A stretch of 48,455 nucleotides of DNA, taken from positions 1-48,455 of the forward strand of contig JAVHPP010000062.1 in assembly GCA_036170655.1 (NCBI GenBank), written 5' to 3'. Shown here piece after piece: positions 1 through 48,455 of this stretch; the stretch's first letter is position 1; every line of letters begins with the position of its first letter. The notes beneath the pieces are model-generated. The model saw nothing but the letters and a program-made list of their open reading frames with translations, did not search any database and was not told the origin of the DNA. A program made the translations under genes and the position numbers. The DNA comes from Candidatus Zixiibacteriota bacterium. GTDB taxonomy: Bacteria; Zixibacteria; MSB-5A5; WJJR01.

Positions 1-120
1 CCGCAACCAGAACCACAGCCCGGACCACAACCCGGACCATCACAGGAGAAATCAGGCAACGGGGCCGGTCAGGCGGTCGACGCTGATTTCGAAGTGGTTG
101 ATGACGGCGAGAAGAAGTAA
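1..120 (+). CDS. dnaK: Chaperone DnaK, C-terminal end (partial, runs off window)
   Basis: Frame 1 reads PQPEPQPGPQPGPSQEKSGNGAGQAVDADFEVVDDGEKK*. VDADFEVV is the typical DnaK tail, and the gene lies directly upstream of dnaJ. Confidence 0.85.
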   Translation, partial: PQPEPQPGPQPGPSQEKSGNGAGQAVDADFEVVDDGEKK

Positions 121-233
121 GCCAAGCCGGGTGCACCACGCCTTGCCGTGGGAGAGATGGGGCACGGACCGGTCACATGGTTAACCGTTTGATCCGGGAA
201 CATGGGTAACACGCGACAACACGGGCGACGAAA

Positions 234-1412
234 GTGAAAACCAGCGTGGACAAACGCGACTATTACGATGTCTTGGGCGTCGCTCGCGATGCCGACATTG
301 AGCAAATCAAAAAAGCCTACCGCAAACTGGCTGTCCAATATCATCCCGACAAGAACCCAGGTGACAATGCCGCCGTCGAGAAATTCAGGGAGGCGACCGA
401 GGCCTACGAGATCCTGAAGGACACGGACAAGCGGCACATCTATGATGAATATGGTCACGCCGGTCTGACGGGTGCGGGCTCTGGCCCCGGCGGGTCCAGC
501 GGTTTCGGCGGGTATGATCTGTCGGATGCCCTGCGTGCCTTCATGCGCGACTTCGGCGGCGGTGGTGGTGGCATTTTTGATGAATTCTTCGGCGCCGGGG
601 GAGGGCGCGCACGCTCTGGTCCAACTGGCGGCGCGGACCTTCGCGTTCGTCTGAAGCTCACGCTTGAGGAAATCGCCTCAGGCGTGGAAAAGAAATTGCG
701 CATCAAGCGGATGATTCACTGCCCCGATTGCCACGGATCGGGACAGGCGCCAGGAAGCAACCGCATCACTTGCCTGCAATGCGGCGGAGCTGGCGAGGTG
801 CGGCAGGTCGCCCGCTCGATCTTCGGACAGTTTGTGAATATCATGACCTGTCCGCGCTGTCACGGCACTGGTCAGATTGTCGAAAAACCCTGCAGCAAGT
901 GCGGTGGCGACGGCCGCATTGAAGGCACATCGACCGTCAGTGTCAAGATTCCTGCCGGTGTGTCGTCGGGCAACTACATCTCGGTCTCTGGCGCCGGTCA
1001 TGCCGGACCACACGGCGGACCTGAGGGCGACGCCATCGTCATCATCGAGGAAACGCCGCACGAGTTCTTTGAACGGCACGGCGATGATCTCCTCTACCAT
1101 CTGCCGGTCAGTTTTTCGCAGGCCGCGCTCGGCGATTCCGCGCTAATCCCGACTCTCAACGGCTCCGTCAAGCTGAACATTCCGTCCGGAATACAATCGG
1201 GCCGGTTGCTGCGTTTGCGCGGCAAGGGCATTCCCCATCTGCGCGGCCATGGCTCCGGCGACGAACTGGTTCAAATCCTTGTGTGGACCCCGACCGAGCT
1301 CACCCGCGAGGAGAAATCTCTCCTCGAGAAATTCGCGCAGCTCCATGGCGGCCAGCCGCCCAAGGCCGACCGCTCCTTCTTTGAAAAACTCCGCGCCACC
1401 TTCGGCGGCTGA
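234..1412 (+). CDS. dnaJ: Chaperone DnaJ
   Basis: J-domain with HPD motif, G/F-rich region, four CxxCxGxG zinc-finger repeats. Start may be the GTG at 247. Confidence 0.98.
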
Positions 1413-1446
1413 TCGTGGCCACGCGACTCGCCCATCGGGGACTGAT

Positions 1447-1797
1447 ATGACCGCGCCTTACCCGGCCGATCCGGGCTGCATTTTCTGTCGCATCATCGCT
1501 CATCAGGCGCCGGCGAACATTCGTTATGAGTCCGATTTGGTGATGGCCTTTGACGATGCCCGTCCCAAAGCCCCGACGCATGTCTTGATCTGTCCCAAGG
1601 GGCACTACCCGACATTCCTGGAAACGCCCGCCGGTGTCCTCTCATTGCTTAATGACGAGATCAAAACCGTCGCGAACCGACTCGGTTTCGACGGCCGCGG
1701 ATTCCGCCTGCTGGTCAACAATGGCCGCGAATCCGGACAGATTGTTTACCATCTCCATTATCACTTCCTGGCCGGTACCGGCATGAGCGGTTTCTGA
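1447..1797 (+). CDS. Histidine triad (HIT) nucleotide-binding protein
   Basis: CIFCRI N-terminus, APTHVLICPK, GQIVYHLHYHFLAG HIT motif. Confidence 0.95.
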   Translation: MTAPYPADPGCIFCRIIAHQAPANIRYESDLVMAFDDARPKAPTHVLICPKGHYPTFLETPAGVLSLLNDEIKTVANRLGFDGRGFRLLVNNGRESGQIVYHLHYHFLAGTGMSGF

Positions 1798-1819
1798 GAT
1801 CCCAAGCACAGAGGGTCAG

Positions 1820-1985
1820 GTTGCTTCGTCGTTCGTCCCGACTTCGTCGGGACTCACTCCCCGCAATGACGGTCCGATGATCTAACCCGGAAAAGAAAAG
1901 AACCGTCGTTGCGTGCGCGGCTTTATGCGCCGAAGCAATCTCCGCCTCTCCCAAGCACAGCGGGTGAGATTGTTTCGTCACTCCC
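1820..1985. repeat. Degenerate intergenic palindromic repeat cluster (GCAATGAC / CGAAGCAATCTC...GAGATTG type)
   Basis: Hairpin gtcccgac-ttc-gtcgggac, gcaatgac, and cgaagcaatctc...gagattgtttcg inverted pair between convergent genes. Confidence 0.5.
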
Positions 1986-2037
1986 CGCGCCTGCGCATGG
2001 AGTGTTCGATGGAGAGAGGATCGGATGGTGGACCGTC

Positions 2038-3117
2038 TTACACCAGCGCCGATTCCCTGTGATGCGCGTCCGGCGTTTTCGTAGCCGGTGACATCCGACT
2101 TCTCAGCGTCCGCCACCAGACGTACAGAAATCCTGCGGCGAGCAGGGACGCGCCCGTCCAGTTGAAGAGGCCGTATCGCTCTGCCAGATCGGGATCGGCG
2201 ATCCGGGGAAGCAAGTTCCATCCACCGAATGCAAGATTGACGCCCCAGCCGATGAACAGCGAGACCGTGATGAGTGTCAAAAGATAGATGGCAGCCGTGC
2301 GCGCGCCCAGACGGCGTCCGACGACGAGAATCGACGCCAGATTGGTGGCCGGGCCGACAAGGAGAAACACCAACGCCGCCCCCGGCGACACACCCTTGAC
2401 CATCAGCGCCGCCGCGATGGGTGTCGATGCGGATGCGCAGATATAAAGCGGCACGCCCGCAACCACGGCCAAAAGCAATTGCACCGATGATGGAACCGAC
2501 ACCAGGAAGTTTGCCGGCACCAACGCCGACACCATCCCGGATACAATCAGGCCCAGCAGCAGCCAGTTGGCGATGTCGGGAAAGAAATCGCCGACAATAT
2601 AGTGAAATGAGCCCGTAAGACGGGCGGGCCAGCGATGCTCGACATGACAATCGTGCTCCCCGCACACAGTGCAGTCGTCATGTTGTGCTGTGCGTTCAAT
2701 CTCCCGGCCGCCCCAGCGGTCGACCGCTATGCCGGCCGCAACGGCTGTGACGAATGCCGATACCGGGCGCAGCAAGGTCATCAGCGGATTGATCAAAGCA
2801 TAAGTGATGGCGATCGAATCAACGCCGGTTTCCGGTGTGGAGACCAGAAACGCAACAGTCGCACCCCGTGATGCGCCCCGGTCATGCAGCGACATCGCGG
2901 TGGGCAGCACACCGCACGAGCACAAGGGGAGGGGAATCCCCAGCAGCGCCGCCTTGACCGTTGACCGAATTCCTCTCCGGCCAAGATGCTCTTCAATTTT
3001 CTCTCTGGAGAAAAGCGAGTAGAAGACCGTGGCGGCAACCAGGCCAATCACGACATAGGGTGCGGCCTCCAGGAAGATCCTGCCGGTCTCACGCAACATG
3101 GCGATGATCATTCCCAT
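2038..3117 (-). CDS. SO_0444-family (DUF318/ArsP-like) heavy-metal permease
   Basis: PLPLCSCGVLP, STPETGVDS and PLYICASASTP motifs, multiple TM segments, central His/Cys linker HDDCTVCGEHDCHVEH. Confidence 0.9.
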   Translation of the reverse strand: MGMIIAMLRETGRIFLEAAPYVVIGLVAATVFYSLFSREKIEEHLGRRGIRSTVKAALLGIPLPLCSCGVLPTAMSLHDRGASRGATVAFLVSTPETGVDSIAITYALINPLMTLLRPVSAFVTAVAAGIAVDRWGGREIERTAQHDDCTVCGEHDCHVEHRWPARLTGSFHYIVGDFFPDIANWLLLGLIVSGMVSALVPANFLVSVPSSVQLLLAVVAGVPLYICASASTPIAAALMVKGVSPGAALVFLLVGPATNLASILVVGRRLGARTAAIYLLTLITVSLFIGWGVNLAFGGWNLLPRIADPDLAERYGLFNWTGASLLAAGFLYVWWRTLRSRMSPATKTPDAHHRESALV

Positions 3118-3154
3118 GACAAAACCTTGACGTTGTTACGCGGCTATCACTGAA

Positions 3155-3178
3155 ACATTTGCACAAGTGTGCACATGT
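3155..3178. promoter_or_regulatory. Probable ArsR/SmtB operator
   Basis: ACATTTGCACA-AG-TGTGCACATGT, an 11-2-11 inverted repeat with one mismatch, about 40 bp upstream of the permease start. Confidence 0.7.
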
Positions 3179-3236
3179 CGCCCGCGCGACATCCGTTGCC
3201 GATGCCTGAATCCAACGCCGATACGGGAGGGGCCTG

Positions 3237-3629
3237 CTACCCGTGTCTCACATGGTCCAGTCCCAGCGCCAGGAGCGAGCGCACATGCTCATCGTCGATC
3301 GCGTAGTAGGCCATCTTGCCGTCTTTGCGAAACTTCACCAGCCGAAGAGAACGCAGCATCCGCAACTGGTGAGATATGGCCGACACACTCAACCCCAGGA
3401 CTTGGGCAAGGTCACACACACACAACTCACCTCGGAACAGCGAATGCAGGATCTTGACACGCGTGGGATGGCCGAGGCATTGAAATACGGCCGACAGATC
3501 GTCGATCTGCGCGCGCGGGAGCATCCGCTTGCGTGCCGACGCCACACGCTTCGGATGGAACATCTCGATTTCGCACAGGTCTTTCGCGCTGCGGGTCTTG
3601 GCAGATGCGGTTTTGGTTTTTCCTGCCAT
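3237..3629 (-). CDS. ArsR/SmtB/CadC-family metal-sensing repressor
   Basis: LGHPTRVKIL, ELCVCDLA, SAISHQLRML HTH; alpha5-like DEH...H site. Confidence 0.95.
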   Translation of the reverse strand: MAGKTKTASAKTRSAKDLCEIEMFHPKRVASARKRMLPRAQIDDLSAVFQCLGHPTRVKILHSLFRGELCVCDLAQVLGLSVSAISHQLRMLRSLRLVKFRKDGKMAYYAIDDEHVRSLLALGLDHVRHG

Positions 3630-3788
3630 GATGATCCGGCCCCTCTGTTCACCCCAGACACGGCCCGCGGCGAGGTTGTTCCCCGGGCTCTCTGACTGTG
3701 AACATTAGCAAAACGCCAGCGGGCATCCCAGACATTTCTGGTGATGCCCGCAGCCGTCCTTGAACCGATGCTACGATCGCCGGGTGTC

Positions 3789-4454
3789 TTATCGCAGAAG
3801 TACCATTTTCCGTGTCAGCGGGGCCTCGCCATCCACGACCAGCCGATAGAAATAAACACCGGTCGCCACGGCGCGGCCTTGATCGTCGCGGCCGTCCCAG
3901 CTGGTCTCAGATGCCCCGGCCCGCTGCACTCCCGACAGAAGCGCGCGGACACGACGGCCCAGTATATCATAGACGACGAGACTCACGGGACGGTCACTCC
4001 GCAGCGAAAAAGAGATTACGGTCCCCGCATTGAACGGGTTGGGGACATTTTGATTCAATAGCGACGATGGCAGGAGCGCGCCGTCACCGTTATCGTCGAA
4101 GATACCGGTCACCATCGTGACGGTGATTGTCCCTTTCATGCCGAAGAACTCATGCGGTCGGCAGAAGTAGGGAAAAGTACCGACGGACGTGAATCGGCGG
4201 GTGAACGACGTATGCAGCGAGTTCAATGGTGCGTCCCAAAGAACTCCCACCTGCGGATCCGACGATCCGGTCCCCGACGTTGTGGTATGGCTGCCGCCCC
4301 CCAGCACCCACTGGATCGAATCGCCCGTGTTGATTGTGACCGCGCTGGGGGAAAACGAAAATCCCGATGCGGTCACCTGCACCGTCTTGGCCGATACATT
4401 TCCGGCGCACGCCAGAATCAGCAGCGCTGCAAACCCGCCTCTCAATCCCCTCAT
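3789..4454 (-). CDS. Secreted cupredoxin (plastocyanin/azurin-like) with C-terminal FlgD-Ig/T9SS-type domain
   Basis: Signal peptide; type-1 Cu ligands HTTTS...YFCRPHEFFGM; C-terminal LNQNVPNPFN...YDILGRRV...WDGRD...GVYFYRL...KMVLLR. Confidence 0.85.
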   Translation of the reverse strand: MRGLRGGFAALLILACAGNVSAKTVQVTASGFSFSPSAVTINTGDSIQWVLGGGSHTTTSGTGSSDPQVGVLWDAPLNSLHTSFTRRFTSVGTFPYFCRPHEFFGMKGTITVTMVTGIFDDNGDGALLPSSLLNQNVPNPFNAGTVISFSLRSDRPVSLVVYDILGRRVRALLSGVQRAGASETSWDGRDDQGRAVATGVYFYRLVVDGEAPLTRKMVLLR

Positions 4455-4617
4455 GCCTGTCTCCCGTCTGTCAATCGCCAATACCTTCCAGGATCCCGTA
4501 ACGTATTCCGGAGTATTTTAGTTCCCATGTGGTTTGGTTCGTCCGGGCACAGGTTGGCGGCATCGTCCCATTCATCCCATTTCCCTGGGAGCTGAGAGCG
4601 CCCATGTCCGACTGCCC

Positions 4618-4647
4618 TTGACATCAGTACCCCAGTGTGGGTAAAAT
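4618..4647 (+). promoter_or_regulatory. Sigma70-type promoter for the S9 peptidase gene
   Basis: TTGACA-N18-TAAAAT, followed by GGAGG RBS and ATG at 4684. Confidence 0.6.
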
Positions 4648-4683
4648 GATTGTTTGGGACCCGAACGGGCTCCGGGAGGCGAA

Positions 4684-6579
4684 ATGCGAATGAAGCAATG
4701 GGTTGTGGCGGCGCTGGTGGTGGCGGTGAGTGCCCCGTTGGCCAAGGGACAGAGGCCAGACTCGTCCTATGTCCCCGACATCGAAATTTTCATGCAGATC
4801 GGATCCAACGGCTCTCCGCAGGTGTCGCGCGACGGTTCCGTGCGTTGCTTCACCTCGGCGATGTCGGGTGTGACCCAGTTGTACCGGAAAGACCCCAGTG
4901 GCTGGCCGACACAACTCACCTTGTTCCCTGACGGGATTGATTTTTACGCTCTCTCGCATGACGGCCGTTCGGCGGTCGTCGGCTCGGCTTTCGGCGGTTC
5001 CGAGCAGACCAACTTGTACCTGGTCGATGTGCGCACCGGAAGGGTCAATCCGCTCACTATTCTGAAGGACCGCCAGGTCGCTGACCCGATGTGGTCTTTT
5101 GATGACGCGCGCATCTACTACCGCTCGAACGAGGTTACCTCGAAGGATTTTCATGTCTACGAGATGACCGTGGCGGATCGCAATTCCCATCCCGTGTTCG
5201 TCCAGGAGGGCTTCAACGGCCCCGCGACGATCAGCAAGGATGGAAAATGGCTTGTGGCTGCGTATTACCCGTCGAATGTGAATGCCAATCTGTATCTCGT
5301 GGACCTGGCGGCCGGGAAATCCGACCTCTTGACCCCACACGAAGGCAATGTGCTCTACGACGCGCCCAACTACTCCGCCGATGGCAAAACACTCTATCTG
5401 CTTTCCAACGATAATGCCAGCGGCATCATGCGTCGCGCCAGGCTTGACCTGAAGACCCGGAAGATGGGATTCCTCGACACGACCTCAATGTGGGAAGTCG
5501 AAGGATTAACCCTCTCGGAGGATCGCGCCAGAATGGCTTGGATCGTCAACGAGGACGGTTATGCACGTCTCCATTTGTTCGATCTGAATGAGAATCGTGA
5601 GTTGCCGGTCCCGCCGCTCGACGGGATCATTGGTAATGTATCTTTTGATGGCCCCGACGCTGTTGTGTTCACCTTCAACAGTCCCGCCGATCCCATCGAT
5701 TGCTGGCGCTGGAACTACCGCACAAAACAACTCGACCAATGGACCTACGCGATCACCGCCGGGGTTGATAAATCGCTTTTTGTACGTCCCCAATTGGTCA
5801 AGTTCGCCAGTTTCGACAGCATGGAGATCAGCGCTTTCTTGTACCTGCCAGCCGGGAAGAAAAAGGGCGACAAGATCCCCTTCGTGATCGAGGCGCACGG
5901 CGGCCCCGAATCCCAGTTCCGTCCCTATTTCATCCGGAACATCCAGTTTCTGGCGCTCAACGGGTATGGCATTCTCGCGGTCAATCCCCGTGGCTCTTCC
6001 GGATACGGCAGGGAATTCACCGACCTGGACAACTACAAGAATCGCTGGAAGTCGGTGAAAGATTACGAATTCGCAGCCCGCTGGCTGTCCGATCAGGCAT
6101 ACGCCGATCCGAAAAAGATCGCCATCAAGGGTGGCTCCTATGGTGGCTTCATGACGCTCGCCGCGCTGACCACCAACCCCGATCTCTACGCCGCCGGTGT
6201 CGATGAAGTCGGCATTGCCAACTTCGTGTCTTTTCTGACAAACACAAAGGACTACCGCCGCGCGCTCCGCGAGTCGGAGTACGGTCCGCTTGCGGACAGC
6301 GCCTTTCTCCGGGACATTTCACCGCTCACACACGTTGACCGCATCAAGGCGCCGCTGCTGATCATCCACGGGGAAAACGACCCGCGTGTGCCGGTCGGCG
6401 AGGCGCGACAGATGGCCAAGGCGATCTCCGCCCGCGGCGGGGTCGTCGATACGCTGATTTTCCCCGACGAGGGACACGGTGTCAGCAAACGAGCCAACAT
6501 CATGGTGTCCTACCGCCGTATTGTAGATTTCCTGAACCAGCAACTGATGGGAAAGAGCCCTATCAGGGAGACGAAGTAA
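4684..6579 (+). CDS. Secreted S9 (prolyl oligopeptidase/acylaminoacyl peptidase) family protease
   Basis: Signal peptide, beta-propeller region, HGGP, GGSYGG nucleophile, DPRV and EGHG catalytic Asp/His. Confidence 0.95.
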   Translation: MRMKQWVVAALVVAVSAPLAKGQRPDSSYVPDIEIFMQIGSNGSPQVSRDGSVRCFTSAMSGVTQLYRKDPSGWPTQLTLFPDGIDFYALSHDGRSAVVGSAFGGSEQTNLYLVDVRTGRVNPLTILKDRQVADPMWSFDDARIYYRSNEVTSKDFHVYEMTVADRNSHPVFVQEGFNGPATISKDGKWLVAAYYPSNVNANLYLVDLAAGKSDLLTPHEGNVLYDAPNYSADGKTLYLLSNDNASGIMRRARLDLKTRKMGFLDTTSMWEVEGLTLSEDRARMAWIVNEDGYARLHLFDLNENRELPVPPLDGIIGNVSFDGPDAVVFTFNSPADPIDCWRWNYRTKQLDQWTYAITAGVDKSLFVRPQLVKFASFDSMEISAFLYLPAGKKKGDKIPFVIEAHGGPESQFRPYFIRNIQFLALNGYGILAVNPRGSSGYGREFTDLDNYKNRWKSVKDYEFAARWLSDQAYADPKKIAIKGGSYGGFMTLAALTTNPDLYAAGVDEVGIANFVSFLTNTKDYRRALRESEYGPLADSAFLRDISPLTHVDRIKAPLLIIHGENDPRVPVGEARQMAKAISARGGVVDTLIFPDEGHGVSKRANIMVSYRRIVDFLNQQLMGKSPIRETK

Positions 6580-6704
6580 TAACCGGCTTGGCCAGCCGAT
6601 AATCCGTAGGGGCGCGGCTTGCCGTGCCCGGCGTTCACTCACGTAGGGGAGCATCGCGTGCGTCCTCTTGTGAAAGATAGAGATTTCAGAATCGCGACAA
6701 ACAA

Positions 6705-6777
6705 GCCGGCGTAACTCAGATGGTAGAGTAGCTGATTTGTAATCAGCCTGTCGGGGGTTCAAGTCCCTTCGCCGGCT
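6705..6777 (+). tRNA. tRNA-Thr(TGT)
   Basis: GCCGGCG/CGCCGGC acceptor stem, GCTGA-TTTGTAA-TCAGC anticodon arm, TTCAAGT T-loop; CCA not encoded. Confidence 0.96.
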
Positions 6778-6877
6778 TTATTGTCAACGTGCAAAACACG
6801 TTGACTCACTGGACATAACGTGTAACTTTTCACAACAATGGGTCTGCGTCGGGCCGTATGACGCGGGTCCACACATC

Positions 6878-6960
6878 GGAGAGGTACCCAAGCGGCCAAA
6901 GGGAGCAGACTGTAAATCTGCCGGCAGACGCCTTCGGAGGTTCGAACCCTCCCCTCTCCA
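6878..6960 (+). tRNA. tRNA-Tyr(GTA)
   Basis: GGAGAGG/CCTCTCC acceptor stem, GCAGA-CTGTAAA-TCTGC anticodon arm, long variable arm, GGTTCGAACCC. Confidence 0.96.
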
Positions 6961-7068
6961 CTCTCCTGAGTCTAACAGGATTCGGCCTGTACGACTGAAC
7001 TATGCCGCCCTCCTACAACCCCAAAAACACCTTGACATTACACCGTATCACCGTAGGTTGTCTCGGCC

Positions 7069-7599
7069 ATGGAGATTGATTTTGCGACATGGCCCGATGG
7101 GGTGACCACCAAAGAGTTCGCCGAAACGGCTGAGACGCTGGAACTTTCCAGCGAAATGAACCGTTTCGAGCAGGAGATCAAGGTCACCCTGACCGTCAGC
7201 AAGACCGACGAAGCGGCCATTGTCGACGGACATGTATTGACACGGGTCAAGGCGACCTGTGCACGGTGTCTGAAAGAGTTCGAGATCGAAGTGGGGGAGG
7301 AGTTCCGGCGGATCGGAAAACTGGTGGACTTCGCACAGGCGGACGAGGATACAGGCGATCCGGATTATGTCTTCCTGCCGTACAGCCAGGCGGTCTGGAA
7401 TCTGAACGAGCAGATCCGCGAAGTGATCTTGCTGGCCGTTTCCGACAATCCCCTCTGTGACGAGAATTGCCGGGGACTTTGCCCCCGTTGCGGGCAAAAC
7501 CTGAATACGAAAGAGTGCGGATGTGATCGTGGCCGCAGCAATGCCCCACGGGCGTCATTGAAAGACTTCTTGGACCAGTGGTCGCCGCGCACCCGTTGA
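7069..7599 (+). CDS. yceD: DUF177/YceD family protein
   Basis: CARCL and LCDENCRGLCPRCGQNLN motifs; directly upstream of rpmF. Confidence 0.92.
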   Translation: MEIDFATWPDGVTTKEFAETAETLELSSEMNRFEQEIKVTLTVSKTDEAAIVDGHVLTRVKATCARCLKEFEIEVGEEFRRIGKLVDFAQADEDTGDPDYVFLPYSQAVWNLNEQIREVILLAVSDNPLCDENCRGLCPRCGQNLNTKECGCDRGRSNAPRASLKDFLDQWSPRTR

Positions 7600-7664
7600 A
7601 TCCCGACTGAATCTGTGTCGGAAGTGATGGCGAACATGTATAATAGAAAGGGAGAGTTTGTACC

Positions 7665-7847
7665 ATGCCACTGCCCAAGAGACGACACTCACACACACGC
7701 GGCGCCAAACGCCGCACCCATTGGAAGCTGACAGCGCCCAGCCTGGTGGAGTGCCCCCATTGCCATGGCATGAAGCTCTCGCATCATGTCTGTCCCGGTT
7801 GTGGTTTCTATCGTGACCGGGAAGTTGTCACGCCAAAAGCGGGTTGA
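7665..7847 (+). CDS. rpmF: 50S ribosomal protein L32
   Basis: MPLPKRRHS...RRTHW, CPHC...HHVCPGCGFY. Confidence 0.97.
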   Translation: MPLPKRRHSHTRGAKRRTHWKLTAPSLVECPHCHGMKLSHHVCPGCGFYRDREVVTPKAG

Positions 7848-7908
7848 TTGACGGCATGATTCTCTGCCGCACGTTACAAGACAACTGACCGCAGTGACAA
7901 AGGAACGT

Positions 7909-8943
7909 ATGCCAGAGGACACCAAGACAGTGATTCTGGACGCCATGGGTGGTGACCACGGCCCGTCGGTCTGTGTGACTGGCGCCGTGGAAGCAATCAC
8001 CGAGGCGCCTTATTCATTGAAAGTCATTCTCGTTGGGGATGAAGCCCAGTTGAAGGCCGAACTTCAGAAGCACCACTTGAATGGGAAAGGCCGCCAGCTC
8101 GAGGTGATTCACGCCCCCGAGATGATCAGCATGCAGGATCACGGCGCCGATGGTATGCGGCGAAAAGACACGTCGATGCACGTGGCCATGCAACTCTTGA
8201 AAGAGGGCGGCGGCAGTGCGGTCGTGTCGACCGGCCATACCGGTGCCTTCATGGCGGCAGGTCTGGCGCAACTGGGACGCCTCTCGGGTGTCACCCGTCC
8301 GGCGATTGCCTGTCTCTTCCCCACCGAAAAGGGACGTACCCTCCTGCTTGATGTCGGCGCCAACCCGGTTTGCAAACCGCAAAACATGGTCGAGTTCGGC
8401 GTCATGGGGTCTGTTTATGTTCACGAAGTCATCGGTGTGGATTCGCCGCGTGTGGGTCTGCTCTCCAATGGAGAAGAACCCACAAAGGGAACCGGGCTGA
8501 CCATCAGCGCCCATCGGATTCTGGCCGGATCCCGCCTGAACTTTATTGGCAACATCGAAGGCCGCGACATCCTGCGCGGGCGCGCCGATGTCGTTGTCTG
8601 TGATGGCTTCGTGGGTAATATCATGCTCAAGTTTACCGAGTCGCTGCAAAGTTTTCTCACCAGCGCCGTGCGCCGTCAGATCCAGCGGAATTACTTCTCG
8701 CGAATGGGCGCCATTCTCATGGGGCCGTTCCTGCGCCGGATGCGGCGCACGTTCGATTACTCCGAATACGGTGGCGCCCCACTCTTGGGACTCAATGGCA
8801 TTTGTATGGTGTGTCACGGCTCGTCCTCGCCCAAGGCGATCAAGAATGCCATCTGGGCGGCCGCGCGCAGTGCCGACCAACAAATCAACAGACACATTGT
8901 TGATGCGCTGGACAAAAGTCTTCCTTCCACAACGGAGGCATAG
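7909..8943 (+). CDS. plsX: Phosphate acyltransferase PlsX
   Basis: DAMGGDHGP, RPAIA, LLDVGAN, DGFVGN, YGGAPLLG, CHGSS. Confidence 0.97.
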   Translation: MPEDTKTVILDAMGGDHGPSVCVTGAVEAITEAPYSLKVILVGDEAQLKAELQKHHLNGKGRQLEVIHAPEMISMQDHGADGMRRKDTSMHVAMQLLKEGGGSAVVSTGHTGAFMAAGLAQLGRLSGVTRPAIACLFPTEKGRTLLLDVGANPVCKPQNMVEFGVMGSVYVHEVIGVDSPRVGLLSNGEEPTKGTGLTISAHRILAGSRLNFIGNIEGRDILRGRADVVVCDGFVGNIMLKFTESLQSFLTSAVRRQIQRNYFSRMGAILMGPFLRRMRRTFDYSEYGGAPLLGLNGICMVCHGSSSPKAIKNAIWAAARSADQQINRHIVDALDKSLPSTTEA

Positions 8944-8947
8944 TTCG

Positions 8948-9973
8948 ATGTCGAAGACTCCTGCTCTTGAGGAGCGCACGGCCGTGATTCAGGGGACCGG
9001 TCATTATTCGCCGGATCACGTGCTGACGAATGCCGATTTTGAGCGCATGGTGGACACCTCCGATGAATGGATCGTCTCGCGTACCGGCATCAAAGAGCGT
9101 CGCGTCCTTAACGGCTCCGGCACCATAGCCACCTCCGATATGGCGGTCAGCGCGGCGACACCCGCACTCGCGGATGCCGGGATCGCGCCAACCGACCTCG
9201 ATGCCATCTTTGTTGCCACGGTTACGCCGGACTATCGTCTGCCGTCCACCGCAAGCATCGTGCAGACCAAGTTGGGTGCCGGAAAGGCCGCGGTCATGGA
9301 CATTGTCGCGGCCTGCGCGGGTTTCATCTACGGACTCTCAGTGGCACGCGCCTTTGTGATGTCGGGAATATACCGGCACATCCTCGTCGTTGGCGTCGAG
9401 CACCTCACATCGATCACCAATTATGAGGACCGCAATACCTGTGTGCTCTTCGGCGATGGCGCAGGCGCCGTCGTCGTCTCGGCCGGAACCGAACAAGATC
9501 GGAGCCGGGGCCGGGGTATTCTTTCCACATTCCTGGCGGGTGATGGCCGGTACAAGGACCTTCTGCACATACCGCTGGGTGGCTCGTGTAATCCGCTGAC
9601 CGCAGAAACGGTTGCATCTTCAGGGCGGTTCATCTATATGGATGGCCGCGAAGTCTTCAAGATCGCTGTCAAGGAAATGGCCGATGCGGCCGGACGGGTC
9701 TTGTCCGAAGCCAACATTACAGCCGACAAGATCGACATGGTGATCCCGCACCAAGCCAACATACGGATCATCGAAGCCCTGGCAAAACGTCTTGGGATTG
9801 ATTCCCAGCGCGTCTATGTCAACATCGACCGCTACGGCAATACCTCGTCGGCGTCCGTCCCGATTGCCCTCGACGAGGCAAAGCGTAATGGACAGGTTGG
9901 CGATGGCTCGCTCATTCTCTCGGTAGCATTTGGCGGGGGACTGACTTGGGGAGCGGCGCTATACCGTTTGTGA
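8948..9973 (+). CDS. fabH: 3-oxoacyl-ACP synthase III
   Basis: DTSDEWI, AACAGF, FGDGAGA, PHQAN, GNTSSAS. Confidence 0.97.
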   Translation: MSKTPALEERTAVIQGTGHYSPDHVLTNADFERMVDTSDEWIVSRTGIKERRVLNGSGTIATSDMAVSAATPALADAGIAPTDLDAIFVATVTPDYRLPSTASIVQTKLGAGKAAVMDIVAACAGFIYGLSVARAFVMSGIYRHILVVGVEHLTSITNYEDRNTCVLFGDGAGAVVVSAGTEQDRSRGRGILSTFLAGDGRYKDLLHIPLGGSCNPLTAETVASSGRFIYMDGREVFKIAVKEMADAAGRVLSEANITADKIDMVIPHQANIRIIEALAKRLGIDSQRVYVNIDRYGNTSSASVPIALDEAKRNGQVGDGSLILSVAFGGGLTWGAALYRL

Positions 9974-10049
9974 ACAGGGCCGCCATTCGCTGCCGGGTGC
10001 GCTCCTGGTCCAGGGGTGCAGCGGCAATACCAACACAAGGATCTGACAC

Positions 10050-10991
10050 GTGGGCAAAACCGCTCTCCTTTTTCCCGGCCAGGCGTCTCAGTACGTGGGC
10101 ATGGGACATGACCTGTATGACCGATTCGCTGTCGCGCGGTCGATGTACGAGACGGCCAACGACATTCTCGAATTCGATATCGCCCGCTTGTCCTTCGAGG
10201 GTCCGCCGGAGCAACTGGTCCAGACCGCCCAAACCCAACCTGCCATCTTTGTGCACTCTTGCGTTGCCTTCGAACTGGCGCGGCAGCAGGGCCTGTCTTT
10301 CGATCTTGCTGCAGGTCATTCGCTGGGCGAGTACTCAGCCCTCGTGGCCGCTGGCGTGCTTTCATTCGAAGATGCGTTGATCGCGGTGAAACAGCGTGCG
10401 CGTTTCATGCAGGATGCCTGCGAGACCAATCCCGGAACGATGGCCGCCGTGTTGGGGCTGACTTTTGATGAAGTTACCGGCATTTGCGCTCGCGCGTCCA
10501 GTCAGGGTGTTGTGGTCGCGGCCAACTACAATACCGCGAACCAAGTCGCTGTTTCCGGATCGCTCGCTGGTGTCAGAGCGGCATCCGCTTTGGCGACCGA
10601 AGCGGGTGCAAAGCGGGTGATTCCCCTGTCCGTCGGCGGTGCGTTTCATTCCCCCCTGATGCGCCCATCTCCCGAACAACTCGCTCCGGTTCTTGATCGC
10701 CTGAGCTTCCAGACGGCTCACACGCCGGTCATCCTGAATGTTACAGCGCGACCGGCCACTGATCCGGTTGAGATCAAGAAACGCCTGATCGAACAACTCA
10801 CCGCGCCTGTCATGTGGTATCCGACCGTTCTCTTTATGAAAGACATGGGAGTCAGCCGTGCCATCGAGGTTGGCCCCAAGAAAGTGCTGTGCGGGCTGGT
10901 CAAGGGAGCGCTGACCGAAGCCCGGTTGGAGTCGCTGGATACCGCAGCGGATTTCGCCGCCATGTTCAAGATGGAGGCCGTGGGTCAGTAA
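10050..10991 (+). CDS. fabD: Malonyl-CoA:ACP transacylase
   Basis: FPGQASQ, GHSLGEY, GAFHS. Confidence 0.97.
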   Translation: MGKTALLFPGQASQYVGMGHDLYDRFAVARSMYETANDILEFDIARLSFEGPPEQLVQTAQTQPAIFVHSCVAFELARQQGLSFDLAAGHSLGEYSALVAAGVLSFEDALIAVKQRARFMQDACETNPGTMAAVLGLTFDEVTGICARASSQGVVVAANYNTANQVAVSGSLAGVRAASALATEAGAKRVIPLSVGGAFHSPLMRPSPEQLAPVLDRLSFQTAHTPVILNVTARPATDPVEIKKRLIEQLTAPVMWYPTVLFMKDMGVSRAIEVGPKKVLCGLVKGALTEARLESLDTAADFAAMFKMEAVGQ

Positions 10992-11000
10992 AAGGATTTG

Positions 11001-11807
11001 ATGATGCCCAGCGATACAGAGCCAGTCATCCATTCTGTGTCGGCGTCCCCTGATCAGGATCAGAAGATCGCGGTCTCGCGTGTGGCGCTCGTCACCGGCG
11101 GGGCCAAGGGGATCGGCGCCGCGATCGCCGTACGGCTGGCGTGTGAGGGTCATCGTATCGCCATCGTGGGACGCGATCAGGCGGCTTTGGACCGTCAGAC
11201 CGGCGTGCTGCGTGATCTGGGGCGGACAGTGATTGGTGTCGCCTCCGATCTCGCTTCTCCGGACGCCGCCGACATCATCGCCCGGGCGGTGGAAAACCAA
11301 CTGGGGCCGGTCGAGATCCTCGTGAACAACGCGGGGATCACGCGCGACGGGTTGTTTGTGCGGATGAGTCTCGAAGATTTCAATCAAGTCCTCGCGGTCG
11401 ATCTGACCGCGGCGTTCACGCTCAGCAAACGTGTGGCGCGCGGCATGATGAAGGCCCGCTGGGGACGGATCGTCAATATTAGTTCCGTGGTGGCGCAGAT
11501 GGGCAATGTTGGCCAGGCGAACTATGTCTCCGCCAAGGCCGGATTGCTCGGCCTGACCAAGGCGCTTGCCCTCGAATTGGCCCCCCGGCAAGTCACGGTC
11601 AATGCGATTGCCCCCGGTTTCATCGAAACAGATATGACCGCAGCCCTGCCGGCCGAGGTCTTGGAGAATTACAAAAGACGCATTCCCTTGGCGCGGTTTG
11701 GCGCGCCCGCCGATGTGGCCGGAGTCGTCGCCTTCCTCTGCTCCTCTGAGGCGGCCTATGTCACCGGTCAGACACTCCGCGTCGATGGCGGTATGCTTTT
11801 GGCATGA
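11001..11807 (+). CDS. fabG: 3-oxoacyl-ACP reductase
   Basis: TGGAKGIG, NNAGITRD, YVSAK, APGFIETDMT. Confidence 0.95.
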   Translation: MMPSDTEPVIHSVSASPDQDQKIAVSRVALVTGGAKGIGAAIAVRLACEGHRIAIVGRDQAALDRQTGVLRDLGRTVIGVASDLASPDAADIIARAVENQLGPVEILVNNAGITRDGLFVRMSLEDFNQVLAVDLTAAFTLSKRVARGMMKARWGRIVNISSVVAQMGNVGQANYVSAKAGLLGLTKALALELAPRQVTVNAIAPGFIETDMTAALPAEVLENYKRRIPLARFGAPADVAGVVAFLCSSEAAYVTGQTLRVDGGMLLA

Positions 11808-11955
11808 ACTCCTGTGGCCCCGAAACGACCTGTCGGGCGGTAGGAATGGCTCGTTAATTTTGGTTGCACCTGCCGCTTTTTTGTGGTTTACTCGCTGTGC
11901 CCCAAGCATGGGGACGAGGTGAACATCCACTCTTTTCGGTTTGGGAGGGTAATCC

Positions 11956-12198
11956 ATGTCGTCTATTGCGGAACGTGTCAAGAAAATCATTGTTGATCAA
12001 TTGGGGGTGAATGCGGAACAGGTCACCGAACAGGCGTCATTTGTCGACGATCTGGGCGCCGATTCGCTTGATACCGTGGAATTGGTGATGGCCTTGGAAG
12101 AAGAATTCGGCCTGGAAATCCCCGACGCCGATGCGGAGAAAATCTCCACTGTCAAGTTGGCTATCGACTACATTGAGAGCAAGGGTGTAAAGTCGTAA
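11956..12198 (+). CDS. acpP: Acyl carrier protein
   Basis: [20 protein letters not shown]. Confidence 0.98.
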
Positions 12199-12262
12199 GG
12201 ACGTCACCGGCGGAGATTCGGTTTCTGCCGGGCACCACGCAAAGTTCGAGCCGGGTGAGAAA

Positions 12263-13543
12263 ATGATGCAGTACCAGCGCAATGGTCGTCCGCATCATCG
12301 TGTCGTCGTCACGGGCATGGGGGCGATGACCCCCATTGGCCATTCCGTCGATGCGTACTGGGATGGACTGTTGGCAGGCCGCTCCGGAGCGGGGCTCATC
12401 ACCCGTTTCGACACGTCCCAATTTCCGACACGCATTGCCTGTGAAGTCAAAGATCTGGATCCTCTGTCCATTGCCGATCGCAAGGAGGCGCGTCGCATGG
12501 ACCGTTCGGAGTTGCTGGCGCTCGGCGCGACCGGCGAGGCGGTCAAGAATGCGGCGGTGAACTTCGACGTACTCGATCGCGAGCGTTGCGGCGTCGTGAT
12601 CGGTTCCGGAATCGGCGGCATCGGCACATTTGAGACTCAGCATCGAGCCCTCTTGGATCAGGGGCCTGGGCGGGTCTCACCCTTCTTCATACCAATGATG
12701 ATCATCGACATGTGTGCAGGGCTGGTCTCGCTGCACTACGGCCTCAAGGGACCGAATTATGCCACGGTCTCGGCCTGCGCGTCGTCGGCGCATGCCATTG
12801 CCGATGCGTCCCGTTTGATTGAACGGGGTGACGCCGATCTGATGATCACCGGGGGAGCCGAAGCCACGATCACGCCGATTGCGCTGGCCGGTTTCTGCTC
12901 GGCCCGGGCCATGTCAACGCGGAACGATGAACCCGAACGCGCGTCCCGCCCCTTTGATGCCGAACGCGATGGTTTTGTCATGGGCGAAGGGGCCGGGATC
13001 GTTGTGCTGGAGTCCCTCGAACATGCGATGCGACGGGGCGCCCCGGTTCTGGCGGAGATTCTGGGCGCTGGGATGTCGGCCGACGCCTACCATGTGACCG
13101 CCCCCGCTCCTCAAGGCGAGGGCGCCGCTCGCTCCATGCGCGCCGCGCTCAAAGACGCCGGCATCCAACCCACCGATGTCGATTACGTCAATACACATGG
13201 CACATCGACCGGACTGGGTGATGCTTGTGAAACCGAGGCGATTCACTCCGTTTTTGGCGATCATGCCGGTCATCTGGTTGCCAATTCCACCAAGTCGATG
13301 ATCGGTCATCTCTTGGGAGCCGCTGCTGGCGTGGAACTCATTGCCTGCGTCATGTCGTTGCGGACTGGCAAGATTCATCCAACAATCAACTTGGAGACTC
13401 CTGATCCGAAGTGCAATCTGAACTACGTGCCGAACAAAACGATTGAACGGCCGATCCGGGTGGCGATCTCCAATTCGTTTGGCTTCGGCGGCCACAATGC
13501 CACACTGGTGGTGGCGCGATTCGAAGAAGATGGCTCCGCCTGA
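12263..13543 (+). CDS. fabF: 3-oxoacyl-ACP synthase II
   Basis: RVVVTGMG, SACASS, HGTST, KSMIGHLLGA, SNSFGFGGHN. Confidence 0.97.
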   Translation: MMQYQRNGRPHHRVVVTGMGAMTPIGHSVDAYWDGLLAGRSGAGLITRFDTSQFPTRIACEVKDLDPLSIADRKEARRMDRSELLALGATGEAVKNAAVNFDVLDRERCGVVIGSGIGGIGTFETQHRALLDQGPGRVSPFFIPMMIIDMCAGLVSLHYGLKGPNYATVSACASSAHAIADASRLIERGDADLMITGGAEATITPIALAGFCSARAMSTRNDEPERASRPFDAERDGFVMGEGAGIVVLESLEHAMRRGAPVLAEILGAGMSADAYHVTAPAPQGEGAARSMRAALKDAGIQPTDVDYVNTHGTSTGLGDACETEAIHSVFGDHAGHLVANSTKSMIGHLLGAAAGVELIACVMSLRTGKIHPTINLETPDPKCNLNYVPNKTIERPIRVAISNSFGFGGHNATLVVARFEEDGSA

Positions 13544-13718
13544 CGTTCACGGAGTCTGTTGATCATCGGGGACCGCGTGGTCCCCGCCGCGCACGGGACG
13601 AAATGACGGTGAAGATCGATCTGGGCTTTGGTTTACCAGGGTACAGATAGGCTTTCTCCCGACAGTCTGACGTCCGTTGTTGCTCGTCCTGCATGCGGTC
13701 TACGCATGGAGAAGCATT

Positions 13719-14516
13719 ATGGGTTTCTGGTCACGGTTTTTCAACTGGCAACGCGACCGTCGGTCACGTCCGGCCACGGGCGGGTCTGCGAAGCCTGCGA
13801 CTCCCGTCATCGATACGATTCTCGGCTACCGGTTTCACAATCCACGATTGCTTGACAAGGCGCTGACGCATCGTTCTTATGCCAATTCAGTGACGATGTG
13901 TGCCACGTACGAACGCCTGGAATTCCTGGGAGACAGCGTTCTCGGTGTCATCGTCGCGCGCCACCTCTTCCAGAAGTTTCCGGCTTACACGGAGGGAGAC
14001 CTCACCAAGGCCAAGGCGGCGCTGGTGAATCTCAAGACCTTGAGCGCTGTGGCACGGCGTGAAGACCTTGGCCGGTTTGTCAAACTCTCCCCCGAGGAGG
14101 AAAGGGCCGGCGGACGCCGTCGTCCCTCGATCCTCTGCGATGTTTTCGAAGCGGTGATTGGCGCGGTATTCCTCGATGGCGGCCTTGAGGACGCTGCGGA
14201 AATCGTCAATCGCACGGTGATTATCCGGTTCAGCGGCCGCGAATCACGCCTCCTCAGCGTCAACTTCAAGGGCGACCTCCTCGAATACTTGCAGGGTGAG
14301 GGAAGGGGCCTCCCGCATTACGAAGTGGTCAACGAACGTGGCCCAGACCATGAGAAGATATTCACTGTGGCTGTCTGCACGAACGGCCATGAAATTGGGC
14401 GCGGCATCGGCCCGAACAAGAAGGAAGCCGAGCAGCAGGCTGCCAGAGAGGCACTGCAAGCGCTCGGTCAAGTGACCGTCATGGTACCTGTCACGGAAGG
14501 AAAGGAAATCCCATGA
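13719..14516 (+). CDS. rnc: Ribonuclease III
   Basis: ALTHRSY, ERLEFLGDSVL, DVFEAVIGA, dsRBD with GPDHEKIF and KKEAEQQAA. Confidence 0.96.
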   Translation: MGFWSRFFNWQRDRRSRPATGGSAKPATPVIDTILGYRFHNPRLLDKALTHRSYANSVTMCATYERLEFLGDSVLGVIVARHLFQKFPAYTEGDLTKAKAALVNLKTLSAVARREDLGRFVKLSPEEERAGGRRRPSILCDVFEAVIGAVFLDGGLEDAAEIVNRTVIIRFSGRESRLLSVNFKGDLLEYLQGEGRGLPHYEVVNERGPDHEKIFTVAVCTNGHEIGRGIGPNKKEAEQQAAREALQALGQVTVMVPVTEGKEIP

Positions 14517-15292
14517 ACATTGTCGTCTGCATCAAACAGGTTCCCGAGATCGCTCTGGTGCGTGTAGACGAAGCCGCCGGTGTCCTCCTCCCGGATGGTC
14601 CCGGATCGATCAACCCCTTTGACGAATACGCCATCGAAGAAGGATTGCGCCTGAAAGAGAAACATGGTGGAACAGTGACGGTGATGAGTTGCGGCGGCGA
14701 ATCGGCTGTCAGCGCGCTGCGTGATGCGCTGGCGCTGGGCGCTGATCGCGCCATTCTCCTGATCGATTCAGCGTTTGACAATTCCGATGGCATCGCCTTG
14801 AGTGCGATCCTCTCTGCTGGTGTCCGCAAGATCGGCGGCGTTGACCTCTGCTTGTTCGGCAAAAATGCCGTGGACACCGATCGCTCGGTCATCCCTGGCG
14901 CGACCGCTGGCAAACTCGGCTGGGCACAGGTCCTGTTCGTGAAGAAGTTCGAGACAGTCGAAGAGAAGATGGTCACCGTGTTACGGATGACCGAGGATGG
15001 TTACGATCGCGTGGTGACCCCTCTGCCCGCCGTCATTAGTGTCGTTAAAGAAATCAACGAACCGCGACTGCCGTCCCTGAAGGGGAAGATGAAGTCCCGG
15101 AGCGCGCCCGTTGAGCGCTGGGGCGCTGCCGATCTGGGCATCGATCCCGCCGCGGTCGGCCCCAATTCGGCTGTCCTCATGACTGGCGTCAAGCCGCCCC
15201 CTCCACGCAAACACGGCGTCCGCCTCGAAGGTGATCCCACGACCGTAGCGAACATGCTCTACGAGAAGCTGCGGGAAGAAAAAGTCATCTAA
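14513..15292 (+). CDS. etfB: Electron transfer flavoprotein beta subunit
   Basis: VCIKQVP, INPFDEYAIEE, ALALGADRA, INEPRLPSL; ATGA overlap with rnc. Confidence 0.95.
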   Translation: MNIVVCIKQVPEIALVRVDEAAGVLLPDGPGSINPFDEYAIEEGLRLKEKHGGTVTVMSCGGESAVSALRDALALGADRAILLIDSAFDNSDGIALSAILSAGVRKIGGVDLCLFGKNAVDTDRSVIPGATAGKLGWAQVLFVKKFETVEEKMVTVLRMTEDGYDRVVTPLPAVISVVKEINEPRLPSLKGKMKSRSAPVERWGAADLGIDPAAVGPNSAVLMTGVKPPPPRKHGVRLEGDPTTVANMLYEKLREEKVI

Positions 15293-15435
15293 GAGAAACA
15301 CGATTCCCAGGGCTCAGTTGGGAGCCTGCCCCAGTCATTGCAACCGCCCGAGATGGTGCAAGGTGCTGAGGACCTCGCCGCCGTCATTCTCGCTAACGGG
15401 CGTGTTGAATCAACCTGTGGGATACAGCATGACAT

Positions 15436-15488
15436 GGAGTGCGACGGCTTGCCGCCGCTTCCAAAGCACAGGCAAGTCGGCGCACTCC
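15436..15488. repeat. REP-like inverted repeat
   Basis: ggagtgcg-acggcttgcc...ggcaagtcgg-cgcactcc imperfect palindrome, followed by a C11 tract at 15492-15502. Confidence 0.55.
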
Positions 15489-15566
15489 ACGCCCCCCCCC
15501 CCAAGGTCCGGGGCCACCCGCGTCAAGCGGCCCAGAGGCGCCTGCGCGAACTCGTACAGCGCCACT

Positions 15567-16928
15567 TTACGGTCTCGGACAGGTCTCGCTGCACGGGTTG
15601 CACGGCGTCGTGCCGCCGCCAAAGGCGTGATCTACGGCGGCTACCACGTCCAGCACATCCGTCAGGTTGTTCCCGTCAAAGTCGCACCGCTCGAGGGGAC
15701 ATCGGGGATCGGTCGCACACGTGCCGCCTCCGAACGCACGGTCGATAATGACCACCACATCCAGAACGTCGATCGAACCAGATGAATCCGGATCGCCCGC
15801 GAACGGGCAATTGCAAGTGCAATTGATAAACACCGAGACGTTGCTGCCGTACAAATTGGCCACGGCCAGATCTTGATCCCCGTCCCCGTCCAGATCGGCC
15901 GCAAAGACCGAGAACGAATTAGTGCCGGCCGCGTAGTTGACCGCCGCGGCAAACGTTCCATCCCCGTTGTTCTTCAGTACCGAGACGTTGTCGCTGCCGC
16001 CATTGGCCACCGCCAGATCCTCATTCCCATCCCCGTCGAGATCGGCCGCAACGACCGATCGAGGATTAGCGCCGACCGCGTAGTTGACCGCCGCGGCAAA
16101 CGTTCCATCCCCGTTGTTCTTCAGCACCGAGACATTGTTGCTGCCGGGATTGGCCACCGCCAAGTCGAGATCGCCGTCCCCGTCCAGATCGGCCGCAAAG
16201 ACCGAGAACGAATTAGTGCCGGCCGCGTAGTTGACCGCCGCGGCAAACGTTCCATCCCCGTTGTTCTTCAGCACCGAGACACTGTTGCTGCCGCGATTGG
16301 CCACCGCCAAGTCGAGATCGCCGTCCCCGTCCAAGTCGGCCGCAACGACAGACACGGGCGGATTTCCTGCGGTATAGCTGCCCGCGGCGGCAAAGGATCC
16401 GTCTCCGTTGTTCTTCAAGACCGTCACGTCGCCTTGGACGTTATTGGTGACCGCCAAGTCGCGATCTCCGTCTCCATCCAAGTCGGCCACACAGACCGAA
16501 GGAGTGCCATCACCTGGGGTATGGTAATAGTCCACCGGTGGGCCGAAGGTTCCGTCTCCCATGTTCTTCAGGACCGACACGCCCCCGGCGAAGATCATAT
16601 TTTCCCAAGCGACCACGAGGTCGAGATCCCCGTCCGCGTCCAGATCGGCCGCAACAACGGAAACAGCAATACCTCCTGATAGATAGCTCACCGGCGCTGC
16701 AAAGCTCCCATCCCCGTTGTTCTTCAGCACCGTGACGGTGTCGCTGGCCAGCGCCAGATCCTGATCCCCATCCCCGTCCAAATCGCCCGCGAAGACGGAG
16801 GAAGGACCCCAACCGGTCACGTAGTTGGTCGCCGCGTTGAAGCAGAACCCCTGCGCGTGAACGCTGGACAGGGGCAACAGGGCTGCAATCGAAACGAACA
16901 CGCAGGTCACAAACGATTGTAAACGCAT
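15567..16928 (-). CDS. Secreted FG-GAP/VCBS-repeat beta-propeller protein with C-terminal Cys-rich dockerin-like domain
   Basis: Signal peptide ending VHA-Q; seven ADLDGDGDxDLAVA repeats; tail CxC..GDPD..DVLDVV..CP..DFD..DVLDVV..PCNPC. Confidence 0.88.
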   Translation of the reverse strand: MRLQSFVTCVFVSIAALLPLSSVHAQGFCFNAATNYVTGWGPSSVFAGDLDGDGDQDLALASDTVTVLKNNGDGSFAAPVSYLSGGIAVSVVAADLDADGDLDLVVAWENMIFAGGVSVLKNMGDGTFGPPVDYYHTPGDGTPSVCVADLDGDGDRDLAVTNNVQGDVTVLKNNGDGSFAAAGSYTAGNPPVSVVAADLDGDGDLDLAVANRGSNSVSVLKNNGDGTFAAAVNYAAGTNSFSVFAADLDGDGDLDLAVANPGSNNVSVLKNNGDGTFAAAVNYAVGANPRSVVAADLDGDGNEDLAVANGGSDNVSVLKNNGDGTFAAAVNYAAGTNSFSVFAADLDGDGDQDLAVANLYGSNVSVFINCTCNCPFAGDPDSSGSIDVLDVVVIIDRAFGGGTCATDPRCPLERCDFDGNNLTDVLDVVAAVDHAFGGGTTPCNPCSETCPRP

Positions 16929-17113
16929 TTTCCCACCTCCCGTGGTCAGGCGGGGAGACTGACACACACAATACGAACATAGCACACCAATGGCGGTTGT
17001 CAAGGATTCTTTTTGGACCGGCCGGGGGGCGGATGTTAGGGGCGTGTTGAAGAATCCGACCGGCGGCCCATACCGTGTGATGTCACTCCCGGGAAAGGAC
17101 GAGTTGAAGAACC

Positions 17114-17189
17114 GGGCAGACAGGAGTGTCTGCCCCACTCTCTGTTCTGGAAGTCCATGTTTCTCAGTGGCGCGGACACTTGTCCGCGC
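17114..17189. repeat. Pair of REP-like hairpins
   Basis: gggcagaca-ggag-tgtctgccc and gcgcggaca-ct-tgtccgcgc. Confidence 0.55.
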
Positions 17190-17299
17190 GTCCGGAGCGC
17201 GAATGAGGGGTTCTTCGACAGGCCCGTTAGACCGGGTCCCTCAGGGGGCATCGGAACCTCAGCCACGTCGGATGCGGGCTGCCACGCGCGAATGTTCAC

Positions 17300-18235
17300 T
17301 CACGGTACAAACGTCGGCAGGTCCCGGTCCAGGCCAAAAAGCTGCCGCGCGTTCTGGCCCATGATGGCTTCGCAGGCGCGATCCGAAAGTCCGATCGACT
17401 GGAGCATTTCGAGTTGTTCGCTGAAGATCGTCCCACGCCAGCCACGGGGGAATGATCCCGAATCCGTGCCAAAGAGAAGACGCGCGGGACCAAAAACTTC
17501 CAGCGCGCGTTCGAGGACTTCCTGCATCGAATGGAACTCCGACTGGTCCTGCAGCCAGCAGTTCGATGACGACGTATCGACGTGCACATTCGGGCATTGC
17601 AGTCCCAGCCGCAATAACGCCCGCAACGTGCCGCACCCAAAGCTGGGGACGACGAAATTGACCGTGGGGAAATCCGTCGCGGCCCGGTGAAGATCGGCGG
17701 GATCGGCATAGTGCGTATCGTGCGCGTCCGGCAATCCCCACCAGCGGTGCGGCAGGATGCGCAGCGTGCCGAAGTGGACATACACAACCAGCCGGTATCG
17801 CCGTGCCAGACGGTAGATCGGGTAGACACGCTCCGATGACGCGGCAAAACGGTGCAACGAGGGATAGAGCGCAATACCGCGAAACCCCAACTCGCGGACC
17901 GCGTACTCCAGCACTTCCTCCCTCACCGAGAGAAAGGGATTGATCGTCGCGATGCCTATGAAACGCTGGGGATAGACACGCGCCGCGGCCGCGACCGACA
18001 ACTCGTCGCCCGGAATGCTCGCGAAGCTGATCAGGCGCGACACGCCGAACCGTTCCATCTCGATCGCCCATAGGTCAGCCAGGCGGACAGGGTCCTTTGG
18101 CGGCACCTGAAAACCATGCAGACGGGCGCGCTCGTCGATGAATTCATCAACGTCGCCATACTCGTGCCGTTGCTGAGTCAGCAACCGGAAGTAGTTGTAG
18201 GAGAGGAAGTGCGTGTGCGCGTCAATGATTTCCAT
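17300..18235 (-). CDS. Amidohydrolase_2 family TIM-barrel protein
   Basis: IIDAHTH, VYVHFG, NVHVDTS, LLFGTDS. Confidence 0.9.
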   Translation of the reverse strand: MEIIDAHTHFLSYNYFRLLTQQRHEYGDVDEFIDERARLHGFQVPPKDPVRLADLWAIEMERFGVSRLISFASIPGDELSVAAAARVYPQRFIGIATINPFLSVREEVLEYAVRELGFRGIALYPSLHRFAASSERVYPIYRLARRYRLVVYVHFGTLRILPHRWWGLPDAHDTHYADPADLHRAATDFPTVNFVVPSFGCGTLRALLRLGLQCPNVHVDTSSSNCWLQDQSEFHSMQEVLERALEVFGPARLLFGTDSGSFPRGWRGTIFSEQLEMLQSIGLSDRACEAIMGQNARQLFGLDRDLPTFVP

Positions 18236-18489
18236 CCCCGATGTGCCTCTCCATGCAAGAGCAAAAAAGCGCTGACGGCCCCAGACTTCCCCGGTGACCG
18301 GCAGTTGTCAGTTACGAGAGTGAAAAAAGCCCGCACAGGCGGGTGACGCAACAGCAATTTCCGGGCAGGTCGGAGTTTTGCCAGGCACGCGCATTATGAT
18401 CGGGCTCTGAGAACCTCTAACACAATGACGGCGCACGTGCAACACACGTGGGGATCAAGTCGGCTCATTCAGTGGAGCATCGATGGTTC

Positions 18490-18560
18490 GGGAGGGCAAG
18501 GCTCCTGCAGAGCGTTTTCGGGGGAGGGAAAAAAAGAGGCTCGGCAGGAGCCTCGCCCTC
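18490..18560. repeat. REP-like element, copy 1 (GGGAGGGCRAGGCTCCTGC family)
   Basis: gggagggcaaggctcctgcagagc...ggctcggcaggagcctcgccctc; second copy at 34338-34406. Confidence 0.75.
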
Positions 18561-18590
18561 ACGTTTGCGCCCCGGTCGCCCGTTCCAGCC

Positions 18591-18670
18591 GTAGGGTGGG
18601 TGCTTTGCACCCACCATCACCTAATGGAGAATCTCCACCATACTGGGTGGGTGCCGAGCACCCACCCTAC
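18591..18670. repeat. GTAG-type REP doublet
   Basis: GTAGggtgggtgctttgcacccacc...ggtgggtgccgagcacccaccCTAC. Confidence 0.75.
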
Positions 18671-18752
18671 GACTCCGTGCGGGCGCCGGGCCCCTCATGG
18701 TCCGCGCTTGTTTCTTGTTGTCGCGCTGGTTCCAGCCGCGTTCATTGCTCCT

Positions 18753-19226
18753 ATGGGCAAGCGTGCGCCGATGATCGCCGTGTGCGGCGGCGGAATTGCT
18801 GACGATGCCACCGCTGCGCTGGCCGAGGCCGTCGGCTATGAATTGGGCTGCGCCGGTGCTGTCGTTGTGTGCGGCGGACTCGGCGGCGTCATGGAACACG
18901 CCTGCGCCGGCGCCAAACGCGGCGGCGGATTGACCGTTGGGATTGTTCCTGGTACTCAGACACGGGCCGCGAACCGCTTTGTCGATGTCCCGATCGCCAG
19001 CGGCATGGCGGCCGGTCGAAATGCGGTCATTCTTCAGACCGCCGATGCGGTGATTGCGCTTCCGGGGTCGTATGGCACCCTGTCGGAAATCGCGCTGGCG
19101 TTACAGGCAGGCAAACCGGTGGCGACAATTGGGACCTGGTGTCCGATCCCTGGGGTGATCGTTTATCAGACTGCGCTGGAAGCGGTCCGGGAGACACTGC
19201 GTGCCATCCACGCAGTCGGGCAGTGA
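18753..19226 (+). CDS. TIGR00725 / LOG-like Rossmann-fold protein
   Basis: CGGLGGVMEHAC, GLTVGIVPG, GRNAVI, GSYGTLSEIA. Confidence 0.9.
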   Translation: MGKRAPMIAVCGGGIADDATAALAEAVGYELGCAGAVVVCGGLGGVMEHACAGAKRGGGLTVGIVPGTQTRAANRFVDVPIASGMAAGRNAVILQTADAVIALPGSYGTLSEIALALQAGKPVATIGTWCPIPGVIVYQTALEAVRETLRAIHAVGQ

Positions 19227-19240
19227 CAGGGGCTGGGACC

Positions 19241-19510
19241 ATGCGTCTGCGGATACGTGTCGCGGGAGTTGTTCAGGGTGTTGGTTATCGTTATTATGCG
19301 GTCCGCCGGGCGCGCGGATATGGCCTTACCGGTTGGGTGAGGAACTCTCCCGATGGCGCGGTGGAAATCGAGGCGGTGGGTCCGCCCGGGCCGTTGCAGG
19401 GATTTGTGGAGGATATGCGCATCGGCCCGCCCAGCGCCCATGTGAGCAGCATCACAGTGGACAAGTTCGATGATGAACCGCGTTACCATGATTTTGAAGT
19501 GAGGTATTAA
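19241..19510 (+). CDS. acyP: Acylphosphatase
   Basis: GVVQGVGYR, GWVRNSPDGAVE, GPPSAHV. Confidence 0.95.
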   Translation: MRLRIRVAGVVQGVGYRYYAVRRARGYGLTGWVRNSPDGAVEIEAVGPPGPLQGFVEDMRIGPPSAHVSSITVDKFDDEPRYHDFEVRY

Positions 19511-19558
19511 CGAGGTGGTTTGCGGCCACGGTCTGGCGTGGCCTGCGAAAGGACCTTC

Positions 19559-20089
19559 ATGACATTCGATTCTCTCAAGAAGAAGATCCGCAACATTCCC
19601 GACCATCCCAAGCCCGGGATCGTTTTCCGGGACATCACCACTTTGCTCCGGGATAAAGGCGCTTTCCGAGAAGTACAGAGCATCCTGTTTGAACACTACA
19701 GCAGCCATCCCATTGACTTGGTCGCCGCCATCGAAGCGCGGGGGTTCATCTTCGGCGGCGCGCTGGCCAATGCGCTTAACGTCGGCTTTGTCCCCATGCG
19801 GAAACCGGGCAAACTCCCGGCCGCGACGATGTCGGAGACTTACTCGCTCGAATATGGTCAGGATCAAATCCAGATGCACGTCGATGCGGTTGCGCCGGGC
19901 CAGAAGGTCCTCTTGATCGACGATCTTCTCGCCACCGGCGGGACATTATCTGCCGCTGCCCGGCTGGTTGAAAAGGCCGGGGGGGAAGTCTTCGGCATCG
20001 GTTGTGTGATCGAACTGGCATTTCTTCACGGACGGGAACGTCTGAAGAACTACGACGTTTTTTCCGTGGTCACCTACGAGTCAGAATGA
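19559..20089 (+). CDS. apt: Adenine phosphoribosyltransferase
   Basis: PKPGIVFRDIT, EARGF, RKPGKLP, IDDLLATGGT. Confidence 0.97.
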   Translation: MTFDSLKKKIRNIPDHPKPGIVFRDITTLLRDKGAFREVQSILFEHYSSHPIDLVAAIEARGFIFGGALANALNVGFVPMRKPGKLPAATMSETYSLEYGQDQIQMHVDAVAPGQKVLLIDDLLATGGTLSAAARLVEKAGGEVFGIGCVIELAFLHGRERLKNYDVFSVVTYESE

Positions 20090-20121
20090 CCGTATCATGA
20101 ATGCGCGATGCGTCGCGCCCT

Positions 20122-20197
20122 GCCCCCGTAGCTCAGCAATGGATAGAGCAGCGGTTTCCTAAACCGCGTGTCGGCGGTTCGACTCCGCCCGGGGGTA
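20122..20197 (+). tRNA. tRNA-Arg(CCT)
   Basis: GCCCCCG/CGGGGGT acceptor stem, GCGGT-TTCCTAA-ACCGC anticodon arm, GGTTCGACTCC; CCA not encoded. Confidence 0.95.
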
Positions 20198-20347
20198 TTT
20201 TCTCGGTCTCTCACGCACAGACGCCAATCGAGTGACACAGCCAAACGGTATCACCATCGGCAATGAAGATGAAAGTCACCCTCTGCATAATGGCCAGAAT
20301 GACATGGCAATGCCCCCCGCTCGGAGTTGTGCATTTCTGGCCCCCCG

Positions 20348-21112
20348 CTAACGTTTTCGCATCGCGCGCAGCATGCTGATGACTTGGGAGGGTTCTGCTC
20401 GATTCTTGTAATCCGCTTCGAGAAACGCGTACCGGATGACACGATCGGCGCCGATGATGTGGGTCGCCGCGAGCGGAAGTTCATTGGATTGGTCACCGTT
20501 ATGGGCGGACAGCGAAATGAATCTGCTATAGGAAGCCACAACTGGATCAGGCACTTTGTACACGATGCCGAACGCGCGCGCGACATGATTCCCCACATCA
20601 CTGAGCACTTCAAATTCCACGCCCAACTTCTCTTTCGTGGAGAGTGAACTGTCGGGAACCTCAGGACCGATCGCGACCAATTGTGCGCCCAGTTCCCTGA
20701 CCTGAGGGAGGACATCCATCCATGCCCGAAGCGTCAAGCTGCAGTACGGACACCATCCTCCCCGGTACCACACGATGATGACTGGTCCCTTTCTGAGTAA
20801 TCCCGACAGAGTCAGGGTGTCGCCCAACGGATTCTGTAAGGCAAAGTCGGGGACGGTATCACCGACGTTGAGTGCACGGTCCAAAATCCCGGATTTGCGC
20901 AGATCCGCAATCGCACTGTCGTAGAGAGCGAAAGTCTGACTCGGAGCCCGGCGCGCGGAACGAGCCTTCAGCGAGTCCAATTTGGGCTGGAGCAGTGGAA
21001 TCGACTTTTGCGTCGAATCGATTGTGAGGCGCGCTTGCGCCCACGCCGACGGTGCCGCAAGGAACACTGTCACCGTCAAGGTAACTGCCTGAGTCCATGC
21101 GGGAATATGCAT
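20348..21112 (-). CDS. Exported peroxiredoxin-like (AhpC/TSA, PRXL2-type) protein
   Basis: Signal peptide (AWA-Q), YRGGWCPYC, LSDVGN, LPLAATHII, DYKNRAEP. Confidence 0.9.
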   Translation of the reverse strand: MHIPAWTQAVTLTVTVFLAAPSAWAQARLTIDSTQKSIPLLQPKLDSLKARSARRAPSQTFALYDSAIADLRKSGILDRALNVGDTVPDFALQNPLGDTLTLSGLLRKGPVIIVWYRGGWCPYCSLTLRAWMDVLPQVRELGAQLVAIGPEVPDSSLSTKEKLGVEFEVLSDVGNHVARAFGIVYKVPDPVVASYSRFISLSAHNGDQSNELPLAATHIIGADRVIRYAFLEADYKNRAEPSQVISMLRAMRKR

Positions 21113-21195
21113 CGTGTCTCCTCTCCGGCAAGTCCGCCGGCCGGATATCTCGCATCAACTGGCGTTTGTCCACTTTGTTCCCCCTATGAAGAAGA

Positions 21196-21209
21196 TCCGC
21201 CCGGGGGTA
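21196..21209 (+). repeat. attR-like duplication of the tRNA-Arg 3' end
   Basis: TCCGCCCGGGGGTA is identical to 20184-20197. Confidence 0.75.
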
Positions 21210-21211
21210 CT

Positions 21212-21538
21212 CTATGGTTGCTTCGGCCTGAATCCGTAGCAGCCCCAAGCCAGCACATAGCAGAAGAACCCGGCCAGGATAACCGAGTTGAATCCGTACG
21301 CCATCGCCATGCCGACTGCTCCCACCGATCCGAGGACCGACGCAGCGCCATTGAGACCCAATGCCCATGGAACGGCGGTATGATCCTCGATTCCCAGACG
21401 CGTAATGCCCAGAGGAAACGGATGACCCATCAGGAATCCCAGCGGGGACAGCGCCAGCAGGCTGATAGCGATGCGTACTGCCAGAGGAAGAAACAGAGTT
21501 GCGCGAAAGAGGACTGGAAGGAGCGCCAGCTCGATTCC
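21212..21538 (-). pseudogene. 5'-truncated remnant of a spermidine-synthase-like/MFS-fused membrane protein (last TM helices only)
   Basis: Reads ...RIAISLLALSPLGFLMGHPFPLG...VPWALGLNGAASVLGS..., the C-terminal motif of that family. An in-frame stop lies shortly upstream and no N-terminal part is present. Confidence 0.65.
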
Positions 21539-21779
21539 GACACAAGCCGTCTCACGGCCTCGCAGTTGGTCACTGCGCCCCTCGGAGCGAAGGGACGTGA
21601 TTCCGTAGTCAGGCTACCCCGTTTCTCCGGTCGGCACAAGAAAATACTGGATGGTCGTTTACGGACACGGCGGCAAGCTCACGGGCGATCCCGGTGGACT
21701 GGGATCGCCCGTGCGCAGAGCACACAGTCTGCGCGATTTGCGGGTAATCTCTATTGGCAAGATGTCGAACGCCACGACC

Positions 21780-23477
21780 CTATCGTGGGCACTGGCTGCC
21801 GAGCATGCACGGATTGCATGGCCCCGGCCCATTGTTGAAAGCGCCGTCAACGAATGCGACGACGTCGAGCACGTCCACGGCGCAATCACAGTTAAAATCG
21901 GACCGCCCAACATGCGGACATGATGGATCGACGACGATGGCGCCGCCGTTGAAAGCGGCGTCAACCACATCGACGACGTCCAACACGTCGAGCGCGCTAT
22001 CTCCGTTGGGATCTCCCTGGAAGGCGCAATTGCATCCCGTCACGACCGTGATCCGGATGGTCGCCGTGTTGGAGTTGGCATTTCCGTCACTTGCAACATA
22101 CTTGATCGAATCCGGTCCTTGGTAACCGAGCGCGGGCGTATAGGTGAAACTGCCGGTGGCGGGGCTAAAGCCCGACACGCTCCCGTGAAATGGCCCGCTG
22201 GTCTGCGTCACCGTCCAACTCACGTTGTCCACATCGGTGACCGGCATGGCGCCGATGGCAGACGGCGTGTTGACCATCACAGTGGTAACGACGTCCGCCG
22301 CGACCGGAGCATCATTGACCGGTGTGATGATGAAGAACACGGTACCCACGCCGGAAATGGTTTGGCCGTCGGTCACGCGAAATGTCAGCGTGTCGCCGCC
22401 GTTGTAGTTCAGCGAAGGAGAGTAGTTGAATGCGCCGTTGGAGGAGTTCAGCCCGCTGGCGACTCCATGATGGGGGCCACTGAGAATCGAGTACGTCAGC
22501 AAACCGCCATCCGGATCGTATGCCTGGAGTTGCGACGCCACGGCCACGTCCTCGAGTGTCGTCACCATCGTGTCACGAGCAACGGGGATTCCGTTGACGG
22601 AAATTGCCACAACCTCGGTATCGGCGTTGGCGCCATCCGACGCGATGAACCGGACATTGAACACGCCAAACTGACTGGCCATCGGTGAAAAAGTGAAAAT
22701 CCCAGTGCCGTTGGCGTTCGCGGTAAAGGTGGCATTGGCCGGTACATCTTCCGCTGACAATGCGGGGAAAGTCCCGTTGCAATCGGTGGCAGACACGTTG
22801 AAGTTCAGCGTCGAGCCCGCATTCAGTGACTTGGGCCCGATCGGGTCAAGTGTCGGGGCCGTGCCGTTCGGCAGCCCCACAAATCCCGTTGTCCCATCGT
22901 TCTTCGTCGGCGAATTCGCCATCACAACGAAATCTGCGGCGTTGTTTCTCGTCAAATCGTTAAATGTTACGCGCGTTAGCGACAGGAATCCATCGCAGGG
23001 GAGAGGCGCCGCCGGAAGACCAAAGCCTGTGTTGCTCCCCGTGTAGTTGCCATAGGCCACGGCATCGACGACCCCCCCGAGGTCCGTGCCGAATTCGATC
23101 CGCCCATTGTGCAGAGAAATCGTACCACTGGGAATAATAAAGTCGGGCGTGAACCCCAGAATATCGGCCACACCCTGTGTGGCAAGCAGGATCGTCTCGT
23201 TGTTGTCTAATGCCGGAAAAGACGACGTAAAATCGAAGACCAGATTCGTCGACGCCCCGCTGGCATTCTTGGCATTCACCCGGGTCGGTGCCAGATTCGT
23301 CTGGAAATTTGCGATGGCTTGCAACTCGACGAACTGGAGTGTCCCGTCGCTATTCGTGAAAACTTCGCTGACCATGTTCAAATGGAACGTACTCGGGTCA
23401 GCCATTGTTGTGGCGTTGCCCCCCGTCACCATTAGACCGATCAATACCCCCAAACAACCCCGGCGCGCATGCATCAT
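21780..23477 (-). CDS. Secreted Ig-like/cadherin-like (Big_9) repeat protein with C-terminal Cys-rich dockerin-like domain
   Basis: Signal peptide; N-domain FHLNMVSEVFTNSDGTLQFVEL; three Ig-like modules (TPVNDAPVA, FTYTP..Y.G.D); DVLDVV twice in the tail. Confidence 0.85.
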   Translation of the reverse strand: MMHARRGCLGVLIGLMVTGGNATTMADPSTFHLNMVSEVFTNSDGTLQFVELQAIANFQTNLAPTRVNAKNASGASTNLVFDFTSSFPALDNNETILLATQGVADILGFTPDFIIPSGTISLHNGRIEFGTDLGGVVDAVAYGNYTGSNTGFGLPAAPLPCDGFLSLTRVTFNDLTRNNAADFVVMANSPTKNDGTTGFVGLPNGTAPTLDPIGPKSLNAGSTLNFNVSATDCNGTFPALSAEDVPANATFTANANGTGIFTFSPMASQFGVFNVRFIASDGANADTEVVAISVNGIPVARDTMVTTLEDVAVASQLQAYDPDGGLLTYSILSGPHHGVASGLNSSNGAFNYSPSLNYNGGDTLTFRVTDGQTISGVGTVFFIITPVNDAPVAADVVTTVMVNTPSAIGAMPVTDVDNVSWTVTQTSGPFHGSVSGFSPATGSFTYTPALGYQGPDSIKYVASDGNANSNTATIRITVVTGCNCAFQGDPNGDSALDVLDVVDVVDAAFNGGAIVVDPSCPHVGRSDFNCDCAVDVLDVVAFVDGAFNNGPGPCNPCMLGSQCPR

Positions 23478-23857
23478 AAGACCTCCCCGGCTTCCTCACA
23501 GAAGACCCGAATTGTGGAAATCGTTCTTCAATTCGCCAATTGGCAGATTCACTTGAATGACAACCCCGATCGCACGGGTGTACCTCCCCAATGCAGCATA
23601 CGGCCGAAAAGCTCCTCATCAAGCCAAATAGCGACTGTTTTACTCCTGTTTATCGGCACCCTTTACCCTTGACCGGCCCGCCCTCAACGGCAAAACGGCG
23701 TCAAGAAATACGTCTCACTGCCTTGACAACCCGCTGTTATTTGCGATCTTATAAGAGGTTGCGGCGTAACGATCACCGTTGCAACCGTGGGATATGTTCT
23801 TACTGGTCTCTGTGTTTGCATCGGATTCGCAGAGGTCGCCAATCGGAGGGCAATCAG

Positions 23858-25567
23858 ATGAAACGGCATGTCATCTTCACATCGGTCGCGCTGGCTTTGA
23901 CCATCTTAGGCGTTAGTCCGGCTTTGGCTGTTAATTCGCTGGTGGTCGAGTCTAAGACAGTAAATAAGGGACAGGCCGGGGTCATGATCGCGGTCCGGCT
24001 GACCAATGATGTCCCGCTCCGCAGTCTTGTTATTCCGCTGATCCTTCGCGAGGTCACCGGCGCGGCTTTCGTCACCGCGCTCCAGCCTCTTTATGGAGAA
24101 CGTCTGCCGACGGCCTCAGGTTCCCCACTGGCGGATATTTCAATACGGAATCAATACGCCGACGAGAACGGCAGTTGTAAGGCGGGCCAGCCCGGCGGAA
24201 TGGGTGCGCTCACTTTCAATGACGGCGCCAGCCATCCCGTGGCCGCCGCGCCAGAGGGCGTGATGTTCGTCCGCAGCAAGATCATCGGGGCCAATCTGCC
24301 GGCCGGGATCGACACGGTGGGATCGATGTCCCTTCTGGTCGATGTCACAACAGCCCAGGGTGTCTTCGAGATCGACACAATCTGCACGAATCCGGCCAAT
24401 CATATTCTTTTGGTTCGCGACAATCCGCCGACCAATACATCCTATGTCCCGGATTTCACCAAGGGTATCATCAACGTGGGCCATCCGCCGGTCGCCCGCG
24501 ACACTTCCTGGTCGACCAATGAGGACGTCCCGCGGCCTGTCACCTACTTGCCGGCGTCAGACCCCGATCTTGACCCCCTCACGTTTAACATTAGCTCAGG
24601 CCCGGAACATGGTGTCATTACATTGTTTATGCCAGCGAATGGAGCGTTTACATACACGCCCTCGCTGAACTATAACGGTCCTGATTCCATTCGTTTCACC
24701 GCCAGTGATGGGGGCTTCTTCTCGAATGTCGGAACTGTACGGATCACGGTGAAACCCGTCAATGATGCCCCGGCAGCGCGCGACACAGTCGTCACAACGG
24801 CCGAAGACACGCCCGTTAATGCTTTGTTCCAAGCGGACGACATCGACGGCGACGCGGTAACGTTCACCAAACTCAGCGGACCATTCCACGGCACGTTCTC
24901 GGGGTTCGATGCCGCCACTGGAGCTTTCACGTATACGCCGGCGTCTGACTACAATGGAGCGGATTCCATCACGTTCCGGGCAAAGGATGGTGTCTTGAAC
25001 TCCAACACGGCGACAGTGCGAATCACGGTTACCCCAGTGAATGATGCACCTGTTGCCCGCGACACGCTGGTCGTGACCGGCAAGGATGTCCCAGCCACGG
25101 CGCGTTTCCAGTCATTCGACATCGATGGTGGACCGCCGGTCTACGCGCGCCTGACGGGACCGTTCAACGGGACCTTCACGGGTTTTGATCCATCAACCGG
25201 AGTCTTCACCTACACCCCGAGTCCGGGGTATGCCGGACACGATTCGATCACATTCGACGTCAGCGATGGACTGGCAACATCGAATGTCGGGACCGTCAGA
25301 ATCAATGTCACGACAACCTTCTGCCGTTGTGACCATGTCGAGGATCCAAACATCGACGGCGCCAAAGACGTGCTGGATGTTGTCGATGTGATCGACGTGG
25401 TTTTTGACGGTCTGCCGTTCCCAATCTACCCGCCGTGCCGGTTCGCCTATGAGGACGTGAACTGCGACTGCTCGATTGATGTTCTCGACGTCGTCAAGAT
25501 CATCGCCGTGGTGTTCGAGAACGACCCGTCGCCACCGTGCGATCTCTGTGCAGCAATCTGCCGCTGA
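23858..25567 (+). CDS. Secreted protein: cohesin-like domain + 3 Big_9/cadherin-like repeats + Cys-rich dockerin-like domain
   Basis: GGAGG RBS; signal peptide (ALA-V); beta-rich domain ending PDFTKGIINV; three PVARD...FTYTP..Y.G.DSI.F repeats; DVLDVV twice in the tail. Confidence 0.82.
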   Translation: MKRHVIFTSVALALTILGVSPALAVNSLVVESKTVNKGQAGVMIAVRLTNDVPLRSLVIPLILREVTGAAFVTALQPLYGERLPTASGSPLADISIRNQYADENGSCKAGQPGGMGALTFNDGASHPVAAAPEGVMFVRSKIIGANLPAGIDTVGSMSLLVDVTTAQGVFEIDTICTNPANHILLVRDNPPTNTSYVPDFTKGIINVGHPPVARDTSWSTNEDVPRPVTYLPASDPDLDPLTFNISSGPEHGVITLFMPANGAFTYTPSLNYNGPDSIRFTASDGGFFSNVGTVRITVKPVNDAPAARDTVVTTAEDTPVNALFQADDIDGDAVTFTKLSGPFHGTFSGFDAATGAFTYTPASDYNGADSITFRAKDGVLNSNTATVRITVTPVNDAPVARDTLVVTGKDVPATARFQSFDIDGGPPVYARLTGPFNGTFTGFDPSTGVFTYTPSPGYAGHDSITFDVSDGLATSNVGTVRINVTTTFCRCDHVEDPNIDGAKDVLDVVDVIDVVFDGLPFPIYPPCRFAYEDVNCDCSIDVLDVVKIIAVVFENDPSPPCDLCAAICR

Positions 25568-25934
25568 TCGCATATCGAAGACCCCTGCTTCGGGGCTGCC
25601 TTGCAGCCCCCCCGAACGGCCCAAGCGCGATTCTTGGGCCGCTTGGCATCCACGCGCTGGGCAAGTAACGCGCGAAGCCCAAAATGACCGGGAATAGAAG
25701 CCCAGCCCAAGGGTATTGAGGAAGGCGGTTGACGGTCGACACGCGTGTTTCTGTGTCCGTGTCGCCAGTCAAAGGGAATAATCAGTTGACAAGGGCAGGG
25801 CAGAGGGATAATTTTTGCGCTTTGTCTTTCCGGGGCAACGATCCGGGAAGGCAATCCGGGGGACCGCAGCCGGGTGGGATTGAGTAGATCCGGCTGAGAC
25901 ATGGTTGGAACGATTGAGGGAGAGGACGGACTCG

Positions 25935-27434
25935 ATGAGAAGCAAAGCGGTGGGAACCTGTCTGACCGGCATCGCGGTCGTTTTCTCGTTGCTAACTGGT
26001 TCGGCATCGGCTCAGGGCGTGTTGGGCAACTCCTTCCAGAACTGGAACTTCTTAGGCAGTGGCGCCCGTGCACGCGGGATGGGGGGCGCGTTCTTAGGGA
26101 TTTCCGATGACGCGAACGCCGCAACTTGGAATCCCGCCGGCTTGATCTACAACGAAGGTGTTTCGGTGACAATGAACTATAGCCTTGCGCATGTCGGCCT
26201 GGATCTGGACAGCCGATCCGTCAGCAAGGGCCTCTCCAGTCTGTCGGCGGCGACCTTCCTGGCGCCATTGACTCTGCGCGACCATGAGTTCCTGCTCTCG
26301 GCCTATTACAACCGTTTGCAGGATGTCTACGCCCAGAGCGAGTTTAATGTCGACAACAACACGCTGACGCACGTCGGAGTGCCGTTCAGTGCACACTACC
26401 TGATGACGGGAAACCTGGCGGTGGTCGGCGGCGGTTTTGGAACCGTGATCAAGGGGGGGCTGAGCCTTGGCGGTACACTCAATATCGCCACGGGCGACGG
26501 AGTCGAACTCGACAAGATTCATCTCGACTCGAATCGTTACAGCGGCGCCATTTCCCAGGACGTCTATTGGAACGACAAGTCCGACCTCGACTATTCTGGT
26601 GTGAATGTGAATGTGGGTGTTCTCTACAAGGCCGATCGCTGGTCGGCCGGAATGATCTTCAGTCCGCGTTGGACACTCACCCAGAAGCTCCACTACGAAT
26701 CTTACACCGAAAAAATCGAAACGCAGATTCCTGTGATTTCCCCAACCCTCGTCCCCGGTCCCCACGGGACCGACCGTCAGATTGTGATACCGTACACCGT
26801 GGGTCTTGGAGGGGCCTATCGTTTGACCGACAATGTCCGCTTGGCGGCTGACTATCAGTTCCGTGCCTTCAAGCGAGAGGGCAGTTACGGTTTTCAGGCC
26901 AGCGCCATCTCGCCGGATACGTCCTTTGAGACCCTGCCGACCAAGTGGTATAACTTGCATCAGGTCCGCGTGGGCGCCGAGTATATGCGTGAAACCCGGT
27001 GGGGAACACTGCCGTTTCGCGTTGGTCTGCGAAACGAGCCGATGTTGATCGGCAACACCACGGGTTCAACGGTACAGTTTGAAGGACGTGACAGTAAGGA
27101 GCGCCCGGTACTGACCAAAGATGCCCAGTACCTTTTTCCGCTGACATTTGCCGGAGCGGTGGGCAGCCAGGTGAATGGCTGGACACTCGCCTTTGGGTCG
27201 GGCGTTTATTGGTCCCAGATCCATCTCGACATGGCGTTGGAATTCACCGGCTACTCCTATGATGAGAAGGCGGGGTTGGTCAGGATGGTCCGCGCCTGCC
27301 ACGACTGCGAGCCCGGGCCGAAGGTCTTCACCGATGAATGGGGTAAACGGTTCGAGGAAGACTACGGCACTTTTAGCCGCACGTACAAAGACAACCGTGT
27401 CCGGCTGTCGTTGAATTTCACCGGGTATTTCTAA
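25935..27434 (+). CDS. Outer-membrane beta-barrel, FadL/PorV-like
   Basis: Signal peptide; GSGARARGMGGAFLGISDDANAATWNPAGL hatch motif; alternating beta-strands; terminal Phe (FTGYF). Confidence 0.85.
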   Translation: MRSKAVGTCLTGIAVVFSLLTGSASAQGVLGNSFQNWNFLGSGARARGMGGAFLGISDDANAATWNPAGLIYNEGVSVTMNYSLAHVGLDLDSRSVSKGLSSLSAATFLAPLTLRDHEFLLSAYYNRLQDVYAQSEFNVDNNTLTHVGVPFSAHYLMTGNLAVVGGGFGTVIKGGLSLGGTLNIATGDGVELDKIHLDSNRYSGAISQDVYWNDKSDLDYSGVNVNVGVLYKADRWSAGMIFSPRWTLTQKLHYESYTEKIETQIPVISPTLVPGPHGTDRQIVIPYTVGLGGAYRLTDNVRLAADYQFRAFKREGSYGFQASAISPDTSFETLPTKWYNLHQVRVGAEYMRETRWGTLPFRVGLRNEPMLIGNTTGSTVQFEGRDSKERPVLTKDAQYLFPLTFAGAVGSQVNGWTLAFGSGVYWSQIHLDMALEFTGYSYDEKAGLVRMVRACHDCEPGPKVFTDEWGKRFEEDYGTFSRTYKDNRVRLSLNFTGYF

Positions 27435-27575
27435 GCCAGGGCCTTCGTTTCGGGGCGATTTGTGCTCTAAAGGCACGAGGGAAATAGTCGAAAGTCTTAA
27501 CGGGAGCACAAGGGACAACAGGCCGGACCCGATTGGCAGCAGTCCAAAACCTCGTTTGCGGAGCAGATAAATCTG

Positions 27576-28277
27576 ATGACGACCACACATGCACGACAGC
27601 GTCTATCGAAGCATCAACTGAGGGAAGACCTTTTCAGCACAGCGATTTTCTCCGCGCGTGAGTGGGCGCAGGAGAATCTGCGACTGACCCTCATTGTGGC
27701 GGGTGGCGTGATCGTCGTCATTGCCCTGATTCTCGGCGTCCGCAGCTACATCGGCAGCCGGGCCGAATCGGCGGCCGTGCTCTATGGCGAAGCGGGAGTC
27801 GAACTGCGCGGGGGCAATCTTGCAACCGCCATCGTCAGCCTGCGAAAGGTCATGGATGACTACCCGGGATCCAGTGTCGCCGGCCTGGCCTGTGTCCAGT
27901 TGGCCGACTCGTACTTCCGCCAGCGGAGTTTCGAGGAAGCAAAATCGTACTTCCAGCGTTACTTGGATGACTACAACAAAGACCCTCTGCTGATCGCGGC
28001 GTCGTGGGCCGGACTGGCGGCCATCAATGAGCAGGCGTCCGCCAACGGTGAGGGCGCCAAGCAATACCGCAAAGCGGCGCAGGTCAATCCCAAGACTTTT
28101 CAGGCCACTGAGAACCTTCATTCGGCGCTGCGGTGTGCCATTGCCGCGAAAGATTCTGCCTTGGCATCAGATGTCTTCAATGAATTGCAGAAGGATCTCC
28201 CGCCAAATGATCAGGCGGCAAGGACCGGTCGGCAACTCATGATTGAGCGCGGTTATCTCCCGCCCAAAGCGCCATAA
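27576..28277 (+). CDS. Membrane-anchored TPR protein (YfgM-like)
   Basis: LREDLF N-terminus, one TM helix, TPR-like helices with YPGS turn. Confidence 0.8.
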   Translation: MTTTHARQRLSKHQLREDLFSTAIFSAREWAQENLRLTLIVAGGVIVVIALILGVRSYIGSRAESAAVLYGEAGVELRGGNLATAIVSLRKVMDDYPGSSVAGLACVQLADSYFRQRSFEEAKSYFQRYLDDYNKDPLLIAASWAGLAAINEQASANGEGAKQYRKAAQVNPKTFQATENLHSALRCAIAAKDSALASDVFNELQKDLPPNDQAARTGRQLMIERGYLPPKAP

Positions 28278-28420
28278 GATTCCTGTCAGCCACTGTCACA
28301 AGAGAACTCTCTGGAGTGCGGGAGAAGGCGCAGAGCCGGTCTTCTTACCCGGCATCTGCTTTTTGAGATGCTCCAAAGAATCATTGCCTCGCTCCATTTC
28401 CAACGGTATTTTATGATGGG

Positions 28421-28837
28421 ATGGATGAGCACAGTTCCGCCGACAAAGTTGGCAGCGCACAATCGGACGGTGCGACGGATGCCCCGGGCACCCGGTTGCG
28501 CGATGCATTCGATGACCCGACCCCCGTGTCCGAGGAGATCGAAGAAGGACGCGCACCCGCGATCCTGGCTTATGTCCCGTTTGGCTGTTTCGTCGCTTTG
28601 GTCCGCTATCGCCACAATGCCTTTGCCCTGCGTCATGGGAAACAGGGATTGTTCCTCACTTTCTGTGAGATGCTGGCTGGCCTCTTTCTGATCCCCCGGT
28701 TGTCCGAGTACTTCTGGGTCACAGTTGTTTTCGCGTCGCTCGCCTCGACGGTGACCGGCGTCTACTACGCACTTCAAGGCAAGGACTGGACCATTCCCAT
28801 CGTCGGGAAATGGTTTGACGAACACATGAAGATTTAG
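28421..28837 (+). CDS. DUF4870-type small membrane protein
   Basis: AILAYVPF, HGKQGLFL, ALQGKDWTIPIVG. Confidence 0.8.
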   Translation: MDEHSSADKVGSAQSDGATDAPGTRLRDAFDDPTPVSEEIEEGRAPAILAYVPFGCFVALVRYRHNAFALRHGKQGLFLTFCEMLAGLFLIPRLSEYFWVTVVFASLASTVTGVYYALQGKDWTIPIVGKWFDEHMKI

Positions 28838-28974
28838 CGATACCTTGGGGGGCCTGGCAGACCAGTCTATCTCCGCTGATCTGCGCGCGTTGCGTGGCAC
28901 ATACGCCAGTGTCCCTGCCGTTGTGGATGGACCACATCTGCCCCTGATTGATGCGGCACCCGTGAGGACATTGT

Positions 28975-30450
28975 ATGGCTCAACACTCTGAACCATTGCT
29001 GATCGCCAAGGGGCAGAAGGAACTCTGGCTCCTGCCCCAAATGGCCAACCGTCATGGATTGATTGCGGGGGCGACAGGGACCGGGAAAACCGTCACCTTG
29101 CAGGTCTTGGCCGAACAGTTCAGCCGCATTGGCGTGCCGGTCGTTCTTGCTGACGTGAAAGGTGATCTTTCCGGCATGAGCCAGCCGGGTGCTGAGTCAC
29201 CGAAGATTGGCGAGCGTGTCCAGCAGCTTGGACTCAGCGAATTCTGCTTCGAGGGCTTCCCCGTGGTCTTCTGGGACGTTTTCGGCCAGCAGGGTCATCC
29301 CCTTCGTGCCACGATCTCGGAGATGGGGCCAGTGCTCTTGTCCCGCCTCTTCAACTTGAACGAGACCCAGAGCGGTGTTCTCTCTCTGGTATTCAAGATT
29401 GCGGACGACAACGGCCTGCTGCTCCTCGATTCCAAGGACCTTCGCGCAATGCTCCAATATGCCGGAGACAACGCGTCGGCGTTCACGACCGAGTACGGCC
29501 GCATCTCCACGGCCAGTATCGGGTCTATCCAGCGCGAGCTGCTGACGCTTGAAGAGGAAGGTGGCGATCGCTTCTTCGGTGAACCCGCCCTGGATCTCAA
29601 CGATCTGATGCAGACCCACTCCGACGGACGCGGTGTCATCAACGTCCTCGCCGCCGACCGGTTGATGCAGTCTCCAAAGCTCTACGCGACCTTTCTGTTG
29701 TGGCTTTTGTCAGAGCTGTTCGAGCAACTACCGGAAATGGGTGATCCGGACAAACCGAGACTTGTCTTTTTCTTCGATGAAGCACACCTCCTGTTCAGTG
29801 ACGCGCCGACAGCGTTGCTTGAAAAAGTGGAACAGGTGGTTCGATTGATCCGGTCCAAGGGAGTTGGCATTTACTTCGTCACGCAGAATCCACTCGATGT
29901 GCCGGATGTTGTCCTCGGGCAACTGGGCAATCGTGTCCAGCATGCCCTGCGTGCCTTTACGCCGAAAGATCAGAAGGCTGTCCGCGCTGCCGCACAGACG
30001 TTTCGCAGCAATCCGCAACTGAACGTCGAAACCGCCATTGGCGAACTGGGGGTCGGGGAAGCGCTGGTCTCCTTTCTTGATGAACGGGGGATTCCGGGCA
30101 TGGTCGAACGCGCTCTCATCTGTCCGCCACACAGCAGGATCGGTCCTATCAGTGCCGGTCAGCGCACCGATCTCATACGCGGTTCGCTTGTTTACGGTCA
30201 TTACGAAAACGCTATCGATCGCGAATCGGCCTATGAAAAGCTCAAGGATCGTGCCAAACGCGTCGCCTCAAACGAGAGCGTGGAGAGCCGGATGCCATCG
30301 GCACCGGGAACACGTAGCGTCCCCCGCGGTGGCCGCCAGGACATGGTCGAAGCCATGGCGAAGAGCGCTGTTCGAGCTGTCGGCAGCCAGTTGGGACGCC
30401 AGATTATGCGTGGAATCCTCGGTTCCATTCTCGGCGGTCGCGGACGCTGA
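28975..30450 (+). CDS. DUF853 / HerA-like P-loop ATPase (YjgR family)
   Basis: [48 protein letters not shown]. Confidence 0.95.
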
Positions 30451-30592
30451 CAGAGAACGGAAAGCACATGCTGAGCGGGGCAGATCATCAGCTACTGTCT
30501 TCAGTCCCATGAGAATAGCTTCGCATCTGCCGCCTCCACCGGCAGATGCGCTAATGTGCCGCCGCCAGCATCCCCTCGGAGATGAACAGTAT

Positions 30593-31222
30593 ATGCCACA
30601 GCGATCCAAGCAGCCTCGCGTCAGCCGCCCCAGATCACTGACGCGCGAGGTAGGGGAGAAGGCCGTTTGCCGCTGCGCCTGGCCGGGCGCCGACCCGCTG
30701 ATGATCAACTATCACGACAAGGAGTGGGGCGTCCCCCTGCACGACGATCGCCGGCTGTTTGAGTTCATGGTTTTGGATGCCGCTCAGGCCGGTCTGAGTT
30801 GGAAAACAATCCTCTACAAACGCGAGAGTTTTCGATCCGCCTTTGACGGCTTCGATCCGGTGAAGATCGCACGCTACACGAAGAGAGATGTGCAACGCCT
30901 CATGGCCGATCGCGGTATCATCCGCAATCGTCAGAAGATTGCCGCCGCCATCGTCAATGCGCACAGATTTCTCGATATCCTGCACGAATTCGGGGCATTT
31001 GATCGCTACATCTGGGGATTCGTGGACGGTCATACGATCAAGAATTCGTTCAAATCACCATCCAAGATCCCAGCCCGAACGCCTGAATCAGAAGCCATGA
31101 GCAAAGATCTCCGCCGACGCGGATTCAAGTTTGTCGGACCGACCATTTGCTATGCTTTCATGCAGGCAGCCGGAATGGTAAACGACCACACAGTAGACTG
31201 CTTCCGCTACAGGCAGGTTTGA
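30593..31222 (+). CDS. tag: DNA-3-methyladenine glycosylase I
   Basis: RCAW, YHDKEWGVP, QAGLSW, IIRNRQKI, FKFVGPT, GMVNDH..DC. Exact start uncertain. Confidence 0.95.
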   Translation: MPQRSKQPRVSRPRSLTREVGEKAVCRCAWPGADPLMINYHDKEWGVPLHDDRRLFEFMVLDAAQAGLSWKTILYKRESFRSAFDGFDPVKIARYTKRDVQRLMADRGIIRNRQKIAAAIVNAHRFLDILHEFGAFDRYIWGFVDGHTIKNSFKSPSKIPARTPESEAMSKDLRRRGFKFVGPTICYAFMQAAGMVNDHTVDCFRYRQV

Positions 31223-31372
31223 GTCAACTCGCCCTCGGCCCGAGGGGGGTGGGCGGTTCACGTCGAAAATACCGCCTGCGGGCAGGCCATGTTCGCTGGT
31301 GATGTCACGGTGGCCCTTGCAAGAAACCGGCAGACGCGGCCAGGCAGGGTTGCCACTGTGGGGTTGGTGTCG

Positions 31373-31783
31373 TCAGGCTTGTTCTCTGTGGTCGGGCGCG
31401 GCGGCGAGCTCGTGTTCCAGCCTTGCGGTCAACGTGTCGAGGCGAAACGGTTTTTCCAGAAGATCGACAGCGCCTGCTCTCTTGACCTCATCCCGCAAGT
31501 TTTGGGAGGCATAGCTGGAAATGACGAGCGCCGGTACCCGATGAGTCGTGCATCTGGATGCCATCTCCAGCAGGGCCAGTGAATTGCCATCGTCAAGTTC
31601 GAAGTCCGTGACAATGGCATCGATTGGCTGCGCGGAAAACGACCGCATAGCGCCCTTCAGGGTCAATGTTGTGATTGGCGTCCACCCCTGATCGGCAACC
31701 AGATTCCCCAAGACCTCAAGGACTTGGCGGTTATTCTCGACCACGAGAACTACAGGCGTTCGGTGCGAGTTTGAGCTCATCAT
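31373..31783 (-). CDS. Stand-alone response regulator receiver
   Basis: VLVVENN, IVTDFEL (phosphoacceptor Asp), VISSY, LEKPF. Confidence 0.85.
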   Translation of the reverse strand: MMSSNSHRTPVVLVVENNRQVLEVLGNLVADQGWTPITTLTLKGAMRSFSAQPIDAIVTDFELDDGNSLALLEMASRCTTHRVPALVISSYASQNLRDEVKRAGAVDLLEKPFRLDTLTARLEHELAAAPDHREQA

Positions 31784-31910
31784 GAATCATATCGACACAA
31801 ACATAGGGAGACTCGAGATCTACTTAGCGTAACGCCCCGCACACTGTGCGGAGCGTTACCCGGGGAGGAGGAGACAAGGTGTCGAGCGGGATGACTTTTG
31901 CAATACTGTT

Positions 31911-32072
31911 CTATATGCCTGTCAGAACTGCTGCTCCGTGGGCATCGGAGAAGGTCAACGCGATGACCAGCGCCGCGACAACCACCAACAGAAGCCAGAT
32001 TGTCGTGCGATCTGTCTTGGGACTGCCAAAATCGACTCGGCGGTACGGGTTACTTGTCTGGGGAGGCATCAT
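31911..32072 (-). CDS. Small 53-aa single-TM protein (not in ORF track)
   Basis: GAGGA RBS then ATGATG; MMPPQTSNPYRRVDFGSPKTDRTTIWLLLVVVAALVIALTFSDAHGAAVLTGI*. Confidence 0.5.
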   Translation of the reverse strand: MMPPQTSNPYRRVDFGSPKTDRTTIWLLLVVVAALVIALTFSDAHGAAVLTGI

Positions 32073-32366
32073 CGTTCCTCACGGTCCTTTCCTTGATCCG
32101 CTCTTTGCTAACGCAATCCCCATGCCTGATGTATTACTTCGAGGACGTCTCGTAACAGTTGGAACGACAGCGCGTTGACTGTTTAGCCCGCCGCCCGCTT
32201 TACCTTGTATGTGCACGCTTGGTCACATAAGCGCAACTCCATTCAACGTTGAACCTCTGGTGGGAACGGTCGGGGTGATTGGCTTCGACGAGCGAGTCAG
32301 ACACAAACGAAGACGGGGCTCCGATGGAACCCCGCCATACAAATAGATCTCTTGGCTTGTGGCCTC

Positions 32367-33962
32367 TTACTTCTTCGCAGGACGGCGCAAGAAGACGTGC
32401 ATCGAAGGCCAGTTATACCCTTCATTCCTGCTGTCCTTACTGGCGCTGATCTCACGGAATGTCAGAGGAAGACTGTAAGCCGGTGGCGAAGACTCCCCGC
32501 TCCGCGCTGCACAATCGGTGTTGATGGTTGTATCACGGTCTTCCACGACCTCACCGGAGAACATAATCAGTTGTTTGAATGGTTCTGCGGGAGCCCAGTC
32601 ATCGATTGGTTCCAAGGTAATCCAAACTTTGACCCGGCGTCGTGATTGCACCATCGCAAGCAAGTCCAATGGTGAGGGCAGGCCCGATGGCAGGTTGTGG
32701 ATGAAGTCCTCGCCGGGGACATTGAAATGAGGATCGTAGTTGCTCATGTCGGTGTACGGATTGCTCCGATCGCGCCCATCCTTGTCTGTGAACCGTCCCA
32801 ATGACAGCGGCTTGGTGAGGCCGGTTGAACTGTCAAAGACGACCCATGCCTCATATTCCAACCCGAGGAGAGGATCGACCGGTGCAATCCCGGGCAGACT
32901 GCTGGCGACAGTCGTGTCACCCCAGATAGTCGTGAAAGACCGCTTGAACAAAATGGTATCGGAAAAGGGACAATAGCGGCACACCGTGTCACTTGCGCAA
33001 TGTGTGCTCTCCGGATAATCAATCCTGAGGTAACAGGTGTCGATGATTTGTCCCAAGGTATCACGGTTATAGTCGATGTAGCCAACCGTCTGTCCGCCGC
33101 GAATAATGCGTTCCCGGTCGGCGCCGAGCGGTATCCGTGGACCTGTGCGGCCAACGTGCTGGGGCACACCATTGCGGAACACGATATCGGGCTCCCGGTC
33201 GGCGAAAACCGTGCCATAATTCGAAAAGGAACTATCGAGGTGATCCGGGAAATACCAGATGAAGTAGTCAATGCCTTTGTTATGACGGCCCAACAGTGTT
33301 CCCTTGGTGACGCAGGAAGGATGAAGGCACGGCCCCACGGTGTCGAGGATTTCCTTGTCTTTGGCGATCGGCTTCGCAAACCAGACCCCCATGCCCTCGG
33401 AGTTGGACCGCCAGCATGCGCCCGGGACGTCGTGCACGAGCGACTGAGCCACCAGACTGAACTCGTTGGACGCCAGATTTACCAAGCCAGTGGGCACTCT
33501 GAAGTCGGCTTCCAGATTCATCCTCGTAAATTGATCGATGTCCGCAAACATGATGACCGGACCATCAACCTGGCTTGGGTTGGGGTCGCTGAGTGGCTCA
33601 ATGGACACAATAAGCCCTTGGTGATCCAGAAGGTTGATTCCGAGGTCGAGCCCGGGATCAATTGTCAGCGGCAGCGTATCGCCATGTTCATCCAGAGCGA
33701 AGAAGTACTCTGTGTTCCACTGGAACCGCTGCAAAGGAAAGACCGCCACTGGACGAGCATTTGAAGCGGTATCGTACGCCCAAAATTGATAAATGTGCCC
33801 CGGCGGAGCGGGTAGAAGTCCGTAAGGAGGACGATCGTTGGAATTCGGAATAATGCGAATGACCGAGAAATACTCCGGCTGAGGTTCCGGCCCTTTGATC
33901 AAACAACCGGCCAACAACAACGCAAGCATGATGGCCCCCACCCGGGTGGTTGTGCGTGTCAT
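32367..33962 (-). CDS. Lipoprotein with two RskA-C-like motif sets
   Basis: Lipobox LAGC; YQFWA...VSIEP..D.NP and YEAWV...PLSLGRF...PGEDF...ITLEP.DD.AP.EPF. Confidence 0.7.
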   Translation of the reverse strand: MTRTTTRVGAIMLALLLAGCLIKGPEPQPEYFSVIRIIPNSNDRPPYGLLPAPPGHIYQFWAYDTASNARPVAVFPLQRFQWNTEYFFALDEHGDTLPLTIDPGLDLGINLLDHQGLIVSIEPLSDPNPSQVDGPVIMFADIDQFTRMNLEADFRVPTGLVNLASNEFSLVAQSLVHDVPGACWRSNSEGMGVWFAKPIAKDKEILDTVGPCLHPSCVTKGTLLGRHNKGIDYFIWYFPDHLDSSFSNYGTVFADREPDIVFRNGVPQHVGRTGPRIPLGADRERIIRGGQTVGYIDYNRDTLGQIIDTCYLRIDYPESTHCASDTVCRYCPFSDTILFKRSFTTIWGDTTVASSLPGIAPVDPLLGLEYEAWVVFDSSTGLTKPLSLGRFTDKDGRDRSNPYTDMSNYDPHFNVPGEDFIHNLPSGLPSPLDLLAMVQSRRRVKVWITLEPIDDWAPAEPFKQLIMFSGEVVEDRDTTINTDCAARSGESSPPAYSLPLTFREISASKDSRNEGYNWPSMHVFLRRPAKK

Positions 33963-34281
33963 CGAGTTTTGTCCTCCATGGATATGACCTTGTCGGGCCG
34001 TCGCTTGGCGGCGCTCCAGAGACGCCGATTATAAGCCCTTGTGTTGCACGCGTCAAGCGAAAAGCGGGCCTTTTGGCTTAGGATGCGCACCGCCTTTCAT
34101 CTCCCATTACCCATTGCGGGCCAGATTATTCCATCGAATGTGCGGAGTTTGCCAAATTGCAGCATGGGACCCCTGAAATGTCAAACTCTCGCCTCCGAGA
34201 ATTACGCGCAAGGGGCTGAAAGCCCCTTGCCTGAACCTCGGGAACTCGTTGGGCATTCGCGTCGGCTCCGCTCTTAGACCT

Positions 34282-34444
34282 TCTGACAAAATGACCGCAT
34301 ATATTGATGAACTGGAACAGGCAACTGGGGCGAAAACGGGAGGGCGAGGCTCCTGCCGAGCCTTTCTACGTGCGGAAGTGAGGCTCAGCAGGAGCTTCGC
34401 CCTCCCGAACCAGCATGGTTAACTGGCGAGTTCATTTTGTCAGA
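34282..34444. mobile_element. MITE-like element with internal REP copy 2
   Basis: Perfect 13-bp terminal inverted repeats TCTGACAAAATGA / TCATTTTGTCAGA enclose the REP at 34338-34406. Confidence 0.55.
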
Positions 34445-34612
34445 GCATCGGGGTGGCCTGAATGAGCTCACCCCGTTCAATTCCCACGAAATCGGTTGTG
34501 ATTACCATGTTCAGGACGTATCAAGGGCGTGTGCAACCGTCGGCTCCACCGATGGCCGACGGCCGCCTGTGCAGGGTGGAATACAGAGACAAGTACCGCA
34601 AGAAGGAGGGGC

Positions 34613-35710
34613 ATGAGCCGCATTAACTCATTCGACGACTGGGTGGACCTGTTCCGTGCCTGGCGCGAGGATATCGGTCTGGATCCCAAACTGGTCGATC
34701 AGTACAAGTTTGAGGCCAAGTTTGGCGAACTGGAGTCAAACGAAGTTGAGTTCGGCGACATGCATGGCCGGCGGAAATTCGAGCGCCTGCTGCAGATTCC
34801 CGACCAGCGGATCCGTGACGGTCTGCTCAATCTGATCGTTTATCAGGGTGACACTGAGTTCGGGTCCGTCGAGCAGCAGCGGCAACTGGCTCAGACCGCC
34901 CCCAACGACCACGATCTCCAGTCCTTGATCCGCGTCATGTGCGAAGAGATGCGTCACGGCTACCAGATGTGCCATCTCTTGATTGAGCACTTTGGCTCGT
35001 CTGGACGGGTCGAGGCGGTCAAGCTGCTTGAGCGGCGGGCTTTCGAACAGAACCGTTTGCTGGGATCATTTAACGAAATCGTTGGTAACTGGCTGGACTT
35101 CTTCGTGTACACCGAGTTCATCGACCGCGATGGCAAGTTTCAGTTGAAGATGCTCTCACACTCGGCGTTCGCTCCGCTGGCGCGTTCCATGGGGCCGATG
35201 CTCAAGGAGGAGGCCTTCCATTTGGGCACGGGCCACAATGGCATCAAACGGATTCTGCAGAGCGGCCGCATTCCTGTGCCCCTGATTCAGAAATACATCA
35301 ACAAATGGGTCCCCACCGCCTATGACTTGTTTGGCACCGATCACTCCTCGTCAGCGCACTGGACCTATGTCTGGGGACTGAAAGGGCGGTACGACGAATC
35401 AGAAAATCCCGAGCCGGCCAAAGAGGAAGATCTCAACGAGAATGCCCGTGCGCTTTATGTGAAGGAAGTGGATGGTCTGATCGCGCAGTTGAATGCCGTG
35501 ATTCCCGCAGACCAACCCAAGCTGGTGGTGCCCTCTATCAAGTTCCATCGCTCCATTGGCGGATACAAGGATCAGGCGTTTAATGTATGCGGGGATTGTC
35601 TCTCGGCCACAGAGTGGGAAGCCTATCGGAAGACGGCGTTCCCGGTGGAAGAAGATCTCGTGACGTTGCGCGATATCTGCAAAGACCCCGGCTGGATCGC
35701 GCCGAAATGA
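34613..35710 (+). CDS. BoxB/PaaA-like di-iron aryl-CoA epoxidase subunit
   Basis: QGDTEFGSVEQQ, EEMRH, DRDGKFQL, EEAFH di-iron motifs; AAGGAGG RBS. Confidence 0.85.
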   Translation: MSRINSFDDWVDLFRAWREDIGLDPKLVDQYKFEAKFGELESNEVEFGDMHGRRKFERLLQIPDQRIRDGLLNLIVYQGDTEFGSVEQQRQLAQTAPNDHDLQSLIRVMCEEMRHGYQMCHLLIEHFGSSGRVEAVKLLERRAFEQNRLLGSFNEIVGNWLDFFVYTEFIDRDGKFQLKMLSHSAFAPLARSMGPMLKEEAFHLGTGHNGIKRILQSGRIPVPLIQKYINKWVPTAYDLFGTDHSSSAHWTYVWGLKGRYDESENPEPAKEEDLNENARALYVKEVDGLIAQLNAVIPADQPKLVVPSIKFHRSIGGYKDQAFNVCGDCLSATEWEAYRKTAFPVEEDLVTLRDICKDPGWIAPK

Positions 35711-35819
35711 CGGTTGTCGATCCTGACGCGATTTTGCACGTCGTGCCGGGGACGGGGAGACGATGAATTCCGATTCGCTCCGCGCTCTGTGCGCACTCTC
35801 TGAATGGCGAAAGCGCAGA

Positions 35820-37313
35820 TCAGAATGGCGTGTCGCCGGTTTCTCCCGAAGGATACTCTTCGGGATAAGGGCCGGGGCCTGACGAGGCCGGGGTTCCAGC
35901 AGTCCCCTCGCGCGCCATATTCTCGAAACGGGTATATTCTTTCAAGAACGTCAAACGGGCAGTGCCCGTAGGGCCGTTTCGCTGCTTGCCGAGGATGACT
36001 TCGGCGACATTGTGCACCGGGTTGCCCGCATGGTCGGTTGTGATATCGTACCGCTCGGCGCGATAAACGAACATGACAACGTCCGCATCCTGCTCAATCG
36101 CCCCGGATTCCCTCAGGTCGGAGAGCTGAGGACGGCGTTCGCCTCCCCGCTGTTCCACCTGCCGCGACAACTGGGAGAGAGCCAGAACGGGGATGTTCAA
36201 TTCCTTGGCCAGTGATTTCAGCGAACGGGAGATAATGGCGATTTCCTGCTGACGGTTTTCGACATTGCGCGGCCCGTGCATCATCTGCATGTAATCGACC
36301 ACAACCAATTCAATCCTGTGCTGCGCTTTCAGGCGTCGCGCTTTGGCACGGAGTTCAAGAATGCCGATTGCGGCCGAGTCATCGATAAACACCGGCGCTT
36401 CCGACAATGGTCCGACCGCAATCGAGAGCGCCGAGTACTCCGATGCCCGCAGCCGCCCGGTGCGCATCGCATGCGCATTGATCCGTGCGCGCGAACACAA
36501 CATGCGCTGCGCCAGCTGTTCCTTGGACATTTCCAGCGAGAAAATGGCGCAGGGCTTGTGCTCGTCGATGGCCAGGTGCTCGATGATGTTCAGCGCCAGC
36601 GCGGTCTTGCCCATCGAGGGACGTCCCGCGAGAATGACCAGATCGGAGTTGTGCAGGCCAGCCGTGAGTGCGTCGAGTTCATCGAACCCGGTGGACAGCC
36701 CGCTGATGCCGCCGCCCCGGCGATTGTATTCCTCGATGGACTCGAAAGTCTGGGGCAAGATGTCGGCCAGGGTGACAAAATCCTGACGCCACTGCTTATC
36801 CGAGATGGCAAAGATTCGTGCCTCGGTCTCATCGAGCAGGTCGCCGACATCGCCGGGCGCCGTGTGACATTCATCCGCGATGCGATTGGCTTCGGCGATC
36901 AGCCGGCGAAGAACCGCCTTGTCCTTGATAATCCGTGCGTGGGCGATGACATTGGCCGACGTAAAGACTGAATCGGCGATATCGATCAGCGCGCTGGAGC
37001 CGCCGCACTTTTGCAGCTCGCCAGTCTTTTCCAGTTCGCTGGCCACCGTCGCCATGTCCACCGGCTCAGCGTGGTCAAAGAGCGACAACATTGCCTTGTA
37101 GATCTTGTGGTGGGCCGGCTTGTAGAAGTCCTCCGCATCGAGAATCTCGATGACATGCCCAACCGCGTCCTTGTCGAGCATCATCGCGCCCAAGACCGCC
37201 GTTTCCACTTCGAGCGCTTGAGGCGGTATGCGGGTGTCGATCGTGCCCGTTTGGGACGGGCTATTTGTCATCGATCCGTTTGACATTGTTGAATCAGAAC
37301 TCCCTTGTGACAA
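35820..37313 (-). CDS. dnaB: Replicative DNA helicase DnaB
   Basis: PPQALEVE, GRPSMGKT, FSLEMS, VDYMQM, SDLRESGAIEQDAD, KQRNGPTG; no intein; start uncertain. Confidence 0.98.
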   Translation of the reverse strand: MSQGSSDSTMSNGSMTNSPSQTGTIDTRIPPQALEVETAVLGAMMLDKDAVGHVIEILDAEDFYKPAHHKIYKAMLSLFDHAEPVDMATVASELEKTGELQKCGGSSALIDIADSVFTSANVIAHARIIKDKAVLRRLIAEANRIADECHTAPGDVGDLLDETEARIFAISDKQWRQDFVTLADILPQTFESIEEYNRRGGGISGLSTGFDELDALTAGLHNSDLVILAGRPSMGKTALALNIIEHLAIDEHKPCAIFSLEMSKEQLAQRMLCSRARINAHAMRTGRLRASEYSALSIAVGPLSEAPVFIDDSAAIGILELRAKARRLKAQHRIELVVVDYMQMMHGPRNVENRQQEIAIISRSLKSLAKELNIPVLALSQLSRQVEQRGGERRPQLSDLRESGAIEQDADVVMFVYRAERYDITTDHAGNPVHNVAEVILGKQRNGPTGTARLTFLKEYTRFENMAREGTAGTPASSGPGPYPEEYPSGETGDTPF

Positions 37314-37475
37314 TTACGGCGGGGCAACTTCCGAATCAATCACTTTCACGGCTGGCGACGAGAATGTTCACAGGTCGTGCATAGGGATGTGGAAAACCGG
37401 TTGACAAATCGTGCAGAGATATGACCCTTCGGCAAGCTCAGGACTCTGCCCGGCGGCTCCGCCGCATGGGGTTCG

Positions 37476-38489
37476 CTACAAATTCACCGGCTGCCCGTTG
37501 GCTTTCATGGACCGATCGGCGGCTTCAAGGATGGAAACAACCCGCCGACCGGAGTTGGCATCGGTCAATGGCGCCCGGTGTTCACGAATGGAAGCGACAA
37601 ACTCCTGTGCCACGAGGTACAACGATTCGGTGGTGTCGAGGCGGGGTGCATGCATGTCGCCGGTCCGGTACTGCACGAGCGTTTTATGGATTTCCTCGAC
37701 ATTGGATGTGACGGTCACACCTTTATCGTAAACCTTGACCTTCTCCGATGGATCGGTGTCATCATAAACAATCATTTTGCGTGAACCGCCGATCAGGGTC
37801 ATTCGCACTTTGACCGGGGCCAGCCAATTCACATGGAAGTGAGCGATCGCGGAACTGTCAAAAGCGACGGTCATATAGGCGATGTTCTCCAGTGGCGTGC
37901 CGAAATGTGAACGTCCGATGGCCGAGACGCTGGTCGCCTGTGGTCCCATTGTGGCATCCATGATCGCCAGATCGTGCGGCGCCAGATCCCACAGCACGTT
38001 GACATCGTGCTGGAACAGTCCGAGGTTGACGCGCACTGAGTCAAAGTAGAGGACTTCGCCGATTTCGCCGCTCTTGATCAGATCACAGATTTTGCGCACG
38101 GCCCCCGCGTAGAGAAATGTGTGATCGACCATGAGGATCAGCCGCCTCGCGCCGGCGATGCGGATCAGGTCGTCGCACTCCGCGGTCGAGGAACACATGG
38201 GTTTCTCCAGCATCACGTGCTTGCCCGCTTCGAGGGCCGCCTTCGCCAGCGGGTAATGAGTGCTGACAGGCGTGGCGATGACCACAGCGTCGATCTGCGG
38301 ATCAGAGATCAACTCCCGGGCGTCGGGATAAAGTGTGATCGCCGGATAGCGATCAGCGATGAACTGACGCCGGGGTAGCTGCGCATCGGCAACAGCGGCC
38401 ACAGTCGCATCAGGCAAAAGAAGGAAATTCCGGATCAGATTGGGTCCCCAGTATCCTGCGCCGATAACACCGACATTGAGTTTGCTCAT
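37476..38489 (-). CDS. Gfo/Idh/MocA oxidoreductase (nucleotide-sugar dehydrogenase-like)
   Basis: GAGYWGPNLIRNF, EKP, WDLAPHD. Confidence 0.92.
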   Translation of the reverse strand: MSKLNVGVIGAGYWGPNLIRNFLLLPDATVAAVADAQLPRRQFIADRYPAITLYPDARELISDPQIDAVVIATPVSTHYPLAKAALEAGKHVMLEKPMCSSTAECDDLIRIAGARRLILMVDHTFLYAGAVRKICDLIKSGEIGEVLYFDSVRVNLGLFQHDVNVLWDLAPHDLAIMDATMGPQATSVSAIGRSHFGTPLENIAYMTVAFDSSAIAHFHVNWLAPVKVRMTLIGGSRKMIVYDDTDPSEKVKVYDKGVTVTSNVEEIHKTLVQYRTGDMHAPRLDTTESLYLVAQEFVASIREHRAPLTDANSGRRVVSILEAADRSMKANGQPVNL

Positions 38490-38511
38490 TGAAGTCTCGA
38501 TTCTTCAGAGG

Positions 38512-40782
38512 TCAAAAATTGGTTTCCGAGCCGTCCGGCTTGACCAGGGTCACGATCATCCGGTACTGTCCGATCTGGCGGCCCCACCGATCCGAAAGAT
38601 CATCGGTGCGGGACGTTCCGTCGATCACAATCTCACTCTGCGCCGCCCGAAAGTCCAGCGGCTCCTGCGCCCAGATCCGCGGATCGCCGCCCTCGTAGTA
38701 CCGCTCGACCGACCCCAGGGTGAAGCTCGGTCCGATCCAGTGGCGGTAATCATCAACCGGCAGATCGCCATACAGTGTCAGTCCGCCCGGGGTGGCGCCC
38801 GCCATACGAGCGGTCAGGTCGATTGTCAGTTCGTGTCGGTTCAGGATGGTGTCAATCAACGTGCTGTCGAGTGGAAACACGACCCATTGCCGGACGTCAC
38901 AGAGACGGTGATGATAGGCCTCCATGAAGTTTGGATACGACGGCTTCCGGTAGAAGTAATTTCTGTCAACAAGATCGTCTGCGGTCCGATTCTGGACATA
39001 TCCGTTGATGGACAGTGTCACTTCGCAGGTTTTGTGCTCGTCGACGACCATGTCGATGCAGAGAAATCCGGCTTCCACGGAATCCCGGATGACCCAACCA
39101 GGGAATGACACCGTCCGTCGTGCGGTTTTCCCCGGACGATCCAGCCGCACCGACCAGTCGGCGTGCCCTTCGCGCGGCATGGCTTGTGTCAAAAAGACGA
39201 GAGCCAGCACCGTGAAGACCCCGACCGGAACCCATGGGCGCGAAAGAATGCTCCGGGACGCCGTGCGGTGCAGGAGGTAAACACCAGCAGCGATCACGAT
39301 GACGCCACTGATCCAGAAAGCCCAAACGGCGGCGCGCCAGCTAAACAGATCATACAGCGACAGCCAGAAGGGCGGACGCAGGAGGCGTACACCGGCAAAC
39401 ATGCTCAGAATGATCAACGCCACACCGGTGATGCGCCATAAGCGGCGACCGCGAGACCCGTTCAAAAGCCACTGGGCGCCCAGCACAGCGGCAGCGCCCG
39501 CAACCGGCATGGCCAGCAGATTGTAGCGGGACACTACGTGCATCACCATGTGCAACGCCACGAAATATCCGACAAAGGTGAGTGGCAGCAACGCGACCGG
39601 GCCAGCGCGCACCGGCCATAACAGCAGCCCAAACAGGGCGAGGATCACCACGACTTGGTGTGCTTTCAGCACGCCATCCACGCCAAGTGGAAATCCCCGC
39701 CGGTATTCATCCGAGGCATGTCCCCACATGCGGTAGAACTTCTGCAGGTAGAGCTGGGCGTAGGCCAGTGGCTCGCGCGTGATCTCCCGCCAGACCGGAT
39801 AAGTCCAGAAATCGGACGGAACGATATGCAAATCGTACCCTTCCGATTGAAGAATGTTTGATGCCCGGAGGTTCGCCCCGGCATACTCGGGGTCGCGCAA
39901 CGCCAGCGTGCCGTAACGCAGCCAGACAACCATCAGCCAGGGTGCCATCACGACGGCTGCGGACATGGCTACTATCGCCGATTCCACGATGGCGCTGCGC
40001 AAGTTCTTGCGTCGCGCCCATAGCCAGCCGGTCAGCATGGCCGGCAATAACGCCGAGGTTGACGCTTTGGTCAGAGCGAGTATGGCGCAGAGCATGCCAG
40101 CAGCAACCAGCAAGGCACGCTGCTGCGTGTCGTAAGCACGAACAAACGCAAGCAGCGCGAGAAGACCGATCGCGATCGCGATCGTCTCGGTGTTCAGCTC
40201 CCCGCACTTATATATTGCCGGTCCATACAGTGCCCAGAGTCCTGCCGCCCACCACGCGGCCGCCGGGGAGACAAGGCGCCGGGCCAGAAGCCAGATCAAA
40301 ACGGCCGTCAGACTGTCAATAAGCGCCTGCAGAAATCGCACCACCCAGAAATCGTAGCGCGGTGTGAGGCGGAACACCGTACCGAGAAACGCCGGGTACA
40401 CTGGTCCCGCGAAGAAAACATCATTAAGAGACGTGATGAACGTTGGCGGATATAGGATCAGCCAGTCGGCTTGCTCATCTTTGATCAGGTCGCGGTACAA
40501 GAGTTGAAAATCAATGTTTTCGCGCGCGGATGAATCCGCCATCAACGCCGAATTGGTCAGCGCCAGCGGCATGGCCAACCCCGCCGCTACATAGCGAGAG
40601 GCGTCGAATTGCACCGGCGGCTGGTCAATCAGGACAAAATAGATTACGCGAACAAAGAACGTAGACGCGAAGACAATCCAGACGGAGCGCCTTCCGAAAC
40701 GGCGGGACAAAGAGTCGAAATGGCGTGCCGATGGGGACGTCTCGAAGGCGGCTGTTTCGGGAATGCCACTCTGGTCAGACAT
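38512..40782 (-). CDS. GT-C fold glycosyltransferase (ArnT/PMT_2, family 39-like) with C-terminal extracytoplasmic domain
   Basis: Many TM helices; DASRY after TM1, PVYPAFL, NTET, SRYNL. Confidence 0.8.
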   Translation of the reverse strand: MSDQSGIPETAAFETSPSARHFDSLSRRFGRRSVWIVFASTFFVRVIYFVLIDQPPVQFDASRYVAAGLAMPLALTNSALMADSSARENIDFQLLYRDLIKDEQADWLILYPPTFITSLNDVFFAGPVYPAFLGTVFRLTPRYDFWVVRFLQALIDSLTAVLIWLLARRLVSPAAAWWAAGLWALYGPAIYKCGELNTETIAIAIGLLALLAFVRAYDTQQRALLVAAGMLCAILALTKASTSALLPAMLTGWLWARRKNLRSAIVESAIVAMSAAVVMAPWLMVVWLRYGTLALRDPEYAGANLRASNILQSEGYDLHIVPSDFWTYPVWREITREPLAYAQLYLQKFYRMWGHASDEYRRGFPLGVDGVLKAHQVVVILALFGLLLWPVRAGPVALLPLTFVGYFVALHMVMHVVSRYNLLAMPVAGAAAVLGAQWLLNGSRGRRLWRITGVALIILSMFAGVRLLRPPFWLSLYDLFSWRAAVWAFWISGVIVIAAGVYLLHRTASRSILSRPWVPVGVFTVLALVFLTQAMPREGHADWSVRLDRPGKTARRTVSFPGWVIRDSVEAGFLCIDMVVDEHKTCEVTLSINGYVQNRTADDLVDRNYFYRKPSYPNFMEAYHHRLCDVRQWVVFPLDSTLIDTILNRHELTIDLTARMAGATPGGLTLYGDLPVDDYRHWIGPSFTLGSVERYYEGGDPRIWAQEPLDFRAAQSEIVIDGTSRTDDLSDRWGRQIGQYRMIVTLVKPDGSETNF

Positions 40783-40806
40783 GCCGGTTTTTGTCGGTGG
40801 GATGGT

Positions 40807-41823
40807 TCAGCGGTCTTGGACCGGATGCGACGTATCCTCCGGGGTGGGCTCGCCGACTGTCTGCAGGCGCAGGTGTTCGCGCCGCAAATAGTAAAATCCC
40901 AGCGCTGTGATGGGAATATACTGTGCCGCGTGCAAGACAATAGCAACCGCGAGCGCTTCACTGGCGTGCAAGCCATAAACTTGCAACGATATCTGTGTCG
41001 CCCAGTGATAGACCCCGACAAACCCCGCCGTTGAAGGGATGGAAATCATCAGCGAAACAACCACAAGGACAACAAACGATGCCTCCCACGGCAGATGAAA
41101 TCCCAATGCCAGGAAGACAAAGTAATTGGAGAAACCCATGATGATCCACAACACGAGTGACAACACGATGACCCCTGCGGTCGTCGGCAGATTGTGATGC
41201 ATCTTCAGGCCGCGCGCGAACTTCTCGGTGATGTCCTGTGCGGTATTCTGCACCCGTGCCGAGAACGGCCGCATGACGCGCCGCACGAACCGCGCCACCG
41301 ATGCATGGCGATACTGCAACAGCAGCAGGATGAGCAGCAGCGCGACATTGACCGCGAGAAAAAGCCATCCCAGGTAACGAACCCGCCCGACCTCGGCGTG
41401 TTGCGATAGCCGCGAAAAGGCGAACACCAGCCACAGGAACGTCAGCAGCGTGAACGAATCGTACATGCGCTCGATGATGATGGTGCCGAGGGTGGCCGAT
41501 CGCGACAGTCCGGTCTTTAGCCCCAGCGATACCGCCCGGGCAATCTCCCCCAGCCGCGCCGGAAGGACGTTATTGACCATGAATCCGATCATGGTCGACG
41601 AGTAAACCCGCGCAAACGGGACTTCTCCAACCGGACGAAGAATCAACTGCCAGCGCCAGGCCCGGATGAACATCACCCCGACCACAAGAACAATGTTGGG
41701 GATGAGATAGACCCAGCGTGCGCCCTGCAATGTCTGCCACAGAACGGAGTAGTCAACCTTGCGCAGTGCGAGGTACATGAACACGAGACTGATCAAACCA
41801 CCGATGAGCGCCTTACGTCGCAT
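40807..41823 (-). CDS. Lysylphosphatidylglycerol-synthase-TM / flippase-like protein (UPF0104)
   Basis: RAWRW, NNVLPARLGEIAR, IERMYD, PSTAGFVGVYH. Confidence 0.9.
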   Translation of the reverse strand: MRRKALIGGLISLVFMYLALRKVDYSVLWQTLQGARWVYLIPNIVLVVGVMFIRAWRWQLILRPVGEVPFARVYSSTMIGFMVNNVLPARLGEIARAVSLGLKTGLSRSATLGTIIIERMYDSFTLLTFLWLVFAFSRLSQHAEVGRVRYLGWLFLAVNVALLLILLLLQYRHASVARFVRRVMRPFSARVQNTAQDITEKFARGLKMHHNLPTTAGVIVLSLVLWIIMGFSNYFVFLALGFHLPWEASFVVLVVVSLMISIPSTAGFVGVYHWATQISLQVYGLHASEALAVAIVLHAAQYIPITALGFYYLRREHLRLQTVGEPTPEDTSHPVQDR

Positions 41824-43012
41824 GACGCTCCCCGGGAATCGATGATCCCGCCCCCGGCGCGGAAGATGGCGTGGTCATAGGACGTCCGATCTGGCGGTCG
41901 CCTCTGATCACCCGTGCGCAGATGGCCTCGGTTTCGCGTGCGGTATCGTCCCAATGGAACTGCTGCGCCCATTGTAATCCGCCCGCGGTCAGCCGTTCGC
42001 GAAGCGGCGCGTCCGCCAGAAGCCGTCTCAGCCTGTCCGCCAGCGCCGCCACATCGCCATAGGGATACAAGAGGCCAGTCTCGCCGTCACGCGCCGAATC
42101 GCGCAGCCCCGGCACATCGGAGCAGACGACCGGCGTTCCGCACGCATTCGCTTCGATATTGGTCAGTCCCCAGCCCTCTTTCAGCGATGGGCAGACCACG
42201 CCCCACGACCGCCGGATGATCCCGACCTTTGTGGCCTCGGGAACATATCCGGTGAATCGCACCCGGTCCGCCACCCGCAAGGCCGCGGCGCGCCGGTGCA
42301 GACGAACGTCATCATCGCCCGCTCCGACAATCTCGACCTGCAACTTGGGAAACTCAGTGGTCAGCAGCGCCGCCGCCGCCAGCAGGTGATCGACAGATTT
42401 GTACTTCTTCAGACGCCCGACATAGGTCAGCAGCGGGTCCGCTGACTTTTGCTGCGTCGGATCTGGGCAATAGACAACATGGTCAATCCCGCAGTGAACA
42501 ACTCGGATCAGATCCGCCGCAATGCCGCGACCGACAAGGTCGTTCTTTGTGCTTTGCGAGATGACGATGAACGGCACGTTGCGATAGTAATGCCGTACCG
42601 GCCGTTCCATAACATAGATGTAGGAGGCCAGAAACACGTTGATCTCGTGAAACACGGTCGTCGCGAACAGGTGGGGGACAATGGCGAGGAGCGGCGCCCG
42701 GCAGAAACGCGGTGTATAGATGGGGATCTTGTTGATATCCTCGAGGACGATGTCGAAGGTCTGAGATTCGAGTAGTTTCCTGGCGGCGGCAGGCGCAATC
42801 CAGTTGAAGTAGGCGCGTTTCCCCCGGCGGACGACGCGGAGATTGTCGTACCGCTCCTCGGCGGCGGCGCCTTCAAAACCGCAACACAAGAGCGTGACCT
42901 CGTGCCCCCAACCTCCGAGGCGGGAGAGGATCTCCTGCAAATGAACTTCGGCGCCGCCCGCCAGCGGATTCCTCGAGTCTTGCCAGTTGATTGCGAGGAT
43001 GCGCAAAGGCAC
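41813..43012 (-). CDS. Glycosyltransferase family 4
   Basis: NPLAGGAE, VGRLKKYK, EGWGLTNIEANACG. Confidence 0.93.
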   Translation of the reverse strand: MPLRILAINWQDSRNPLAGGAEVHLQEILSRLGGWGHEVTLLCCGFEGAAAEERYDNLRVVRRGKRAYFNWIAPAAARKLLESQTFDIVLEDINKIPIYTPRFCRAPLLAIVPHLFATTVFHEINVFLASYIYVMERPVRHYYRNVPFIVISQSTKNDLVGRGIAADLIRVVHCGIDHVVYCPDPTQQKSADPLLTYVGRLKKYKSVDHLLAAAALLTTEFPKLQVEIVGAGDDDVRLHRRAAALRVADRVRFTGYVPEATKVGIIRRSWGVVCPSLKEGWGLTNIEANACGTPVVCSDVPGLRDSARDGETGLLYPYGDVAALADRLRRLLADAPLRERLTAGGLQWAQQFHWDDTARETEAICARVIRGDRQIGRPMTTPSSAPGAGSSIPGERHAT

Positions 43013-43071
43013 GATGGGTTTCCGTTGCTGACTTCGAGTATGGGGAAGACAGCAGGCCGCTGTTTCCCGAG

Positions 43072-45798
43072 TCACGGTTTGACGCGAACCCCCGCCGATT
43101 CCTGTTGTGCCGCCGCGGCGCGTATCTTTCCCCAGAATTCCTTGGTCTGATTGTCGCCGGGGTTGTCCTTCATCCACCGTTCCAGCAACTGCATCAATGT
43201 GTCGTAATGCGATCCCTCGTAGTACAGCCGGACCAGTGTTTTGTAAGCCGGTTCGTAATGCGGATTGCGCGTCAGGATCTCGTCCAAGATGGAGGTCGCA
43301 CGAGCCGTGTCGCCAAGCCGGCTGAATGAGAAAGCAATGTTGACGCCAACTTGATTCTGATCGGCGCTGGTCTTTCGCACGCTTTCCCGGAGGGCCTCCA
43401 GCTTGGTGCGATCTTTTGTCTCGGCATAGAGCTGGGCCAGGTAGACGTACGCTTCGGGCTCGTCCGGCAGAATCTCGGTCGCTTTGCGCACGCTGGCCTC
43501 GGCTTCGGCCATCCGCCCGGCGCGGCGCAGCGTGTCGGCCAGAAGGATGAATCCGGATGCGTAGTTGGCCACCAGCCGGGTGGCGTTCTCATCCTTGTAG
43601 ACGGTCGGATCGTTGATCCCGCGATACCGGAACACGTCAAGGAACAGGTCGCGGGTCACATCGACGTCGAGAAGACCGTCGCCCTCCTCACGCACAAGAC
43701 GGTAGGCCAGGCCTGTCATCATCAGGTGACGGTCCAGCGGTTTGTCCATGTAGATGCGGTTAGAGCCGGAGACGGTGACGGCGAAATCGATGGGTGTCTT
43801 CCATTGGTTGGCGGTCAGGATTTCGTTAATCATCTGGTCTTGGACGCGCACGAGTTTTCCCTCGGGCGTGCGATAATGGTAGAGCCGTTCGATCTCATCG
43901 TCGCTCATTTTCATCGGTACACCCATCTGATTTTTCAACTGCTTGATGTACCAGTGGGTGTTGATCAGACTCAGGTTGGCGATGCGGACGTCCTTCCGGA
44001 TGCCGTAGACTTCCTGCAAGCACCAGACGGGAAAGGTGTCATTGTCGCCATTCGTGAACACGACCGCGTTGGAGTCGGCCGATGTCAGGATGTTGTACGC
44101 GTAGTCGTAGGGTATGTAGTTGTTCGAGCGGTCGTTGGGAAAATAGTTAGTGGTTAAGGCGCGGAGCGGCATGAGTGCGATCAGTGCCGCTCCGGCGGCG
44201 GACCAGATGACCGATCCCCCGGAGAGCCGTCGAATCAACGCCGCGCCACCCAGTCCGATCGCCATGCCGAAAAAGATGAACGCCGGCGTAAAGAAATAGT
44301 CGCGGTCTCGGACTTCGAGATAGGCGTCCTGCGTGGCGGCATTATAGCGCGTCCCATCGGCAAAATTCATGTACCAGATCAGCCCGACCGAACTGATCAG
44401 GAGAAGGAGAATCAGGAAAAATCCGAATGCGCCTTTCTTGCGCATCAACTGATATAGCCCCAGCAATCCAAGAATGAACAGGGGAAAGAACGCGAAGTCA
44501 TTGTACCCGTATTGCTTGTCGAAGAACCCCCAGAAGCCCATGCGCTCATGCTGCCCGAATTGATTCGCCCATGTCCCCCGGCGGTGGAGCGCCCGCTGGA
44601 ACATCGATTCGTTCCCGTACTGCTTGCGCTCGAGGAATCCCTGAAAGGCGTCCCATGTCTTCGGGGCGTTTTCGTTGATGGCGGGATTGAGTTGCGCACG
44701 GATGGGAATATAGAAGTGCACGGAGAAGCCAAGCAGGGCGGCCAGGACCAGTAGCAACGCGCGCACCCAGGCAGTGTGCTCCCGGAGATAGACAATCATC
44801 CCTGCCGCCCAGACCCCTGCGGCCAGAAATAGAGGCCACGGCACTCCCTGCGAAAGGGTCAACAACACTCCGGCGGCCAGTGTGACCACGGTCCAAATTG
44901 TGGCCAGCATCGTGGGCTTGCGGAAGAAAACGATGACGCCCGACAGAACCAGCCAGATCGTGCACGCCCAGAGAAAGTCGAGGATCCCGCCAGACACCAG
45001 AAAGAGAAACGCGCCCGTGACCCAGAACCGCCAATCACGGCGATGTTCGCGTGAAAGAAAGACAATCAGGAGGAAAATCGGCGGCATGACGAGGAAAACC
45101 GTCATGTGGATGCCCACCGACAGAATGGCCAGATAGCTGATCAAAATCAGGTAACGGTCGCTGCCCGGCTCCTCCCGATGATAAGCCCAGACCAGCGTCA
45201 GCCAGATGAGCACCATTGTCAGGAACATGGCGGCGCCGTAGACCTCGGCCTCCACCGCGCTGGACCAGTAGGTCGTGCCGAACGCAAAGAATAACGCCCC
45301 GCAGACCGAACCGGCATAGACCGGCAACCGCTGCGCCAAGGTCAATGCTGGGTCGGGATAGCGGTCCGAGTACCAATAGGTAATCAAGCGAGCCAGAATG
45401 AAGAACGCGACCGTGGCTGCCGCCGCGGAGAATATGCTCGAAATAAGGTTCACCCGCACCGCAATGTCCGACGAGATTGGCAAAATGGAGAAAAGGCGGC
45501 CAATCAGCACATACAGCGGCGTCCCCGGCGGGTGGGGGATTCCGAGGATGTACGAACAGGAAATGAACTCCCCGCAATCCCAGAATGAGACCGTTGGCGC
45601 CACGGTGCGGACATACACCACCAGTGTGAGCAGGAAAACAATAGCGCCCAGAACGCCAAGCCAAAGATCGGGGAACATACGGCCCAACCCAAAGAGCGTT
45701 CCCCGTGTCCTGTCAAAGCCAGCCCCTGGGCGTGTATGGCCGACCACCCCACTCGGGCGGGGTTCGGGGCCGGTATCAGCGGATTGAGACGCTGTCAT
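43072..45798 (-). CDS. DUF2723 (TMEM260-like) membrane glycosyltransferase with C-terminal TPRs
   Basis: PTVSFWDCGEF, HPPGTPLY, EAEVY, RDRDYF, GDNDTFP; TPR tail. Confidence 0.92.
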   Translation of the reverse strand: MTASQSADTGPEPRPSGVVGHTRPGAGFDRTRGTLFGLGRMFPDLWLGVLGAIVFLLTLVVYVRTVAPTVSFWDCGEFISCSYILGIPHPPGTPLYVLIGRLFSILPISSDIAVRVNLISSIFSAAAATVAFFILARLITYWYSDRYPDPALTLAQRLPVYAGSVCGALFFAFGTTYWSSAVEAEVYGAAMFLTMVLIWLTLVWAYHREEPGSDRYLILISYLAILSVGIHMTVFLVMPPIFLLIVFLSREHRRDWRFWVTGAFLFLVSGGILDFLWACTIWLVLSGVIVFFRKPTMLATIWTVVTLAAGVLLTLSQGVPWPLFLAAGVWAAGMIVYLREHTAWVRALLLVLAALLGFSVHFYIPIRAQLNPAINENAPKTWDAFQGFLERKQYGNESMFQRALHRRGTWANQFGQHERMGFWGFFDKQYGYNDFAFFPLFILGLLGLYQLMRKKGAFGFFLILLLLISSVGLIWYMNFADGTRYNAATQDAYLEVRDRDYFFTPAFIFFGMAIGLGGAALIRRLSGGSVIWSAAGAALIALMPLRALTTNYFPNDRSNNYIPYDYAYNILTSADSNAVVFTNGDNDTFPVWCLQEVYGIRKDVRIANLSLINTHWYIKQLKNQMGVPMKMSDDEIERLYHYRTPEGKLVRVQDQMINEILTANQWKTPIDFAVTVSGSNRIYMDKPLDRHLMMTGLAYRLVREEGDGLLDVDVTRDLFLDVFRYRGINDPTVYKDENATRLVANYASGFILLADTLRRAGRMAEAEASVRKATEILPDEPEAYVYLAQLYAETKDRTKLEALRESVRKTSADQNQVGVNIAFSFSRLGDTARATSILDEILTRNPHYEPAYKTLVRLYYEGSHYDTLMQLLERWMKDNPGDNQTKEFWGKIRAAAAQQESAGVRVKP

Positions 45799-45822
45799 CT
45801 GATTGGTCTGCCCATGAATCGC

Positions 45823-46332
45823 TCATTCCGCTGAAGAGCCGGGAACCACGGTTTTGGGATCATCGGGTACCACGGGCGTCCCGCCCGTGGCCCTTGGCTG
45901 GGTATCCTGATGTGTCGCAGGTCCCTGGCCAGTTCCCTGCTTATACACCTTGTCGAGAATGGCGTTGACGAACGCGCATGACTCTTCGCCGACATATTCC
46001 CGGGCCAATTCCACCGCTTCATTGATTACGACACGCGCTGGCACGTCAGGGAAATACCAAAGTTCGGCGACTGCCAAACGCATCAGATTCTTTTCAACTT
46101 GCCCGATCCGCGCAAAATCCCAGTTGGCCGAGCCCTCCCGGATCGCACGGTCAATCTGTTCCGCCTGGGCAACGGTCGTCGCAAAGAGGCGATGGGCGTA
46201 CGCTTCAGTGTCCGCGTCACAGGTCATGCGATGGGCCTGACCCTCGAACACCTGCTCAACGGGCGTGCCCGTGGCGAAATACGCATACAGGCACCCCAGC
46301 GCCAATTCGCGTCCCTGTCGTCTCCGGCTCAT
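45823..46332 (-). CDS. nusB: Transcription antitermination factor NusB
   Basis: RRRQGRELAL, NWDFARI, PARVVINEAVELA, FVNAILD. Confidence 0.95.
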   Translation of the reverse strand: MSRRRQGRELALGCLYAYFATGTPVEQVFEGQAHRMTCDADTEAYAHRLFATTVAQAEQIDRAIREGSANWDFARIGQVEKNLMRLAVAELWYFPDVPARVVINEAVELAREYVGEESCAFVNAILDKVYKQGTGQGPATHQDTQPRATGGTPVVPDDPKTVVPGSSAE

Positions 46333-47052
46333 GCTCTCACCCACCATCTGTCGGCCGGACCCCTTCTGAACCGGTCCCAACCGAATCTGCCAATTTACCT
46401 TGGAATCCGGCGACAACCAACGCTTTTTGGCGGGGATGTCTTGCTGAACGCTCCAGAAGTCTTGCCCGTCACGGATGGCGGCGGGTGACCGCCAGCTGCG
46501 GGGTCTGCTGAAAAAGTGCCCGCACAAGGAGTGTCCGGACCACCAACAACAAGAGCAGTCATAATCTTGCAGTCGATGAGCCGAGGGGGATTGTCATGCA
46601 CGCGGATGACGAAATTGTAGAACGGGAACTTCGGTCATTGCGAGATACCTTGCAAACGCGGAACAGCGCATAAACCCGCAGGACGAGAACCTGCACTTCC
46701 TAGCCAAGCTGTACGTCTCTTCGGATGACTTTGAATCTCTCGCCCGCATCGGTTCCGAGGGTCTGCGGATCACACAAGAACACTGGAGCTTTTTCTTCGA
46801 AGATCCGTATGCGGCTTCGATGTTCTGGTATGACTGCTCACTACTCCCCGTGATCACGGCTTGCCGCCCCCATCACGCCGAGTCGATAAACGCCGTACTT
46901 ATATCGCAATGTCCATTCGTATCTTACGTGGTGCAGATAAACTTCTACTTCAACGCTGCTGCTGCCGCCGATTTTCCCATTGACTTGCCAACGGTTGTCC
47001 CTTGATTCCCGGCTTCTTCGGGATTTACACGCGAGAGGATAGAGAGGTGCTT

Positions 47053-48378
47053 ATGGTTAAGTCGAAGGAAGATGTGTTGGAGCTTTTGGACGTGAACAAA
47101 GTCCGGTACGTCCGGCTGTTGTTTACCGACATCCTTGGCCAAATGAAAGGGATGTCGATCACGCGCAGTGAAATGGAAACCGTTCTGGCGGAGGGGCAGG
47201 GATTCGACGGGTCGTCCATCGAGGGATTTGTCCGCATCGAAGAATCCGATTTGATGGCGATGCCCGACCTGCGGTCATTCCGCGTCATCCCCTGGGAGAT
47301 TGCGGGGGAGAAAGTCGCCCTGATGTTCTGCGACATTTACAACCCGGATGGGACCCCCTACGAGGGCGACCCGCGCTACGTGTTGAAGCGCGCGTTGAAA
47401 AAGGCGTCGGCGCGCGGTTTGACTTTCTACTGCGGGCCGGAGATCGAATACTTCTATTTCCGCAATGCGCACGGCACCGAGCTCCTCGATCACAGCGGGT
47501 ACTTTGATTACTCCACTGTTGACGAAGGAACGAAACTGCGCAAGAAGGCGGTGGTCTCGCTCGAGGCCATCGGCATACCGGTCGAATGCTCCCATCACGA
47601 AGTCGCGCCTTCCCAGCATGAAATCGATCTGCGTTACCAGGAAGCGCTCGTGATGGGCGACTTTGCGATGCTCTATCATTTCGTCGTCAAGGAGCTGGCC
47701 TCGGAAGCGGGCGCATACGCCAGCTTCATGCCCAAGCCGGTTTTTGGCCAGAATGGTTCCGGCATGCACACACACATGTCCCTGTTCAACGGGGATAAGA
47801 ACGCGTTCTTCGACGCCAGCGATCCCTGGCATCTTTCGGGTATGGCGCGCAGTTTCATGGCCGGACTGCTGACGCACGTCCGCGAGATGACCCTGGTGCT
47901 CAACCAGTGGGTGAATTCGTACAAGCGCCTTGTGGCCGGCTACGAAGCGCCGGTCTATATCTCTTGGGGCAGGCGCAACCGGTCATCGCTCATTCGAGTG
48001 CCGATGTACCGTGTGGGCAAGGAAAAGGCGACACGCATCGAGTTGCGGTCCGCCGATCCCGCCTGCAATCCTTATCTGGCGTTTGCTTGCATGCTGACCG
48101 CCGGATTGGATGGTGTTGACAAAGGATACAAGCTGCCCGAGCCGATCGAAGAGAACATCTTTGACATGACTGAGTCCGAACGGAAGCGGCACGGCATCGG
48201 CGCGTTGCCCGCTTCGCTGATCGAGGCCTGCGATCTGATGGCCGGATCAGCGCTGGTGAAGGAAACGCTCGGCGATCATATCTTCAACGCGCTCTTGGAA
48301 AACAAACGCTTAGAGTGGGACCGCTACCGCATGTGCGTGACCGACTATGAACTGGGCGCATACCTGGCAGTGCTGTAG
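47053..48378 (+). CDS. glnA: Glutamine synthetase type I
   Basis: FDGSSIEG, HHEVAPSQHEI, FMPKP, NGSGMH, NSYKRL, RNRS, RIELRSADP. Confidence 0.97.
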   Translation: MVKSKEDVLELLDVNKVRYVRLLFTDILGQMKGMSITRSEMETVLAEGQGFDGSSIEGFVRIEESDLMAMPDLRSFRVIPWEIAGEKVALMFCDIYNPDGTPYEGDPRYVLKRALKKASARGLTFYCGPEIEYFYFRNAHGTELLDHSGYFDYSTVDEGTKLRKKAVVSLEAIGIPVECSHHEVAPSQHEIDLRYQEALVMGDFAMLYHFVVKELASEAGAYASFMPKPVFGQNGSGMHTHMSLFNGDKNAFFDASDPWHLSGMARSFMAGLLTHVREMTLVLNQWVNSYKRLVAGYEAPVYISWGRRNRSSLIRVPMYRVGKEKATRIELRSADPACNPYLAFACMLTAGLDGVDKGYKLPEPIEENIFDMTESERKRHGIGALPASLIEACDLMAGSALVKETLGDHIFNALLENKRLEWDRYRMCVTDYELGAYLAVL

Positions 48379-48401
48379 CGATCTGCTCACATTCTGGTTT
48401 C

Positions 48402-48436
48402 AACGGGGGCGGGTTTGATACCCGCCCTTGCCGTTG
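48402..48436 (+). terminator. Putative hairpin downstream of glnA
   Basis: aacgg-gggcgggt-ttgat-acccgccc-ttg-ccgtt stem-loop; weak U tract. Confidence 0.45.
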
Positions 48437-48455
48437 AACGCCTGTCAACAGCGTA

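Follow-up and report, generated by a model that had tools for sequence, protein, structure and literature searches.

Three genes in the window encode proteins with homologous C-terminal tails

We analyzed a 48,455-nucleotide stretch of DNA (the window) from Candidatus Zixiibacteriota bacterium. A preliminary description of this DNA had pointed to three open reading frames (ORFs) whose products end in a common domain. ORF calling placed all three ORFs where they had been described, and blastp and an alignment confirmed the homology of their tails. Gene A is on the minus strand; its ORF extends from 15567-17138, with a likely ATG start at 16928. The product of 15567..16928, about 453 aa, has a signal-peptide-like N-terminus (MRLQSFVTCVFVSIAALLPLSSVHAQG), seven FG-GAP/VCBS repeats (Pfam FG-GAP_3, E = 1.5e-69, 7 stretches), and a cysteine-braced dockerin tail (15567..15821, minus strand) that contains 9 cysteines and ends in CPRP. 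Gene B (21780..23477, minus strand) encodes 565 aa: a signal-peptide-like N-terminus, about 290 aa that matched no Pfam or NCBIfam profile above cut-off, three Big_9/cadherin repeats (tandem-95 repeat match, E = 4.7e-31), and a dockerin tail with 8 cysteines (21780..22034, minus strand). Gene C is on the plus strand (ORF 23591-25567; likely ATG start at 23858). Its 569-aa product (23858..25567) has a signal-peptide-like N-terminus, a predicted cohesin-fold domain, three Big_9/cadherin-like (tandem-95) repeats at approximately 24503..25321, plus strand (Big_9, E = 7.9e-48 in 3 stretches; NF012211, E = 2.5e-43), and a dockerin tail with 8 cysteines that ends in ICR (25322..25567, plus strand). 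All three N-termini were judged by reading the sequence and by our own crude hydrophobicity rule.

The tails, about 85 aa each, were 54% identical between A and B (E = 5e-18), 49% between B and C (E = 7e-12), and 36% between A and C (E = 4e-4) in pairwise blastp, and 27 of 86 alignment columns were invariant. Tails A and C matched the tail profile with E-values of 3.8e-40 and 1.0e-40. Each tail consists of two DxNxDGxxDVLDVV loop-helix repeats together with its 8-9 cysteines. All six repeats fit D-x-(N/D)-x-(D/S/N)-x-x-x-D-V-L-D-V-V, and the alignment bore out the earlier observation that all have Val-Leu at loop positions 10 and 11. It is reasonable to expect from these sequences that the same Val-Leu pair would give the three tails the same partner. 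The three bodies had been described as different. This is true of A, which is unrelated to the other two. In contrast, B and C have Big_9 repeats in common (43-53% identity by blastp). As had been noted, the cargo is non-cellulosomal: profile searches with Pfam and NCBIfam found no CAZyme family on A, B, or C.

The tails are divergent type-I dockerins

We found that the tails are divergent type-I dockerins, as judged from a family profile and a predicted fold; the architecture proposed in the preliminary description was correct. In alignments and in the model, the module has two tandem repeats of ~22 residues, each a Ca-binding loop followed by a helix. Among 29 paralogous tails of the genome, 23 matched Pfam Dockerin_1 (PF00404) at E<=1, the best at 1.3e-8. 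The PF00404 gathering cut-off (22.9 bits) was passed at 13 places in the genome, 12 of them within the 39 ORFs that carry the tail (4 of 22 with cysteine-braced tails and 8 of 17 with unbraced tails). The window tails are below this cut-off: A and B had no match at E<=1, and C scored 10.4 bits (E = 0.8). We place them among the dockerins because of their homology to the paralogues, the profile, and the fold.

The profile built from the 29 tails matched 25 PDB sequences at E<=1; with four exceptions these were dockerin-bearing chains, the best being 5lxv_B (3.6e-4). An AF2 model of tail B (me48d2507af39; pLDDT 89.2, pTM 0.79) has helices at residues 21-33 and 59-71, and the dockerin fold is predicted from this model. 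In a Foldseek search, 43 of 44 rows (E<=10) were dockerins, with probabilities up to 1.00; the domain is small, the best E-value was 1.2e-2, and no row was at E<=1e-3. TM-scores against solved type-I dockerins, normalised to the target, were 0.70-0.80.

The genome copies support this assignment at the level of single residues. The calcium ligands D-N-D-D-D at loop positions 1, 3, 5, 9, and 12 were present in 18 of the 36 first loops and in 23 of the 41 second ones; if D-N-D-N-D is also allowed, these numbers become 22/36 and 30/41. Val-Leu at positions 10 and 11, the best-conserved part of the module, was found in 24 of 36 first and 28 of 41 second loops. In addition, some Zixibacteria relatives carry the NCBI label 'dockerin type I repeat-containing protein' (P0076). 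The preliminary description had treated the domain as a new tag, and had named coverage by an existing family as a point that would speak against this; that point applies in part. PF00404 covers the paralogues, if not the window tails, and NCBI already uses the dockerin name; therefore the tail is a divergent dockerin subfamily and not a new tag.

A cysteine frame is added to the dockerin module

As proposed earlier, the cysteines are an addition to the classical module. The added frame consists of a CxC at the N-terminal end, a DPxCP in a lengthened linker, and, at the C-terminal end, PCxPC (plus CPR). Across the family there are 4-10 cysteines per module; in unbraced tails the commonest number is 2. 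An even number, as disulfides would require, was tallied for 16 of the 22 braced tails; an odd number, which speaks against complete pairing, was tallied for seven of the 22, tail A included. Cysteine positions co-occur in pairs: in 176 unique domains, phi was 0.80 for alignment columns 7 and 43, 0.73 for columns 52 and 76, 0.82 for columns 9 and 15, and 0.42 for columns 5 and 79.

Based on the sequences we infer that the tails form disulfides and depend on calcium. The tail would fold in the periplasm around two Ca2+ and become oxidized there. Judging from co-occurrence, the second cysteine of CxC may pair with the linker cysteine, the cysteine of loop 2 ('NCD') with the first cysteine of PCxPC, and the first cysteine of CxC with the last of PCxPC. 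Together, the three pairs would be a covalent counterpart of the N-to-C 'intramolecular clasp' of other dockerins.

Tails are found on many proteins and in many genomes

The tag is not limited to the three proteins on which it was first seen. An HMM built from the tails found it in 39 ORFs of the 2.6-Mb genome, and there were 27-129 matches per genome in relatives that have it. Of the relatives, 33 were tail-positive and 8 tail-negative. Cysteine-framed dockerins are among the most expanded modules of this small, apparently diderm genome. The tag was within 15 aa of the stop in 35 of the 39 ORFs; of the other four, C183 has it at the N-terminus and C141, C41, and C140 have it internally, and in C41 and C140 a match to Por_Secre_tail (PF18962) is downstream of the dockerin. 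About 29 of the 39 ORFs had a signal-peptide-like start by our rule, and at least four others were cut by contig ends. The cargo includes nine peptidases (M36, five S8, M1, M14, and M23), and also beta-propellers, Big_9/cadherin, cupredoxin, and fn3 domains, Ig/cadherin adhesins included. Profile searches found no glycoside-hydrolase families among the cargo.

The tag is also not narrowly lineage-specific, as it had been thought to be. In a library of 1.84 billion proteins, 17,568 cluster representatives matched at E<=1e-3. The domain was at the C-terminal end in 113 of 137 library representatives, and some library proteins have 11-17 tandem copies. Among relatives, the best-scoring braced tails were in f1, the genome's own family, and in f2.

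Cohesins and type IX secretion proteins are encoded in the same genome

Cohesin modules are encoded together with the tails. PF00963 (cohesin) matched at 6 places in the genome at E<=1, 4 at E<=1e-3, and 3 above cut-off. These three are on proteins that end in type IX secretion system (T9SS) C-terminal domains. The PF00963-bearing ORFs C41, C88, C115, and C43 each have a Por_Secre_tail match at the end; that of C88 alone passed the protein-level cut-off. The genome has 25 matches to Por_Secre_tail at E<=0.01, all in ORFs other than A, B, and C, which had none at E<=1 in tail or protein. SprA and three secretin genes are present.

The conserved, giant cohesin-T9SS gene of the C88 type is followed by a gene whose product ends in a braced tail at 5 of 5 loci in 3 genera, counting only loci with downstream DNA. 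PF00963 matches were also found in 32 of 33 tail-positive relatives, the one without being 74% complete, and in 4 of 8 tail-negative relatives; the co-occurrence is therefore not strict, and the genomes, being related, are not independent samples. In this genome there were about four tails for each recognised cohesin-fold module (39 tails, 4 PF00963 matches at E<=1e-3, and 5 modules of the protein C type). Relatives had 1-10 PF00963 matches alongside their 27-129 tails.

Protein C contains a predicted cohesin-fold domain

The preliminary description had named the domain at 23930-24478 as a possible partner of the tails. We delimited it at 23933..24502 (plus strand), and the structural model is in keeping with that suggestion: the domain is predicted to have the cohesin beta-sandwich fold, in a model of middling confidence (pLDDT 71.5). 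Every sequence method tried failed to recognise it. It had no Pfam match at E<=1, PF00963 included; no cohesin matched in a search of PDB sequences; and comparison by hhalign with the Pfam cohesins of this genome gave a probability of 0.1, with no similarity at the profile level. One ESM Atlas cluster scored 0.89, with Cohesin in 13% of its members, which we take as a lead only.

The family of this domain has 5 modules in the genome, and its paralogues C45 and C85 carry a type IX tail at the C-terminus. Family members were found in 14 of 14 genomes of f1, 3 of 3 of f2, and 1 of 2 of f6; the other 22 genomes examined had none. Outside one order of Zixibacteria the family is nearly absent, and the best-scoring braced tails lie in that order as well. 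Relatives also have proteins of ~300 aa in which the cohesin fold is fused to a braced tail and nothing else. If the model is right, the architecture of protein C resembles that of an adaptor scaffoldin.

What the tails might do

We think that the tails, type-I dockerins with a frame of 8-9 cysteines, probably dock Sec-exported proteins onto cohesins displayed on the cell surface. This reading draws on the dockerin identity of the tails, their position on secreted-looking proteins, the cohesins of the genome, and the conserved gene order. The bearer proteins would cross the inner membrane by Sec, and, once folded, would reach the surface by some further route, as the outer membrane of a diderm must also be crossed. 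There, the two helices with the same Val-Leu pair would plug into cohesins of T9SS-anchored scaffoldins or of adaptors like protein C. On the surface, this would give a complex specialised in breaking down proteins and in adhesion, and not in cellulose. Points against docking are the surplus of tails over cohesins, the loose co-occurrence in relatives, the scores of the window tails below the Pfam cut-off, the lack of Foldseek rows at E<=1e-3, and the dissimilarity in profile between the domain of protein C and the Pfam cohesins.

A further proposal, which we regard as possible but doubtful, is that the braced dockerin has co-evolved with the cohesin-fold family of protein C as its cognate partner. 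Proteins with both modules would daisy-chain into disulfide-hardened scaffolds on the surface, giving a Gram-negative 'proteolysome' with a new class of cohesin. Candidates for the two-module proteins are protein C and the ~300-aa proteins of relatives, and the load, kept on an outer membrane, would be dozens of peptidases and adhesins.

The tails could also have a dockerin fold and yet not bind cohesins. They might be Ca2+- and disulfide-stabilised modules that bind an outer-membrane glycan, an exopolymer, a mineral, or a prey surface, or that stabilise exported proteins, with the few cohesins serving a subset of the dockerins. The many-fold excess of tails over cohesins fits this possibility, as do the tail-negative relatives with cohesins and the incomplete tail-positive genome without any. 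However, a surplus of dockerins over cohesins is also usual in cellulosome producers (compare PMC2930009). Moreover, the most conserved part of the tails, helix positions 10 and 11, is the part that contacts cohesin in solved complexes; the order of cohesin-T9SS gene and then tail gene is conserved; the lineage-restricted cohesin-fold family occurs mainly where braced tails score best; and the fusions of cohesin fold and braced tail are hard to explain without the logic of cohesins and dockerins. We therefore consider this alternative unlikely.

The preliminary description had also allowed that the domain might be a sorting tag, that is, a C-terminal export signal read like the T9SS C-terminal domain or PEP-CTERM and possibly then removed. 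Its position at the extreme C-terminus in most ORFs and library representatives and its presence on many unrelated secreted bodies would be expected of such a signal, and the need for some route across the outer membrane also speaks for it. But the domain is N-terminal or internal in four ORFs, and in the two that go on to a Por_Secre_tail match the recognised C-terminal signal is that other domain, which the tails themselves do not match. Tandem copies would be needless in a sorting signal, and the fold and calcium loops are those of a binding module. Sorting thus seems very unlikely. Tail A had a weak NCBIfam match to thiazolyl_B (E = 2.7e-4; 20.8 bits, cut-off 30), as might a cysteine-rich peptide precursor of the thiazolyl or lanthipeptide type, but the match is below cut-off and limited to one tail, and the tails are on proteins of 450-570 aa with signal-peptide-like N-termini. 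A precursor, or a chance resemblance, is extremely improbable; the pairwise E-values and the 39 paralogues exclude chance, and we rejected this origin.

In docking as we picture it, the plugs are on proteases and adhesins and not on cellulases, and substrates of type IX secretion carry the sockets. Should the tails indeed bind cohesins, a single recognition code would arrange a large part of the secreted proteins of Zixibacteria on the cell surface, and standard annotation would miss most of the plugs together with an entire class of sockets. In that case, a dockerin locked by disulfides and its cohesin would also be candidates for a robust affinity pair in protein engineering.

Comparison with known systems

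Assembly by cohesins and dockerins is textbook biology of Gram-positive cellulose degraders, and the duplicated recognition pair of solved type-I dockerins allows a dual binding mode (the title of 2vn5 refers to a dual mode). The tails are like the type-I dockerins of clostridial and ruminococcal cellulosomes (PF00404; 1ohz_B, 2vn5_B, 5lxv_B, 4fl4, 5nrk_B) in having two tandem 12-residue calcium loops with D/N at positions 1, 3, 5, 9, and 12, each followed by a helix, ~70 core residues, a usual location at the C-terminus of secreted proteins, and a near-identical recognition pair in both repeats. They differ in the added CxC, DPxCP linker, and PCxPC (plus CPR), in the hydrophobic nature of the pair, and in that 18 of 22 braced modules are below the Pfam cut-off. 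The host also differs, apparently being a diderm of the Fibrobacterota-Chlorobiota-Bacteroidota group and not a Firmicute, as does the cargo of peptidases, propellers, and adhesins without glycoside hydrolases.

Protein C can be likened to the single-cohesin anchors and cohesin-plus-dockerin adaptors OlpA and OlpC of C. thermocellum (3ul4, 4dh2) and ScaC of R. flavefaciens (5lxv), although sequence identity to its domain is 9-17% and the domain is invisible to PF00963. Anchors of cellulosomes use SLH domains or sortase on the Gram-positive wall, whereas anchoring here would use the T9SS C-terminal domain on the outer membrane. That domain, Por_Secre_tail, is like the tails a C-terminal domain of ~80 aa found on dozens of otherwise unrelated secreted proteins of the same genome. 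It is a beta-sandwich of a different sequence family, and two ORFs have both, with the dockerin upstream.

Our literature search found no paper that joins Zixibacteria with dockerins or cohesins. For Cloacimonadota, a system of this general kind has been described: Williams et al. 2021 inferred a cellulosome-like complex in silico for 'Ca. Stygibacter' (PMC8542988). As far as the available text of that report goes, the two cases have in common an uncultured phylum, purely in silico evidence, enzymes with signal peptides and C-terminal dockerins, among them an S8 peptidase, and a scaffoldin that bears cohesins and a C-terminal domain of the T9SS type by which it would attach to the surface. There the cargo includes GH18 and GH57, whereas we found no CAZyme cargo, and one 3,755-aa scaffoldin has tandem cohesins and CBMs, whereas here single cohesins are spread over several T9SS proteins and adaptors. 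The dockerins here are far more numerous and have a cysteine frame, of which that text makes no mention. Slutzki et al. 2013 describe contacts between the N- and C-terminal ends that stabilise the Ca-bound dockerin, the 'intramolecular clasp', as a general theme (PMC3821032). The CxC and PCxPC ends of the tails occupy the positions of this clasp. The clasp described there is non-covalent (Trp-Pro stacking, for example), whereas the co-occurrence of cysteines suggests that here it would be made by one or more disulfides.

Three window proteins end in homologous tails

We found that three ORFs in the window encode proteins whose last ~85 residues are homologous, confirming what the preliminary description had claimed. 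The ORF of gene A (15567-17138, minus strand; likely start, 16928) encodes seven FG-GAP repeats (FG-GAP_3, 1.5e-69). The ORF of gene B (21780-23477, minus strand) and gene C (likely 23858-25567, plus strand) each encode three Big_9/cadherin 'tandem-95' repeats. Twenty-seven of the 86 columns in the alignment of the tails are invariant, and pairwise blastp gave 54% identity for A and B (5e-18), 49% for B and C (7e-12), and 36% for A and C (4e-4). Each tail contains the pattern D-x-N/D-x-D/S/N-x-x-x-D-V-L-D-V-V twice, with a helix-like stretch ending in Phe after it. That is, the duplicated Ca-loop repeat with Val-Leu that had been described is borne out in all three. There are nine Cys residues in tail A and eight each in tails B and C. 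The three bodies had been described as different. This holds for A, whose body is unrelated to those of B and C, but not for B and C, which have Big_9 repeats in common (43-53% identity by blastp).

Residues 1-290 of protein B (window 21780-23477, minus strand) matched no family above cut-off, the only match being He_PIG at E 0.012. No RNA runs covering window 21780-25567 were listed; DNA of that stretch was present in five runs from two studies.

The tails are members of the dockerin superfamily

Tails A and B had no Pfam match at E<=1, and tail C matched Dockerin_1 (PF00404) at E 0.8 with 10.4 bits (cut-off, 22.9). Using a profile search and an iterated HMM, the latter run on stop-to-stop ORFs, we found that the three tails are part of a 39-ORF family in the 2.6-Mb genome. 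The tail alignment used for the profile, Pfam and model comparisons contained 29 of these 39. Dockerin_1 was matched by 23 of the 29 aligned tails at E<=1 (best, 1.3e-8), and a genome search with the Dockerin_1 model gave 29 matches at E<=1, with 13 above cut-off. The 29-tail profile matched 25 PDB sequences at E<=1 (best, 5lxv_B, 3.6e-4). All were dockerin-bearing chains except four: two guanylate-cyclase-activating proteins, a mitochondrial exchanger and one other EF-hand-type chain.

An AlphaFold2 model of tail B made from the 29-row alignment (pLDDT 89.2, pTM 0.79) has helices at residues 21-33 and 59-71. When this model was compared to the PDB with Foldseek, dockerins accounted for 43 of the 44 rows at E<=10 (best E, 1.2e-2), and TM scores, normalised to the target, were 0.70-0.80 against type-I dockerins. 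There were no rows at 1e-3, as is usual when a domain is so small. Of 36 first loops and 41 second loops, 18 and 23, respectively, have the canonical Ca-ligand residues D-N-D-D-D, and 24 and 28 have Val-Leu at the recognition positions 10/11. Based on the paralogue matches, the PDB profile and the predicted fold, we assign the tail module to the dockerin superfamily, in line with the earlier dockerin-like assignment. The window-type tails are a Cys-braced subfamily of dockerins that falls mostly below the Pfam threshold.

Two NCBIfam families, thiazolyl_B and acyl carrier protein, matched the tails below threshold and were taken as composition effects. In two other ORFs, a Dockerin_1 match precedes a type IX tail: C11 (G000:C11:1226-1858), where the match is above cut-off, and C121 (G000:C121:932-1810), where the match is a weak one (E 0.6, 12 bits). 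Both were missed by the tail HMM, so the genome encodes at least 40 dockerins.

Tails are usually C-terminal and carried by peptidases, propellers and adhesin-like proteins

The domain ends no more than 15 residues from the stop in 35 of the 39 ORFs. In the other four it is N-terminal, right behind the signal peptide (C183), or internal (C141, C41 and C140). About 29 of the 39 ORFs have a signal-peptide-like start by a crude home-made rule, and at least four of the remainder are cut by contig ends. Pfam identified nine peptidases among the 39 bodies (M36, five S8, M1, M14 and M23), together with propellers (sortilin/BNR, BNR_2, NHL, YncE-like and FG-GAP), Big_9/cadherin, fn3 and cupredoxin domains, and many small proteins without a family. 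The earlier claim that none of the three window proteins has a CAZyme domain stands, as A-C contain FG-GAP or Big_9 repeats. It extends to the family: no glycoside-hydrolase catalytic family was found by Pfam among the 39 bodies at the thresholds used.

A subset of the tails has a cysteine frame

Twenty-two of the 39 ORFs have the braced form of the tail, with an N-terminal CxC, a long linker containing DPxCP, and a C-terminal PCxPC that is sometimes followed by CPR. Braced tails have 4-10 Cys per copy. The other 17 have a shorter form without CxC, nine of them with two Cys; two copies are Cys-free, and both are among the four domains that are not C-terminal. Four of the 22 braced ORFs passed the Pfam cut-off, compared to eight of the 17 unbraced; braced ORFs are thus more often missed by annotation.

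We tabulated Cys co-occurrence in 176 unique domains from the window's genome and database relatives, numbering positions by columns of the domain HMM, and found that Cys positions pair up. The second Cys of CxC pairs with the linker Cys (columns 7/43, phi 0.80), the 'NCD' Cys of loop 2 with the first Cys of PCxPC (52/76, phi 0.73), column 9 with column 15 (phi 0.82), and the first Cys of CxC with the last Cys of PCxPC (5/79, phi 0.42). From their sequence covariation, these residues likely form disulfides after export that would tie both ends and the linker to the core. A non-covalent 'intramolecular clasp' is described for other dockerins in PMC3821032; judging from the Cys co-occurrence, the braced tail would have a covalent counterpart of this clasp.

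On a FastTree phylogeny of the two repeat cores, with the columns of the Cys frame masked, the braced state required 20 changes, whereas 200 label shuffles gave a mean of 58.6 (minimum, 48). Braced forms therefore cluster, though not demonstrably as a single clade; the tree, built on 51 columns, is weak.

A gene between A and B (20348-21112, minus strand) encodes a 254-aa AhpC/TSA-Redoxin protein of the thioredoxin fold; its N-terminus is signal-peptide-like, and it contains a WCPYC motif. Having a periplasmic thiol-disulfide oxidoreductase beside exported, Cys-rich proteins may be relevant, or a coincidence.

Cohesins and type IX secretion in the genome

Pfam Cohesin (PF00963) had six genomic matches at E<=1, with three above cut-off. 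The ORFs with these matches, four in all, each finish with a Por_Secre_tail match: C41 (Big_9, Cohesin at 43.6 bits, and Dockerin_1 at 24.3 bits), C88 (1,955 aa, with a beta-helix), C115 (978 aa) and C43 (2,023 aa). Among these, only C88 passed the protein-level Por_Secre_tail cut-off (27 bits). Genome-wide there are 25 Por_Secre_tail matches at E<=0.01, one SprA translocon and three secretins.

Directly downstream of gene C (25905-27434, plus strand) is a gene for a protein of 509 aa that starts with a signal-peptide-like segment. It had no Pfam match at 1e-5, scored 51 bits against BamG (below the cut-off of 250), and scored 48 bits against the PorV/PorQ family (cut-off, 90), in residues 51-94 near the N-terminus only. 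The product is a candidate outer-membrane beta-barrel, either type IX-like or BAM-like. Two other long ORFs of the window, at 10365-11996 (544 aa) and 32370-34028 (553 aa), both on the minus strand, had no Pfam match at 1e-5 and no NCBIfam match at 0.01.

Protein C begins with a predicted cohesin fold

The main new point of our analysis is a predicted cohesin fold, invisible at the level of sequence, at the N-terminus of protein C. This domain, previously placed at 23930-24478 and put forward as a partner for the tails, had no Pfam matches. A profile of its family gave only chance pyrophosphatase rows and no cohesin among PDB sequences, and hhalign revealed no profile similarity to the Pfam cohesins of the genome. 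The AlphaFold2 model (13 rows; pLDDT 71.5, pTM 0.71) is all-beta. Foldseek returned 41 rows at E<=1e-3 for this model (best, 4ums, 4.5e-7), and all matches listed through rank 49 were cohesins. The link between the N-domain and cohesins is by predicted fold only. Protein C would thus consist of a cohesin fold, spacer repeats and a dockerin, and therefore have the layout of an adaptor scaffoldin. The genome encodes four paralogues of the N-domain. Two of these, C45 and C85, combine an N-domain-type domain with a type IX tail, a layout like that of a single-cohesin surface anchor.

Distribution in relatives and databases

Tail matches at E<=1e-3 were found in 33 of 41 relatives, counting the window's genome, with 27-129 per positive genome. 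In a sample of the phylum, 92 of 101 genomes had a match at E<=1e-8 (no more than 54 candidates scored per genome), and the best-scoring braced tails were in the window's own family and its sister family. PF00963 matched 32 of the 33 tail-positive genomes and four of the eight tail-negative genomes; tails and cohesins are therefore loosely associated, and relatedness means that the genomes are not independent of one another.

Protein C's cohesin-fold family has a more restricted range than the tails. Of 41 genomes, 19 have it: every one of the 14 in the window's own family (8-23 copies each), all three of the sister family, and one other genome. Its distribution largely coincides with where braced tails score best. 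Four verified proteins of ~300 aa from three genera consist of a signal peptide, a protein C-type cohesin fold and a braced tail (L119-L122: L119, G003:C18; L120, G003:C5; L121, G007:C8; L122, G004:C4). Positions 10/11 are Val-Phe in those from genomes G003 and G007 and neither Val-Phe nor Val-Leu in the copy from G004.

Orthologues of C88 (1,750-1,850 aa) are present in five other genomes of the window's family. Downstream DNA was available at five C88-type loci, from three genera. In all five, the C88-type gene precedes one for a protein of 246-313 aa ending in a braced tail; the sixth locus lies at a contig end. In the window's genome (G000:C88:1955-9413; L096, L105), two small genes come after the C88 gene (251 and 258 aa), both ending in braced tails.

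A search of 1.84 billion cluster representatives with the braced-tail profile gave 17,568 matches at E<=1e-3, 2,080 at E<=1e-10 and 29 at E<=1e-30. Among the best 150 library matches were 137 new proteins. Their last copy is no more than 15 residues from the end in 113 of the 137, and 85 of their 170 full-length domains have the CxC-plus-linker-Cys frame. The commonest recognition pair among the best representatives was Val-Phe (88, compared to 12 for Val-Leu, by pattern count). P0129, P0132, P0133, P0140 and other metagenomic proteins have 11-17 tandem stretches matching the profile and are candidate multi-dockerin proteins. The named relatives are from Zixibacteria MAGs, and one of them, P0076, already has the NCBI name 'dockerin type I repeat-containing protein'. 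A locus search across genome contigs yielded eight confirmed loci, in Zixiibacteriota MAGs (44-52% identity), one MAG labelled Acidobacteriota, and Neomarinimicrobiota (36-37%).

A possible surface complex

We suggest that the tagged proteins would be exported by Sec and that the tail would fold around calcium and be oxidised in the periplasm. After arrival at the surface, the tail would dock onto cohesins of T9SS-anchored proteins and adaptors, so that peptidases and adhesins would be assembled in a complex there. In the window's genome there are about four tails for each recognised cohesin-fold module, and in relatives the excess is greater, which leaves room for many tails to bind something other than cohesins. 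However, an excess of dockerins over cohesins is also true of cellulosome producers. The tail had also been proposed to be a sorting tag. This is unlikely because the domain is internal or N-terminal in some ORFs, because a Por_Secre_tail match can come after it, and because it occurs in long tandem arrays.

Our results indicate that the shared tail is a real feature of this genome; in the full-text literature, we found no paper that pairs Zixibacteria or Zixiibacteriota with dockerin, or Zixibacteria with cohesin. Amylosomes and mucinolysomes are non-cellulolytic cohesin-dockerin systems, and the window-type system would be one of several such systems alongside them. A similar, cellulosome-like complex has been inferred for 'Ca. 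Stygibacter' (Cloacimonadota); according to PMC8542988, its Sec enzymes, including an S8 peptidase, have C-terminal dockerins, and a scaffoldin has a T9SS-type C-terminal domain.
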